NCBI GenBank assembly: GCA_038087875.1
Contig: CM075990.1
Span: 5,644,001 to 5,708,000 of the forward strand
Origin: Malacoraja senta
Lineage: Eukaryota
Direction: 5' to 3'
DNA length: 64,000 bases
In this document: positions 1 through 64,000 of the stretch, piece after piece
Numbering within the stretch: position 1 is the stretch's first letter
Layout of the letters: the number at the start of each line of letters is the position of its first letter
Program-made: the position numbers and the translations under genes
The notes under the pieces: generated by a model
Database searches by the model: none
What the model was told of the DNA's origin: nothing
What the model saw: the letters and a program-made list of their open reading frames with translations, nothing else

Positions 1-231
1 AATCCACAAATGCAAGGAAACTGCTTCCCTCGTGTTGAATGAAGCAAAATTAAATTTGAGGCCTTTATCCATTCCCACAGAGCCATCTAAACCACCTTGG
101 GCTAACTGCTAGTTAATAGGTTTAGGAATAAATTAGATAATAAACAGATCAATAGCATTTGAAGAGTTGCGAGTTTGGAGATTCTGCCCTGTGATCTATT
201 GCCAACAACTAATTCATGTGTTACCTTCCAG

Positions 232-366
232 TATCCTTTGGCCTTTTCACTTAACTTCAGTAAGTGGACGTGTAGACACCCCTGGATGTTCAGGCTCTTG
301 GCTGGCATGGATGTGTCTGAGCTTACAGCACCTTGTGACTTGATCACAAAAGGCATCAGACTGTTG
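232..366 (+). CDS. PALD1: Paladin internal coding exon (YPLAFSLNFSKWTCRHPWMFRLLAGMDVSELTAPCDLITKGIRLL)
   Basis: Acceptor ttaccttccAG (230-231) and donor GTaagt (367). 135 nt, phase 0/0. The peptide matches the recalled paladin segment YPLAFALSFSRW..HP..RL. Confidence 0.9.
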
Positions 367-961
367 GTAAGTTTGAAGCTGAACATTGTGTGTAAGGACT
401 GACAGAGCACCCATATTGTCATCAGCTTTGAGCAAATGCTCTAATCTAACCACTCCCTCTGTTAAGGGATTCCCTTCCTAAATCTCTCAGTTCTACCCCT
501 CCCTTTCCTCCTCTGGTTTTTAAACCCTTTATGATCAAACTAGGTCAGCCATTCTGGCTCACTTTGTTTGATAGCATCCTGTGAAGGGTCTTGCAATGAT
601 TTACTATATTAAAGGTGTTACATAAATGGAGCGTATTGGTGTGTATTTTATTTGATTCCAGAAATTTTCCACAACAGGCTACAAAATAAATCCCCATCTT
701 TTATTTGAGGGGCATTGTGTCAGGAATGTCTATGATTTTGGTTTTGGAGGATACTCTGTGAACTCTGCTTAGTCTTTCATACTATCCAGACATTGCCGTC
801 TTTCTATCTCCATCTAGATTATACTGAACTATTACTAGGCCATTAGCCTGATACTAAACTCCTTTCCCATGGCTACAGGCATCTTGCTGCTTACACTGCA
901 ATAAGTTAACTTAGCTCCTTCCTGGAACTGCACTGCTCTCATGAACTTTCATTGTCACCTT

Positions 962-1180
962 TAGTTTGGTTTAGTTTAGAGATACAGCGCGGAAACAGGC
1001 CCTTCGGCCCACCGAGTCCTCGCTGACCAGCGATCCCCGCACACTGACACTATCCTATGGTCACGGGGAGAACGTACAAACTCTGCAAAGTCAGCACCTG
1101 TAGTCGGGATCGAACCCGGGTCTCTGGCGCTGAAAGCGCTGTAAGGCTGCAACTCTGCCGCTGTTCCACCGTGCCGCCCC
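962..1180 (-). mobile_element. tRNA-derived V-SINE (HE1-like), internally deleted
   Basis: On the minus strand: GGGCGGCACGGTGG head, B-box-like GGTTCGATCCC, CR1-like tail GGGCCGAAGGGCCTGTTTCC and a (CTAAA)n end. Confidence 0.8.
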
Positions 1181-2024
1181 AAATTTTACAACGGCATGAT
1201 GATAATGACTCTATAGAGTACAAAGGGAAACATTTAACTACACCCTGCCACCTCCTCAAAATAGGCGGTTAAGTTAGTCTACACAAACTTCCCTTAACAG
1301 TTCCGTGTCCTTGGTCAAGCTGTGCTTGTCTAAATGAATGTTTTCTCCATCTCTCTCAATTAATTCCTTTCATTTGATCACCACCCAATTACCACTTAAA
1401 CTAACAATTCCGTAGCAGTTTATATCTTCCTGCTAACAAATAGTATGTTGGCAACCCTGTAATCCTCTGGCACTTCTCCAGCAATCAGAGGGGATTGAAA
1501 CATGATTGTCAAACCCTTTGCAGTTTCCGCCTTTGCTGCTTTGAGCAGCCCAGAGTACATTTGTGGGTGGGCCTGGCAATTTGTCCACTTTGAAAGATGC
1601 GAGACCCCTTCATGTTTCTTCCTCTATGTCTATTTGTTCAATATTCCACACTCTACCTCTTGAACCATAATATTGTCATCTTGTGAAAACTGCTGCGAGG
1701 TACTCATGGTGCTGTGCCCATAACTTCTGCCTCCACTCACCTTCCAGTTGGCAGTCTGTGAGGCCCGATCCTCTTGTTCTTTGGTGTAATTTACAAAAAC
1801 ATCCAAAGGACTCTCTTGTATTCTAATGTGACTGTGCTGCAGGGGTATTTGTCAAAATAAGCATGTAGGTGAGGTTGATTTATTTTAATAAAGTTACTGT
1901 ATAAATGTTGTTACTGTTAATGGCATAAGACTTGGGAATGGAGGGGAAAGTTAGAAATCAGTAAGGTTACATAGCTGCCTGATTGCTAGTGTACTGTTCA
2001 ATAATGACATTTTCTTTATTTTAG

Positions 2025-2138
2025 CTGGGTGCAGACGAAGCTCCTGATGTTCTCAGCACCGCGAGAGAAATGAAAGTGGCCAATTTTAGAAGGGTTCCAA
2101 AGATGCCAATCTATGGCATGGCACAGCCCAGTTTGGAG
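2025..2138 (+). CDS. PALD1: Paladin internal coding exon (LGADEAPDVLSTAREMKVANFRRVPKMPIYGMAQPSLE)
   Basis: Acceptor tttctttattttAG and donor GTaaag. 114 nt, phase 0/0. VANFRRVP.MPIYG.AQPS is a paladin repeat motif. Not in the ORF track. Confidence 0.95.
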
Positions 2139-2224
2139 GTAAAGTTCTTCCTGTATCTTACTACAACGTGGTGGAGAGTGTTATAACACAATGGTCTTTC
2201 CTCCTTACCACAGGATTTTAGCTC

Positions 2225-2645
2225 GTATTAGAACAAAGAACATAGAAAAGTACAGCACTGGAACAGGCACCACAACCCACAGTGTCTGTGCCGAACATGA
2301 TGCCAAGATAAACTAATCTCCTCTGCCTGCACATGATCCATATCCTTCCATTCTCTGCACATCTATGTGCCTATCTAAAATACTCTTAAATGCTCCTACC
2401 ATATTTGCCTCTAGAGTGTTCCAAGCAGTTACCATTCTCTGTATAAAAAAAAAACTTGTCCAGCACATCTCTTTTAAACTTTGCCCTTCTCACCTTAAGG
2501 TTATGCTTAAAGTCAACTTGTTGCCTTTTCCACCCTGGGTAAAAGATTCTGACTGTCTGCCGTATCTCTGCCTCACATTATATCATAAACGTCTACCAGG
2601 TCTCCGCTCAGCCTCTGACGTTCCATAGAAAACAATCCAAGTTTG
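2225..2645 (-). mobile_element. CR1 LINE 3' fragment, degenerate
   Basis: Similar to the 3' end of ORF2 and 3' UTR of the CR1 at 37975-41411. Confidence 0.6.
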
Positions 2646-3149
2646 ATTATGACATTGTCTTCATTTTGTTTTGCTTTTCTCTTCATTTCTACTTCTTTCT
2701 GTTCTATTTGCTTTGTCTTCCTACTTCTGCCATTGAATGTCTTAATCTCTTTTATTACCTTGGTGATAGTTTGTCTTATGGATCCAGGCCCTTAAGTGTC
2801 ACAGCAAACACTTATTTTTAATGGTATTAATACACCATTTAAAGGCTCTTTGCAAATCCTGCACAAGTCAAGTCAAATTTGGAATTGCATCACCATCATT
2901 CACCTAAAGGAAAAAAAAAAGAATTTTGTTAATTGGGTTGTTAAAATATCAGATGAGAATGTGGGAGACACAGTACCTGTGCTTGCTAGCACATGGGAAT
3001 TAGGTAATTTAAAAATGTCATTTTGAAAGGGCAGATATACTGTAGGCTGATATCTGCAACATCTGGGAGCACAGAATTGAGAGACTACTTGGTCTCATTA
3101 CACTGTCATAAAATCGCATTAGGTCTGGTTAAAATTCACTATTTACAAG

Positions 3150-3620
3150 GGCCAGTCTGAAGAAGGGTCCCATTCCAAAACATTGCTTATCCACGTTCTC
3201 CAGAGATGCTGCCTGACCCGTTGAGTTACTTCAGCACTTTGGGCTGGCTTGGATAGGCACCAATGGGAAAGTCTAGGACTAGAGGCCACAGACTCAGAAT
3301 TAAAGGCTGTTCCTTTAGGAAGGTGAGGAGTAATTTCGTTAGTTAGAGGGTGGTGAATCTGTGGAATTCTTTGCCACAGAAGGCTGTGGAGGCCATCAAT
3401 GGATATTTTTAAGGCAGAGATAGATAGATTCTTGATTAGTGTGCGTGTCAAGGGTTATGAGGAGAAGGCAGGAGAATGAGTTTAGGAGGGAGAGATAGAT
3501 CAGCCATGATTGAATGGTGGGGTAGAGACTTGATGGGCGAAATGGCCTAATTCTGCTCATGTCTCTCATGACCTTGTGTTTTTTTTATAAACTAGTATCT
3601 GCAGGTCCTTGTGCCTACAT
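3150..3620 (+). mobile_element. Penelope-derived terminal repeat interrupted by a CR1 3' fragment (about 3255-3570)
   Basis: CAGTCTGAAGAAGGG...AGATGCTGCCTGACC..., then CR1 text (GTGGTGAATCTGTGGAATTC), then the PLE tail resumes at about 3575. Confidence 0.65.
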
Positions 3621-3877
3621 TTCATAATTTACACATTTGATGCTAAAAGTGTTGAAAAACTGTCAAAATAAAACTCTGAGGGGAATAAGGCAATGTTTCA
3701 AATGAACAATATCATTTGAACTGTCAGTCGCTTAATGAATATCTGATGTAAAATCACTATTTTATTCAACCACATTTAATGTGGATGAAGAAATGAACAG
3801 AAATTCAAAACTGTTGTTTAACATTTTGAAAATTTGACCTGGAAGATTAAAAGTCAGGACCATAATCTGCAACTCTT

Positions 3878-4187
3878 AGTTTTTTGTTTTAGAAATACAG
3901 TGCGGAAATAGGCCCTTCGGCCACCGAGACTGCACTGACCAGCGGTCCCCACACACTAACACTTCCCTACACACATAGGGAGAATTTTACATTTATACCA
4001 AGCCAATTAAACCTACAAACCTGTATGTCTTTGGAGTGTGGGAGGAAACTGAAGATCTCGGAGAAAACCCACGCAGGTCACGGGGAGAACGTACAAACTC
4101 CGTAGAGATAAGCACTTGTAGTCAGGATCAAACCCGGTTCTCTGGCGCTGTAAGGCAGTAGCTCTACCCATGCACCACCGTGCACCC
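3878..4187 (-). mobile_element. V-SINE (HE1-like)
   Basis: Aligns by eye to the copies at 16920, 20095 and 61366. V-domain GGTTTCCTCCCACACTCCAAAGAC on the minus strand. Confidence 0.85.
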
Positions 4188-4270
4188 AATTTAAGTGTGA
4201 TTCTCTCACTGATGGTTAAATCAAATGAGACCTGTCGGTATCACCAACTTGAATCATTTCCTACTGACAG

Positions 4271-4450
4271 GCATGTGGCTTGGTCCTGAGTTACCTGACG
4301 GAGAGCAAGAGGAACTACACCAACATTCTTTGGATGACTCTGCGAGACGAAGTGGTGCTGGAAGGGAACGGCCAAATGTACACTCCCCGGGAACCGTCCT
4401 GCTTCGAGCGGCCAATCCGTGTACCTACGGAGTCACCAGAGCAATTGGAG
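4271..4450 (+). CDS. PALD1: Paladin internal coding exon (ACGLVLSYLTESKRNYTNILWMTLRDEVVLEGNGQMYTPREPSCFERPIRVPTESPEQLE)
   Basis: Acceptor ctgacAG and donor GTgagt. 180 nt, phase 0/0. W..LR.E.V.E..G..Y motif. Confidence 0.93.
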
Positions 4451-4757
4451 GTGAGTAATCTTTGCAAGGTTTGCTTGAAATTAATAACATCAAGCATTCA
4501 AAATTGGGATAACATAGAACTAGTGTGAACGGGTGATGGATGGTCAGCGTAGACTCGGTGGGCTAAAGGGTCCGTTTCCATCTGTATCTTTCAATTAATC
4601 ATCTGCAGATATGGTTGTTCCCCCTATTATCTGAATAACGATTGTCTCCATGAAAACAGATGTGCAGATTTAATATAAAACATGAAAGACAAGCACTTGC
4701 TTTATATAACACTTTTCTCAGCTTCAGGAGGTAAAAAAACAACTAAATAATCAATGA

Positions 4758-4980
4758 GGGTAGACTAAATTGCTGGAAACCTCAGCGGGTGCAGCAGCAT
4801 CTATGGAGCGAAGGAAATAGGCAACGTTTCGGGCCAAAACCCTTCTTCAGACTGATGAAATTGTCTGATACAGTCTATTTCCTATTTCCTTCGCTCCATA
4901 GATGCTGCCGCACCCGCTGAATTTCTCCAGCAATTTTGTCTACCTTCGATTCTCCAGTGTCTGCAGTTCCTTCTTGAACA
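4758..4980. mobile_element. Penelope-derived fold-back non-autonomous element
   Basis: Inverted arms GTAGAC...GTCTAC. Hammerhead-like core on the minus strand at 4823-4850. Flanking direct repeat AACT(A/T)AATAATCAATGA at 4741-4757 and 4981-4997. Confidence 0.75.
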
Positions 4981-5169
4981 AACTTAATAATCAATGAATT
5001 GCTTTTGAAGTCACTATTGAAAAATAGTTACAAAATGAACTGAAGTTACTTTCTGACACCTACGTCCACTACCAAGAAGGACAAGCCCAGAGGTGCATGT
5101 GAACACTGCCCCCAAAGAAAATAGAAACATAGAAAATAGGTGCAGGAGGAGGCCATTTGGCCCTTCGAG

Positions 5170-5735
5170 CGTGCACCCAACAGGATCGTTTCACTGAACA
5201 CCTTCGCTCAGTCCGCCTGAACCTACCTGATCTCCCGGTTACTAAACACTTTATTTCTCCTTCCCATTCCCACACTGGCCTTTCTGTCTTAGACCTCCTC
5301 CATTGTCAGAGTGAGGCTAAATGCAAATTGGAGGAACAGCATCTTGTATTTAGCTTAGGCAGTTTTCAGCCCAGTGATATGAATATTAATTTCTCTAACT
5401 TCAAGTAACCCCAGCATTCCCTCCCTCTCGCTCCCTCTCCCTCTCTATCTCTCTCTCTCTCTCCCTCTCTCTCTCTCTCTCTATCCCTCTCCCACCTAAG
5501 TCGCACCAGCTTCTAATTTTTCACCCAACAAACAGCTAACAATGGCCTGTTTCTTTTATATTTGTTACTTTTTTGCATTCATTGTTCTATATCTCTCAAC
5601 ATCATCGTCTATATCTCTCGATTCCCTTTTCCCTAACTAGTCTGAAGAAGGGTCTCGACCCGAAACGTCACCCATTCCTTCTCTCCAGAGATGCTGCCTG
5701 TCCCGCTGAGTTACACCGGCCTTTTGTGTCTATTA
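5170..5735 (+). mobile_element. Penelope-like element 3' fragment (GIY-YIG C-terminus plus terminal repeat with hammerhead-like motif)
   Basis: ORF 5157-5408 (DRFTEHLRSVR...KLEEQHLVFSLGSFQPSDMNINFSNFK) is homologous to 8494-8868. Intact core motif at 5642-5669. Confidence 0.85.
5642..5669 (+). ncRNA. Minimal type I hammerhead-ribozyme-like motif (best sense-strand copy)
   Basis: CUGAAGA-A-GGGU[CUCG]ACCC-GAAA-CG-UC gives the CUGAnGA, helix II, GAAA, palindromic ACGU and UH elements. Helix I is only about 2 bp. Confidence 0.6.
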
Positions 5736-6115
5736 GGTTTATTGCCAAGTCGTACACTGTCCTGACTTGGAAGTATATTGCTGGTCTTTCTTCCTCACTG
5801 TATCTTACCCCCGGGACTCCCCGTCCACCAGCACTGCGGGAGCACTGCATCACACTGGCAACAGTGACTCAAGAGGCCAACTCACCACCACACCCCCAGG
5901 GTAGTCCGGGATCGGTAGCAAACGCTTATCTTGCCAGCAATGTCCACGCTACAAAAGGTGAAAGAAGCCACTGATTTGTGTTTGGGATGAGCAGAAGCCA
6001 TCCCAGTTTGTCTCTTTGATGGGGGGTAAAGCCAGCTTAAAGGTTCCCATCAACCGAAAAGCAGATGAATATAATTCTGGGTTTTGTTAATTGCACGGTT
6101 TTATTTTTCTCGAAG

Positions 6116-6313
6116 GAACTAGAGAGCAGCCTTAAAAATGAGATCCTGGCATCGCAGAAGTTGCTTGAAGTGCGCGCTGGCCGGGAGAAGCAGATGAAAC
6201 TGTTTAAAAGCTGCCTCACCATGCAGGAGATTTTCAACCAGCTTAAAGCTTCCCATCCAGGCCTGGTTTACAGACGTATACCCATCCTGGACTGTGGCGC
6301 TCCGAGAGAAACG
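6116..6313 (+). CDS. PALD1: Paladin internal coding exon (ELESSLKNEIL...KSCLTMQEIFNQ...GLVYRRIPILDCGAPRET)
   Basis: Acceptor ttatttttctcgaAG and donor GTaatt. 198 nt, phase 0/0. CLTMQE.F and Y.RIP..D..APRE motifs. Confidence 0.93.
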
Positions 6314-6523
6314 GTAATTATAACGGGGTATTATAGTTGAGAGAGAACTACAGAAAGTGTCTCTTTGGTGGAGTAAAGCCAGAGGCAGTGGATGTTTGTT
6401 CTGATGCCACAGTGCCCTACATGGTGGCATTTAGCTCTCCCCTCCCTGCAGTCTGAGCCTACAGAGTTATTGCTTCATGCTGATGCCCAGCTTACCATTT
6501 AGCATCTAACTCTTGTGTCCAGC

Positions 6524-6730
6524 TGTGGTGCAGCAGGTAGAGCTGCTGCCTCACAGCGCCAGAGATCCAGGCTCAATCCTGACCTTGGGTGCTGTCTGTG
6601 TTGAGTTTGCATGTTCTCCCTGTGGCCACGTGGGTTTCCACATGGTGCTCTGGTTTCCTCCCACATCCCAGAGACGTGCGGGTTTATAAGTTAATTGACC
6701 TCTATAAATTGTCCCTAGGGTGCAGGGTGT
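6524..6730 (+). mobile_element. V-SINE, older subfamily
   Basis: GTGGTGCAGCAGGTAGAGCTGCTGCCTCACAGCGCCAGAGA head and V-domain. Confidence 0.75.
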
Positions 6731-7489
6731 GGATGGGAAAATGGAATAATTCAATGTACATAATTAATTGTAAGTTGCGTACAGTAGGAAAAATGTGTTG
6801 TGACGTTTGGCTTTTTAATCTGTGACTTTACTGGGCATCAGTGAAAAATCCAGTTGTTCACCTGGAACAGTAAAATATAGCTAGTGGCTGTCTCAGCTTA
6901 GAACGGTAGAAGACCAACTAACTGCCCAGTAACATACACGTTATCACCCAGTAATGAAATAATAACGGGTGGAGACATAGCCATGAACATCCATGCCTTG
7001 CATCTTTTGTCCTTTACTCTGGCTTCCACGTTGCCATGGGGAACAGACCATCCTCTCCCTCTGCATCAATGATCCAACCAGTCAATGGATACCTGTTTAC
7101 ACCCAGATGGGGGCAGTGGGCTTGCCTTACATTTTTCTGTGTGTGGGTGTTTTGACATGCATATGTTTATTTCTGAAGCAGACAAATGAAACAGTTTGGT
7201 CCTATAAGATCTCAACGTGTGAAATGGTTTTGGTTAAACCTCTGCTAATCATAGTGATGCCACGTGCACCCATCCCCTTCAATTTTGTGTCCACTTTTAA
7301 TCATCTCAGGAGGCATTGAGGCTCGGCAGTTACTATTGCGCCCTCTAGCGATCTAGGTTCGATCTTGATATGAGGAGCTGTGTAAAGTTTCCACCGTCTC
7401 CCTGGGTGCTCTGGTTTCCTCCCATAGCCCAGAGATATGCTTGGACAGTTAATTAGCCACTGTAAATGACCCCTAGTGTAGCAGATTAA

Positions 7490-8245
7490 TGTGAGGTGTT
7501 GCATGTTTGGAAGTCAAACCAGGACAGGACCTTCACAGTAAATGGCAGGATTATGGACAGTCTTGCAGAGCAGACTGATCTCATATAACAGGTACATAGT
7601 TCCTTGAAAGTGGCATTGTAGGTAGAAAGAGTGGTCAAGAAGTCCTTTGGTACATTGGCCTCCATCGTCAGGGTATTAAGTGTACAAGTTGGTGATGTTA
7701 CAACTGTACAAGGTGCTGGTGAGGCTATAGGTGGAGTATTGTGTTCAGTTTTGGGCACCCTGCTATAGGAAAAATATTGTTAAGCTGCAAAGAGTACAGA
7801 GAAGATCTACAAGGATGTTGCCAGGACTTGAGGGAAAGGGTTATAGGGAGAGGTTGGGCAGGCTAGGACTTTATTCCTTGGAGCGTACGTAGTAAGGAGA
7901 GAAGTGATCTTATAGAGGTGTGTAAGATCAGGGTGGGAATAGATAGGTAGATGCACAGAATTTTTTTAACCCAAAGTTGGGGGATCAAGAACTAGAGGGC
8001 ATAGGTTTAAGGTGAGAGGGGGAATATTTAATAGGAATTAGGGGAAACCTTTCACACAGAGGGTGGTGTGTATGTAGAATGAGCTGCTAGAGGACGTAGT
8101 TAAGATGGAAACTATAACAACATTTAAAAGACATTTGGACATGTACATGATAGGCAGGGAGGACTAGTGTAGATGGGGCACCCCTAGTTGCAGGGGACAA
8201 GCTGGGCAGAAGAGCCTGTTTCTGTGCTGTATGACTCTATGACTA
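7490..8245 (+). mobile_element. CR1 LINE 3' fragment, degenerate (a V-SINE relic at about 7315-7485 precedes it)
   Basis: Decayed RT C-terminus (GAGTATTGTGTTCAGTTTTGG; GGACTTTATTCCTTGGAGCG) and a TATGACTC-type tail. Confidence 0.8.
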
Positions 8246-8544
8246 ACAATCAAAAGAGAGATGATGAGCATGCGTGAAACAATACTTTACAGAACCACAG
8301 GGAAATAAGAAGCGAAGTTTGACCCATGGGGTCCTTCTCTGTCTTTGTAAGTAACCACATTGCATTGATACTATCAGAAGAGATACTTGTATTATAACAC
8401 ACCTTTCAAGACACAAGAACACCATAAATATTTTACAACCAGTCAAGTAAATGTAATCACTGGTCTAATGTGGGAATGGATCCCTTGTAGTATTTGAATT
8501 GTTCATCCAGAGAGAGCCAACCTTCACAAATACACCCCCAAACA

Positions 8545-9102
8545 TTACAAAACACATTTTACACCTCCTCCAACCTCATCTATTGCATCCACTGCTCTAG
8601 ATGCCAGCTGCTCTACATCGGTGAGACCAAGCGTAGGCTTGGCGATCGCTTCGCCGAACACTTCCGCTCGGTCCGCAATAACCAACCTGATCTCCCGGCG
8701 GCTCAGCACTTCAACTCCCCCTCCCAATCCGAATCTGACCTTTCTGTCCTGGGCCTCCTCCACGGCCAGAGTGAGGACCACTGGAAATTGGAGGAGCAGC
8801 ACTTCATATTTCGCATGGGCAGTTTATACCCCAGCGGTATGAACATTGACTTCTCCAATTTCAGGTAGCCCTCACTGTCTCCTCCCCTTCTCAGCTCTCC
8901 CTCAGCCCTCTGGCTCCTCCTCCTCCTTTCTTCTACCCCCCCCCCCCCCCCCACCCCACATCAGTCTGAAGAAGGGTTTCAGGCCAAAACGTTGCCTATT
9001 TCCTTCGCTCCATAGATGCTGCCTCACCCACTGAGTTTCTCCTTCTACCTTCGTCTTTTGTCTACCTTCAATTTTCCAGCATCTGCAGTTCCTTCTTAAA
9101 CA
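8545..9102 (+). mobile_element. Penelope-like element 3' fragment encoding a GIY-YIG endonuclease
   Basis: SSNLIYCIHCSRCQLLYIGETKRRLGDRFAEH...HFN...LEEQHFIFRMGSLYPSGMN, followed by the terminal repeat with a decayed hammerhead-like core at about 8966. Confidence 0.9.
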
Positions 9103-9119
9103 CTTTAAATCAAGCCTAT

Positions 9120-9410
9120 TTGTTTAGTTTAGTTTAGAGATACAGATACAGGCCCTTCAGCCCACTGAGTCCGCACTTTCCAGCGATCCCAGCACATTAA
9201 CACTATACACACACTAGGGACAATTTACAATTTTACCAAGCCAATTAGCCTAAAAACCTGTATGTCTTTGGAGTGTGGGAGGAAACCGGAGAAAACGTCA
9301 TGGGGAGAATGTGCAAACTCTGTCCCGACAGCACCCGTAGTCAGGATCGAACCCGGGCCTCTGGTGCTGTAAGGCAGCAACTCTACCGCTACACCACCAT
9401 GCCTCCCCAT
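9120..9410 (-). mobile_element. V-SINE (HE1-like)
   Basis: Same head, V-domain and tail as the other copies. Confidence 0.85.
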
Positions 9411-10272
9411 TTGTATTCAAGCAAGTAGGCAATCTCCAACTGTAGGCAAGCAAATCTTCTCACCCCACTGGAAATTATTTTTATTCACTGGCTTTGCTTG
9501 AACTGTAGTGAAGGAGAGATCTCGCTGGCATTACTCTGGAAACGTGACACTTTTGCTCAGCCAAGCCAGAATGACTAATGACTACAAACTTGCAATATCA
9601 CCAGGTGTCATTCACCAGGCGTGAATACCTGAGAAAGAAAACCAAATGCAGCTCTCAGAGTAAATCTGTTCAAATTATTTCACAGCTGCAGTTACCCCAA
9701 CCAACCCTACAATTTCCCTTCCTTTAACTCTGTGTGTTCCATTTCCAGATCTAATTTGACATTGCCTATCCCACACTTCATCTATTTTACAATGCTAAGT
9801 CCACACTGACCATCCTTATCTAAGTGACAATCTTCACAGGTATATGTAGGCTATTGAAGAAACGAGGAACTGCAGAAGATGGTTTGCAATAGAAGATTCT
9901 ATGCTGGAGTAGCTCAGTAGGTCAGGCAGCATCAGAAAAGAAAATGGATAGGTGCCATTTTGGGCCGAGTCTCCTCTTCAGTCAGAAGAAGGATATTGAC
10001 CCAAAACTTCACCTATGTATGTCCTCCTCAAATGCTGCCTAACCCGCTGAGCGACTCTAGCACAGTTTTTTCTGCGGATTATTAAACTTGTCTTCACCTG
10101 ATACTCAGGATCCTGCACACCACAAAATACCCAAATGTTAGACACAGCATGACATTTCAATGCAAGAAAGGATAATAATTGACAGAAGCTTTTGTAAGAT
10201 AAACTTTGAGAACTTCTGTCTGGATTCTTAAGATGTTTCTCATTAATCACAGAATTTTTGATTTCCCTCAAG

Positions 10273-10413
10273 GACTTTGATAAGTTGATGGAAGCCATAA
10301 AAATGGTTTTGACAGAAGCTTCCTGTTCAGCGGTTGTCATTAACTGCCACAGTGGAAAAGGAAGGACAACAACGGCCATGGTGATCTCTGTGCTCATTTT
10401 CTGGCACATCAAG
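10273..10413 (+). CDS. PALD1: Paladin internal coding exon with PTP-like CX5R motif (DFDKLMEAIK...VVINCHSGKGRTTTAMVISVLIFWHIK)
   Basis: Acceptor tttccctcaAG and donor GTtggt. 141 nt, phase 0/0. C..G.GRTTTAMV is the C-terminal phosphatase-type motif of paladin. Confidence 0.95.
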
Positions 10414-10599
10414 GTTGGTGATTGTATAATGGTCACCAGGTCATTGATGACTGTGTGATGTGAAAGTGGGAGAAGATAGAACTAGTGTGAACTGGTGATC
10501 AATGGTGGGCATGGACTCGGTGGGCTGAAGGGCCTGATTCCATCCTGCATCTTTCAATTGATCAATAGCGGCATTAAAAAGAGAGCTTGAAGTTAAGAA

Positions 10600-11228
10600 G
10601 TCTTATCTCTTCCCTGTTCTTTGTTCTTCTCCCGCGGTCAAGCAGTCAAACTGCTGCATTGAGGCGATCGAGGCTCTTGATGTTAGAGCCTCCGGCGGGC
10701 GATGGTAAGTCCCATGGCCATTTAAGCCGCGCCGGGTGATGTAAGGCCCTGCTCCGGGTCGATTTAAACCCCGCGATTCGGGCGGGAGAAGTTGCCGTTG
10801 CAGGAGCTCCGAAAGGCGGTCTCCCACCAGGGACCTGCGAGCTCCCGATGTTACCGTCCACAGGGCCTGCGTCCGGAGCCTCCGAAGCTCCGAAGTCAGG
10901 TGCAGCCGCAGCACCACCTCAGCCTCTGAAGTCAGATAGTTCCGCGATGGTGAGTCCGCAGGCTCTACGACTGGAGCCCTCAGGTTGGTTCCAGTTGAAG
11001 GCCGCCAGCTCCACGTTGTTAGGCCCCAACGACAACGGAGACACAACAGGGAAAAGGTTGCGTCCCCGTTCAGGGAAGAGATTAAAAGGTTTCCCCCACC
11101 CCCCCCCCCCCACATATACACAGCTAAAAAGTAAACCAAAAACATACACCTAAAGGGACAAAAAGAAAGAAAAAGACAGACGGACTGCAGTCCAGCCGCT
11201 GCCACAAGGCGCCGCCACACCGCCACTT
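10600..11228 (-). repeat. CpG-rich unclassified interspersed repeat
   Basis: Abrupt GC/CpG-rich block with a poly-C tract inside an AT-rich intron. Its ORFs show no recognisable domain. Confidence 0.45.
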
Positions 11229-12787
11229 AAGTTGACATCGAGCCAGCACAGAGTCAGAGGGACAACTGGCCTCCTTATCACTCTGTTACCATGGTGTGGT
11301 CTTGTGAAATTTTCCGCGAATGATCCATCTCTGCCGTTTCCTGAGTCTCAATGCTACCACGTAACTTTTAGCAATCTGATTCGCTCCACGTGTTATCAAG
11401 AAATGATGAATGCAATGGCTACAGGACTGGACAACATCACAGCTCTACAGATCCCCCCCCCCCCCCCCCCCCCCCGTGCCTTTAGCCATGATGTCCTGCC
11501 ATCGCCAGTTTCCTGGTATCTACCGAACGTCGTTTGATATGTTGTGTTCTGCCTTTTGCCATGAGACGTGGGATGGGTCTGCAGTCAAATGTTGAATCCC
11601 CAGGGCCTGCATCACTCTGCTGACCTGGTGACTCTGCCCTGCTGCACATAACCCAGAACAGAGCAGTCTAACCTGTTGCCTGTTAGCTGTGATTGTGTGA
11701 GTAGGATGTTATCAGGTAATTGCCTCACTAGTCTGTAGAACAGCTCTTTCAATCTGGGCGCCAGTCCCCAGACGTTTGTGAGGAGGGACTTTAAGCGACT
11801 TTGCTATGCCTGAATTTGGCATCTGGTCTGTCAATTTGCTTTTTGCTTTTTTCTATTTTAATATAGTGGTTTAATGCAACTTGGTGCTTGCCAGACCTAT
11901 TCAGAAGAGGGAAAAAAAAAATGTCTGAAGAAGGGTCCCAACCTGAAACATCACCTATCCATGTTCTCCAGGGATGCTGATTGACCTGCTGAGTTACTCA
12001 AGCACTTTTTTTTGTAAACAGGCACCTGCGATTCCTTGTTTCTCTTTTCACAAGAGAGTTAAGTTTTGACCGTGTTGTCCGCAGTAAGACCGTTACAAGT
12101 GACTCGCCTTCTCTCTCCAAGGCGTTTCCAGCATATACAAGGCACATCAAAAGTTGATGCAATATTTTCCATTTTTCCAAGAAATTCAACACCAGCCGGG
12201 ACAAAGAAGGTCTTCACTGCAACCCTTCACCATGGCTCCTACAATTCCTGATTCTGTAACCTCTATCACCAGAGAATTAAAGACAGCAGCCACTGGGGAC
12301 ACCACTTACAGTCCTCTCCATGTTGCATGCCGCCCTCATTTGGAAATATATCACCATTCATTCCTTGCTTGTGGGTCCCAATCCTGGCGTTCCTACCCGA
12401 CAGCACTGTGCAAATACCTTCGCTAATACTGGAATGTATTGGGAACATCCTGGGAATGAATATAAAAAGGGGAAGGCAGCTCTTGGGATTGCTGTCTAAT
12501 GGAACATGCACTGTCTAGACAGTGGGTGAAGGCTAGGGTTGGTGTGCGCAGCTGTCTTTGGTCAAATAACTGGATAACCAAAGAAAAATGTTTCCCTTTT
12601 GAGCCAAGGGGAAAATAGCATTTTGAAATTGCCCGCCAACTTGATCGTACTTGAAGTACTACAACCTTGGGTCTTGTGGGCTGGGATGTTTTAAGGACAT
12701 CTCTCCCTTAACATTTTTACATTGTTCAACACTGATTTAAGCAGCAAACTAACCACCTGCTCATGCTGTTTCCTGTTCTTATTTCAG

Positions 12788-12859
12788 GGTATTCCCGAAA
12801 ACTGCGAGGATGAACTTGTGAGTGTACCCGATGCCAAATACACAAAGGGAGAATTTGAG
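12788..12859 (+). CDS. PALD1: Paladin internal coding exon (GIPENCEDELVSVPDAKYTKGEFE)
   Basis: Acceptor cttatttcAG and donor GTttgt. 72 nt, phase 0/0. ELVSVPDAK.TKGEF matches paladin. Not in the ORF track. Confidence 0.95.
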
Positions 12860-12973
12860 GTTTGTGAAAATCACCTTGTCAGCTAGACATGATCTCAGAG
12901 TTCACTCGAGGCTCTGTGAATAGTTACAAACTTACCATCCATAACATTCACAATATCTACCACTGTATTTCCT

Positions 12974-13158
12974 AAGTAGACACAAAATGCTGGAGTAACT
13001 CAGCGGGACAGGCAGCATCTCTGGTGAGAAGGAATGGGTGATGTTTCGGGTCGAGACCCTTCTTCAGACTTCTCCAGAGATGCTGCCTGTCCCGCCGATT
13101 TACTCCGGTATTTTGTGTCGATCTTCGATTTAAACCAACATCTGCAGTTCTTTTCTAC
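12974..13158. mobile_element. Penelope-derived fold-back element
   Basis: Inverted arms. Core on the minus strand at about 13040-13067. Direct repeat ACCACTG(T/A)ATTTCCT at 12959-12973 and 13159-13173. Confidence 0.75.
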
Positions 13159-13204
13159 ACCACTGAATTTCCTTATGGTCATCCAGTCCCCCTTCTGTGG
13201 AAGA

Positions 13205-13645
13205 ATATAATGAATGAATGAATAAGTTTATTGGCCAAGTATTCACATACAAGGAATTTGCCTTGGTGCTCCGCCCGCAAGTGACAACATGACATACAGG
13301 GACAGTTCGGAATGACACATAAAACATTAAACATTAATAATAAAACATTATCGATTAAACATGTGAATTAAATAAAATGCCAGAGCAAAAGGAGGCTACA
13401 GATTTTTGGTTATTGAGTAGAGCTACTACTCGTGGAAAAAAGCTTTTTATGTTTGGCTGTGGCAGCTTTGACAGTCCGGAGTCGCCTTCCAGAGGTAAGT
13501 GATTCAAAGAATTTGTGGCCAGGGTGAGAAGGGTCAGAGATGATCTTGTCCACTCGCTTCCTGGCCCTTGCAGTGTACAGTTCGTCAATGGAGGGAAGGT
13601 TGCAGCCAATAACCTTCTCAGCTGATCAGATGATTCGCTGCAGCC
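13205..13645 (-). mobile_element. Rex/Babar-like LINE 3' fragment
   Basis: Minus-strand decayed LP.GRRLR...SFFPRVVALLN followed by AATAAA and a (TTCA)n tail. Confidence 0.65.
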
Positions 13646-14795
13646 TATAGAAGTAGTAGTTACGACTTTAAATAAGTTGTCACCCATTTAAGAAAGATAT
13701 GAGGTAATTTATTTTCTCAGATGTCAGGAATCTTTGTAACTCTCCCCAACAATGGTTGGAGGAAGCAGAGTGTTAAAAACAATTGAAGTCCGAGGTAGGT
13801 AGGTTTCCCCCAGTGAGAGTGTGCATGAACGGAAACTTCTCTCTCCCACGCTACTGTTTGAGTCGTTACCTCACTCATCTTTCTGATACCACATTAATTG
13901 GAATATGATGAAGGTAGCATTGCAGAGATCTCCACTTTTGTGGCATTGTTAATTTGGACCTTATGTTCTTAACTTCATGGGAGGAATTTCATTCTCAGTT
14001 CCACCAAATGTTAGTTGTTCCAACGTTGGCTGCAGCAACAGGATTATTCCCCCAGAGCATCTTAAACTTCTCAGAGCAAAATAGTCCACATGGACCAGTA
14101 TTCTAGCCGCAGAGAATGGTATTTCTCCAGCCTGTACCATCCTCTTACAGTATTAGTTTCCTTATAGTTCCCCTTAAATTACACTCCCCCACCCCTTCCC
14201 CCATACTGGGGTCAGATTGATCAGTTCTCAGCAGTAATTCATGTGGCAAGTACCTTATACTCGGTAAATATGGTTTAAAACAAACGGGCTACTCAACACC
14301 GTTTCCTGGTCTCCGTACTTGTCTGGCTCACTGTCACATCTCTCCGTCCTTGACCATTGAACAAATCTAAACGGTCACCCAGTCCAAGTATGTGACCGTC
14401 CCTCACACCCCTATTGCTTCAACTCCAACAACAATTCTGAGCTGAACTTGCTTGTGATGCAAATAGTTCCCCAGCCATGTGGCTGCTCTGAACCTCCAGA
14501 GCTCTGGTCTCCACTGGCCCTCGCAGTCTGTTGTTGCGGTCAACATTAGCCTGGCCGATGTTAACGTTGCATTCTTTGATATATTCAATAATTTGTACAT
14601 TTCATTCACTCAATATTTTCAATTAATATTTTCACTCTTGCCGGAAAGAGTGCAAAGAAGAATTACGAGGATGTTGCCAGAATTCGAGGGTCTGGGCTAT
14701 TGGGAAAGATTGGGCAATCTAGGACTTTATTCCTTGGAGCATAGGAGGCTGAGGGATGATCAGCCCCATCAGACCATTGTCAATAATATTTAAGA

Positions 14796-14987
14796 TGTTT
14801 AAGAAGGAACTGCAGATGCTGGAAAATTGAAGGTAGACAAAAATGCTGGAGAAACTCAGCAGGTGAGGCAGCATCTATGGAGCGAAGGAAATAGGCGACG
14901 TTTCGGGTCGAGACCCTTCTTCAGACTGATGGTCTTCGCTCCATAGATGCTGCCTCACCCGCTGAGCTTCTCCAGCATTTTTGTCTA
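14796..14987. mobile_element. Penelope-derived fold-back element
   Basis: Intact core on the minus strand at 14897-14924. Direct repeat CCATTGTCAATAATA at 14774-14788 and 14988-15002. Confidence 0.75.
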
Positions 14988-15921
14988 CCATTGTCAATAA
15001 TAGTGATCAGCATCTCCCCATTACCCACTAGGTTGCTGGGCAACTCGCTTCACAGATGCAACGTAAAATTGTGAACTGCTGCCTTTCTGATCCCAACACT
15101 GCTTGCTCAAGAGGTCAGCATTTAACACAACATTTGTTTTCCTCCTGATTAAACCTGTCCAGGAAACTTCTACAACCGGCCCAGACTGGTTTGGAATAAT
15201 GTGTCCATTGTTTTCTGGATCCAGGCACAGGTGGCCACTGATGCCTAGATGAGTTGCAACGAGGCTTTTAAGTAGGATGCCACTTGACTGTGACACAGAC
15301 CAAACTCATTGATTCACAAGATTTGCACGGTGCCGAGTCTGTCAATGCCCTGTGTCCCAATGTTGGATCTTTCTGGGAGACCACTGTGAGGCATTCACTA
15401 TTTATAATTTAGAAGAGAATTGGAATTGAACTACTATATACCTCATTGGTGACCCTCGGACTATCTTTGATCTGGCTTTCCCTTGCACTAAACGTTATTC
15501 CCTTACCATGTATTTATACACTATAAATGGCTCAATTGTAATCACGTATTATCTTTCCGCCGACTGGTCAGCACGCAACAAGAGCGCTTCACTTTACCTC
15601 GGTGCACGTGTTAACAAACTAAAAGTGAAATTGAAGAGTGAATGGGTGAGGCAAGTAGGGTTATGGTGCCTAGAAAAACACATCTCTCCAATGTGAGGCA
15701 CAGCAGTATTAAGTTTGCTTTCTGAATGTAGAACAATGAACAACACAGTGCAGTGACAGGCCCTTTGGCCCTCAGTGGCCGTGCTAGCCGTGGTGCCAAT
15801 TAGAACTATTCCCAAATGCTAGCACATGATCTATATCAGTCCAGGACACAAAGTGCAGGAGTAGCTCAACGGGTCTGGCAGCATCTCTGGAGAACATGGA
15901 TAGGTGATGTTTAGGGGGAAG

Positions 15922-16620
15922 GTATTGTATTGTATTGTATTGTATATCTTTATTGTCATTTCCTGAGTATTCGCATACCCAGAGGAAACAAAAAAACGTT
16001 CCTCAACCAGTGTCCATTCCAGTGTGCAGTAAAAAATAAATAGAAGTAAAAATACATATATCATGAACAAATTAACACTCTACTCTACTAAACATCAACA
16101 GGCGTTCCGATCGGCAGCGGCACGACAGTGGCTCTGCTGCAGTGTGTCCAGGTTGGTGGTTGGTGCACGATACTTTGGCAGGGGACAAAGTCCGTTTATC
16201 AGTCTTATAACCTGCGGGAAGAAGCTGAGGAGCATCCTGCTGGTTTTGCACCTAATGCTCCGGTACCTCTTCCCAGATGGCAGGATGGAGAATATGTGAT
16301 GCGGTGGGTGGTAGGGGTCTTTGATGATGGAGATGGCTCTGCTGATACATCTCTTCCTGTATATGTCCAGCAGGAAAGGGAGTGGAGCACCAATAATCCT
16401 GCTGGCAGTCTTCACAATCCTGTCTAGTTGGTGCCGTTCGTACGCCTTGCAGCTCCCGAACCAGGAAGTGATGCCGTAGGTTAATGTGCTCTCGATTGTC
16501 CCCCGATAAAAAGTTCGTAGGTGTGTAGTGGGGAGACCTGCTTTACGTAGTCTTCGGAGGGGGTGTAGTCACTGCTGGGCTCTCTTGACCAGTGCTGTGG
16601 TGTTGGTCGTGGACGTTGGT
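15922..16620 (-). mobile_element. Rex/Babar-like LINE 3' fragment nested in a Penelope-derived element (about 15843-15915 and 16650-16750)
   Basis: ORF 16095-16415 (KTASRIIG..LP....IY..RC...A..II.DP.HP.H..F..LPSGKRYRS...SFFPQ.IRL.N) and a (CAATA)n tail. Confidence 0.85.
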
Positions 16621-16919
16621 CGTGGTCCCTGTAAGCAGCCTTCAAAAGGTATCCATGTTCTCCAGGGATGCTGCCTGACTCGCTGAGTTACTCCAACACT
16701 TTGTGTTCTTTTGCGTATTAACCAGTATGTGCAGTTCTTGGTGTCTATAACCCTCCATTCCCTGACAGTTCATGTGCCCATCTAGTCATCTACTATGGTA
16801 TCTGCTTCCACCAATTCTCCTCGTAGCGGATTCCAGCCACCTGTCACTCTGTGCGTGTAAAAACAAAATTACCCCGTAAATCTTTAAACTCCCCCCCCCC
16901 TAGGTGTGGACATGGTGGC

Positions 16920-17212
16920 TTGGGCATAGCGGGAGAGTTGCTGCCTTTCAGCGCCAGAGTACTGAGTTCGATCCCGACTACAGGTGCTGTCTGTACGGAG
17001 TTTGTACGTTCTCCCCGTGACCTGTGTGGATTTGCTCCCAGATCCTCCCACACTCCAAAGACGTACAGGTTTGTAAGTTAATTGGCTTCGGTAGAAATGT
17101 AGAAATGTAAAGAGTCCCTTGTGTGTGTAGGATAGTGTTAATGTGCGGGGATCGCTGGTCAGCGCGGACTCGGTGGGCCGAAGGGCCTGTTTCCGCGCTG
17201 TATCTCCAAATT
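16920..17212 (+). mobile_element. V-SINE (HE1-like)
   Basis: GAGTTCGATCCC B-box, V-domain and GGGCCGAAGGGCCTGTTTCC tail. Ends about 50 nt upstream of a PALD1 acceptor. Confidence 0.85.
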
Positions 17213-17262
17213 AAATCAGACATGCAGATTTTAAAGTTAATTTTGAACGCCTGCTTTCCCAG

Positions 17263-17403
17263 GTTGTGATGCAAATCGTTCGACTCCTACCTGATGGGCA
17301 TAAGATGAAGCGGGAAGTGGACCTGGCGCTGGATGCTGTGAGCGAGACCATGACCCCCATGCATTACCACCTGAGAGAGATCATCATCTGCACTTACAGG
17401 CAG
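17263..17403 (+). CDS. PALD1: Paladin internal coding exon (VVMQIVRLLPDGHKMKREVDLALDAVSETMTPMHYHLREIIICTYRQ)
   Basis: Acceptor ctttcccAG and donor GTgggt. 141 nt, phase 0/0. SETMTPMHYHLREIIICTYRQ matches paladin as I recall it. Confidence 0.96.
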
Positions 17404-18239
17404 GTGGGTCACCGTCCCTGCAGCCAGGCTAACCACCTGGTGATCGGAGAAATCTGATCGTGGGCGGGATGAGAACATCTATTGCAAGTACATGTGGTTG
17501 AGCAGTGGCCGACAGCTCACTCGGTGCTCGGTGTGTTCCCTGGAACCGGTGTTAGATGGGGCAACACTAAAGCTGGGCCGTTGCAGCAAAGGGTGAAGTC
17601 TTCCTCCATAGACGCTGCCTGCCACGGCTGAGTTCCTGCAGCACTTAATGTTTTGCTCAAAATTCCAGCATCTTGTGTCTTAATTGCAGCATTATTTGTG
17701 AAGGACTGCGTGGCTGACAGTACGGGGAACATGATGAGCCAACGATTCGTTTTCGCTCTGCACTTGTCAAGTTATGTTTGAGAGATCGATTTTTAGGGTC
17801 GAGTGTATAAAACCTGCGTTTATGTGTGAATTTCTCGGCAAGTGTTGTTACTGGAGTTTGCCATTAGGTGGTGCACTCGCTCTGTTTTGTAGACCAGCTG
17901 CCCCGCGAGTAACTCGGGGAATGACAATGTGATCTGTACGTTCTTGCCTTTGCCCGGTTATTTACTCCCTGTAAGCAGCCCCAGCAAAAGATGAAGCTGC
18001 ACTTGTTTCTTTCCAAAACATAATTGGCAAAAAGACTGCGGCCTTGTGGCTAAATATTTGCATTCCGTTTGGTTTGTCGCATGCAGAAAGTGACGTGAAA
18101 GGTGTGCTGGGGAACGAGTGCTGAAACGACAGACGCAGGTCAGGGGAGCGAACAGCATGATAGAATACAGAAGGTGAATGGGTCGGTGGGGTAGGAACGC
18201 TGAGGGAGAGGTGGAATGGTTGTAAGAGTGGAACAGATC

Positions 18240-18462
18240 TAGAACTGTGGAATTATTTGCCACAGAAGGCTGTGGATGCCAAGTCAGTGGATATTTTTTA
18301 AGGCGGAGATGGATAGATTCTTGATTAGTACAGGTATGTGTCAGAGGCTATGGGGAGAAGGAAAGAGTGGGGTTAAGAGGGAGAGATAGATCAGCCACGA
18401 TTGAATGGCGGAGTAGACTCGATGGGCCGAATGGCCTAATTCTACTCCTATTTCTTATGACC
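18240..18462 (+). mobile_element. CR1 LINE 3' end
   Basis: Same text as 3350-3570 and 46050-46260 (GATCAGCCAYGATTGAATGGCGG...GGGCCGAATGGCCT). Confidence 0.75.
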
Positions 18463-18619
18463 TTAGAGAGCCTGCTTTAACCCTGACCTCCAGTGCTGTC
18501 TACTTGGGTGCACTCCAGATTCCTCCTCCTTGCCAAACACGTGCAAGTTGCAAAGTTAGTGACTGTCCTGCAGAATGTGGCAAGAGTTGGTCGTACAAGA
18601 TAAACAAAAGAGTTAAGAA

Positions 18620-19580
18620 AGATTTGAGTGAGTGTTTTATTGTCACATGTACTGCATTGGAACAATGACATTCGTGCTCCCAGCAGCGGCGCAACGGGTT
18701 TGTAAAGTAGTACTCATTATTCACAGTAATATGGTGCAAAGAACACCGTAAAGCCAAAAGTTCCCAGTAAACTCAGGCAGTTCGGAGTTTAGTTGGAGTT
18801 CGTAGTGTTCAATTGACTGATGGTTGTTGGGAAGAAGCCGTTCCTGAACCTGAACGTTAGAATTTTCAAACTCCTACACCACCTCCTTGACAGCAGAAAT
18901 GCAATGAGAACGTGGTGTGGTGGTGTGGGTCCTTGAAGATGCTGACTGCCTGTTTGAGACATCGCCTCTTCTAGATTCCTTCAATGATGGGGAAATCAGT
19001 ATCCGTGATGGAACAGGGAGTGTTCACTACGTTTTGTCATCTCCTTCATTCCTGGGCATTCGAGTTGCCAATCCTAGCCGTGATGCAAAATGGAATAGTG
19101 TAGGATTGATGGACAACACAGACCCGATGGGCTGAAGGGCCTGTTTACTTGGGGTCTAGAACGAACAGTGATTAGGTATGTGAATGGGCACAGAGACCGA
19201 GAGCGGAGCAAGCTTTTCAGGAATCTGAATTCCTTCCCAATTGTCTATAGATTTCAATAAATAGCTTTGTGAATGTGCATATGACCCGCCATTGAGAAAC
19301 ATCCAACCAGAATGGCTGGGTCTCAACTCTTGAGCTCGGTTCAGTTCCGTTTAGTTTATTGTCATGAGGTTCAGTGAAAAGCTTTTGTTGCGTGCTAACC
19401 AGTCAGCGGGAAGACAATACATGGTTGCAATCGAGCCATTTACAGTGTATAGATACATGATAAGGGAACAACGTTTAGTGCAAAGTAAAGCCAGTAAAGT
19501 CCGATTAACGATAGTCCGAGGGTCACCAATGAGGTAGATGGTAGTTCAGCACTGCTCTCTAGTTGTGGTAGGATGATTCG
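18620..19580 (-). mobile_element. Rex/Babar-like LINE fragments (about 18620-19085 and 19340-19580)
   Basis: 3' UTR shared with 15430-15625, 31462-31790 and 58280-58640 (GACTGGTTAGCACGCAACAAAAGCTTTTC). Confidence 0.6.
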
Positions 19581-20094
19581 CATCATACATATGGTGCAAG
19601 GAGCAGAGAGGGAAAAGTACTAATGAGTATTTTAAGTTGAGAAGATGGCAAACTGTGCTGGACAAAAAAAGCAAGAGTTGAAGCAGCAGTTGGAGCTGTT
19701 TTAACAGAAGCATGTTTTCTTAGACTGGCTGCAATACAGTCATTAAACTCCCTTTGACTAGTAATTGCCCTCCATCTTTGTTTATTCAAGTGCTATCTGA
19801 ACATCTGTGTCCCTGGAAATTATCCCATGGGGTGAAGATGAACGACAAATTTGCCACGGGCTACTTTTACTGGCTTTCTGATGTTTGGTTGGGCTGCAGA
19901 CTGCTTGCACTGTTGGGCGGGGGGTGGAGTTACACAGTCCACATGCTGTGAACAAAACGTGCCATGTACGTTTGATGGAGTTGAATGCATGCATTGGCAT
20001 GTCAGTGCAGATGAAGAAGTGCAATTGTTATTGTTCTGGACCGTATCTTATAACGGACCCGACACCGGTTCTGAGCCAGGAAGTGGAGGTCTGA

Positions 20095-20385
20095 GCACGG
20101 TGGCACAGCAGTAGTGTTGCTGCCTTACAGCGCCGGTGACCTGGGTTCGATTCCGACCACGGGTGCTGTCTGTACGGAGAATGTAAGTTCTCCCCGTGAC
20201 CACGTGGGTTTTCTCCGAGATCTTCGGTTTCCTCCCACACTCCAAAGACATACAGGTTTGTAGGCTAATTGGCTTGGTATGAATGTAAATTGTCCCTAGT
20301 GTGTGTAGGATAGTGTTAATGTATGGGGATTTCTGGTCGGTGTGGGACGAGGGGCCTGTTTCCATGCTGTATCTCTAAACTACTG
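20095..20385 (+). mobile_element. V-SINE (HE1-like)
   Basis: GCACGGTGGCACAGC head, GGTTCGATTCC B-box, V-domain and tail. Confidence 0.85.
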
Positions 20386-20672
20386 AACTACAACCTGGAG
20401 TTCATCATGAAATTAAAAGAAAGATAAGTTTACATTGAAGATAGACACAAGAAGCTGGAGTAACTCAGCGGGACAGGCAGCATCTCTGGAGAGAAGGAAT
20501 GGGTGACATTTTGGGTCGAGACTCTTCTTCAGTTACATTGGTCAGGGTGCAGAGGAGTTTGAAGATGATGCCAGATGTGGGAAGTCTAAGCTCAGAGGGA
20601 AGATTGGATAGATTGAGGCTATTTAAAAAAAAAAAAAAAAAAAAGGAACAGAATTGCTTGTGGGGAAACTTT

Positions 20673-21180
20673 AGTGCCTGTCCCACTTGCATGCGACTGC
20701 ATGGGTTTGGCGCAACCAAACGGAAGCGGAGTTCGCGCTAAGTACGCGCTAAATATTCGGTAAGTACGCGCGTGACGTAATTTACACCATACTCACTAAT
20801 CAGCTGGGCAGGAGGCGGGCCGACTGAATTTGGGCATTGCACGGCGTCGGGCGGTGACGTCATCACGTAACGGCACGCCGGGCGGTGACGTCATCGCGCA
20901 ACGCCACGCGCTAGGCACACGCCGTGAAGACGCTGCGTACGACATCTAAACGCTGCGTACACCGTCAAGACGCTGCGTACGCCCTCAATGCGCCTACGGA
21001 CCGACAGGCCGTTGGCGTGCGGAATTTTCGGAGCCCCGCGCGATGTCGGGACCAGCCCCGCACAACTGCATACGCCTCCGCGCTTCGAAGTGGGACCGGC
21101 CCCGCGCGGCCCGTATGCCTCAAGCGACCACGTTTGGTCGCGCCAGACGCCTGCAATCGCATGCAAGTGGGACAGGCCCT
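20673..21180. mobile_element. MITE, PIF/Harbinger-like, CpG-rich
   Basis: About 50 bp imperfect TIRs AGtGCCTGTCCCACTTGCATGCGA... / ...TCGCATGCAAGTGGGACAGGCCCT with TTT/TTA flanks. Confidence 0.8.
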
Positions 21181-22421
21181 TTACTGGATCTGCATTCATT
21201 GAAGTTCCTTTCTAAAGCAAACAGGACGAACCTATTCTGCATGGTGTAGGTGTTTAAAACCCAGTTCCATGAATTTAAAATAAGGAGCAGAGAGATGAGA
21301 AGAACTGTTTTCACCCAGAGAATGCTAGGTCAGTGGTGGAAGCAGAAACCCTGGGCATGATCAAACAGGATTCAATTGTGTGCTTGAAGGGTCATGACCT
21401 GCAGGGATATGCGCCCAGTCTGGAAGGTGGGATTAGGTAGTATCTCTTTTTTTTCTACTAACAGAAGACGATGGGCCATTTGGCCACTTCCTGACTTGCA
21501 GATTTTCTGTATCAGTTACTTCCATGAAGCTGCTTTTACCAGTGCGCATCAGGGCTTGTGGGTTGGAGGGCACCTGGTTTGGCTGTTACGAGCGTACAGC
21601 ATGGAAACAGGCCCTTCGGCCCAACTTGCCCATGCTGACCTAGATGCCCCATTCACACTAGTCTCACCTGTCTACATTTGACTCGTGTCCGTATATCTGT
21701 CCAAATGTCTTTTGGACTTTTCACTTTTAGGCATGTTGGCAAATCATCATCTTCTTCTTATCGAGTCCACACACAAGATTAGAAGTTGTTCAGCCGGAGT
21801 TGAACACACATCTCTGCATCTGCATACAATGGTGTTTGTCTTGTGCTTCTTGTGTGTGGTGGAAAGAGTGGTGGAAACGGGATGCGAAGTGAACGCTCTT
21901 TCCTTGACCCCACAGCAAATCATGAACTACAAGCAGTAAATTATGCATTAAATTTCCTTCCCCCCCACTTAAAGTTGGTATTGGTATTGAACACTGTGCA
22001 AAGAAGTTGAGAGGCACAGACCAATAGAAATAAAATAGCTGGAAGATTTATTTTATTTGCTGTTATGAGGCAATTTGGTGTATTGTTTAAAACTTGCACT
22101 TGGATTCCTTTCATATTAACCTTTCTGTAATAATGAGGTGGTTCCTGGAATTCCAAAATCGGCATTAAAATTTGACCACACACCTAAAAGAAGAAAGGCT
22201 TTCCATTACATCATGTTTTCTGCATCCTTGGTCATTATAAATGACTTTACAGCTCATGAGTTACTTCTGAGTTGTGGTCAATGCCCAATACGGAGATTTA
22301 GTAACAACATGGTACATTTGTATTCTCTCTTTAATGGAGTGAAACGTCCTTGGAGCTTTACAGAACACGACCAGTCTCGCTATGTACAAAGAGCAGCAGA
22401 GGTGGACACGAGCCTGGACTG

Positions 22422-22564
22422 GGGTGGAAGGTTGCAACCTTCACGTGGTCCGCCCTGTTTCGCCTAATGCAATCAACTCGACGTGCACAAACGGAAGATC
22501 AAATAGAACAAGTTGTCCAACAACTTTATGCTGTGCACGCCACACGAAAGAAGAAGAAGAAGAA
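22422..22564 (+). mobile_element. Short retroposed insertion with a (GAA)n tail (Ingi/Vingi-like 3' end)
   Basis: Perfect 12-bp TSD GAGCCTGGACTG at 22410-22421 and 22565-22576. Ends GCCACACGA-AAGAAGAAGAAGAAGAA. Confidence 0.7.
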
Positions 22565-24129
22565 GAGCCTGGACTGAAAGGTAGACTTGAGAGAAAGGTA
22601 GAGAGAGTGAACATAAGCCCTGGGCTTGCTCCACCATTCAGTACGATCATAGTTGATCTTTAAAAAAAAAATATTACAATGATACTTGCCTCCCTTAAGA
22701 TCCTATTTCTTCATCGACTCAGTATTGTTAGGATGGCCACCCAGAAAGACACTATATTTGTTAATGGGATTAATTATCTGACAGAGTTCTGTTGGTAAGA
22801 ACTCCCTTTATCATCTTCAAATAGTATCACTTGTATGGGCTTGCAGGTGTGTTTCTTTACACTTTACTGCAATGGGATTTGGAATGCACCATCTCTGAAT
22901 CCCGCTTGGGTACTGCAAGAATGCACGTTGTAAATTGAAACAATCATTAAGCGAGGAACTGGCTTTAACATTCTCCCTCCCAAACTGTCTAAGTTTGCAA
23001 GTCCAAGCCCCACTCCAGCAACAGTATTAGAATTTGTTGTTTCCAACTCCCCCTGCATCAGGAACGTTTTCAAGCTCCTCAAGACCAAATGGAGATGGCC
23101 AATAAATGCTGGCTTTCCCAATTCAGCCCGTTTCAAGACAATTTTGTTTTTTCCAAAATCTGAACACATCATCTGCACAAATATTTAAAAGGCTGATGTA
23201 ACTCTCTTACAATGGCACCTTAAACCATGACAAAGAGGGGGTGGCAAGTGGTGGGTGAATATGGTCGAGGAGGGGTTGATTAGCAGAGGAGTCGGGTTGT
23301 GGAGGGATTGTTGGACGGAGCGCTTGGCTGGGAGGGGAATAAGTGGAGAACAAGGGGCTGCAGATTCTGGAATGTGACGGGAAAGGAAGGTAAACAATGG
23401 ACCGCATGAGGTGTGGTGGAGGCAGATAGGAACAGTGGGAGGGGAGGGGGATCCAGGGAGATAAGTGTGTGGGGTAAGGGTAAAACAGGGAGATAGAGGC
23501 ATGGGTGTGAAGGTGGGAAGAAGGGTGTGTGTGTGTGTGAGAGAACCAGGTGAGATAAGAGAAAGGGGCTGAAGGGTGCGGGTTACCTACAGTTGGAGAT
23601 TATCATTTTCATGCCGTTGGGTTGTAGACTACCCAGGAGGATTAATAGCCTCTCACACGCTCCCTTCTTTCTACCGTACTCCCCAGCCCCTATCATACTA
23701 TTTCATCCCTTTTAATTCCTTTCCCTCATCCTCCCACCTCCCCCACTACTGCTTGCACTCCCTTCCCTCTGCCACCACTCTTTATGTTCCATTCCTCACC
23801 TTCCTTTCCTATCAGAATCCACAATCTCCAGCCTTTTTCTCTCCACTAATCCTTTCCCAGTCTTGTGTCGCTATTTCTATCCTTCTCTCCGCACATGCCT
23901 GCTTTTCTGAAAAACAATCCTTCCTCACCTGTGTATCCCTATCGCTTACCAACTCTTGCCCACCCTCCCCACCACTTTACGCTGACTACCAACCCTCACC
24001 TCTTTCAGTCAAGAAGGGGTCTCAACACAAAAGGTCCATTTCCTTCCGCAGATGTAGCCTGACCTGCAGAGTTACTCCAGCTGCTCCCTGTTTCTGGCTA
24101 GATCCCCTGTATAGCAAGTAGGAATCTGC

Positions 24130-24450
24130 TTGGTACAGATGCATCTGAAGTCTCTTGTGCCAAGGTTAAACCGTCATCTGACTGCCTTCTTGGTGGAATG
24201 AAATGTCCCAATCCATTACTCTGAATAACAGCAAGGAAAATTCGTCCCATGTCCTTGCCAATATTTATCATTCAACCCACACCACATAAACAGATTGTCC
24301 CACAATCAGACATCACGGCATATAGGCTGGCTGATGTGATTTATTTTTGCAACAGCCCTTTTGCACTTTACTGGCACAGAAATGTCGGACCTCACTTAAC
24401 GCAATGTAAACTTTTGGTGACTGTAAGCATTTACTGGAATTCAAAACCAC
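24130..24450 (+). mobile_element. Degenerate Deu-domain SINE relic
   Basis: GTTAAACCG...CTGCC...GTCCTTGCCAATATTTATCATTCAACC resembles the recalled DeuSINE core. Confidence 0.5.
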
Positions 24451-24837
24451 ACTAATCACAAAAATGGTTGTTTCTAGGAAAGGATATTCCAATAACTGTT
24501 TAAAAAATTATAGAATTCCAGCTGTGTTAAGACTAGTATTAACTGTAAAGCTGGAGGCTACAATGCAGAAAATGCAGTAATAAAAATATTGTCCAAATAT
24601 CCAAGGGTGCTCCCATTTGTAGGTATTTTCTTGTAAAACCAATCCCATTGGTACCTGTGGGTTTATCGTTGGTTGGACGCACTTCATTAATTGTAGCATC
24701 AGGACTCATTCAGTTTAGTGTCGCATGTACCAAGGTACAGTGAAAGGTTTTGTTATTCTGTCTTCAAAGTCCACTCCATTGACTTCGGTGGAATGATAAC
24801 GTACTTTATTGACTGTAGATTAATTTCTAGGCATATT

Positions 24838-24861
24838 ATATATATATATTATATATATAAC

Positions 24862-24919
<58 letters not shown>

Positions 24920-24920
24920 C

Positions 24921-24966
<46 letters not shown>

Positions 24967-24968
24967 CA
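24838..24968. repeat. (TA)n microsatellite, interrupted
   Basis: Read directly from the sequence. Confidence 0.98.
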
Positions 24969-25026
24969 TATGTATGTATGTGTACATACCTTCCTTGTAT
25001 ATGTTCTGAAAAAAATGTATATATAT

Positions 25027-25110
<84 letters not shown>
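25027..25110. repeat. (GATA)n microsatellite
   Basis: Read directly from the sequence; about 20 units. Confidence 0.98.
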
Positions 25111-25112
<2 letters not shown>

Positions 25113-25217
25113 TATGCAAGGAAGGGTGCTGTTCTGCCCATTGTGAAGATGTTGGGCATAGGTGGTCTTCAGGTTAATCCATGCCCAGTTATTGACAGAC
25201 GTTTTGTAAGTGATGGA

Positions 25218-25312
25218 AGGTAGACACAAAATGCTGGAGTAACGCAGCGGGACAGGGAGCATCTCTGGAGGGAAGGAATGGGTGACGTTTCGGGTCGAGA
25301 CCCATCTTCAGA
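25218..25312 (-). mobile_element. Penelope-derived monomeric mini-element with hammerhead-like core (25284-25311)
   Basis: About 95 bp, flanked by perfect TTGTAAGTGATGGA at 25204-25217 and 25313-25326. Confidence 0.75.
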
Positions 25313-27063
25313 TTGTAAGTGATGGATATTGAAATGGACATCCACGTACTTTGTAATTGTGGCAATCATTTCTGCCTGGACCACCCTCTCAGGATGTGAG
25401 CATGAGACCTTCATTACCAATGAGGGAAATGTTTGTCCTCGCCTTCCCTCTAATCTTCCTTCCAATTAACTTAAATGCTCCCATGGTTACTCTCCTCTCA
25501 AAGAAATATTGCAGTGCATAAGAAGATAATGCTACTTATCGTTAGTATTGATTTCCATTTAGGAGGATAGCTCATTCCTGTTCACACTTTCCAGACCTCC
25601 CATAATTTTATACAGCTTGTCCCCAGGTTTTGGCAGCTTTCCATTCCCAAGAACTGTTCGTAACCCAAACCATTTGCAAGTTGGAAATGTGGCCATGAAC
25701 CAATTTCCTGCGAGGCAGATGATGCCTATGACCCAAAGCCACTCTCCCCTTCTCCACTCTCCCCTTCCACTTATATCTCACTCTCTGGCTTTTCATTTAA
25801 TTCACCTTCTCTCCTTATTTAACATCCTTTTGCCTCCTTACTATTTCTCCATCCATCTGCCATCCCAATCCCCCCGACCATATTTGCATCCATACTTGTT
25901 AGAATTTGTATCACCCCTATCTCTCATTTTCCGCTTTCCATTATAAACCAGTCTGAAGAAGGGTCCCAATCCAAAATGTCATCTGTCCATTCCCTCCACA
26001 GATGCTGCAAGAACCACTGAGTTCCACTAGTCTTCTGCGGTTTGCTCAGCACCCAGCATCTGCAATTCCTTGGGTTTCCTGATAGCACCCTTGTTTAACT
26101 GTGCACCTACTCCAGCTCTATTGCAACCTCCTTGTGTCTTAGATTGGCATTTGGCAATGCGCACACTCCAAGTTTTGTCATGCGATGCCCTACCTTCCAC
26201 CAGAACCTGCTCCTACACTAGATACACCCACCTTCTCAGCACAGCACCTTCTGTGACCAGTTGGGCGACTCATGGCTGCAATGAGACAACTTTGATTCCC
26301 ATCGTCAGTACTGGAAAAAAAAACTAATGATCGAATATGTGCAAAAGTGCACTGGAGCGCGATCATTCATCCCTGACCTGCTGTGTTGGTAATTCTACTC
26401 ACGTCATAGATTTTGTGGAACTCGTTACTGAAAGTATTTGGTGAGGGACTACATTTTGATGGGAGTGAGCCTGTGGGGATTTGGAAGAAAAATATAATTC
26501 ATGGCCAGACACTGTTGAAGTCACTTCCGCCTCTTGCACTACTGCAGATGTGCGTCTGGAAAAGCAGACTCCTGAAGTGAATGGCACTTATCCAACTTTT
26601 GTTGCATTGCTGAATACAAATATCACACACCCAACAGCTGGTTCTATCTTGGGTTTTTTAAATTTAAGAATTTTATTAACTGCAACCAAAGATTTAACTG
26701 CTTAGGTTTACAGCAGTGTTATGATTAGCTGCTGGCTCTTGTATAAGTTGATTAAGTTGTATGACTGGAACTCGGATTTTGAAATCACTATTGTTTGCAT
26801 CCCATTGTGGGCAATGGAACATTAAAAAAAACACTAAAGGTATTTACTGCACAATGTATGTAAATCAACATTGTCCATTAATTGCATATAATCTGTTATG
26901 CAGAACATTGACAGCACGGGAACAGGCCCTTCGTCCCACATAGTCCATGCCAACCATGATGCCGTTAAACTAATCTCCTCTGCCTGAATGTTATCCATAT
27001 CCCTCCATTCCCTGCATATCCATGTGTCTCTCTCAAAAATTCTTAAATGCCAGTATCTGCCTC

Positions 27064-27264
27064 AGTGGGCAGTAGAGGCGGGTTCTCTGGATGCTTTCAA
27101 GCGAGAGCTAGGTAGGGCTCTTAAAAATAGCGGAGTCAGGGGATATGGGGAGATGGCAGGAACGGGGTACTGATTGGGGATGATCAGCCATGATCACATT
27201 GAATGGTGGTGCTGGCTCGAAGGGCCGAATGGCCTGCTCCTGCACCTATTGTCTATTGTCTATC
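27064..27264 (+). mobile_element. CR1 3' fragment inserted into an opposite-strand CR1 3' end (about 26903-27330)
   Basis: GTATCTGCCTC repeated at 27053-27063 and 27265-27275, and a (CTATTGT)n tail. Confidence 0.7.
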
Positions 27265-27812
27265 GTATCTGCCTCTACCATCACCCCTGGTGCCACCTTC
27301 CAGGCAACCACCATTCACTGTGCAAAACAATATCCAGCCCCATAGTCCAAAGGATAATAAGGATTCAGACAGCCTAGTTAACTCCCATATTTCCATGCAA
27401 TCTATAATGTTGGCCTGTGAGGGCAGGTGGCATCTCATTGTAATGTTGCATCTGGGAATAGCCGGGAAGGGCAGTGCTGGTTCTGCACGGACTCATCCAT
27501 CCCTTTCATGTACAAATCCCTCCGCTGCAAACTGGAGCTGCAAAGCCTTGAGCTGTTCAACCACGGGGAACACTGGAGCTGAATTGGGTCTGAATTCCCC
27601 ACCCCCTCAGAGTCGTGTATTCCAGCATAGGTGGGCGGGAGCAATTAGTAATGGATGCTCTCTGACTGTCACAGCGGTCAGAGACCAGGAGAAGGCCGAC
27701 GTTCACTTTCATCCACCAAGCCGACAGGATCGTAATGGTTGCCCACTTTTCTTCCTCATGGTGCCAGGTTTGATCCTGTGAGGGCCAGGATCTGTGGGGA
27801 GAAAGGAGTTAT

Positions 27813-28140
27813 AGCCCTGTCCCACAGTACGAGTTCATTCCAAGAGCTCTTCCGAGTTTAAAAAAAATTAAACTTGTGGTAAGCACGGAGAATGAACGTA
27901 GCAGGTACGTCGGAGCTCTGGGACTTCTCTTAGCGGCTCGTAACGCTAACGGCAGGTACTCGGGAAGACTCGCTAACGGTGGGTAAGCACGGGAAGACTC
28001 GTGAAGATTTTTCAACATGTTGAAAAATGTCCACGAGAGCCCCGAGTACCGACGAGTGGCCATTACCGTAAATCTCCGAGTTCGAATCAGGGCAAACTTG
28101 GGAGAACTCTTGGAATGAACTCGTACCGTGGGACAGGGCT
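27813..28140. mobile_element. MITE, PIF/Harbinger-like termini
   Basis: About 45 bp TIRs AGCCCTGTCCCACAGTACGAGTTCATTCCAAGAG / CTCTTGGAATGAACTCGTACCGTGGGACAGGGCT with TTAT/TTAA flanks. Confidence 0.8.
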
Positions 28141-28839
28141 TTAACACCTTCAGGTTGATTATCCTTTGAAAGCTTCAGGGTGATCATCCTTTACCCATGC
28201 ACTGTTTGTCTGCTGCAAGAAATACTCCTAAGCTTTTCTGGAATTCTCAGCTTTTGTTTCAGACTTACAGTCTCTGGAATGTTTTACCCTTAAACCTACT
28301 TGCTGTTACTCTTCACTATTTCTTTCAGTTTAGGAAGGTAAGATTTGCTGGATGCCCTCCACTCAATGTAGAGTTGTCACTAGGTAGATTTTAATGGTGT
28401 CAGAGCAACTCGTCAGCTGATGAAGGGAGGGCTCAAATTCAGACAGACTGGACACATGTTGGATGTATACATCCTGGGCCACTTTGGTAGGCAAGTGACC
28501 CATCCAGATTTACATCTAAAATGAAAGCAGAGCTGAGGCACAGCGGCACAGAAGAGAGTTCTATTGCCTCAGTGTCAGGGACCCAGTTTCACTCTTGACT
28601 TCGAGTGCTGCCTGCGTGGAGTTTGCTCACTCTCCCTGTGACCTCTAGGTTCTCTGGTGTCCCAGTGGTTGAGAGAGGTGGTGAAGGCTTGTTAATAGAA
28701 GCTCGTGAGACTATGCTTTCCTAATAAGTAAATGTTTGTAGACTCTCTTTTACCATACAGTATTATTTTACAGTATTTCCATCTGTGGTTCAGTGTTGGA
28801 TTTTATTTGGTATTGGTTTACTGTTAACACTAGTACTGA

Positions 28840-28960
28840 GTGTCTGTGTGTGTGTGTCTCTGTGTGTGTGTGTCTGTTTGTCTGTTTGTCTGTATGTCTG
28901 TGTGTCTGTGTGTCTGTGTCTGCGTCTGTCTGTGTGTGTCTGTCTGTGTGTGTCTGTCTG

Positions 28961-28991
<31 letters not shown>

Positions 28992-29388
28992 GTCTGTCTG
29001 TGTGTCTGTCTGTGTGTCTGTCTGTCTGTGTGTGTATCTGTCTGTGTGTGTGTCTGTGTGTGTGTCTGTGTGTGTCTGTCTCTCTCTGTCTCTGTCTCTG
29101 TCTGTGTCTGTGTCTGTGTCTCTGTCTGTGTCTCTGTCTGTGTCTCTGTCTGTGTCTCTGTCTGTGTCTCTGTCTGTGTCTCTGTCTGTGTCTCTGTCTG
29201 TGTCTCTGTCTGTGTCTCTGTCTGTGTCTCTGTCTGTGTCTCTGTCTGTGTCTCTGTCTGTGTCTCTGTCTGTGTCTCTGTCTGTGTCTCTGTCTGTGTC
29301 TCTGTCTGTGTCTCTGTCTGGGCCTCTGTCTGTGCCTCTGTCTGTGTCTCTGTCTGTGTCTCTGTCTGTGTCTCTGTCTGTGCCTCTG
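28840..29388. repeat. Compound (TG)/(TCTG) microsatellite grading into a 12-bp TCTGTGTCTCTG array
   Basis: Read directly from the sequence. It explains the five low-complexity ORFs here. Confidence 0.97.
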
Positions 29389-31461
29389 CATCTTGTGGTG
29401 CGTACTTCCAAGCTTTACCTTCTGCCCTAAGTTAGAGGGCATAAGAGGGAAAGACTGGGGTGAAAAGGCTCCTTGATCATGTTGGCTGCTTTGTCGAGGC
29501 ACTGCGAGTGTAGATTGAGTTGGACGGTGGGGAGGCTGATTTGTGTGACGGACTGGGCTACATCCATAACTCTGCAACATGTGGTTTTGGGCAGAGCTGT
29601 GGCCAAATCAGACTGTGGCATCCCAATAGAATGCTTTCTGTATTGCACCTGTAGCAGACATTTGGAAATGTTCCTATGAGGATAAAGATGCTGTATAAAT
29701 GCAATTGCATTTGTCTTTGAAACTGTGCACTGAGAAAGAAACTCAATATGGCACTAGGATGATTAGGTGGCAGGTGACGTGACCAAATGACCTCTGCAAC
29801 TTGATGTTATAAATTAGCTACCGGACCTGGCATTATTGTGAGACCCTGTGGAGAGCCAATGTATTACCTTGGGGTGGCGTAGTAGTACAACTGTCAAGCT
29901 GCGGCCTCACAGCTCTGGCAGCCTGGGTTCAATCCTGACCATGGGAGTTGTCGGTGCGGAATTTGTACATTCTCCCTGTAACCTTTTTTCCCCCCCGGTT
30001 GCTCCGATTTCCTCCCATGGATGGTTATTTGTCCCTGGAAATGTAAATTGCTCCCGGTGCGGTGTGGGTTGCAGGGAAACTGCTGAAGGAATGGGATTAT
30101 TTATGAACTGTCAGAGACTTGATGGGCCGATTGGCCATCTTCTACAACATATGGGTTTGAAGCAGAGAGACAGGTTGACTGTAGTGATCAGAGTAGAGAC
30201 CAGAGAGCCAGACTTGAGCCACATCAGGATTTTCCAATGAAGATAGACTTAAAATGCTGGAGTAACTCAACGGGACAGGCAGCATCTCTGGAGAGAAGGA
30301 ATGGGATTTTCTAATGGTTGAAATAAGAGGGGTAATCATCCAGGGAACTGTGGGCCAATGGAACTTGGGACCAGGAGGGAACATCAATCTTCGTCATGTG
30401 TACTTTTCCCAAAGTGGCCCCATTCCCTCTTGAACTGTGCATTAATTTCCACCAACCCTGAAACTTGAGGTACTTTCAAAGTGATCTGGTAACTGATTAG
30501 ACTGAGAACTGTCTCCATGCGTTTAGTTGCAGTAGCTGGCTAATCTATAATTCCCTTCGGAACTCGGTGATTGTGGGAACAGCTCTGGGGGATTTTCAGG
30601 GTAAGCCAGGAAATGTCAAAACCTATTTGATACCTCAGGTTACTTGAAGGATGAAAGCCAGAGTTTCTTGAGGAAGGGGTGAGGTAAAGAAATAAAATAT
30701 CATTGAACTCAGGATAAATTGTTCCATTACCCCTCCCCCTCTTACTGTATCTGCCCAAGAAAGTTTCCCATTGCCTTTGATTTTTGGTTAAGAACAAAGT
30801 TCCTTCCTCTGTGGTGCTCTTAATTTGATGACTGTGTGTTTCAGCAGGTCAGTCATTCCCATATGTGGCCCTTCACCCTCTTCAGTGAATTACCTCAGCC
30901 CTGAACAACATGAATGGGTTTCTGAAATACAATGGAGCTATTTTCTGCACAGCCTTTAGATCCTTTGGCTGATAAAATACTTTTCCTTCCCATCAAGAGT
31001 TACTATTTTCAGAAAGCGTGGCAGTTAGCTGTTAAAACTGGCACCGTCTCAGGAAACGTTTCCTGCTTTTAACGCGTCTCCTGTAGCTGTAATTCACAGA
31101 GCTGCTAGACGTCTTCTGTATCCTTTGTCACAAGAGCTGCAGATAATTCCCCTGCTCTGGGATTTCTTTGCTTTAGAACACGGCTGATTTTTGAGCTGGC
31201 CTTCGGGTTCCGCACATCACTTCAGGAAAAATGTAGAGTTGACAAGACATTTGGTCACATTCCTTCCAACGTTACGTCTCTTGAAAATGGATTTTCCCAG
31301 AGTGAAACGCAATCGCAACAATCTCTGGGCCGCTTGCCATCTTTCTGGGAACTTTGCAGAGTAAGTCGTGTTTATGCGGGCGACCCTCTTCTGGCACTGC
31401 TTGTGCACTGCGTAATGAATTCTTCATATCAGCGTCGCTCAGTGCAAGTCAGCGTAACCAA

Positions 31462-31790
31462 GGATGAGTCGCATCCTGGCCCTCTTCTCCCCTCTCCCAT
31501 CGGGCGTGTGAAGTGTGAAAACGCACACCTCTAGATTCAGGGAAAGTTTCTTCCCAGCTGTTTTCAGGCAACCGAACCAGCCTACCGCAACCAAAGAACT
31601 ACTCCTGAACTACTATTTAGTACTGGCTTTACCTTGTACTAAAGGTTATACCCTTATCATGTATCTGTACACTACAAACAGCTCGATTGTAATCATGTAT
31701 TGTCTTTCTGCCGACTGGTTAGCACGCAACAAAAGCTTTTCGCTGTGCTTCGGTACACGTGACAAGAAACTTAAACTAAACTAAACCAAA
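31462..31790 (+). mobile_element. Rex/Babar-like LINE 3' end
   Basis: KTHTSRFRESFFPAVFRQ.N followed by the shared 3' UTR and (CTAAA)n. Confidence 0.7.
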
Positions 31791-33453
31791 TGAAATATAG
31801 TAAATATTTTGACTGCTCCACTGCAAAATCTCCTCAAGGGATGCCTAATTTGAAGAAGTTCTCCTCCTCTCTCCGGTAGTTCTATGAGACCCTCACTCAC
31901 TGCTCCCCCCCTGTGATTCCTGCGAATCCCCCCCCCCCCCTCCGATCTCTGGCCTTTGTTCGATCCATCTGCCCAGCAATCCCCCCCACTTCTCGCCTAC
32001 ATCCACATTACCTGCCGCTCTGTGTTCTGTCTCTCTATCCTTCTGGCATTCTTCTCCTGCGCCTCGTCCCCCACAATCAGTATGAAGAAGGGTCTTGACC
32101 CAAAATGTCACCTGTCCATGTGCTCCAGGGACACTGCCTAACCCACTGAGTTACTCCAGCACTTTGTGTCCTTTTATTGTAATGCTGTTGGTCTCACATT
32201 TACAAGGACACTTTCACTCTGACTGCATCTTCTGAAGTTTGTACACAAAGGGTTAACTGATCGTGGTAAACTCTGCTCATAATAACCATTAAGACTCCTT
32301 CTATTGCTTTGAGCAATTGGAAACTACTTGTAATGGGTGTCTGTACCATGACTGCAGTTGCTGGAACATGGCTAAATGCATTAAAGGGGTCACAGGCATG
32401 CATGGTGTAGAAGTGCTCACTTGTGCCCAGGGAGTTAACAAGGAGCTGTAAAAACAGATATGGGCATCACATTGCACGATTGACTGATGTCCTCAGTATA
32501 CTCTGGCCAATTGCTTTCACGATTAGGTAGTTTTCATGCAACCTGCTCAAGGTATTGATTGTGATGTGCATCATGCTAACTGCATTGTAAAATGCAGCCA
32601 TAAGCAAGGGCATTCTAAATCTGAACTTGTCAGCATTAATTACAACTAGTGGTTCCAGGGAGTTGGTTTTGTAACTGGGGTAGATACCGGCTGTTACACA
32701 GAAAGGGGGTTTGACTTGGGGAAGCAATAGCAGATATCAGGGCACGGTAGAGAGTAGGGTCTAAGCGTTTTGGGAATTGCATTGGGTGGAGGAGAATGAT
32801 GGTAAGAAGGTCAGTTCCATGAAATGGATGCTGCTTCAACCAGTGAATGAATCATTTCCAGTCACTTATGGAAATGTCACATGTAAAATATTATAACAAA
32901 TCAGCAAAGAAGCTTTGGAATGAAATAAACTGAATCTTCGTTTAACTCAAAATTTGGCAGAGGAGAGATACAGAAAATGATCAAGAGTGTGTTTGTACCA
33001 ATTTAAATGGGCAAAGTGAGATCCTTTGTCCCATGTAATAGTGACTGTCCTTCTCAAGTAATCTCCTAATTAGAAACTATATGGAACTTCAGAGCATAGG
33101 TGTTCAGTAAATGCAACTTTTGTACATGCAACTAATTTTGTTTTCATCAACAATTGACTGAATAGAGCTGTCAGATCTGAGGTCATCCAGGAAGCATATA
33201 TTTAACATAATGGAGGAATTAGAAGGAAGATGGAGAAGATTATTTTCAGGAGGAGGGTCAGGAATCTGGAACTGGCTCAAGGAATGTTTAGTGGAAACGG
33301 AAACCTCAAAACGTTCAAGCATTTCAAAGAGCTGTGTCCATCTCTGGATCAAGTGCCCGAAGGTGAGATGAGGGAACCCTCTCATTTCTGATACTGATCT
33401 AATTCGTGGAATAACCTTCATTTCAGTGTTGCTGAATCTGTGGAATAATATGT

Positions 33454-33637
33454 TTAAGAAGGAACTGCAAATGCTGGAAAATCGAAGGTAGACAAAAATG
33501 CTGGAGAAACTCAGCGGGTGAGGCAGCATCTATGGAGCGAAGGAAATGGGCAACGTTTCAGACCCAAAACGTTGCCTATTTCCTTCACTCCATAGATGCT
33601 GCCTCACGCGCTGAGTTTCTCCAGCATTTTTGTCTAC
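33454..33637. mobile_element. Penelope-derived fold-back element (hammerhead centre deleted)
   Basis: Inverted arms. Direct repeat CTGTGG(A/G)ATAATATGT at 33438-33453 and 33638-33653. Confidence 0.75.
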
Positions 33638-33899
33638 CTGTGGGATAATATGTACAGTTTACTTATGAACTGACTGACTGGTCTTGGTGAAAGGAAATAA
33701 AGTTACCAGAATAACAGTCTCGAGTCCAACGGAGTTTGCCCTTTGTCCTTGATGGCTTTTCCCTGGTACAAGGCCTCCGACCATTGTTGATCACATTCTT
33801 ATTATTAATTCTACACACATGTTGCCAATGAAACAGCAGGAGTGTTGTGAATTTGCTGCCAGCTTTCCGACCAGTTTCTTCCATTTCTCAGAATGTGGG

Positions 33900-34480
33900 A
33901 AGGGAAGTTTTTTCGCCTTCCCCCAGGGAGATCTGTCGATGAGAACATGAGATCCGTCTCGGGTGGTGGTCACCAGGGAATGCCAGGTCATCTCCAAGGA
34001 AGGCTGAGACACGGAACTGCACAGATAGCTTTGGAGATTCCAGGGGGTAATGTCGAGCGTTTACTTCCGAGCCGATTAGCTGACCTCAAATAACATTGAC
34101 GGGTTGTTGAGCTAATGAGGACAAATTTACCTTGAGCCAAGACTTGTGTATTAAAAATTTAGAGCTATTCAAACTTCCAGGCTCCAATGAGGAAAAAAAC
34201 AATTCTATTATGTTTAAGTATTTGGTTTAGGCAAATGGTGTGACAGCAGCAACGGGCCAACAGAAAAAAAAATTGGATCTCACAATCGCAAAGCCCATGC
34301 TCCTCTGGACAGTACTTGTTCTTGCCCTAATATGTACTGTTGAGGTGTGGACTATCTGTAGCAGGCATCTTAAAGCAGTGGAGAGGTACCTTTCGACTCG
34401 CTTCACGTTATCCCCCAACTCCAACTGAAGAATAAATAACCCAACGTCCTCTGCCTGGCTGACACTGCTTGTCCAAGGGA
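33900..34480 (+). mobile_element. Degenerate RTE-like LINE fragment
   Basis: EVWTICSRHLKAVERY resembles the RTE motif ETWT.Y.RH.K.LERF. Confidence 0.45.
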
Positions 34481-35754
34481 AATGTATAACTCTCCCCACT
34501 GACCTTTGGGAAACCTTGAGCTATGATTTTTGTGATATCTTTGTCAACCTTGAATCCCCTCATTGGGAGAATTTGGAAGTGGTGGAAGAGATACACCATC
34601 TACATGCCCTGTCGATAACTCCCTGCTTCACCTATGGCAGAGTCTGCTCATTTCAATGGAGGGACTGTTGGTTTCTGGATGAAGGGGAGGGTAGAGATAG
34701 AGACGGCAACTAGAAGGTGATAAATGGGGACAAAAGGCTGTGGATGCAATAATGTGGTGAGGAAGGAAGGAAGATGACAAATGGAACCAGATCGGGGGGG
34801 CCAGATCGAACTAGTTAAGGCAGGGGCTAAACAATGCCTTGACAATGACCATGTGTAAAGGATATGTTGCTTGATGTTTGTGTTTATAATGTTACTCGCA
34901 GAAGTGGGGCTACACAGGATTCGGAACCTTACTCTTTAAAGTGCATATCTGTGTCTTATGCAGACATGATAAACAAGTTGATGATTTAAAACAGACAATA
35001 GGAGCAGAATTAAGATATTTGGTCCATCAAGTCTGCTCCACCATTCAATCATAGTTGATCTATATTTCCCCCTCAACCCCATTCTACTATCTTCTCCCTG
35101 TGACCTTTACTAATCCAGAATCTATTAATATCCACTTTAAAAATACCCAATGACTTGTCCTTCCCCGCCATCTATGACAATGAATTCCACAGATTGACCA
35201 CCCTCTGGCTAAAGAAATTTGTCTTCATCTCCATTCTAAAAGTATGTCCTTTTATTCTGAAACTGTGCCCTCTGGTCCTAGACTTTCCCACTACTGGAAA
35301 CATCTACTAAAATTGTGGTTAAAAATGTGTTGGAATGTTTTAGACAAGAAGATCCAGATTGTCAGACTAACTAGGTGGAAAGTGGCAAATGGAATGTTAA
35401 TCAAAATCATGCACTCGGGGAAATGGGTTATGTGAAGGGAGTAGACAATAAATGGGAGGTTGTTGAGAGTTGGAGAATTAATAGGAATTTGGAGTGCATG
35501 TCTGCAGACCCTTAAAGATCCACAGGTCCAAAAACTGATGAAAAATACACACAGATTTTCCATTATTAGTTTCATTATTAGTAGGCATTAAATATAGAAC
35601 CAAAATATTATACTGGAACTGTGCATGTTAACTAAGCTACAAGGTGTGAGATGCACACAGTTCTGGTCATCACATGACAGGGAAAATGTGATTCAATTTG
35701 AGATAATGTTATCGGCAATGAACGGTTTTATCTAGAAAGAAACATGAGATAAGG

Positions 35755-35846
35755 TCTGAAGAAGGGTCTCGACCTGAAACGTCACCTATTCCTTCGCTCC
35801 ATAGATGCTGCCTCACCCGCTGAGTTTCTCCATCATTTTTGTCTAC
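35755..35846 (+). mobile_element. Penelope-derived monomeric mini-element with hammerhead-like core (35756-35783)
   Basis: 92 bp, flanked by perfect CATGAGATAAGG at 35743-35754 and 35847-35858. Confidence 0.75.
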
Positions 35847-37304
35847 CATGAGATAAGGAAGGGTCGTTTGCTTTGAAACAATTAAAATGAGGAATAAGGT
35901 GTTAAAATTATGAAGAGCCTTGATATAGTAAGGAGGAAATAAATCTCCCACAGGAAGGGGGAAGAACCAGGAGTCGTTATTGGTTGTAGGATTAGAAGAT
36001 AGGTGAAAAACATTGTCTCCCACCCTCGCCCCCCCCCCCCCCAAGAGTATTTTTGCAGAAACAACTATCAGTATTAAAAATTATTTGGACGTTGACTTGA
36101 AGATCTACAGACTTGGTGGCATTAGGATGGCAAGCTTTTTATGACCAGAAACAAATGTGATGGGCCGAATGGTCTCCTGTGCTGTGAGGTATCTGTAATC
36201 CTATAATCATTATAGTTTCATGAGTCATACAGAATGGAACCGGGGGCCGTCAGCCCACCAAGTTTATATTGACTACCAACAGAACCTTTTCACACTAACC
36301 TGACAGTCATCTCACTTTGTTCTCCCCATATTCCCACCAACTCCTACCATTCACCCACATACAGTGGACAATTTATAGCGACTAATACATTTACCAGCCC
36401 ACACAACTTTATGTTGGATTTTATCCAGGCAATCACAATGAGAATGTGCAAAGTCTTTACAGACTGTATTCAAGGTCAGGATTGAACCTAGGTCATTGGA
36501 GATGTAATGCGATAGCACTAATAGCTGCGCCTTTGCCATGATCATAGTTTTCAGGAAATTATCAGTCTTTTAATAAGGCGAGAATGAATGAACATCGGAA
36601 TACTTCAGAGGATCTCTGATTTTGGAAAAGGCGAATCCTGCCTAGCACACAGTGAGTTATTTTGATGGAGGATGTCTCGAGATATTACTTACATGGACCT
36701 CCATAGGATATTTGATATAGTCCCCCATAAAAGATTTAATTCAATCTAAAGCTCATGAAATTGCAGGTAAATCATTGACCCAGCTGGGATAATGACTGAA
36801 TTCCAGGAGCCAGTGAAGGAATAATGTACAGTTACCAATCAGAATATGTCTGGTAAAGTCCAATAAAAAGATTCTGTACTGGATTTACAAAATATTCACT
36901 CTATTTAATGAAGACTCAACTGATATTGAAACAGATTATACAATGGCATAAAGATTAAGTAAAGTACAAAGGGAAACATTTAACTACAGAGATATTATTA
37001 AGTTAATTAGTAAAGAAGGAAATTGCAAGATTGAGTCGTAAAAATAAGTAATGGAAAGAGACTTGACAGTCCTTGTAAACTGATGATTAAAATCTCAAAC
37101 AGAAGAAACAATGGCAGTCTCAAACATCCCGGTTTTCAATTCTGCTTGTAAGTCCTCGGTGAAGTTTAAACTTTAATGAACAATTTATATGGAATGTAGA
37201 GCATCCATTCTAGCAGTTCCATTGGAGATGTTGATCTGAAAGTAAATTGGAAATTGATCTCTCACTAATTTTGTACGACTTGGGAAAATGACTTCTGATC
37301 CAGA

Positions 37305-37615
37305 TAGCCTTTCTGTCTGAGGGCTCCTCCATTGTCAGCTAAACTCAAATTGGAGGAGCAGCATCTCATATTTTGCTTGGGCAGCTTACAGCCCAGTGGT
37401 ATGAATATTGATTTCTCTCACTTCAGGTAGCCCCGGCATTCCCTCTCCCTCTATCCCACCCCCACCCAAGTCGCACCAGCGTCTCATTTTCACCCCACAA
37501 ACAGCTAACAATGGCCTGTTTCCTTTATCATCGTTATTTTTTGGCATATCTTTCATTCATTGTTCTTTATCTGTCCACATCGCTGTCTATCTCCCATTTC
37601 CCTTATTCCCTAGGT
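37305..37615 (+). mobile_element. Penelope-like GIY-YIG 3' fragment
   Basis: Aligns to 5280-5640 and 8740-8870. Confidence 0.75.
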
Positions 37616-37827
37616 TTCTTAATTTATCTGCATCCTCCTTAAAATAGAGGTCCAGTTTAAGCAAATGCCTCAATATTCTATTGAGTGGATTGACCACATG
37701 TAGATCAATCTTTTCAACATTGGTTTAGTTTGTAAAATCTTGGAGAAGTTTCATAAGTGTCTAGCAAAGCTTGTAGTTAGGGATCCAATACCAAATATTT
37801 CTGGCTGTAGCCTTTTGAGTTCTACTG

Positions 37828-37974
37828 CAGTTGTACAGGGCCTTGGTGAGACCACACCTGGAGTATTGCGTACAGTTTTGGTCTCCTAATCTGAGGAAAG
37901 ACATCCTTGCCATAGAGGGAGTACAGAGAAGGTTCACCAGACTGATTCCTGGGATGGCAGGACTTTCATATGAA
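37828..37974 (+). mobile_element. Host CR1 fragment, left part
   Basis: LYRALVRPHLEYCVQFWSP...GVQRRFTRLIPGMAGLSYE. The reading continues at 41412. Confidence 0.9.
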
Positions 37975-38085
37975 CCATATAACCATAACAGCACGGAAAC
38001 AGGCCATCTCGGCCCTTCAAGTCCGTGCCGAACATTTAATTTTTTTTTTATTTTTTTTTTTAAATTAAAAATAAAATACTCCCCC

Positions 38086-41021
38086 CTAGTCCCATCTACC
38101 TGCACTCAGACCATAACCCTCCATTCCTTTCCCGTCCATATACCCATCCAATCTATTTTTAAAGGATAACATCGAACCTGCCTCCACCACTTCCACTGGA
38201 AGCTCATTGCACACAGCTACCACTCTCTGAGTAAAGAAGTTCCCCCTAATGTTCCCCCTAAACTTCTGTCCCTTAATTCTCAAGGGTCTTAATTGAATCT
38301 TCCCTACTCTCAATGGGAAAAGCTTATCCACGTCCACTCTGTCTAACCCGCTCATAATTTTAAAGACCTCTATCAAGTCCCCTCTTAACCTTCTGCGCTC
38401 CAAAGAATAAAGACCTAACTTGTTCAACCTTTCTCTGTAACTTAGTTGCTGAAACCCAGGCAACATTCTAGTAAATCTCCTCTGTACTCTCTCTATTTTG
38501 TTGACATCCTTCCTATAATTAGGCGACCAAAATTGTACTCCATACTCCAGAATTGGCCTCACCAATGCCTTGTACAATTTTAACATTACATCCCAACTTC
38601 TATATTCAATGCTCTGATTTATAAAGGCCAGCACACCAAAAGCGTTCTTTACCACCCTATCTACATGAGATTCCACCTTCAGGGAACTATGCACAGTTAT
38701 TCCTAGATCCCTCTGTTCAACTGCATTCCTCAATTCGCTACCATTTACCGTGTACGTCCTATTTTGATTTGTCCTGCCGAGATGTAGCACCTCACATTTG
38801 TCAGCATTAAACTCCATCTGCCATCTTTCAGCCCACTCTTCCAAATGGCCTAAATCTCTCTGTAGACTTTGAAAATCTACTTCATTATCCACAACACCAC
38901 CTATCTTAGTATCATCTGCATACTTACTAATCCAATTTTCCACACCTTCATCCAGATCATTGATGTACATGACAAACAACAGTGGACCCAACACAGACCC
39001 CTGAGGCACCCCACTAGTCACCGGCCTCCAACCTGACAAACAGCCATCCACCATTACTCTCTGGCATCTCCCATTCAGCCACTGTTGAATCCATCTTGCT
39101 ACTCCACCATTAATACCCAACAATCGAATCTTCTTAACCAACCTTCCATGAGGAACCTTGTCAAAGGCCTTCCTGAAGTCCATATAGACAACATCCACTG
39201 CTTTACCCTCATCAATTTCCCTAGTAACCTCTTCGAAAAATTCAAGAAGATTAGTCAAGCATGACCTTCCAGGCACAAATCCATGTTGACTGTTCCTAAT
39301 CAGACCCTGCTTATCCAGATGCTTATATATATTATCTTTAAGTATCCTTTCCATTAATTTGCCCACCACTGACGTCAAACTAACAGGTCTATAATTGCTA
39401 GGTTTACTCTTCGAACCCTTTTTAAACGGAACAACATGCGCAGTACGCCAATCCTCCGGCACTATTCCCGTTTCTAATGACATTTGAAATATTTCTGTCA
39501 TAGCCCCTGCTATTTCTACACTAACTTCCCTCAATGTCCCAGGGAATATCCTGTCAGGACCTGGAGACTTATCCGTTTTCATATTTTTCAAAAGTGTCCG
39601 CACCTCCTCTTCTTTGAATCTCACAGTTTCCATTGCTACTCTGCTCGTTTCCCTTACCTCACATAATTCCATATCCTTCTCCTTCGTGAATACCGAAGAA
39701 AAGAAATTGTTCAATATCTCCCCCATCTCTTTTGGCTCTGCAGATAGCTGTCCACTCTGACTCTCTAATGGACCGATTTTATTCCTTGTTATCCTTTTGC
39801 TATTAATATAGCTGTAGAAACCCTTTGGATTTACTTTCACCTTACTTGCCAAAGCAACCTCATATCTTCTTTTAGCTTTTCTAATTTCTTTCTTAATATT
39901 CTTTTTACATTCTTTATACTCCTCAAGCACCTCATTTACTCCATGCTGCCTATAATTATTGTAGATCTCTCTCTTTTTCCGAACCGTGTCCAATTTCCCT
40001 TGAAAACCATGGCTCTTTCCATTTTTTTACTATTTCCTTTCAACCGAACAGGGACATAAAGATTCTGTACTCTTAAAATTTCACCCTTAAATGTCCTCCA
40101 TTTTTCTTCTACATCCTTCCCATAAAACAACATGTCCCAATTCACTCCTTTTAAATCCTTTCGCATCTCCTCAAAGTTAGCCTTTCTCCAAACAAAAATC
40201 TCAACCCTAGGTCCAGTTCTGACCCTCTCCATAATTATATTGAAACTAATGGTATTGTGATCACTGGACCCGAAGTGCTCCCCGACGCATACCTCCGCCA
40301 CTTGCCCTGTCTCATTTCCTAACAGGAGGTCCAGCACTGCCCCTTCTCTAGTAGGTACCTCTATGTATTGCTGCAAAAAACTATCTTGCACACATTTTAC
40401 AAACTCCAAACCATCCAGCCCATTTACAGAATGTGTTTCCCAGTCTATGTGTGGAAAATTGAAATCTCCCACAATCACTACCTTGTGCTTACTACTAATA
40501 TCTGCTATCTCCTTACATATTTGCTCTTCCAATTCTCGCTTCCCATTTGGCGGTCTATAATACACCCCTATAAGTGTTGCTACACCTTTCCCATTTCTCA
40601 GTTCCACCCAAATAGCCTCCCTAGACGAGCCCTCTAATCTATCCTGCCAAAGCACTGCTGTAATATCTTCCTTGACAAGCAATGCAACACCCCCACCTCT
40701 TGCCCCTCCAATTCTATCACCCCTGAAGCAACGAAATCCTGGAATATTTATTTGCCAATCACAGCCCTCCTGCAACCATGTTTCACTGATCGCCACAACA
40801 TCATACTTCCAGGTGTCAATCCAGGCTCTAAGCTCATCCACCTTTCTTACAATGCTCCTAGCATTAAAATATACACATTTAAGAAACCCACCACCACTTA
40901 TTCTCTGTTTATTATCTTTTTCTTCTTTCTCCCCTACATTTTGGGTCCGAGTGCTTCCCTTCTCTGCCTCCTGCCTCCCACATTTTCCACTAGCTTTCTC
41001 TATTTGAGTCCCTCCCCCCAA
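38086..41021 (-). pseudogene. CR1 ORF2 (APE endonuclease plus reverse transcriptase), frameshifted near 39985-40030
   Basis: APE motifs: YFNARS, ISETWL, GDFN, LDL, SDH. RT motifs: PGPD, YRPVSLTS, QHGF, DF.KAFD, GVPQGSVLGP, YADD. Split into ORFs 39936-41021 and 38086-39993. Confidence 0.93.
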
Positions 41022-41026
41022 CCGTT

Positions 41027-41411
41027 CTAGTTTAAAGTCTCCCCAGTAGCCTTTGCAAATCTCCCCGCCAGGATATTGGTGCCCCTCGGGTTCAAGTGCA
41101 ACCCGTCCTTTCTGTACAGGTCACTCCTTCCCCAAAAGAAATCCCAATGATCCAGAAATTTGAATCCCTGCCCGCTGCACCAGTTCCTCAGCCACGCATT
41201 TATCCTCCACCTCACTCCATTCCTACTCTCACCGTCACGTGGCACAGGTAGTAATCCTGAGATTGTTACCTTTGTAGACCTTCTCCTTAACTCTCCTCCC
41301 AACTCCCTAAATTCTCCTTTCAAGACCTCTTCTCTTTTTCTACCTATGTCATTGGTACCTATATGTACCACAACCTCAGGCTCCTCTCCCTCCGATTTCA
41401 GGATATCTTGG
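41027..41411 (-). pseudogene. CR1 ORF1 C-terminal SGNH/GDSL esterase-like fragment
   Basis: VHIGTND...DGLHLN motifs, typical of CR1 ORF1 esterases. Confidence 0.85.
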
Positions 41412-41862
41412 ATATGAAGAAAGACTGGATAGACTCGGCTTGTACTCGCTGGAATTTAGAAGATTGAGGGGGGATCTTATAGAAACGTACAAAATTCTTA
41501 AGGGGTTGGACAGGCTAGATGGAAGAAGATTGTTCCCGATGTTGGGGAAGTCCAGAACAAGGGGTCACGGTTTAAGGATAAGGGGGAAGTCTTTTAGGAC
41601 CGAGATAAGAAAAAAAATGTTCACACAGAGAGTGGTGAATCTGTGGAATTCTCTGCCACAGAAAGTAGTTGAGGCCAGTTCATTGGCTATATTTAAGAGG
41701 GAGTTAGATGTGGCCCTTGTGGCTAAAGGGTTCAGGGGATATGGAGAGAAGGCAGGTACAGGATACTGAGTTGGATGATCAGCCATGATCATTTTGAATG
41801 GCGGTGCAGGCTGTATGGCCTACTCCTGCACCTGTTTTCTATGTTTCTGTGTTTCTATGTTT
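41412..41862 (+). mobile_element. Host CR1 fragment, right part (RT C-terminus and 3' tail)
   Basis: YEERLDRLGLYSLEFRRLRGDLIETYKI...FTQRVVNLWNSLP and a (TTTCTATG)n tail. Confidence 0.9.
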
Positions 41863-42987
41863 CTTTGCTTGATCAAGGTTCTGAAATATCTCCTGGCTCA
41901 CTACCACCTATCTGGCTTGTTTGCAGGTTCTATGTGGTTGCGCTGTATCAAAGCACATTATGATCTAAAAACAATTCTTCTTCTTGACTCCATAATTTCT
42001 GATCGCTCCACAATTCAACTGAATTAAATGGGCATCTAACTCAGTGGTAAAAATGTAGAACGATCCACATTTCAGGCAAAAAAATACAGATTGATTTAGG
42101 GGCAAACTTGATACTCCCACGAGGAAGGATATGTTGGTGTTGATATGAAGGATATGTAAGGTGAAGAGAGGTAAGGAGGATAGACACAGAATGGACTATG
42201 AATTCCATATAAAGCATTTGAGGAATCAGCCACTGATGATAATGCAAAGCAAGCTCTAAGGGATGCAGTATATTTGTGGTTTAGTTTTCATTTAGCTGGA
42301 GGCAGTCAAGTGTTTATTTAGTCTACTGTGTGCCTTGGGTTTAAATTGCTTATACTTTGAACATTCTTTTGTAGTTAAATGCATTAGATTGTGATGGGAC
42401 ATGCTCTAAATATGCAAAATATTCATGGAAATGAGATTAACACAACCACAATGAGATTGGTTAAGTCTAGAGGAGTTATTAGAGGCTAGCAGAATGATTT
42501 AATAAGATGAGATAATGTTGAATTAGGTGATGAATGTAGTTCTGCTTGTGTTGTTGATTTAGCTATTCTATTACAATAATTGATGCAGCAAATTTAGCAT
42601 AGAGCATTCTATTTTCAGTTTAAAAACCAATATAGATGGCAATAAACCAACATGTTTAATCAGTAGACCAGGATTTTGCCATAAATGCCATGTGCCTTTT
42701 CATGCCTTTTTTGGTGATTTCACCAGGATAATGCCTTTTTCATGATCGAGTGCCTAAATCTGCCTTTTTTTGGCGTTTTGCTAAAAGGTTGTGCTATTTT
42801 CTCTAGTTGTACCGTGATTACAATGACGTTTTCTATGTTAACACGTTAATATTAATGTTATTATTAAGGTGTTAACATAGTATAACTTACACGAAAACTT
42901 CCACCACTGGGGCGAAACCTGGGGCGCCACTGTCGGTCATTCATTCATTCGTGCCGCTGCCCTCTGATTCCGTTTTCTCCAAGATCT

Positions 42988-43266
42988 ATTTAAGAAAGAA
43001 CTGCAGATGCTGGAAAAACGAAGGTAGACAAAAAATGCTGGAGAAACTCAGCGGTTGAGGGAGCATCTATGGAGAGAAGGAATAGGCGACGTTTTGGGTC
43101 GAGACCCTTCTTCAGACTGATGGGGGGGGGTTGGGAAAAAGAAAGGAAGAAGCGGAGACAGTAGGACTAGAAGGAGAGCAGGGGAGGAGGGAGAAGACAA
43201 GGGCTATCTAAAATTAGAGAAGTCAATGTTGATACCGCTGGGGTGTAGACTACCCAAGCGAAATAC
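42988..43266 (-). mobile_element. Penelope-like 3' fragment nested in the hAT element
   Basis: Reverse complement of the GIY-YIG C-terminus plus terminal repeat, with a decayed core at about 43088-43115. Confidence 0.8.
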
Positions 43267-43319
43267 CCAAGCTTGTCTCCTCACTACAGTTTCTGCTGGC
43301 TCCAGTCGCAAATCTGAGT

Positions 43320-44485
43320 TTGAGTGAACTGTGCAAGGCATTCATTGATGCTGGAATTCCACTGTGGAAATTGGAAAACAAATCTCAGATTTTTTTAGAG
43401 AAATACACAGAGGAACATATACCAAGCGAGTCATCATTATGGAAACATTATGTTGACAGCAACTTCAACATTGTTGTGCAGAAAATTAGAGATGAAGTTG
43501 CATGCAACAAAATATGGATCTCAATAGGCGAGACAACCGATGCTGTGGTGAGATATGTTGCCAATGTGGTCATCGATAAACTGGAGACAGGTCAACCATC
43601 AAAGGAGTATTTGTTGACATCGGAAGTATTGGAGAAGTCAAACCACTCAGCTATTGCTCAGTTGTTTACATCTTCACTTGCTGTTCTTTGGCCAGAAGGT
43701 ATAAAACACAAGAATGTTCTGTGACAGTTTTATTCCCCAAAATGTTGCATTTGACATGCTTAGCTTAAGGACTTCATAGAAATGCCAAGCACAGACGTAG
43801 CTTGTTTCCAAATGTCGATCGCCTAGTTGCCAATGTCAAGAAAATCTTCCTTAAAATACTGTCACGTTTGCAGTTGTTCAAGGAAATGACATCCGAGATT
43901 CCGCTACATCCTCAGCCCCTTTTGACTAGGTGGGGTACATGGCTCTCTGCTGTACTCTACTATGTTGCACATTTTAAAAAGATAAAAAAAATCATCAACT
44001 GTTTTGAAGAAGAAGAAGAATCTGCTACAGTCAGGATCGTCAGTGAAATCATGCAGAAAAAGTCCCTACACAGCGATCTTGTGTTTATTGCTTCCAATTT
44101 TGCAAACTTCTCACAAGCTACCACTTCCCTTGAGAAACGTGGCGAAACATTAGTGAATAACTTGTAGGTTTTCAACAAAGTAACTGACGATATTCGTAAA
44201 GTTCTTGGCGATGTAGATAAAGACATACAAGGAAAATGTGAGAGAGTGATTTTAGCTAACAAAGATCTTGAAGAAATACAATACATAGCTAAAGTTCTCA
44301 AAGGTAGTTGTAATGCACAAGATATCAACATGAATATAGAGTCGGTAGCTTGTTTCGGGTATGCACCAGTGACCTCAGCTGGGGTGGAAAGAAGATTTTC
44401 ACAACTGAAGCATATTCTGTCTGACAGACAGCATAGTTTAACACCAGATGATTGAAAAAAATGCTAGTAATTATGTACAACCAGG
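43320..44485 (+). pseudogene. Disrupted hAT transposase (CGGBP/DUF659-like)
   Basis: LCKAFIDAGIPLWKLEN..., IWISI(G)ETTD..RYVANVV, HLTCLA, TRWGTW and PVTSA.VER.FSQLKHILSDR (hATC-like). Broken by stops and frameshifts. Confidence 0.85.
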
Positions 44486-46047
44486 CAACTTTGGTCATTT
44501 AATGTAGTATACCTTTATATTATTTTTAACCATATTTTGGTGGTGGAAATAAATGCCTTTTTTATGCATTTTTTGTCAATAAATGCCTTTTCGTGCCTTT
44601 TTCGTAATTTTATTATGGCTTTTTGCCTGCCTATTTCAGAGTTTTTTAGTGCCTATACATCCTGGCTCTTAATTAGTATGGATAATAAATGCCAGCTTGG
44701 GAAAATTGATCACTCTGCAGAGACCTGCTGTCTGTCAGTAGGAGACATCCACAGCCTAATGAAAGCTTGACTTTGTCCTCTGTTTGACACTGTGCTGGGC
44801 ATATTTCCATGGCAATATCCTCATGTGAACGCAAATCATATGATGCCAGTGGCCTGTTTCATTCTGCGTTAAATTTGATTTGTACTAAAACCATATTTTG
44901 TGGTACAACAAAGTGCTGTAGATGTTGGGAATCGATTGAAACTTTCATGATGGAGAATATGCTTTGGTGCGTATCTGAGCAAATAGAGCAAAGGTGGGTA
45001 AATGGAGTTATTAGACGGGCCAGCAATGATTTAATTGAAGGTAAAACAGACTTGGCAAAATGAGTAACTCCCATTTCTATTTTCCTACTTGGAAGGAGGC
45101 AATTTACATCCAAGATTTGTTTGATTAAATATTTAATAACTGCATTGTAAACTGGTTCTAAATCTTTTTCAGCTGGTTAGTTTTGTACACACATACTATC
45201 TGTAATATTAACTTGCGTGTTAGAACATTTTGAAACTAAATACTATACTTTCAACCAACAGCCATCATTACTGCAGAATGAATTAAAACGTGAAGTGGTT
45301 TTTAAAAATATTTAGTGGCGCCTGGCTTTATTGTTAATATTAATTTTACTTTTCTAAATGACTCGGTAAATTTACAAGATAAAGACAGCTCTTTTTTGAT
45401 CTTGTGGGAAGCTGGCTCATTGTGAATTCTAATCAACTTCATTATGCAGCCAAAGTATTCTGTCTCTTTTCATATAATGTTCTTGGAGGAATGTGAAAAT
45501 GTTTTTTGCTTGTTCTTACCTTTTAGCCTTCCATTCATTGATTAATTATTTATTCCAGGAGAATAACTGAAACAAATGCACAGGATCAGATTTTATTGCC
45601 ATTCTGAATTTCAATAAACAACTGAATCCTCGGTGGAGGAAAGATGTTCTGCACAATGTCCATTCATTTCCTGGACTTGTGGAATTAGCCTAAGTGACCC
45701 AAGACCAGGAAACATGAATTACTAGTTTCCACAGTGGTGGGTTGGTACTATAAACTGATAATTTGTTGATCAGTACCTGGGCCAACAAACATCAAGAGTT
45801 TCTGAGAATATCTCATCACTTTAATTAATAGAACCCTTTCTCTTAACGAATGACTTCCTCCCCATCAATATGAGTGACACAAATGGCATTGATTATTGAT
45901 TGTGCTGTAGGGTATCTGGAAATTAAACATCAGATGATGGAGACAGGAGCAGGGACACGGGCACTCACATGTGATGTCCAATATATGTGACTTAATTGAC
46001 AGTCAGCTTTTCTATTGTTTAATTGAAAAGTTCTGAACAAGTCTGTA

Positions 46048-46265
46048 AGGGTGGTGAATCTGTGGAATTCATTGCCACAAGGCTGTGGAGGCCGTTAATG
46101 GATATTTTTAAGGCAGTGATAGATAGTTACTTGATTAGTACAGGCGTTGGGGTTATGGGGAGAATGCGGTTAGGAGGGAGAGATAGATCAGCCATGATTG
46201 AATGGCGGAATAGACGATGGGCTGAATGGCCTGATTCTACTCCTATCACTTATGAACTTATGAAG
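46048..46265 (+). mobile_element. CR1 LINE 3' end
   Basis: Matches 3350-3570 and 18240-18462. Confidence 0.75.
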
Positions 46266-47494
46266 TAATTAATCTATAAGTTATTAAAAATCTGCAATCT
46301 ATCATAATCTATCACAAATAATTAACTTCTTAGATTTGGTTCGATGACAGTGTCTACACGGGTAGTTAATCTCAGTCATTTTTTTTTGTAAAAAGGAACT
46401 GTATCTTAGTATTTGCTCTGGTTGTGCTGCATAGTGAGTGGAATTATGCCAGCCAACCTTTACCAGCAATAGGTTTTAACCTCTCTGCCTGGAGCAGAGT
46501 GCTTTAGGGGGTAAGATAATGCATTGAAATAGTGCTTAAAACCTAGAGGATTGAAATGGAATTTGTGCATTCAGGCCGGGATAAAACTATACATGTACAC
46601 ACAAGAGCCGAAATCAACATTTCCTTTAGCTTAATTGCATCAGTTGTTCCAAATTGATGGGGAAACACCAGAGAGTTTTATTGTGTGGTACCAGCAATGT
46701 GGCAATGTGCTTTTGTAACATCTGGAGCCTGATGGAAGAACAACATAGATGCCCCTCTGTATTCAAACCATCATCTTAAAACCAGGCACTTCTTAAAGCC
46801 ATGCAAAATGTTAGGCTCTGATAACTGGGACGCTTCTCTTCCATTTATTCCATCCCAGCCACTTAGAATTCAGCTACAGTTTAACTCGACAAAATAATGC
46901 TGCCAAAAAAAGTGACGTTTATTGAATTCCTTGAGTGCTCTGGAGCACTGAATACGATTAAATCAACAACCTTTCTCTTGCCTTTTAAAAAAATTTCATT
47001 CCATGTTCCTTTACTTAGCTAAATGACACCATGGAGACTACAATAGTGTTTGGATAATTGAGAGCTAAAACAGTTGAAGTCTGTAATGAAAGTTAATGAG
47101 TGTGTATGGCTGAAGCAAAGGGGTTGTGTGTGTGAGCACAAGGAACTGCAGATGTCGGTTTAAAAAAAAAACGTATGTGGTCCGGAGAGAGATCTGCCTG
47201 CCTTCTAGGGAGACTAGAGAGCAGGAGTCAGAACATAAGCCCTTGTCCTCAAGTGGCACACAGCATTTTATTGACTGCACTTCTGGCCAGAAACTACATC
47301 GATAGAGCAGATGAAGTGGTTGACAAAGGAAATGTGGCTGCAGAGTTATGAGAATAGGAGGGTTGTGGAGAGGGGTTGTGTTAAGTTCCGTCAGATCTAA
47401 TTGCTCCTTCAGAGGGTAAATACAGAGATGGATTGTTTGGACTGAATGTTATGTTATTATATCCATGGATTAAATACTACAATATGGTGATAAT

Positions 47495-47875
47495 GGGAGC
47501 ATAGTTGGATTCATGGAAGGTGGTCTCGGAGGGGAGGATGCTCCCAGAACTGCGGAACATCCTGGACAATACAGCTCACCCCCTCCAGGACAGAACTGGT
47601 CAACCTGAGGAGCACATTCAGCAACAGACTGGTTCCACCAAGGTCCAGGGCAACACGTCACAGGAGATCCTTCTTCCCTACGGCTATCAAACTATACAGC
47701 TCCTCCCCCTTCTGTCATGGGGTAGACTGACTCCCCCCCCCCCCCCTCCCGAATCTTTGCACATCCCCAATCCTTTTCACTCGTCACTTTCATTTCATAT
47801 TTCATTTCATGTATCTTGCTTCATGACTGTTGTCAGATCAATTTCCCTCCTGGGATAAATAAAATTGTATTGTAT
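47495..47875 (+). mobile_element. Rex/Babar-like LINE 3' fragment
   Basis: ILDNTAHPL motif and decayed RSFFP.AIKLY, followed by a 3' tail. Confidence 0.65.
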
Positions 47876-49062
47876 CATAACTGAACAGTTAGCTACATTA
47901 GTAGTAGCCTGTTGTCGCCCCAGTCCATGGAAAATTTCGGGTCTCTTATTTCAGAACCAGATGTTGGCTTAAAAAAAAAAAGTGGTAAATATGTGGTTTT
48001 TTTTAAATTTGATGTTATGTGTCTCCTCATGAAATCCATGGATCTCCTGGTGTTTTATAAATGATGTGTTATTGAAGAAATACAAACATTGTTGTAAGCA
48101 TAAATGTGGTTTAAAAAAAATTGAAGGCCAGTCAACCTAAAAATTCTGCTGTGAAAGACAATGATTGGGTGTTATATGATTACATTTCCGTGAAGTCATT
48201 TTCACCAAGATTGTGGACTTTACATGAGTGTGGTCGGATGCTTCTTCAGCATGGAACGTGAGCCTGGACTCCAGTTTTGTTGATTTTGTTCCCCCCCTCC
48301 CCCCCCCTGTCGTGCCTTGTAATTGGCAAGGGACACTTGGAACCAGACCTGTACCTCATATGAGGCCTGTGTACATAGGTGGCAGACTGTTGGGAAGCCA
48401 CCTTAACCTCACATTCATGTATCCTGTTGCTCTGGTCCTTTCCCATTGCTTCCACCTGTTGTGACTCCCAACACTCCACCTCCAAATTGATCGCGAACCA
48501 AACACTTGCTCCCTCCAATTGCTCGCCCTTCCTTCACCGCATTATGGTCGATGTTAGAGTTGTCGGGTAATAGTCACTGAAACAGATCACTTTACTTAAG
48601 GGCAGGAACGATGGAGGTTTCCTTGAATCCAACGGGGAGGGGAGATTGGAACACCATAGGTGTTTGTCATGTATATCTATGGGGTACTGTACTCATGTTG
48701 ATGCCTCACATGGAAGCTGGGAGAGCAGCAATTAGTTGGTGTCAAAAGTCAATGAGAGTCAGTGGGATGTGACTTTGGAAGTGGTGAACAATGCCCACCC
48801 AGTATATTAGTCATTTAGTCATGTGCTCAAGAGCTCATTTCTATCCTGGTATATTTTACAGTGCTTATGACAGTGTGATCATGAGTCCCATTATCCTGAG
48901 TGGGGCCTGCATCTGGACATGCTACCTGACCGAGTTTGCACTTGGGAATGTTATCAAAAATTAATTCAACAATCCAAGATTCATAACAGTTTGGGTATAG
49001 TTTAAGCAGTTAATGTGTCCAATCTTTTTTTCTTGCTTCCAACCCAACACTTCTTTCTGGGT

Positions 49063-49266
49063 AGACACAAAACGCTGGAGTACCTCAGCGGGACAGGCAG
49101 CATCTCTGGAGAGAAAGGAATGGGTGGCGTTTTGGGTCCAGAAGAAGGGTCTCGACCTGAAACATCACCCATTCCTTGTCTTCAGAGATGCTGCCTGTCC
49201 CGCTGAGTTACTCCAGCTTTTTGTGTCTACCTTCAGTTTAAACCAGCATCTGCAGTTCCTTCTAAC
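49063..49266. mobile_element. Penelope-derived fold-back element
   Basis: Inverted arms. Direct repeat ACAC(T/C)TCTTTCTGGGT at 49047-49062 and 49267-49282. Confidence 0.75.
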
Positions 49267-50899
49267 ACACCTCTTTCTGGGTCTTGACATAAAACAACGA
49301 CCATTCCTTTCCTTCTATAAATGCTGCTTGACCTGCTGAGTTCATCCTACAATTAGTTTTTGTTCCAGGTTGCAACATCTGGCGTTTCTTGTGCCCCACT
49401 TGCTTTCAAGGGAAGATTTCCCATATAATTATGAACCAAGATTAATGAACAGAAGTTATGATATCAGCCTTGATGGCGTTAAGCCATACAATTAGAGTTG
49501 AAAGTACAGTTGATCTGTTTTCTCGTCAGTGCACTCCACAGTATTGAGATCATTTAATGGTACATTAAGATTGTGCAATTTAGCATATGGTGGAAATGAT
49601 ATCATTTATTCATAAATGAAGAGAGGTGGTTAGTACAACACTGTAACTGGTACAGAATTACACTGAGGAAAAAAAGGCCTCCCACTCTTTGAGTTTAGGT
49701 TTAGCTTTATTATTGTCACACGTACCAATGTACAGTGAGAATCTCATACACTCCACCAACTAGAAGGAAAAAGCATCAGCAGCTCTGGGAAAAACCATCA
49801 CTTCTAATTGTCAAAACATATCTGTATTTAAATAAATGTACAGAATAAAGTCTGGAGAAGTAAGGCATTCATAAATGGAAGACTGGTCTGTGGGGTGGTA
49901 CTCTACAGCTTGGATGGAACTAATTCCTAGGTAAACTTTAGTGATTACATAAACCACTTGGCTAAAACCATCTTGACCAAGACTCCATGTTGGTGAAGTT
50001 GTAGTTTTCTGAAATCTATTCTGCTCAATGCACTGCATTGAAAGAATGCAAACATTACAAAGTTATTCCACAGATAGTCTAAAAATCCCCACAGGGACTG
50101 ACTACTTAATTGCAGTGGGAACAGGAGACTGTTACTATTACTGCATATAATGTCCTGGTTGATAACCACATCAGCAGACGATCACTTCAGAGCCAATGTT
50201 GATCCCAATGGGAGATGTGTTTTATTTCATAAGCCAAATATATGAGAATTGACGTGACTCCAGTGAGTAAAATGCACGTGATGGAGCCAAGATCCTTTCC
50301 ATTTCATAGCTGGACACTTCCACTATGGAAGCTGGTCTCCATAGGTGTTGTAGTTGAGCCAAAAAGACTCAACAAAGGCATTTACATAATATTTCAGTCA
50401 CAACTAAACACTATACACTAGTGGACCAACTACATAATAACATGTAAACTCTAAACAAACATGCATTTGACCAAGAGTCCAGCGAACTGGAATTGTCCTC
50501 CTTTTTTTACATGTAAGGGAAAGTGCTTAACTGGAACCGAGACGGCTAGCGGTAGAAGATTGATTGGAAGGGAATGGTGAGTGTTGTGTGACCCTATCAA
50601 GGCTTAGGCCTGGTGATCAGAGTATCAGGACTAGCTGGTGGGGTGGGATGGTCGATGTGTATCAGCAATCGGAGGACCTCGAGTGGAGATAAGAATATCA
50701 CCAATCAGACATTTGATGCCAGGGGTGGAATGGTAATGCAAAAGTGGAAATCAGGGAATTGGGCCAGGGAGGAGGGAGGAGGGTGAAGTTCAGTATTGGG
50801 AATTATAAAAACATTTGATAAAATTCAGCCTTGTTGAATTAATTGCAACTAAGTTGTAAAACGGTGTGCTAAATCTTAATTACTGCTGAATACCTCTAA

Positions 50900-51149
50900 A
50901 GGGCCTGTCCCACTTTCCTGAGTTATCGTAGGTACTCGGGGCATCAGGTAAGTCAGGACGTTTTTTCAGCATGATGAAAAATGTCCACGAGTAAAAAAAA
51001 ATTGCCCCGAGTACCTACGGCTGGCATAACGAGCCGCTACAATATATCCACGGACTCCTAACGAACATTCTGCGAGTTTGAAAACTCGGGAGAATTCGTG
51101 AATAACTCGGAAGAATTTGTGAATAACTCAGGAATGTGGGACAGCCCCT
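50900..51149. mobile_element. MITE, PIF/Harbinger-like
   Basis: TIRs AGGGCCTGTCCCACTTTCCTGAGTTAT / ATAACTCAGGAATGTGGGACAGCCCCT, with TAA on both sides (50897-50899 and 51150-51152). Confidence 0.85.
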
Positions 51150-51186
51150 TAACTCTGCAAACAATACTAAGTTTGGAATATAATTT

Positions 51187-51408
51187 GTTCAAGAAGGAAC
51201 TGCAGATGCTGGAAAATCGAAGGTAGACAAAAGTGCTGGAGAGGCTCAGCGGGTGCGGCAGCATCTATGGAGCGAAGGAAATAGGCAACGTTTTGGGCCG
51301 AAACCCTTCTTCGGACTGAAGAAGGGTTTCGGCCCGAAACGTTGCCTATCTCCTTCGCTCCTTAGATGCTGCCGCACCCACTGAGATTCTGCAGCACTTT
51401 TGTCTACC
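51187..51408. mobile_element. Penelope-derived fold-back element with two divergent hammerhead-like cores
   Basis: About 95 bp inverted arms centred near 51314. Direct repeat TTGGAAT(A/G)TAATTT at 51173-51186 and 51409-51422. Confidence 0.8.
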
Positions 51409-52117
51409 TTGGAATGTAATTTCCTCAGTATTATTCCAAATTTTTATTTTGATGTATTTGCACGATATTTAATCCACTATGTGATGGAGCCTTAATTTAA
51501 ATAGAATGTAATATCATCCCTGATTTTAAATGTATGTTTTGATCATTTTTTAAAAAATGTCTAAAATTCCCAGTTTGATCTGATATTTCAACACAATTGT
51601 TCGGTTTTTCAACTTGAAACAGAATTAGTTTACATTAAATGATCACACTATGGTAATTGTTAGCTTGTGGATGAATTACTACTTGTAAAATCCCTTCACT
51701 CTCTGTAACCTGGGTATGGAAAACAATTAGGTGGTAAGTTATAGTGGCCTCTTCACCCACAACTCCCAAATTCTAATAAATAACAACGTGCTTCTTTGGC
51801 AACAGTGTTTGGTTTCTGTTTCATATAAATTTGCAGGAAACCAATATAACCCACTCCCACTTCAGCTAGACTGTGGTGCATTTATACTCCGGCAATGTCT
51901 TAAAAATACTACTTTACAAAATCATTGAAACAGTTCCTGTTTAAAAAAAAAGAACCTTGTGAGGTTAAATTGTGGCTTCATTTGAAATGTTGTTCAATCT
52001 AAGAGGATTTTCAGTCTGAAAACAATTGTACTCTTTTATATATAAACGCAGAGCCAGTTATTCTTTTATCAAGTTATTTCGCAACCTCCTGGGTTGTCTT
52101 GTATATCGTTATGTTTA

Positions 52118-52557
52118 TAACCATATAACCATATAACAATTACAGCACCGAAACAGGCCATCTCGACCCTTCTAGTCCGTGCCGAACACGTATTCTCCCC
52201 TAGTCCCATATACCTGCGCTCAGACCATAACCCTCCATTCCTTTCCCGTCCATATAACTATCCAATTTATTTTTAAATGATAAAAACGAACCTGCCTCCA
52301 CCACCTTCACTGGAAGCTCATTCCACACAGCCACCACTCTCTGAGTAAAGAAGTTCCCCCTCATGTTACCCCTAAACTTCTGTCCCTTAATTCTCAAGTC
52401 ATGTCCCCTTGTTTGAATCTTCCCTACTCTCAGTGGGAAAAGCTTATCCACGTCAACTCTGCCTATCCCTCTCATCATTTTAAAGACCTCTATCAAGTCC
52501 CCCCTTAACCTTCTGCGCTCCAAAGAATAAAGCCCTAACTTGTTCAACCTTTCTCTG
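52118..52557 (-). mobile_element. CR1 3' fragment, same young subfamily as 37975-41411
   Basis: RERLNKLGLYSLERRRLRGDLIEVFK...GYGLSAG.WD, nearly identical to the long copy, with a (GGTTATAT)n tail. Confidence 0.92.
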
Positions 52558-52906
52558 TTTGTGTGAGGTGGTCGATATATAAGCCCTGGTATGAATGGGA
52601 ACATTTTTGTCAATGAATTGAAGGGTGAGACAACAGAACCATTCTAAACTCATTCACAAGCAAAATATGATGGATAATCTAGAATTAAAAACAGATAATC
52701 CCAGGAACAAGTAGCAGGCTAGGTAGCATCTGAAGTGGAGTTCGCAATTCCATTTGAAGACCATTCATTAGAAGTGAAAAAAAGTTATGTGGCAGAGGTT
52801 CAGCGTGGGATAGAACAAAAGGGAATTCTATTAATTTACCAATGCAACTGAACGTTGCATTTATCATCAAATGTTACCACTTCTGAAGAGGAAAGGATTT
52901 GAAAGG

Positions 52907-53075
52907 GAGTGGCACAATAAACCCCCTGCCACACAGAGCCAGAGATCTGGGTTCAGCTTGGACCTAGGGTGCTGTGTGAAATTTGCTATGACCACCTGGG
53001 TTTCCTCCGGCTGCTGCGATTTCCTCCTGCATTCCAAAGATGTGCAGGTTGGTGCATTAATGGCCACTGTAAATT
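52907..53075 (+). mobile_element. V-SINE relic
   Basis: GTGGCAC head and decayed V-domain. Confidence 0.6.
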
Positions 53076-54689
53076 GCTTCTGGTGCATGACTGAATAGTA
53101 GAATCTGGCGGGAAGGGGGAGTCTATAACAATGTGGGATTAATAGATTCAGGAACAATTTATTCCCTGTTGATATCAAACTACATAACTCTTCTAAGATA
53201 ATGGTGTAGCCTCGATCTCCCTGACTATCCCATTGTGGCCCTGGCACCTACTTTTTTTTATCAGTATATTCTCTGTAACTAACACTGTAAAACTGTATTC
53301 TGCACTCTGGCGCGTTTGACTTTCTCTTTCCCGACTTGTGCATGATTTAACTGGATAACATGTAAGCTTTTTCATTGTATCTTGGTACATTGGACTATAA
53401 TAGACCAATCCAATAGAGTGGTGTAAATGGGTGGTTGATGATATTGTCTCAATGACTCTAAAACAGTGAAAAACTATTAGCAAAATGGATGTCAATCAGG
53501 CTCTTCAACAGTCATGTATTGCTAGGTACATCTGTACTTGTTGTCCAGGTTCCTCTGCAGTGCTCCAAAATCATATCATCCACAGTGACCCTGAGACAGA
53601 AATCATGTCTGGTCACAGCTGACCAAATGAAGCCAGATGACATGAAATTTGCAGCAATTCCCTGTGATAGATTTATTTTCAATTGCATAAAAGTGGGGAA
53701 AAAGAGCAGCATGCAGATGAATTTCATATGGCCCCAAAGAGATCACCTCCCAGTCTTCTCAGCGAGAGGATACTGGGCTAGTCTCTTCAATCATTTCTCA
53801 TAAGACAACCCCTCCATTGCTGGGAATTAATCCAGTGAACCTTTTCTGCACTGCAAGGGAAGTATTTCCTACACCATGACCACCTTGTTCAATGAGTCAG
53901 ATGTCACACGGTAGAAAGCTCCTGCAATGCGCTGTGGAGCTGCACAAAGACAGACCCGCTGGTCGCCATGATCAACCCAGCCGGCTGCCGAGAACAGGCC
54001 TGCGGCTGACCACGCGTGGTGGCCAGGCCTGGTTCAGCGTCACGAAGAAGGACCCGGTGGGCTGCTGCCTGCAAGGGAATATCGGAAGATGCTGAGCACA
54101 GCCAGTGAACCAGAGAGTCGAGGAGGAGGGAGCTGCTGGTGATGACGGACACGAGGAGTGGGCCGGTAGGAGAGGGACCCGGGTATTGCCTTCAAGGTCG
54201 GTGCGGGAGTTGCCCCCGTGACACAAAGTCGGGCGGGCGAGGAGAGGGACATCTGTTTGCGGGCTGAGCCGGTCGAGGGCGATGGAGGAGGTCCTGCAGC
54301 AGCCTGGGGCTTATCTGGATCAGGGGCGCTCCAGTACATCGAGCAGGTGGACCAGACTCTGGACTTTTTTCCATTTCTAGATGGCACCAAAATATGGTGA
54401 CTGTGCATGTGTGAGCAATGCAAAAAGAATTTCACTGTGCAGTGCATTCGTGACAATAAAGAACCATTCAACCACTGAATTCAATGATTAGCCCATAATG
54501 CTCAATACTTCCTCTTGCCACCATCATTCCACCCCCCACTGCCCCATCTACCAACCTTAGACCTGGCATCCCAGAGGCATGCATTCAACTATGAAAATCT
54601 GCTATGCCCTGTTATTAGTGCCTACTGCAATGACTGTCAGCTGTTTGTGTTCTCTAAAAGGTCCAGGCAAATCCATTTTATCACTTTCA

Positions 54690-54910
54690 GTTAGAAATAT
54701 TGACTGTAATAGTGGAAACTCATTGATCTTTTTGTCGAATATTGTTCTGGATATTTTTATATTCCCTGGAGAGGGCAGATGAAGTCTTGATTTAGTTTCA
54801 CATCTGAAGGACAAGATGCCTGACAGTGCAGCCCCTCCACACTTCACTGGAATGCCAAGCTGAATTATGAGGTCAAATTTCTTGAGAGCTCCCACTGAGT
54901 CACGGCCAAC
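54690..54910 (-). mobile_element. Degenerate Deu-domain SINE relic
   Basis: GAGAGGGCAGA...TTTAG..TCACATCTGAAGGAC...CTGACAGTGCAGC.C.TCC resembles the reverse complement of the recalled DeuSINE core. Confidence 0.55.
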
Positions 54911-54959
54911 ATTGTGAGCTGCTTCTTTTCCTGATGGCCATTCTTGTATGTGTTTAGTA

Positions 54960-54960
54960 A

Positions 54961-55000
<40 letters not shown>
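54960..55000. repeat. (TAT)n microsatellite (probable retroelement tail)
   Basis: Read directly from the sequence. Confidence 0.9.
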
Positions 55001-55002
<2 letters not shown>

Positions 55003-57571
55003 ACTTTATTTTGGACTCAAGGTCCAGACAAGGGACGACATTACATAAAATACATTGCATATAGAAACACCATAAAATACATATAAAAGCTTAGTATATT
55101 ACTTATGAAAGCATCATAAATTATATTAAAAAAAAACACAATACATGATTTAAAATCCAGAATAAAAAAGAAAGATCAGGGTCCTACAATGAGACAGTGA
55201 TACCAGTGTCTCCACAACTGGGATTTGTAGCGTGTAGTGCTTAATACATGTATATATTAGCACAATGAAGAAAGACAGACAGTACATTGTAAATTTGGGG
55301 GTGGGGGGTGTGAGTGGTGAAGTGGAGTTATTGAAGGCTTGTGTAATGCGAGAAAGGGAATATTATAAAATCACCATTGCAGTTTTGCAAAATATGAAAC
55401 TTATTTAGTCTAAGCAAACTCCCCAGCTGCCACTCTGTACAACATCACTTAACAAAGCCTATCAGTATGCCGAGCTTTCTTGCCACAATTAGCAACTGGA
55501 GGAAAACAGCTGATTCCAGTTGCCGCAGACTGATATCTTGGGAAGTCTCCGGTGATACATGAAACAGACGTGGGTTTGAGTCACTGGAAAAATGATCAGC
55601 GATTTGTTTTCTTGAGAATTGTTGGCCGTTATTCAATGAACCACAAAACTTAGCTTGAAGAGAAGCAACACTTCATCAGAATCCAGTTTGACGCACAGTG
55701 CTGAGCCAGCATTAAGTTGTTTTTGAAGATAGCTTGACTGGCATTATGTATTAAACCCATTAAAAATGTTACTGGAATGTAACAGAAATGTGAGCTGGCA
55801 GATTTCACTGTATTTAGCAGTTCTGGGACCATGCTGTAAATTTCAGACCCATATTTTTTATACTGAAAGATATTGAATATAAAGGACATTTTTTTTCAAT
55901 AACTGCTGCCAATTTTAGCACTGTAAAGCTTGTAAGGAATTCTTAGCAATGGAGGTCCCTAGCAACCTGGAATGCTACACATATGTGTGTACAAACTCAG
56001 GCAGGTATTTAAATAAACTTGCATAGCCTTTCTTTAGAACAGTTTGAGCGAGGGAGGTCTGGGCTCAGCACATTTTCAGCATTAACTGAAGAAAGCTGAG
56101 ATCTATTTATGAAAACCTATTTTTAAAAATCACTAGTTCTGCTCTAGCAAGAAAAATCTGTACTTTAAGTCGAGTCAGTTTAAAAAAATATTGTGCTAAC
56201 AGGGTACTGATTGCAATGGTCATGGAGGTTCCCAAACCTAGTATAAGACTATCAAAAATATCATGGTTGTACTATTCTTTTGTACTATCATAGGGAAATG
56301 GTGTATCTTCAAGAGAAATCTTTAGTGTCCTTGCATTTCCTTTGCCATGGGTTTAAGAATGCTGGTGTTTATGAGCAAAGTTGCAGGTGATTTGTAGGGC
56401 TGGAATTACGAGAAAATCCCTGTGTGAATTTGTTTCAGGAATGTCAGGTTTTCTTTTCCTTGTGTTTTATGCATCGTTAAAATGTCTTCTCAGATTTCTT
56501 GGGGTTAGGGCAATTGAAAGTGCAGCAGACAGGATTAGTAAAGATGATTTCTGTTAGAATTTTGGTTTGAAATGCCCAAACCAAGTTTCTGATGACATCT
56601 GCACTGGTTCGGTGAGTTTACCCGTGTGAGTTTTTTCACTATTTGTTGGATTTGTGTCGTGTGGGATGTGGGAGTTGCTGGCAAGGCAGCAGTTCTTTTG
56701 TGCACTGCTGTTTGCCCCTGAGAAGGCAGTGGTGAGTGTTTTTGTTTGAAACATTGCATTCTTTCTGCTTAAGGTATTGACACAGTGCTGTTAGGAAACA
56801 TTTTCCAGATTTTGATCCGGTAATAATGAGGGATCAGATGGTGTGTGACTTGGATGGAAACTTGCAATAATTGGTGTTCTTCTGTGGATTCCTTGTCTTT
56901 TTCGGCATGCGTTTGGGTGGGGAACCTTTGCATTTCTGTATCTAGCCAGTATATGTTATAGTGCACTGGTGGTGAAGGAAATGAATGATAGAATCATAAA
57001 GCACAGAGACAGGCCTTTTGGCTCACATTATCCATGCCAACCAGTCCTATGAGGGTTTACAGGTACTGTGGAAGAAATAATCTATTTGAGTTGCAAGGTA
57101 GTGGGAGTAGACAGTGGACCTGTGCATTTAAAGCTAGTGTGGGAGACTGGAGTTCCCTGTGGAAGAGTGGGAGAGACACGGTCCACTTGAATGGAGTGGT
57201 AGCACCAGAAAGTAGTGAGTTTGCGATTATTCTGTGTACTGAGTGGGGATGGAGTTGAGTGAAATGGTCCTGAGTCTGTGGAATGAATTTGCTTTCTTTG
57301 AGTGGGACTCGCCAACTGTCCCGTGGAGGACCAAAATATGAGGCTGGCAGCCATCAGACGGCATGGCTGCCAGGATAGATGGATGCCCCAGTAATGTTAC
57401 TTATGGATGGTAATTGGCTGAATGTTGACAGTGGGGATCAGTAATCATTGCTGTATGTCAAGAGGAGGCAGTTGGACTCTCTTTTGTGGAGCTGTTCATT
57501 GCAAGGCACCAGTGATGATTGCTACAAGGCGAGATACTCTGAAAGCAGCAAGGGTAAGACAGTTTCTAGTA

Positions 57572-57748
57572 CAGGGGTTCCCAACCTTTTTCATCCCATT
57601 TACCCCTGGCAACTTCAATAGCATATAACAATGTTATTGCACTTATTTATGAACAACTAATGATGAGTATACCAGAACCAAACAGAGTCAGTCAATGAGA
57701 AAAAATTACCCCCCTGGGGGTAAATTTACCCCAGGTTAGGAACCCTTG
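57572..57748. mobile_element. hAT (Charlie-like) MITE
   Basis: TIRs CAGGGGTTCCCAACCT / AGGTTAGGAACCCTTG and a perfect 8-bp TSD TTCTAGTA at 57564-57571 and 57749-57756. Confidence 0.92.
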
Positions 57749-57819
57749 TTCTAGTACATCCTTTTTCCTCAGTGGCAATTTTATGAGAACACCACAGAAT
57801 GGTCAGTGTGACCAGTGGT

Positions 57820-58820
57820 ATACACAAATGCTGGGAACGTAGACATTTATGATGTACATTGATGACTTGATGTGAAGGTAGTGGGAATGATGAGTACATT
57901 TGCGAATAACACGGGAAATGGTGGAGCTGGTAGAGAGTGGAGGATACTTATAGGTTGCAACGTGATTTAGATCAGCTGGTAAATTGGATGGAGTAATGAA
58001 AACAAAAGTGTTTAATCCCCACAAGGCAAGGTGATGCACTTTGGGATGGCAAACAAGGATAGGACATACACTATAAAACCTATAAAAGAAAGGGCCCTGG
58101 GGAGTATTGATGAACAGAGCAATCTTTGGCTAATAGTCCATATATCTCTTAAAGTGCCAACATAGATAGGCAAGATGGTGAAGAAGGCATAAGTGATACA
58201 TGCCTTGATCGGCTGTGGCATAGGGTAGAAGAGTTGGGAGGCCATGTTACAACTTTATTAAATATTGTTCGACCACACCTGAGTTTCAATTTAGTTTATT
58301 GTCATGTGCAGTGAAAAGCTTTTGTTGCGCGCTAACCAGTCAGCGGAAAGACAATACATGATTACAATTGAGCCATTTACATGTATAGATACATGATAAG
58401 GGAATAACGTTAATGCAAGATAAAGCCAGTAAAGTCTGATCAAAGATAGTCTGAGGATCTCCAATGAGGTAGATAGTAGTTCTGGACCACTAGGTAGGAT
58501 GTGGAAGGATGATTCAGTTGCCTGATAACAGCTGGGAAGAAACTGTCCCTGAATCTGAAGTGTGCGTTCTCACACTTCTATACCTTTTGCCCGATGGGAG
58601 AGGGGAGAGGAGGGGTTGGCCAGGGTGCGACTCGTTCTGGAGTAGTGTGTGCAGTTCTGTCCACCATGGTATAGAATATAGAACAGTACAGCACAGTATA
58701 GGAAGCACGTGAATGCACAGGAGAGCATGCAGATGAGATTCACTAGGATGCTGTCTGGATTTCAGTGGTAAGAAGAGATTAGGTACACTGGGTGTGTTTT
58801 CCCTAGACCGGAGAAAGCTG
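57820..58820. mobile_element. Degenerate CR1 RT (+) interrupted by a Rex/Babar 3' fragment (-, about 58283-58637)
   Basis: The CR1 text GACCACACCTGAG breaks and resumes as CTGGAGTAGTGTGTGCAGTTCTG after the insert. The insert encodes LSPLPSGKRYRSVRTHT. Confidence 0.7.
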
Positions 58821-59695
58821 TGAATCTTGGCTCAGTTATTTATGGTTGGGGCTTACTTCAAGGTGACTATTGATCTATCAGAACCAAAGTTATTTTATGT
58901 CTAATCTTCACTTGTACTTGTATGTCTGAAGAGGAGAATAAATGGTGATGGACCTGAACATTTACCTTTTTGTTTGGTCTCACCTTTTATTGTCATCCCT
59001 GTATTCATATTGCTTTTCTGAAAACCAGCAATTAGCCGTGCAACTTTGTGCCTTTTGTGATCTAATTGTACTCTGACAGGCTTGCGATCTTACTTGGTTA
59101 TCAGAGATCCCACGTTTTGTAATGACTTGAAGGAAACCTAGGAAGAACATTGAACTAATTTGGTATTAATAAAATTAAACTTGACCATATGCTGACATAC
59201 ATTCCTGTGAGATTGGATAATCAGCCACAATCCAGGGGCACTGTCTGAAAATAGAAATAAGACCATAAGTAAGAGGAGTGGCAGTTAAGAAGGCACTGCT
59301 GGATTTTTACAGATTGGATTTATACTGGTGGCAATGTGTTCTTCACATAACACACAAGATTCCTGAAAGACCCAGAGAAAAGAGGTTTATGTTAGCTTCT
59401 CTGGGAACCTTCCATCAATGTGTCGCTGATTAGTTTAGTTTATTATTGTCACGTATACCAAAATATAGTGAAAAGTTTTTGTTTGCCTGCTATCCAGTCA
59501 AAGACATGCTATATACATGATTTCCATCAAGCCGTCCACAGTAGGCCGATAAAGGATAAAACATTTAGTATAACATAAAGTCCGATCCATACTCACTGTT
59601 TTCTACTTGGTTTTTTACGTTTTCCTTCCAATGATAAGGGCATGTGATGCTCATTATTATTATTAGAATTTTTCTAGCACTGCGCTTAAGTACAA

Positions 59696-59822
59696 AATAT
59701 GTATTTTTACTTCTATTTATTTTTCACTGCACACTGAAATGGACACTGTTTTTTTTGTTTCCTCTGGGTATGCGAATACTCAGGAAATGACAATAAAGAT
59801 ATACAATACAATACAATACAAT
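59696..59822 (+). mobile_element. Rex/Babar 3' end, same family as 15922-16620
   Basis: CCTCTGGGTATGCGAATACTCAGGAAATGACAATAAAGATATACAATACAATAC is the reverse complement of 15922-15990. Confidence 0.85.
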
Positions 59823-61365
59823 AGGACAAACAGATTTATTGTTCTTCGTACGCAGATAATTCTCTCCAGGTAGCCAGTGAGCCCACAAGTTGAAGCCATT
59901 TTTGCTTTACACGGATTCAGGTTTTGAACTGCCTGGTCTCTTCCTTCAGCTCCGACCCATCACCTCCTCATCTTTTCCTGCCTCAACACATCTATGCAAG
60001 TATGCCCTGAATTGTGGAGAGGAATATTGGTAAGACCTATTGGTGAAGATATTGGATCAGGAATAAAGTTGGCTCTCCTTTACTCCAAATCTCTTTGCTG
60101 CTCAACAGCTGGTACTCAAGAGTATAGTTAGCACACTAATAAAAATGATAACATCTCTCTGGTGGAATGTCTCAACAGAAGTAGCAACTTTTGGAGAAGT
60201 TGGCATGCAGAGGTGTATGAAAGGTTATAATGGAAAGTGTCCTAAAATGTACGAGTTTCTATGTAATTCAACTAATCAATGAAGTAGATTATTGTAAACT
60301 GCAGTCATTTAACAGATTAGTTAACATATCAATTCACCTCATAAATCATGAGCAGTTATGCTGTAGGGAATTCCTTCTTTGAAGGTTACGCTAAATCAGT
60401 ATCGTGGCAGTTTGCCAGTTAGTCAATTAAAATAATGAAAGTAGCCCTGTCCGTTTATCAGGTACTAAATTATGCATCATTCTATTGAACGGGGACCTTG
60501 TGTTGTTCTTTTGGTTATTTTCATTATCTGCATTCACTTTCTTCTACTTAGTTTTATGTTTTTCTTCTAATGATAGAAGCACACGATACTCAAAATTATT
60601 AGAATTTTTCTAGCACTGTGCTTAAGTACAATAGGAAAAATTTATTTATCAATATATCCAGATATATTGAACAGTATTGTCTAGTTGCAGTGAAAATCAC
60701 AGGACTGTGGGTTAATCCCAAACCCGTTATCCTGAGATATTGATAGTCTCTTGAACAGCCTAATCAGCTACGATATGATTTACCAGCTTTAAACTCAATG
60801 TCACAACTGATGAAGGCAAGCAGACTGTACGCTTTGTTGACCACCGTAACCCACTTGTGTTGCTGCTTTCACCCTTCTTGCACCCTAAATTACATGAATG
60901 CTCCTCAGATTCTTGCCATTTACTTACCTTCCTCTTGCATTTGACCTCCAAAAACACATCACCTCATACTTGTCTGGATTAAACTACATCTGCCATTTCT
61001 CCAGCCACAGATCCAAGTGATCTATACCCTGCTACTTTCTTTGACTATCCACAACCTCATTATTTAGAACTTCATAATGTTTTGTTTCATCAGATTTGCT
61101 CGTAGGACCACCTACATTTTCATCTGAGTCATTTATGTGTAGAGGTCCCAGCACTGATCCTTGCAGAACACTATTGGTCACAGATGTCCTGTCAGTGAAG
61201 GTATTGCCACAATGCTGATAGGTTGGGAGCACCTGAAATTACACCCAGTGATGCTGAAGAATATAGTTGATATATTTGATTTGTCAGCATAGCAAATATT
61301 TTGCCATTTAAAGGGGGATCCTCAGTTGATGGTGTTCCCAAGCATCTCCTGCCTTTGTACTTGGT

Positions 61366-61635
61366 TTGGGTGGCACGGTGGCACAGTGGTAGAGTTGCTG
61401 CTTTACAGCGCTTGCAGTGCCAGAGACCCGGGTTCGATCCCGACTACGGGTGCTGTCTGTACGGAGTTTGTACGTTCTCCCCGTCACCGCATGGGTTTTC
61501 CCCGAGATTTTCGGTTTCCTCCCACACTCCAAAGACGTACAGGTTTGTATGTTAATTGGCTTGGTATAAGTGTAAATAGTTAATGTGCATGGGTCGGTGT
61601 GCCGAAGGGCCTGTTTCCGCACTGTATCTCTAAAA
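61366..61635 (+). mobile_element. V-SINE (HE1-like)
   Basis: GGGTGGCACGGTGGCACAGTGGTAGAG A-box head, GGTTCGATCCC B-box, V-domain and tail. Confidence 0.88.
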
Positions 61636-61851
61636 TAAAAAAATATATAATAACTGCAGATCATTTTATAGATGGTGGACACTACGATAGTGGGGGGAAT
61701 ACATTTTAAAAGTAGTGGATGAAGAAGAAACTCATTACTAGCATATTAGCCTAATTTGGATCTAATTGATACCCAGAGAGAAAATGTTTTGGTTCCTAAC
61801 CTGGTGGTGGGAAAATTGACCGAACAGTGACAAATCTAACAAATGTTAGAT

Positions 61852-61965
61852 CGACACAAAAAGCTGGAGTAACTCAGCAGGACAGGCAGCATTTCTGGAG
61901 AGAAGGAATGGGTGACGTTTTGGTCTATCTTCAGTTTAAACCAGCATCTGCCATTCCCACACATT
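61852..61965. mobile_element. Penelope-derived element, internally deleted
   Basis: Perfect direct repeat TAACAAATGTTAGAT at 61837-61851 and 61966-61980. Confidence 0.7.
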
Positions 61966-63335
61966 TAACAAATGTTAGATGCTATCAGTGAGGTGGATCT
62001 TTTATTTCCAAGGCCTATTCTTGCAACTATTGTCTATTATGTCACACTGATTGCACTTGTGAATGTTTGTATTACTGCTTTGATTTGATGAAAATTATCA
62101 TTCTTGTTTTTGACTTGTTCTGTACAAAAGCATCCTGATCTGGAACCAAAATGGAGTTGAGTGACTCTAGTTTGCTCTAGCCAAGTCTGTCAGGGGGTAA
62201 GAGAACTCAGCATATGGTCTGGATTTGGATAACAAGAAAGGCCAACTCCTTGCAAAGCAATGGTGAGCATGGTTTTACAAGAACTGTCAAGTAGAATCCT
62301 GGGCCTATCACTCAAAAGCACCACCTCATATATGCCTGGTGCTGCTGACGAGAATTGGTGCTGAAAGACATGCAAAGCTGCAGCGATGTGATTAATCCAT
62401 GCAGTTTATGATTTTGGCATCTTAAATGATACATTTACTGTAGCTAGGGATGAAAGGATTGCAAGCAACATATTGTATGGAGACTACTGTGTATATTTTT
62501 TGAGCGTGGATTGAAAAGTTTAATATAAACAAAGTTCTGTTTTGGAAACTTAAAGCTGTTTTTTCAATTATTTAAGCTTTTTTCCAGTTATGGTTCCTGC
62601 TGACTATACCAGTATTTATTGTCCATCACCAATTGCCCTAAGCAGCTGGCGCTGGGCTACCATTTTGAACTATTGTTATTCTTTGGGTGAAAGTGCACCT
62701 ATAAAGTTGTTGGGCACGGAGTTCCCAGATTTAGACCGAGCAACAATGAAGTAACAACAAAGTGTTTGTCAATGTTGTATATCTTATTGGGGAATCTGCA
62801 ACCGGTGGCGCTCCCTTGCACCTCCGGCCCTCGGATTGCTTGCTGGTACCGGTTGTTGGAGAAGCCTAGCTTAGTAAGTACGGTGACTTTACTAGATGCT
62901 ATGAATTGCTGAGGTGGAGGGAATGAAAGTTTAACGTTAGATGGGGTATCAAATCAAGTGGGCTACTTGCTTCTGGAGGGTGTTGAGCTGCTTTGTTTTA
63001 TTTTGCTTTGCTGTATTGTTGTTGCTTCTATCATCCAGTGAAGTAGAAAGGATTCCATTGCACTTGTAGATACCAGTAACATTTTTGCATTCCCGATGAA
63101 TCATTTAGTTCCATATATCCAACTCAGCATATATTTAAGCTTTTGGTTGTTATTTTTGGACATTGGTGACCTTCAGGATGTATTTGTGGAACACAACTAG
63201 CCCTATCTATACATTCCCGCTGTTCAATATGACTGTATCGGTGATCAATGGTATTATTCATGTTGTATAATTATGGATGTAATAACTATGAAAATATGAA
63301 TTCTAAATTCCCCCCCACAGATCAGGAATTAACCA

Positions 63336-63363
<28 letters not shown>
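63336..63363. repeat. (TG)n microsatellite
   Basis: Read directly from the sequence. Confidence 0.95.
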
Positions 63364-63366
<3 letters not shown>

Positions 63367-63642
63367 AGTAAAATAGATAGATGTCCCAGATAGAACAATG
63401 AATTTCTTACTTGTAGCAGCACAACAGAATATGTAAATCTATCCCCTTCCTCTGACATTGAACAATATTACCATCATCAAAGTCTTCATCATCAACAGTT
63501 TAATTGCCACATCAATGTCATGGCTATAAAAGTAGGTCAAATGCTTGACATTGTTCAATAAGCTGTATATATCACCAGTCTACACTGTTTTAATGCTGCA
63601 TTTATCAACATGGTGTAAATCTAAAAACATTCAAGCAGTTAA

Positions 63643-64000
63643 ATAGATAGATAGATAGATAGATAAACATTTATTGTCACGTACACCAATTGGTGCAGTG
63701 ACATTTGACGCCACGCAGCACACAAATAAAGATAACATCCAAGAATTTAACAACAACATAAAAACATCCCCCCACAATGGTTCCCACTGTGGGGGAAGGC
63801 AGCAAAGTCCAGTCCCATCCCCAGTTCACCCATAGTCGGGGCCTATTGAGGCCTCTGCAGTCGCCGCTACGGCAGCCCGATGCTTCAGGCCCTCTCGCCG
63901 GATGATGGAATTCTGGCGTCGGGTGAACACTTTCAGCGGCCCGGAGTGTCTGGAGCGGCCGCCTCCTCCCAGTAGACCACGGCTCCCGAAGTCCACGAGC
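63643..64000 (-). mobile_element. 3' end of an unclassified retroelement running off the window
   Basis: (GATA)n followed by TTTATTGTCAC, the minus-strand GTGACAATAAA tail shared with the Rex-type ends, then a CpG-rich body. Confidence 0.55.

Follow-up and report, generated by a model that had tools for sequence, protein, structure and literature searches.

Does the 28-nt sequence at positions 5642–5669 of the plus strand, in the 64,000-nt stretch of Malacoraja senta DNA analysed here (the window), belong to a hammerhead ribozyme, what carries it, and does it cut? The sequence itself, read directly, is CTGAAGA-A-GGGT-CTCG-ACCC-GAAAC-GTC, and as RNA it resolves into CUGAAGA, an unpaired A, a helix II of GGGU/ACCC with the loop CUCG, GAAA, the palindromic ACGU and C17. 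The original prediction had counted about 15 dispersed motifs of this kind in the window and had assigned them to Penelope-like element (PLE) termini. A search for CTGAAGA-N13-GAAAC with at most one mismatch returned 13 matches in the window, where shuffled sequence gives 0.45 on average (largest value 3 in 100 shuffles); one repeat accounts for 12 of the 13, the match at 36908 being unrelated. The 28-nt motif or a decayed form of it was recovered at all 16 places that had been listed, with 0–7 differences from the 5642 copy. While every listed place is thus real, the count of about 15 was too low: 31 chained matches to the 3′ region of the element lie in the window, 29 of them with tail sequence and 2 with endonuclease sequence only, and an old pair of motifs at 9954–9981(−) and 9983–10010(+) was absent from the earlier list.

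The copies at 14897–14924(−), 25284–25311(−) and 35756–35783(+) differ from the 5642 28-mer at 0, 1 and 1 positions, respectively, and the second variant, at 51316–51343(+) and, with a UUUG loop, at 4823–4850(−), differs at 3 and 4. The copies that had been described as decayed are indeed so, with 1–7 differences (3–7 at 20505–20532, 49139–49166, 11925–11952, 32082–32109, 25953–25980, 51287–51314, 8966–8993 and 3157–3184). The motif contains three CpGs, and the differences among the window motifs are mostly changes of CG to TG or CA, as expected for the decay of methylated CpG in dead copies. A simple descriptor, a kind of check that had been proposed for the motif, requires CUGANGA followed by a single unpaired base, at least 4 bp of helix II and GAAA; it matches 8 window copies, 6 of which (5642, 14924, 25311, 35756, 51316 and 4850) also retain ACGU and a cleavable U or C. 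A unit of ~95–135 nt opens with the 28 nt of the motif, and unit positions are counted accordingly in the following description of the window; P0001 denotes an endonuclease C-terminal protein from one locus.

4756–4975, both strands: head-to-head pair; minus copy 4756–4857 with the motif at 4823–4850 (UUUG loop), plus copy 4886–4975 starting at about unit position 34.
5184–5390, plus strand: remnant of the PLE endonuclease C-terminus (72% identity to aa 135–203 of P0001), which lies upstream of the 5642 copy and is separated from it by a CT microsatellite at about 5430–5480.
5642–5669, plus strand: intact minimal hammerhead motif, within a tail copy at 5639–5732.
8539–9110, plus strand: 5′-truncated PLE copy; endonuclease remnant 8539–8850 (aa 100–203, 70% identity), then UTR, a decayed motif at 8966–8993 and a tail with extension.
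9867–10062, both strands: old decayed head-to-head pair; motifs 9954–9981(−) and 9983–10010(+).
11923–12008, plus strand: solo short copy; motif 11925–11952, its palindrome now ACAU through CpG decay.
12976–13160, both strands: head-to-head pair; minus motif 13040–13067, whose single difference from the 28-mer is G16.2 to A; plus arm from about unit position 40.
14797–14989, both strands: head-to-head pair; minus copy with the intact motif 14897–14924 and tail extension, plus arm 14939–14989.
20428–20532, minus strand: solo copy; decayed motif 20505–20532.
25204–25325, minus strand: solo 96-nt insertion (25217–25312) that begins 1 nt before C3, flanked by a 13-bp target-site duplication, CCATCACTTACAA (25204–25216, 25313–25325); motif 25284–25311, whose sole difference from the 28-mer is the unpaired base (U at 25304).
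25949–26023, plus strand: solo decayed copy; motif 25953–25980.
32076–32170, plus strand: solo decayed copy; motif 32082–32109, with C3 changed to A.
33452–33639, both strands: head-to-head pair; truncation within the motif in both arms (at unit positions 19 and 16).
35744–35858, plus strand: solo 93-nt insertion (35755–35847) flanked by an 11-bp duplication, ATGAGATAAGG (35744–35754, 35848–35858); motif 35756–35783, whose sole difference is C11.1 to U, giving a G10.1–U11.1 pair.
37338–37412, plus strand: endonuclease C-terminal remnant (aa 179–203); no tail detected after it.
42991–43326, minus strand: 5′-truncated PLE copy; endonuclease remnant 43222–43326, UTR, motif 43088–43115 (sole difference from the 28-mer, G12 to A) and tail with extension.
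49060–49268, both strands: head-to-head pair; plus-copy motif 49139–49166.
51191–51413, both strands: young-variant head-to-head pair meeting at the motif; motifs 51287–51314(−) and 51316–51343(+), the latter reading GGGU-UUCG-GCCC with GUU.

The window copies are dead insertion products. The window also holds a CR1/L2-like LINE at 38086–41455(−), and a LINE fragment with an ALKBH8_N-like ORF at 16095–16568(−) adjoins a tail piece at 15845–15916.

Endonuclease remnants precede the window copies at 5642, 8966 and 43115, and the carrier was identified from the protein side. A Pfam GIY-YIG search of the 1.94-Gb source genome mostly returned another PLE family, with the tail at 1 of 30 loci (L003); the copy at this locus (L031) has a 203-aa open frame ending in the GIY-YIG domain, then ~108 nt of UTR, the motif and the tail, and it is accompanied by a 14-bp target-site duplication and by an inverted 5′-truncated copy on its 5′ side. 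The genome was also searched with P0001 alone, the motif not being used, which gave 150 scored matches among 107,298 first-look candidates and returned 30 loci. UTR and tail lie beside the endonuclease ORF in all 30, and in 29 of them the motif or its remains follow the stop codon by 100–131 nt, the other locus (L037) having an intervening insertion; the attribution to Penelope-like termini is therefore upheld by loci selected on protein sequence. These loci also bear on the idea that the tail belongs to a LINE or SINE and resembles a hammerhead by chance, for which the presence of the CR1/L2-like LINE in the window and the absence of an Rfam hammerhead match could be cited. That reading is contradicted by the 30 GIY-YIG loci carrying the tail, which the LINE lacks, and by the full-length PLE copies described below; the chance of finding core, helix II, bulge and palindrome together in ~240 nt is, by a rough estimate, of the order of 1e-6, and the corresponding place in a second PLE family is also occupied by a hammerhead. 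We give it almost no weight.

Homologues of the endonuclease protein in a protein collection are 650–950 aa long and carry RVT_1 and GIY-YIG domains that pass the Pfam cut-offs or nearly do so, the longer ones including a bamboo shark protein with 61% identity. A genome search with this bamboo shark homologue revealed many long open copies, with frames of up to 1302 aa (68 scored of 59,997 candidates); six loci picked for longer open frames included no full-length copy. The full-length layout, as seen in L100, opens with a truncated copy in inverted orientation; a motif-bearing direct pLTR follows, then a 1302-aa ORF, UTR and a second motif, an order that corresponds to the textbook PLE layout (as given in PMC8557442). 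The arrangement of pLTR and inverted truncated copy is found in L100, L101, L102 and L103. In full-length copies the ORF measures 1250–1302 aa, both flanking repeats carry the motif and the two motifs lie 3.9–4.15 kb apart, with a true tandem in L102. Within the 1302-aa ORF, RVT_1 (aa 786–955; 26.3 bits, just under the 29.6-bit Pfam cut-off) precedes GIY-YIG (aa 1206–1239; 19.1 bits, just under the 22.6-bit cut-off), and the motifs YIDDC and LYIGET are readable. The linker before GIY-YIG has the form CX4CX2C (CNHRRCNTC in L042, CNRRRCNTC in L041); a CX2-5CxxC linker is described as marking Neptune/Nematis-type PLEs (PMC8557442), and we take this resemblance as a lead only to the clade to which the element may belong. 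Taken together, these observations lead us to interpret the motif as a type-I hammerhead of the minimal kind, situated in the pLTR of a highly abundant Penelope-like retrotransposon whose GIY-YIG endonuclease is C-terminal, and the window copies as its dead insertion products, an interpretation to which we assign a probability of roughly 0.6. The narrower statement, that the motif is a homologue of PLE hammerheads, is very probably correct.

The anatomy of the motif is that of a hammerhead reduced to its essentials. All parts of the general hammerhead core (C3-U-G-A-N-G-A9...G12-A-A14, A15.1–U16.1 and a cleavable H17) are present at 5642–5669, which carries all 11 core bases, the young variant having GUU. 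Present as well are the features of PLE minimal hammerheads: (i) an extra base between positions 9 and 10.1 (A; U at 25304); (ii) the pair G10.1–C11.1; (iii) the palindromic 15.2–16.2 ACGU. Helix II has 4 bp (GGGU/ACCC or GGGU/GCCC) and is closed by CUCG, UUCG, CCCG or UUUG loops, and the sequence of young copies is CAGT-CTGAAGAAGGGTTTCGGCCCGAAACGTT. As had been proposed, helix I is limited to 2 bp, namely U2.1–A1.1 (or U–G) and G2.2–C1.2, and helix III is absent in cis, being possible only as a 4-bp intermolecular ACGU/ACGU duplex. The core bases, G10.1–C11.1 and the cleavable GUC/GUU are kept in old subfamilies and in young full-length copies alike.

Over 76 unit-spanning copies, agreement at non-CpG positions averaged 0.909 in the core and 0.876 in the stem of helix II; the tail (63 positions) reached 0.822 and the loop 0.743. 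The core exceeded the tail with a Mann-Whitney p of 0.0014 in these 76 copies, a modest difference that the choice of copies by BLAST may bias. Conservation and covariation had been named together as a check on the motif, and only the first came out in its favour: core agreement lies above that of the tail, but no helix II pair has changed on both sides within the motif's own family. Likewise, the two variants do retain helix II pairing, as had been claimed, but what might be called covariation between them consists of a single one-sided change of U-A to U-G plus loop changes. Rfam hammerhead models, also proposed as a check, failed to recognise the motif, with no match at gathering score on the window, at E<=10 on 5560–5760 or at E<=1 on L100. 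Since the same scan returned no hammerhead match for the canonical-looking hammerhead of the second family either, the Rfam test is of low power here. Below-threshold miRNA matches on L100 were dismissed as merely inverted repeats.

Folding predictions do not favour the hammerhead. The minimum-energy fold of 5630–5690 pairs GAAGAAGGG with CCUUCUC (z-score −0.39), and in 41-nt constructs the fold with helix II is predicted at about −5 kcal/mol versus a minimum of −8, and a hammerhead-like dimer at about −13 versus a dimer minimum of −21 to −29. In the young variant a competing GUUUCG/CGAAAC hairpin, made by two variant-specific changes, is predicted to tie up G12–A14. Low-stability motifs of this type are reported to show weak cleavage in vitro, or to cut as dimers or with protein assistance (PMC4209133; PMC6765202; PMC11167929), and the low predicted stability of our motif fits this literature on weakly cleaving PLE hammerheads. 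If the motif cuts, it would likely need either a second copy to pair with or assistance from protein.

The very high copy number that had been foreseen is borne out by genome-wide counts: 18,728 sites match the 28-mer exactly and 98,615 match a pattern tolerant of CpG decay, with 0 matches to the reversed control of either. In an 864-kb sample of four contigs, a profile of the 3′ region detected 483 tail copies (104–156 per 200–264 kb), which extrapolates to a genome total of ~1.1 million tail copies if this density is typical.

Most copies are either solo units of 95–135 nt with target-site duplications or head-to-head pairs, and their 5′ ends are strikingly regular. Starts at −7 to +1 relative to C3 were found in 169 of the 483 copies (mode −3/−2), and only 78 of them extend more than 20 nt upstream. 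In a first sample of 264 kb, 80 of 151 copies have their start between −10 and +9, and 54 belong to head-to-head pairs; where boundaries are fixed by a target-site duplication of at least 9 bp, 9 of 14 starts fall at −6 to +1. Starts at unit positions 40–42 in the BLAST sample are partly alignment cut-offs in older subfamilies and were not accepted as true truncations. The 3′ ends form two main classes ~35 nt apart, matching the 30–40-bp ‘tail’ extension that PLEs are described as carrying at some ends (PMC8557442). Cleavage, on the other hand, has left no genomic footprint in the motif's family: none of the 151 copies ends at unit position 28, the predicted cut site, and there is no peak of starts at position 29, positions 26–31 accounting for 5, 2, 4, 4, 1 and 2 of the 483 copies. 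In four Logan contig runs, whose status as RNA is a guess, the tail is 10–100 times deeper than the ORF; loose ends in these contigs cluster 2–6 nt before C3, a feature of DNA copies, and no sites where molecules begin or end were found in the four runs.

With short units exceeding ORF-bearing copies by more than 10:1, in depth as well as in counts, and with animal retrozymes having been linked to PLE pLTRs (Li et al., 2026; 10.64898/2026.07.22.740005), the short units might be regarded as an independent non-autonomous element of retrozyme type, spreading as hammerhead-cut circular RNA, instead of as by-products of the PLE. Their structure argues otherwise. Retrozymes are tandem units bounded by hammerhead cut sites, a form that the short units do not take: tandem-like same-strand pairs number only 4 among the 151 copies, and the units are not delimited by the cut site, their starts falling at −7 to +1 and their ends near positions 95–135. 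The same subfamily variants, moreover, occur in the short units and in the 3′ ends of ORF-bearing copies. We consider an independent retrozyme-type origin improbable.

A comparison is offered by the second PLE family of this genome, which lies outside the window. Its hammerhead (L018:2288–2350) occupies a place equivalent to that of the 5642-type motif and keeps CUGACGA, the unpaired A, G10.1–C11.1 and GAAA, whereas its inner helix II is wholly different (CUA/UAG versus GGU/ACC, or GCUA/UAGC with G10.1–C11.1). We count this as support for constraint. Helices I and III measure 8 bp and 5 bp, respectively, the minimum-energy structure of this hammerhead by RNAfold is the exact three-way junction, and activity as a monomer is predicted for it. 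Besides the canonical continuation, at least five different sequence forms follow its predicted GUC cut site; three of them are internal positions of the family's own ORF, each following a T|A step, and several head regular arrays with a period of 1.44–1.56 kb on the window's own contig, near 18.28–18.36 Mb. Junctions exactly at the scissile bond are expected if ribozyme-cut RNA is copied from its new 3′ end.

The lack of a cleavage-site footprint among the 151 and the 483 copies would be understandable if the hammerhead-derived motif were kept as a structural or protein-binding part of a 5′-terminal module that recruits the reverse transcriptase, with no cleavage in vivo. Such a role would agree with the position of the motif, which abuts the 5′ end of the mobilised unit, and with the alternative folds that are predicted to be more stable; furthermore, Naiad PLEs are described as spreading without hammerheads (PMC8557442), and hammerhead mutants of PAc, a Poseidon element of Anolis carolinensis whose cleavage needs protein, are reported to leave insertion unaffected (PMC11167929). 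It accounts less well for the retention of the 11 core bases, of G10.1–C11.1 and of a cleavable GUC/GUU in young and old subfamilies, or for the conservation of the core above both tail and loop, and the related second family combines a full hammerhead with junctions that fall precisely on its cut site. We regard a purely structural role as a serious but minority reading, and cleavage in vivo by the motif's family, which we predict, as falling somewhat short of even odds.

How might a cutting hammerhead in the pLTR of a PLE be reconciled with units that ignore the cut site? On the evidence of DNA junctions, we propose that transcription of the element begins in the upstream pLTR, ~3 nt ahead of the motif, within TCAGTC, a sequence at the 5′ boundary of the units that we take to resemble an initiator. 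An RNA starting at about −3 would carry a 5′ copy of the internal start of reverse transcription. The short units would then be run-off cDNAs primed at that internal start, ~95 nt downstream in the 5′ repeat copy, and internal priming would yield run-off products of ~95–135 nt with a fixed 5′ end, while priming from both cut DNA strands would give rise to the head-to-head pairs. In the source RNA the two motifs may pair through ACGU to make helix III, probably helped by protein, with a predicted cut after GUC or GUU. Two other sources of the 5′ end can be set aside: the hammerhead cuts 3′ of its core and so cannot create the −3 end, and a block to the enzyme would stop copying before the motif, not after it. 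Transcription starting inside the pLTR has been described for Penelope and for a Chlamys element (PMC8557442; PMC6765202), and in the lizard PAc reverse transcription is reported to start internally, downstream of the hammerhead, with both target strands extended (PMC11167929). We put the chances of the run-off explanation of the short units at about even.

A bolder form of this proposal, which we consider rather unlikely, would make the hammerhead the first structure of the RNA, the ~10^6 units ‘strong-stop’ cDNAs of a capped leader, the segment from RNA start to internal start a counterpart of the retroviral R region, and cutting a switch between message and template. If this were so, the enzyme would jump to the 3′ repeat copy, rebuilding the pLTR, and the hammerhead cut would remove a capped 31-nt leader.

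Knowledge of minimal hammerheads in PLEs goes back to 2014 (Cervera and De la Pena, 2014; PMC4209133), and our motif is a very numerous further example of them. Four features emerged beyond the 2014 descriptor: the base between 9 and 10.1, G10.1–C11.1, the palindromic 15.2–16.2 and large families per genome (PMC4209133). With the hammerheads of that study our motif shares the core, the unpaired base A9/G10.1, G10.1–C11.1, the palindrome for helix III and a short helix I, as well as the terminal-repeat site, dispersal mostly as single motifs or opposite-strand pairs, and thousands of copies per genome. It departs from them in helix II, which has 4 bp and a tetraloop as against 6–8 bp in the Schistosoma and Drosophila virilis examples, and in copy number, which is one to two orders above the 4,000–9,000 of coelacanth and Xenopus (PMC4209133). 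The main text of that paper does not mention sharks, skates, cartilaginous fishes or Callorhinchus, and, judged by titles, the papers retrieved on Penelope retrotransposons of elasmobranchs include none on ribozymes; a 2026 preprint found both retrozymes and PLEs in the one chondrichthyan species that it covers (Li et al., 2026; 10.64898/2026.07.22.740005).

The closest experimental counterpart is PAc (Frangieh et al., 2024; PMC11167929), which, as described there, likewise has its hammerhead at or just upstream of the ORF start and upstream of the internal start of reverse transcription, produces ‘tail’ insertions and can prime on both strands. The PAc ORF begins inside stem II, whereas the first in-frame ATG in full-length copies such as L100 lies 163 nt after the motif start; the CX4CX2C linker of our element is of Neptune/Nematis type, not of Poseidon type as in PAc; and protein-assisted cleavage, established by experiment for PAc, is a prediction for our element. 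For PAc, hammerhead mutants are reported to have had no effect on insertion in vitro, with no RNA-seq ends seen at the cut site (PMC11167929). Animal non-LTR retrozymes, as presented by Li et al. (2026), are similar in being short non-coding hammerhead units related to PLE pLTRs; they differ in forming cut-site-bounded tandem repeats that give circular RNA, whereas our units lie scattered, carry target-site duplications and do not have the cut site as their boundary. The canonical hammerheads of type I (Rfam Hammerhead_1; the Schistosoma and newt satellites) have the catalytic core and type-I topology in common with the motif, which by comparison lacks a helix III stem-loop and loop–loop contacts, has a helix I of 2 bp and finds no Rfam match. 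The HDV-like ribozymes of R2 and L1Tc likewise occupy the extreme 5′ edge of an inserted unit, but these are described as cutting their own 5′ end and so creating that edge (PMC6765202), whereas the hammerhead cannot make the −3 end.

The motif as such was to be expected, and what the source genome adds is scale: ~10^6 tail copies, by extrapolation, would make up several percent of its 1.94 Gb, with ~10^5 recognisable motifs. The regular ends of these copies amount to an extensive natural record of the start sites of Penelope RNAs and of their reverse transcription, matters on which, to our knowledge, experimental answers exist for one lizard element only. With two families in one genome, one with a minimal motif and no footprint and the other with a full hammerhead and cut-site junctions, the role of the ribozyme becomes directly testable in a single species.

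The second Penelope-like element (PLE) family in the M. senta genome, whose ORF spans 759 amino acids, carries a full type-I hammerhead, with 8 bp in helix I, 4 bp in helix II and 5 bp in helix III. Its copies occur mainly in tandem arrays.

Second PLE family in the M. senta genome
G000:C14 (the contig of the window), about 18.28-18.36 Mb: arrays, loci L004, L005 and L027-L030
L002, on contig C897: further locus
L018:2288-2350, on G000:C5550: hammerhead

At the predicted GUC cut site of this family, at least five distinct downstream sequences were found besides the canonical one; three of them correspond to sites inside the element's own ORF (L018 1015, 1092 and 1212), each preceded by a T|A step.

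Tail copies of the main family, both window-wide and at the genomic loci L036 and L031, have one of two end points: some stop near ...GTCTACC, others roughly 35 nt beyond it (...CAGCATCTGCAGTTC...). The longer form matches the sequence that follows the tail in full-length copies, immediately before the ORF. A CT microsatellite (window 5430-5480) lies between an endonuclease remnant and the 5642 motif. Published work has associated Neptune-type linkers with microsatellite targeting.

Other features of the window
16095-16568, minus strand: open frame with a weak ALKBH8_N match
37338-37412, plus strand: C-terminal remnant of the main-family PLE endonuclease, no detectable tail downstream
38086-41455, minus strand: CR1/L2-like LINE carrying an AP endonuclease, a reverse transcriptase and a piece of a GDSL-esterase ORF1

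The LINE is unrelated to the hammerhead family, and the ALKBH8_N-like frame, which a tail-only piece (15845-15916) adjoins, is probably a C-terminal fragment of a LINE reverse transcriptase. In the full-length main-family copy L100, a perfect 81-nt hairpin (7484-7564) matched several miRNA models, all below threshold, and is most likely a mere inverted repeat.

In the young variant of the main-family motif (L100 and L088-L099; window 51316-51343), two variant-specific bases render GUUUCGGCCCGAAAC nearly palindromic, and because of this near-palindrome folding predicts a competing hairpin together with a strong dimer duplex, in which the core bases G12-A14 would be hidden. Such a competing fold could be an off-switch, or else irrelevant.

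Follow-up and report, generated by a model that had tools for sequence, protein, structure and literature searches.

Ribozyme-bearing ends of Penelope-like elements as short, target-site-flanked insertions in a skate genomic window

Introduction

Penelope-like elements (PLEs) are described with an inverted, 5'-truncated pseudo-LTR (pLTR) and with a tail of 30–40 bp that is often found at one end only (PMC8557442). According to the same source, a linker with the pattern CX2-5CxxC is present in the Neptune clade and missing from Penelope and Poseidon. The target-site duplications (TSDs) of the Penelope elements of Adineta vaga are given as 8–10 bp (PMC3846280). The PLE protein of Anolis extends both nicked strands in vitro, using two internal start sites that match the genomic tail (PMC11167929). 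Non-LTR retrozymes have been reported in one chondrichthyan (PMC7761336; bioRxiv 10.64898/2026.07.22.740005). How pLTRs, inverted ends and tails are formed is still open, and the sole full-length protein studied in vitro leaves the second-strand steps untested (PMC11167929). Fixed end points of genomic copies may reveal how PLEs copy themselves.

We analysed a stretch of 64,000 nucleotides of the skate Malacoraja senta (contig CM075990.1, positions 5,644,001 to 5,708,000), referred to below as the window. A sequence-only reading of the window had described nine short copies of a PLE terminus, each between its own direct repeat, and had proposed that they form a non-autonomous family mobilised in trans. 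Our analysis retains the insertions and their duplications, changes the description of most copies from single termini to inverted pairs and argues against a family with masters of its own.

Results

Short copies and their target-site duplications

Direct repeats flank all nine of these copies (9/9) with the positions and lengths first reported. Four are perfect (14774, 25204, 35743 and 61837), and five have a single internal mismatch (4741, 12959, 33438, 49047 and 51173). With locus boundaries taken from homology alone, a direct repeat of at least 12 nt is found at both ends of 10/24 repeat loci, as compared to 0.8% of 1500 random boundary pairs of the same spacing (at most one mismatch, within ±12 nt of the boundary). 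The tenth of these loci, absent from the original nine, is a 64 bp monomer with a 13 bp TSD (30227/30304). An eleventh copy, the monomer at 20438–20532, has an exact 8 bp repeat (20430/20533) that abuts both ends and is expected by chance in 0.3% of cases. The duplications are 12–17 bp long, with the one exception of 8 bp, and are richer in AT (70%) than the window (57%). By position and by these statistics they are true-looking TSDs. In total, 11 short TSD-bounded copies lie in 64 kb, four monomers and seven head-to-head inverted pairs, and the insertions span 60–220 bp.

The focal monomer (35755–35846, forward strand) belongs to subfamily A, runs from +1 to +93 and has no tail; its 12 bp left TSD copy (35743–35754) is repeated exactly at 35847–35858. 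The other three monomers belong to subfamily B and lie on the reverse strand. The one at 25218–25312 covers +1 to +95 within a perfect 14 bp TSD (whole insertion 25204–25326), and the one at 20438–20532 covers +2 to +96 (20430–20540 with its repeats). The third (30240–30303; 30227–30316 with its TSD) starts at about +31 to +34, just past the predicted ribozyme cut. The two monomers recognised earlier had been said to begin at the CTGAAGA core; both begin at the T preceding it, and the non-random start is upheld.

Older, more diverged relatives of the unit are found at 3156–3241, 9865–10062 (palindromic), 11924–12046, 15845–15916, 16650–16737, 17600–17673, 24011–24082, 25918–26071, 32069–32172 and 49279–49342.

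The repeated unit and its hammerhead

Arm positions are counted from the T of TCTGAAGA (+1). A minimal type I hammerhead motif (+2 to +29) is followed in every arm by some 65 bases and, in part of the arms, by a tail of about 38 bp. In the focal monomer, the pattern match extends over 35756–35783 on the forward strand and includes the CUGAAGA core, the bulged A, stem II and GAAAC-GUC, with the cut predicted after 35783 (+29) by the layout of PMC4209133. The core pattern is intact in 5/14 copies and decayed in the others. Stem II is 83% paired across copies, with no compensatory changes and with pairing not above that of shuffles. The folding z-scores of the arms, from +0.84 to −1.63, are not significant. 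A scan with Rfam gave no hammerhead match; its 16 matches are all under the gathering score and fall mostly on the palindromes, to miRNA families. Pattern scans of metagenome (two), prokaryote (one) and viral (one) collections, together with a protein-based viral scan, yielded no loci.

In PLE terms, the arm corresponds to the pLTR end, that is, the start of the next tandem unit and not a 3' UTR (PMC2377424, PMC11167929). The repeated unit is, on its sequence, the ribozyme-bearing pLTR end of a PLE. That the short copies have no coding sequence, as first stated, is unproven: in the PLEs studied, the ORF begins within the stretch corresponding to the arm, which contains its initial codons (PMC11167929, PMC3846280). 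When the translation of one arm was searched against proteins as an ORF start, there was no match.

Coding copies and clade of the parent element

The arm sequence also terminates three 5'-truncated copies that retain the last codons of the GIY-YIG ORF and a pyrimidine-rich UTR. In subfamily A, the forward-strand copy at 8562–9102 contains the GIY-YIG coding end (stop codon 8866–8868), the pyrimidine-rich 3' UTR, the core at 8965 and a tail, with no clear TSD. The second A copy (42990–43284, reverse strand) contains the final ORF codons, the 3' UTR, the core at 43116 and a tail; a TSD was not found around it. The subfamily B copy (5170–5732, forward strand) has the end of the GIY-YIG domain, the 3' UTR and the core at 5641, is tail-less and likewise gave no TSD. 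A further B-type ORF end with its 3' UTR (37303–37612, forward strand; no clear TSD) stops 1–6 nt short of the core and has no arm.

By tblastn, the fragments at 8562–9102 and 5170–5732 match GIY-YIG proteins with 51–64% identity. The original assignment of the short copies to PLE termini was right. Pfam detects the GIY-YIG domain in the first of them only (the 8545 copy; E = 2.4e-4, 21.8 bits against a cut-off of 22.6). A GIY-YIG endonuclease is present at the C-terminal end of the ORF, with this score just below the cut-off. The closest proteins are from Leucoraja (70–79% identity), followed by those of rays and sharks, and homologues 55–64% identical over the endonuclease carry reverse transcriptase (RT) motifs. 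In the window itself tblastn finds endonuclease-end pieces and no RT part. The CX2-5CxxC zinc-finger linker is present in homologues P0002–P0005 and P0007, and the fragments in the window begin downstream of it. Because this linker matches the published criterion (PMC8557442), the parent element is likely to belong to the Neptune clade; the label Poseidon was dropped on the same criterion. The element itself is an ordinary PLE.

5' ends crowd at the start of the hammerhead

The 5' ends were compared using the longest arm at each of the 24 loci, with ends set by eye. Eight of the 24 stop between +39 and +3, a rate of 1.1% per nucleotide. Sixteen arms reach +2, and 10 of these end within the next 9 nt (p = 2e-7, for a zone picked post hoc). 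When the two old and two palindromic copies are left out, the excess persists (6/12, p = 4e-4). The ends crowd at −7 to +2, and three monomers have a start (+1, +1 and +2) that is set directly by the adjoining TSD. Random breakpoints, which the sequence-only reading had named as an outcome fatal to its proposal, are not what is seen, and with 10/16 arms stopping within 9 nt, extreme 5' truncation alone, which it had offered as the alternative, is not the whole answer. Pure random truncation falls short of explaining the 5' ends.

A YYAGTCT motif at the core start is conserved in subfamily A, in subfamily B and in one older copy. It fits the initiator consensus, with the A at −2; two arms extend beyond this A, to −6 and −7. 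A 3' splice site preceded by a pyrimidine tract is an equally good reading of the motif. The intron of D. virilis Penelope ends at the 5' side of ribozyme helix I, the position of the skate YAG (PMC4209133). Given the fit of the motif to an initiator, we favour run-off at the 5' end of the RNA as the most likely cause of this stop; a protein roadblock at the 3'-splice-site-like YAG would be a close alternative.

Contigs matching the element number about 92,600 and 115,600 in two DNA-sized read runs; contig depth in these data is not a copy number and is not used as one. Run X24 gave 106 such contigs. In run X18 (probably DNA), at least 25 contigs diverge from the reference at −2 into unlike flanks, among the 24 of 1955 loose-end rows listed. 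Loose contig ends at 8987 lose the consensus just before the T and were left uncounted because reference mismatches select such contigs. Among the 15 of 231 contig joints listed, none links the stop-codon region to +1 as splicing would.

3' ends, tails and inverted pairs

Across 21 arms, the 3' ends cluster in two zones, +91 to +96 and +127 to +137, and those of the coding copies (+92, +127 and +130) lie in the same two zones. This pair of ends corresponds to the two internal RT starts of the Anolis element in vitro (PMC11167929). In run X3, 279 contigs diverge from the reference at the tail end, likewise into unlike flanks. The description of the nine copies as single termini holds for the two monomers, and the other seven (7/9) are head-to-head inverted pairs.

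Four pairs belong to subfamily A. The pair at 4741–4997 has arms −6 to +95 and +32 to +130, a short insert at the junction and a 17 bp TSD; that at 14773–15002 has arms −7 to +137 and +39 to +91 (TSD 15–16 bp); and that at 33438–33653 has arms of about +20 to +127 and +17 to +93 (TSD 16 bp). The fourth, at 51173–51422 (TSD 14 bp), is a near-perfect palindrome with arms reaching +129 and +94, which join at the core where 4 self-complementary nt overlap. Three pairs belong to subfamily B, at 12959–13173 (arms −2 to +95 and +43 to +127; TSD 15 bp), 49047–49282 (about +13 to +91 and +4 to +129; TSD 16 bp) and 61837–61980 (about +17 to +91 and +86 to +132; TSD 15 bp).

All seven pairs combine one tail-less and one tailed arm, an outcome with a probability of 1 in 128 if the ends were independent with even odds. 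The inverted pLTR with the optional 30–40 bp tail at one end is thus present in 7/7 pairs. At the short 3' ends, 1–4 nt are shared with the beginning of the TSD, and at least 2 nt in 7/10 ends; summed over the 10 ends, the overlap is 18 nt against a null mean of 3.5 (p = 1e-5). This overlap with the target suggests brief pairing between primer and RNA. Such pairing at short ends is unreported in the available text of the in vitro paper (PMC11167929).

Relationships and junctions

Alignment and tree divide the arms between subfamily A, subfamily B and older relatives, and A and B each include GIY-YIG-coding copies. The tree has 25 rows, from which we excluded the 9901 pair, three decayed copies and the two arms of least length; the branch of subfamily A has support of 97/98, and 15 of the 22 branches are open. 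A single clade of all 15 short arms is rejected (p-AU 3.3e-5), as is a clade of the monomers 35755–35846 and 25218–25312 (p-AU 0.0015), which belong to different subfamilies. For a short-only clade inside one subfamily, the test gives no rejection (p-AU 0.077 for A and 0.31 for B), at the low power of about 95–130 columns. At the resolution of the window, short copies intermix with long copies in two subfamilies, an outcome that the sequence-only reading had named as refuting its proposal.

The inverted junctions are all different (7/7), at about −6/+32 with an insert, −2/+43, −7/+39, +20/+17, +13/+4, −4/+2 and +17/+86. Differing junctions speak against masters, since a master would transmit its own junction. 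Trees and junctions together indicate that the short copies are no single family. A retrozyme- or SINE-like family with its own masters, the central proposal of the sequence-only reading, is not supported, given the rejection of one clade and the seven different junctions.

In run X2, a joint of +43 to −2 has a depth of 993, as compared to 27–57 for single pieces there, and similar joints are found in X3. This joint, which may be inverted or tandem, could be a repeated junction, that is, a small amplified master. Small SINE-like masters are unlikely. The short copies have no tRNA-like head and no head matching Rfam. On the antisense strand, subfamily B has A-box/B-box-like motifs 42 nt apart with two mismatches, a score reached by 1.4% of random 95-mers. 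Coding copy 5170 scores just as well, and subfamily A scores worse; the focal copy, for instance, has three mismatches (8% by chance).

A tandem retrozyme was excluded, as there is no head-to-tail array of the unit in the window (18 tandem-repeat rows). Of the four monomers with TSDs, three begin some 28 nt upstream of the predicted cut and keep the whole core; the fourth starts just after the cut. A MITE was also rejected, on the variable TSD length, the differing junctions and the identity of the arms as PLE ends.

Discussion

The short copies are insertions of the ribozyme-bearing ends of two PLE subfamilies, each probably made afresh by the autonomous RT/GIY-YIG protein, with no short master. 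The two mixed subfamilies and the seven different junctions make it most likely that each copy derives directly from the RNA of an autonomous element. The original proposal that a PLE RT/GIY-YIG protein inserts the copies after cutting the target with a stagger of about 12–17 nt appears right. The ends, junctions and relationships are observed in the window, and we infer the enzymatic steps from the Anolis protein. In AT-rich DNA, the endonuclease would nick the two strands with an offset of about 15 nt, giving rise to the TSD. Reverse transcription would begin internally on the RNA, at either of two sites separated by about 38 nt, with the exact start base set by a few primer–RNA pairs. If one nick is used and synthesis halts at the hammerhead start, a monomer of 92–96 bp would result; if both nicks are used, with one start site each, two short cDNAs would meet head to head and be joined end to end, often via small palindromes of the ribozyme region. 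None of the three core-bearing coding copies has a clear TSD, which stands against fresh formation. Its in vitro support comes from a Poseidon element whose start site is non-homologous to the cut DNA (PMC11167929).

A more specific reading, which we put forward tentatively and regard as possible, is that the short copies are strong-stop cDNAs. RT would start at +92 or +130 in the 5' pLTR of the transcript itself and run off the 5' end of the RNA at the hammerhead; the product may then insert as a monomer, pair with a second cDNA from the other nick and the other start site, or jump to the RNA's 3' end to build the pseudo-LTR tandem. If true, skate genomes would be a very large fossil record of each step.

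One or two SINE- or retrozyme-like non-autonomous families with their own masters, using the PLE protein in trans and perhaps transcribed antisense by Pol III, would account for three monomers of near-equal span (+1, +1 and +2 to +93, +95 and +96), and non-autonomous PLE derivatives and trans-mobilisation of pLTRs are described (PMC8557442; PMC3846280; bioRxiv 2026.07.22.740005). The short clades within subfamilies that the trees do not reject, the box-like motifs of subfamily B and the +43/−2 joint in X2 and X3 are also in its favour. However, the monomers of near-equal span do not belong to one subfamily (p 0.0015), no junction recurs among the seven, and the box-like motifs are as good in coding copy 5170 and worse in A. 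The lack of a tRNA-like head and of a tandem array among the 18 tandem-repeat rows, and monomers that retain the whole core and do not start at the ribozyme cut, also count against such families, and we consider them unlikely. Ordinary random 5' truncation, strong truncation being typical of PLEs (PMC8557442, PMC8969392), would turn the crowding at the core start into small-sample noise or poor alignment in the variable pyrimidine-rich UTR; the sample is 16 arms, and the UTR of two old copies is unknown. Alignment plays no part where the TSD abuts +1, +1 and +2 in three monomers, and the excess outlasts removal of the old and palindromic copies (p = 4e-4), which makes this explanation very unlikely.

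Two further explanations concern the origin of the paired structure. The copies may be left over from full insertions (inverted pLTR, pLTR, ORF and pLTR) that lost their middle by recombination between direct pLTRs, in the manner of solo LTRs. The same end structure within the same TSD would be expected, and recombination or deletion has been proposed for the solo pLTRs of a rotifer (PMC3846280). Yet the direct repeats would be just 46–130 bp long (the 61837 arm covers +86 to +132), the window has no full or two-pLTR copy (tblastn, endonuclease-end pieces only), and the rotifer solo pLTRs are described as lacking TSDs (PMC3846280); we regard this origin as quite unlikely. Self-priming fold-back of one strand, as in the antisense-template model of Arkhipova et al. 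(2013), would place junctions on palindromes, as seen at 51173 and 9901; cDNA of +1 to +45 folds back weakly (−2.6 to −5.3 kcal/mol), and in three cases the second arm starts at +32 to +43. In a fold-back, however, the 3' end of the copy cannot exceed its template, and at 4741 and 12959 the core-reaching arm is tail-less and the other arm tailed. With arm folding z-scores that are not significant as well, fold-back seems highly improbable.

Dense, short, TSD-bounded copies may provide thousands of complete insertion events per genome assembly. Three rules are seen here, namely one start site per strand, short primer–RNA pairing and a halt where the ribozyme begins. Copies that are palindromic resemble MITEs and microRNA hairpins and carry a risk of mis-annotation.

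The crowded 5' stop at the hammerhead start and the 1–4 nt overlap with the target both come from one window. Our literature search, which lay outside Repbase, Dfam and most subscription papers, turned up neither of them in print and no description of the skate copies. The 5' step may already be visible in Supplementary Fig. S2 of PMC11167929, on the coverage of genomic copies. The original observation holds, whereas the proposal of an undescribed mobile system mostly does not. The inverted pLTR with one tail is a published structure.

Non-LTR retrozymes (PMC7761336; bioRxiv 10.64898/2026.07.22.740005) resemble the skate copies in being non-coding, in their type I hammerhead and in their relation to PLE pLTRs. 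They are described as head-to-tail tandems, with circular RNA units running from cut site to cut site, whereas the skate copies, single or head to head, have boundaries that do not fall at the cut site. The minimal hammerhead motifs found in metazoan PLEs (Cervera and de la Peña 2014, PMC4209133) comprise thousands of dispersed single motifs, with close pairs on opposite strands, which were read as truncated PLEs; the available text of that study differs from ours in containing no TSD or breakpoint analysis and does not name cartilaginous fish. The Anolis element Poseidon PAc (Frangieh et al. 2024, PMC11167929) has two adjacent RT starts downstream of the hammerhead, AT-rich targets and cutting and extension of both strands, and its template is uncleaved RNA. 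It belongs to another clade, and its ATG lies within the core, whereas the skate core is CTGAAGA. Homology between its start site and the cut DNA is reported as absent, as compared to the 1–4 nt shared at the short ends in the skate. Penelope of Adineta vaga (Arkhipova et al. 2013, PMC3846280) has inverted pLTRs with palindromic junctions, a tail on one pLTR, and TSDs, and the source also describes solo pLTRs and action in trans on pLTR-bearing RNA; its TSDs are 8–10 bp as against mostly 12–17 bp in the skate, and several rotifer solo pLTRs are without TSDs. The endonuclease-bearing (EN+) Neptune PLEs (Craig et al. 2021, PMC8557442) share a C-terminal GIY-YIG domain with CCHH, a hammerhead in the pLTR, an inverted 5'-truncated copy and a 30–40 bp tail at one end, and the nearest homologues P0002 and P0003 carry the linker. 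A preferred 5' stop at the ribozyme is not mentioned in the available text of that paper, and most skate insertions in the window differ from those Neptune elements in consisting of termini only.

Ends of PLE copies and the reading frame through the pLTR

The 3' end of one Penelope-like element (PLE) piece, located on the forward strand at 37303-37612 and made up of a B-type ORF end and 3' UTR, lies 1-6 nt short of the hammerhead core and mirrors the start of the monomers (single TSD-flanked arms). No arm is present in this piece and no clear TSD was found at its ends. This end point could reflect a deletion, or an RNA whose 3' end falls where the monomers start. An older tailed monomer (11900-12058) starts at -1, counted from the T before CTGAAGA as +1, with an A10 run separating the left repeat copy from the core; the flanking 12 bp repeat, which has two mismatches, is possibly a decayed TSD.

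The C-terminus of P0004, a homologous PLE protein from a zebra shark gene model, continues into the pLTR as ...SLMKGLRPKRQ. As this matches SLKKGLDPKRH, its counterpart in the skate window, the zebra shark core likely carries ATG at the position where the skate core has AAG.

Palindromic copies and other repeats

The palindromic copy at 51279-51351 scores 48 bits against the mir-722 model (gathering score 81), and plant miRNA models match other palindromic copies in the window. Palindromic PLE copies could be wrongly annotated as microRNAs.

A near-intact but frameshifted LINE (38086-41455, reverse strand) contains a GDSL esterase ORF1 piece, an AP endonuclease and an RT; from this layout we take it to be CR1-like. 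Two neighbouring open frames (163 and 132 aa; 43233-44167, forward strand), neither with a Pfam match, look like a broken DNA-transposon gene, and their start is overlapped by a PLE copy (42990-43284). The 157 aa frame at 16095-16568 (reverse strand) looks like the C-terminal part of a LINE ORF and has a weak match to ALKBH8_N. A 12 bp unit is repeated in tandem over 550 bp (28840-29388), and other microsatellites lie at 24833-24965, 25027-25112 and 54961-55001.

Joints and junctions

A joint from +43 back to -2/-3, at reference 8962-9007 (the core region of the coding copy 8562-9102), is present in sequencing runs of two organisms (X2 and X3). It represents either an inversion of the type seen in the 12959 inverted pair or a 45 bp ribozyme tandem. 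In the 4741 inverted pair, the junction insert (4858-4881) holds short pieces that match the core start, and resembles the templated insertions of end-joining repair.
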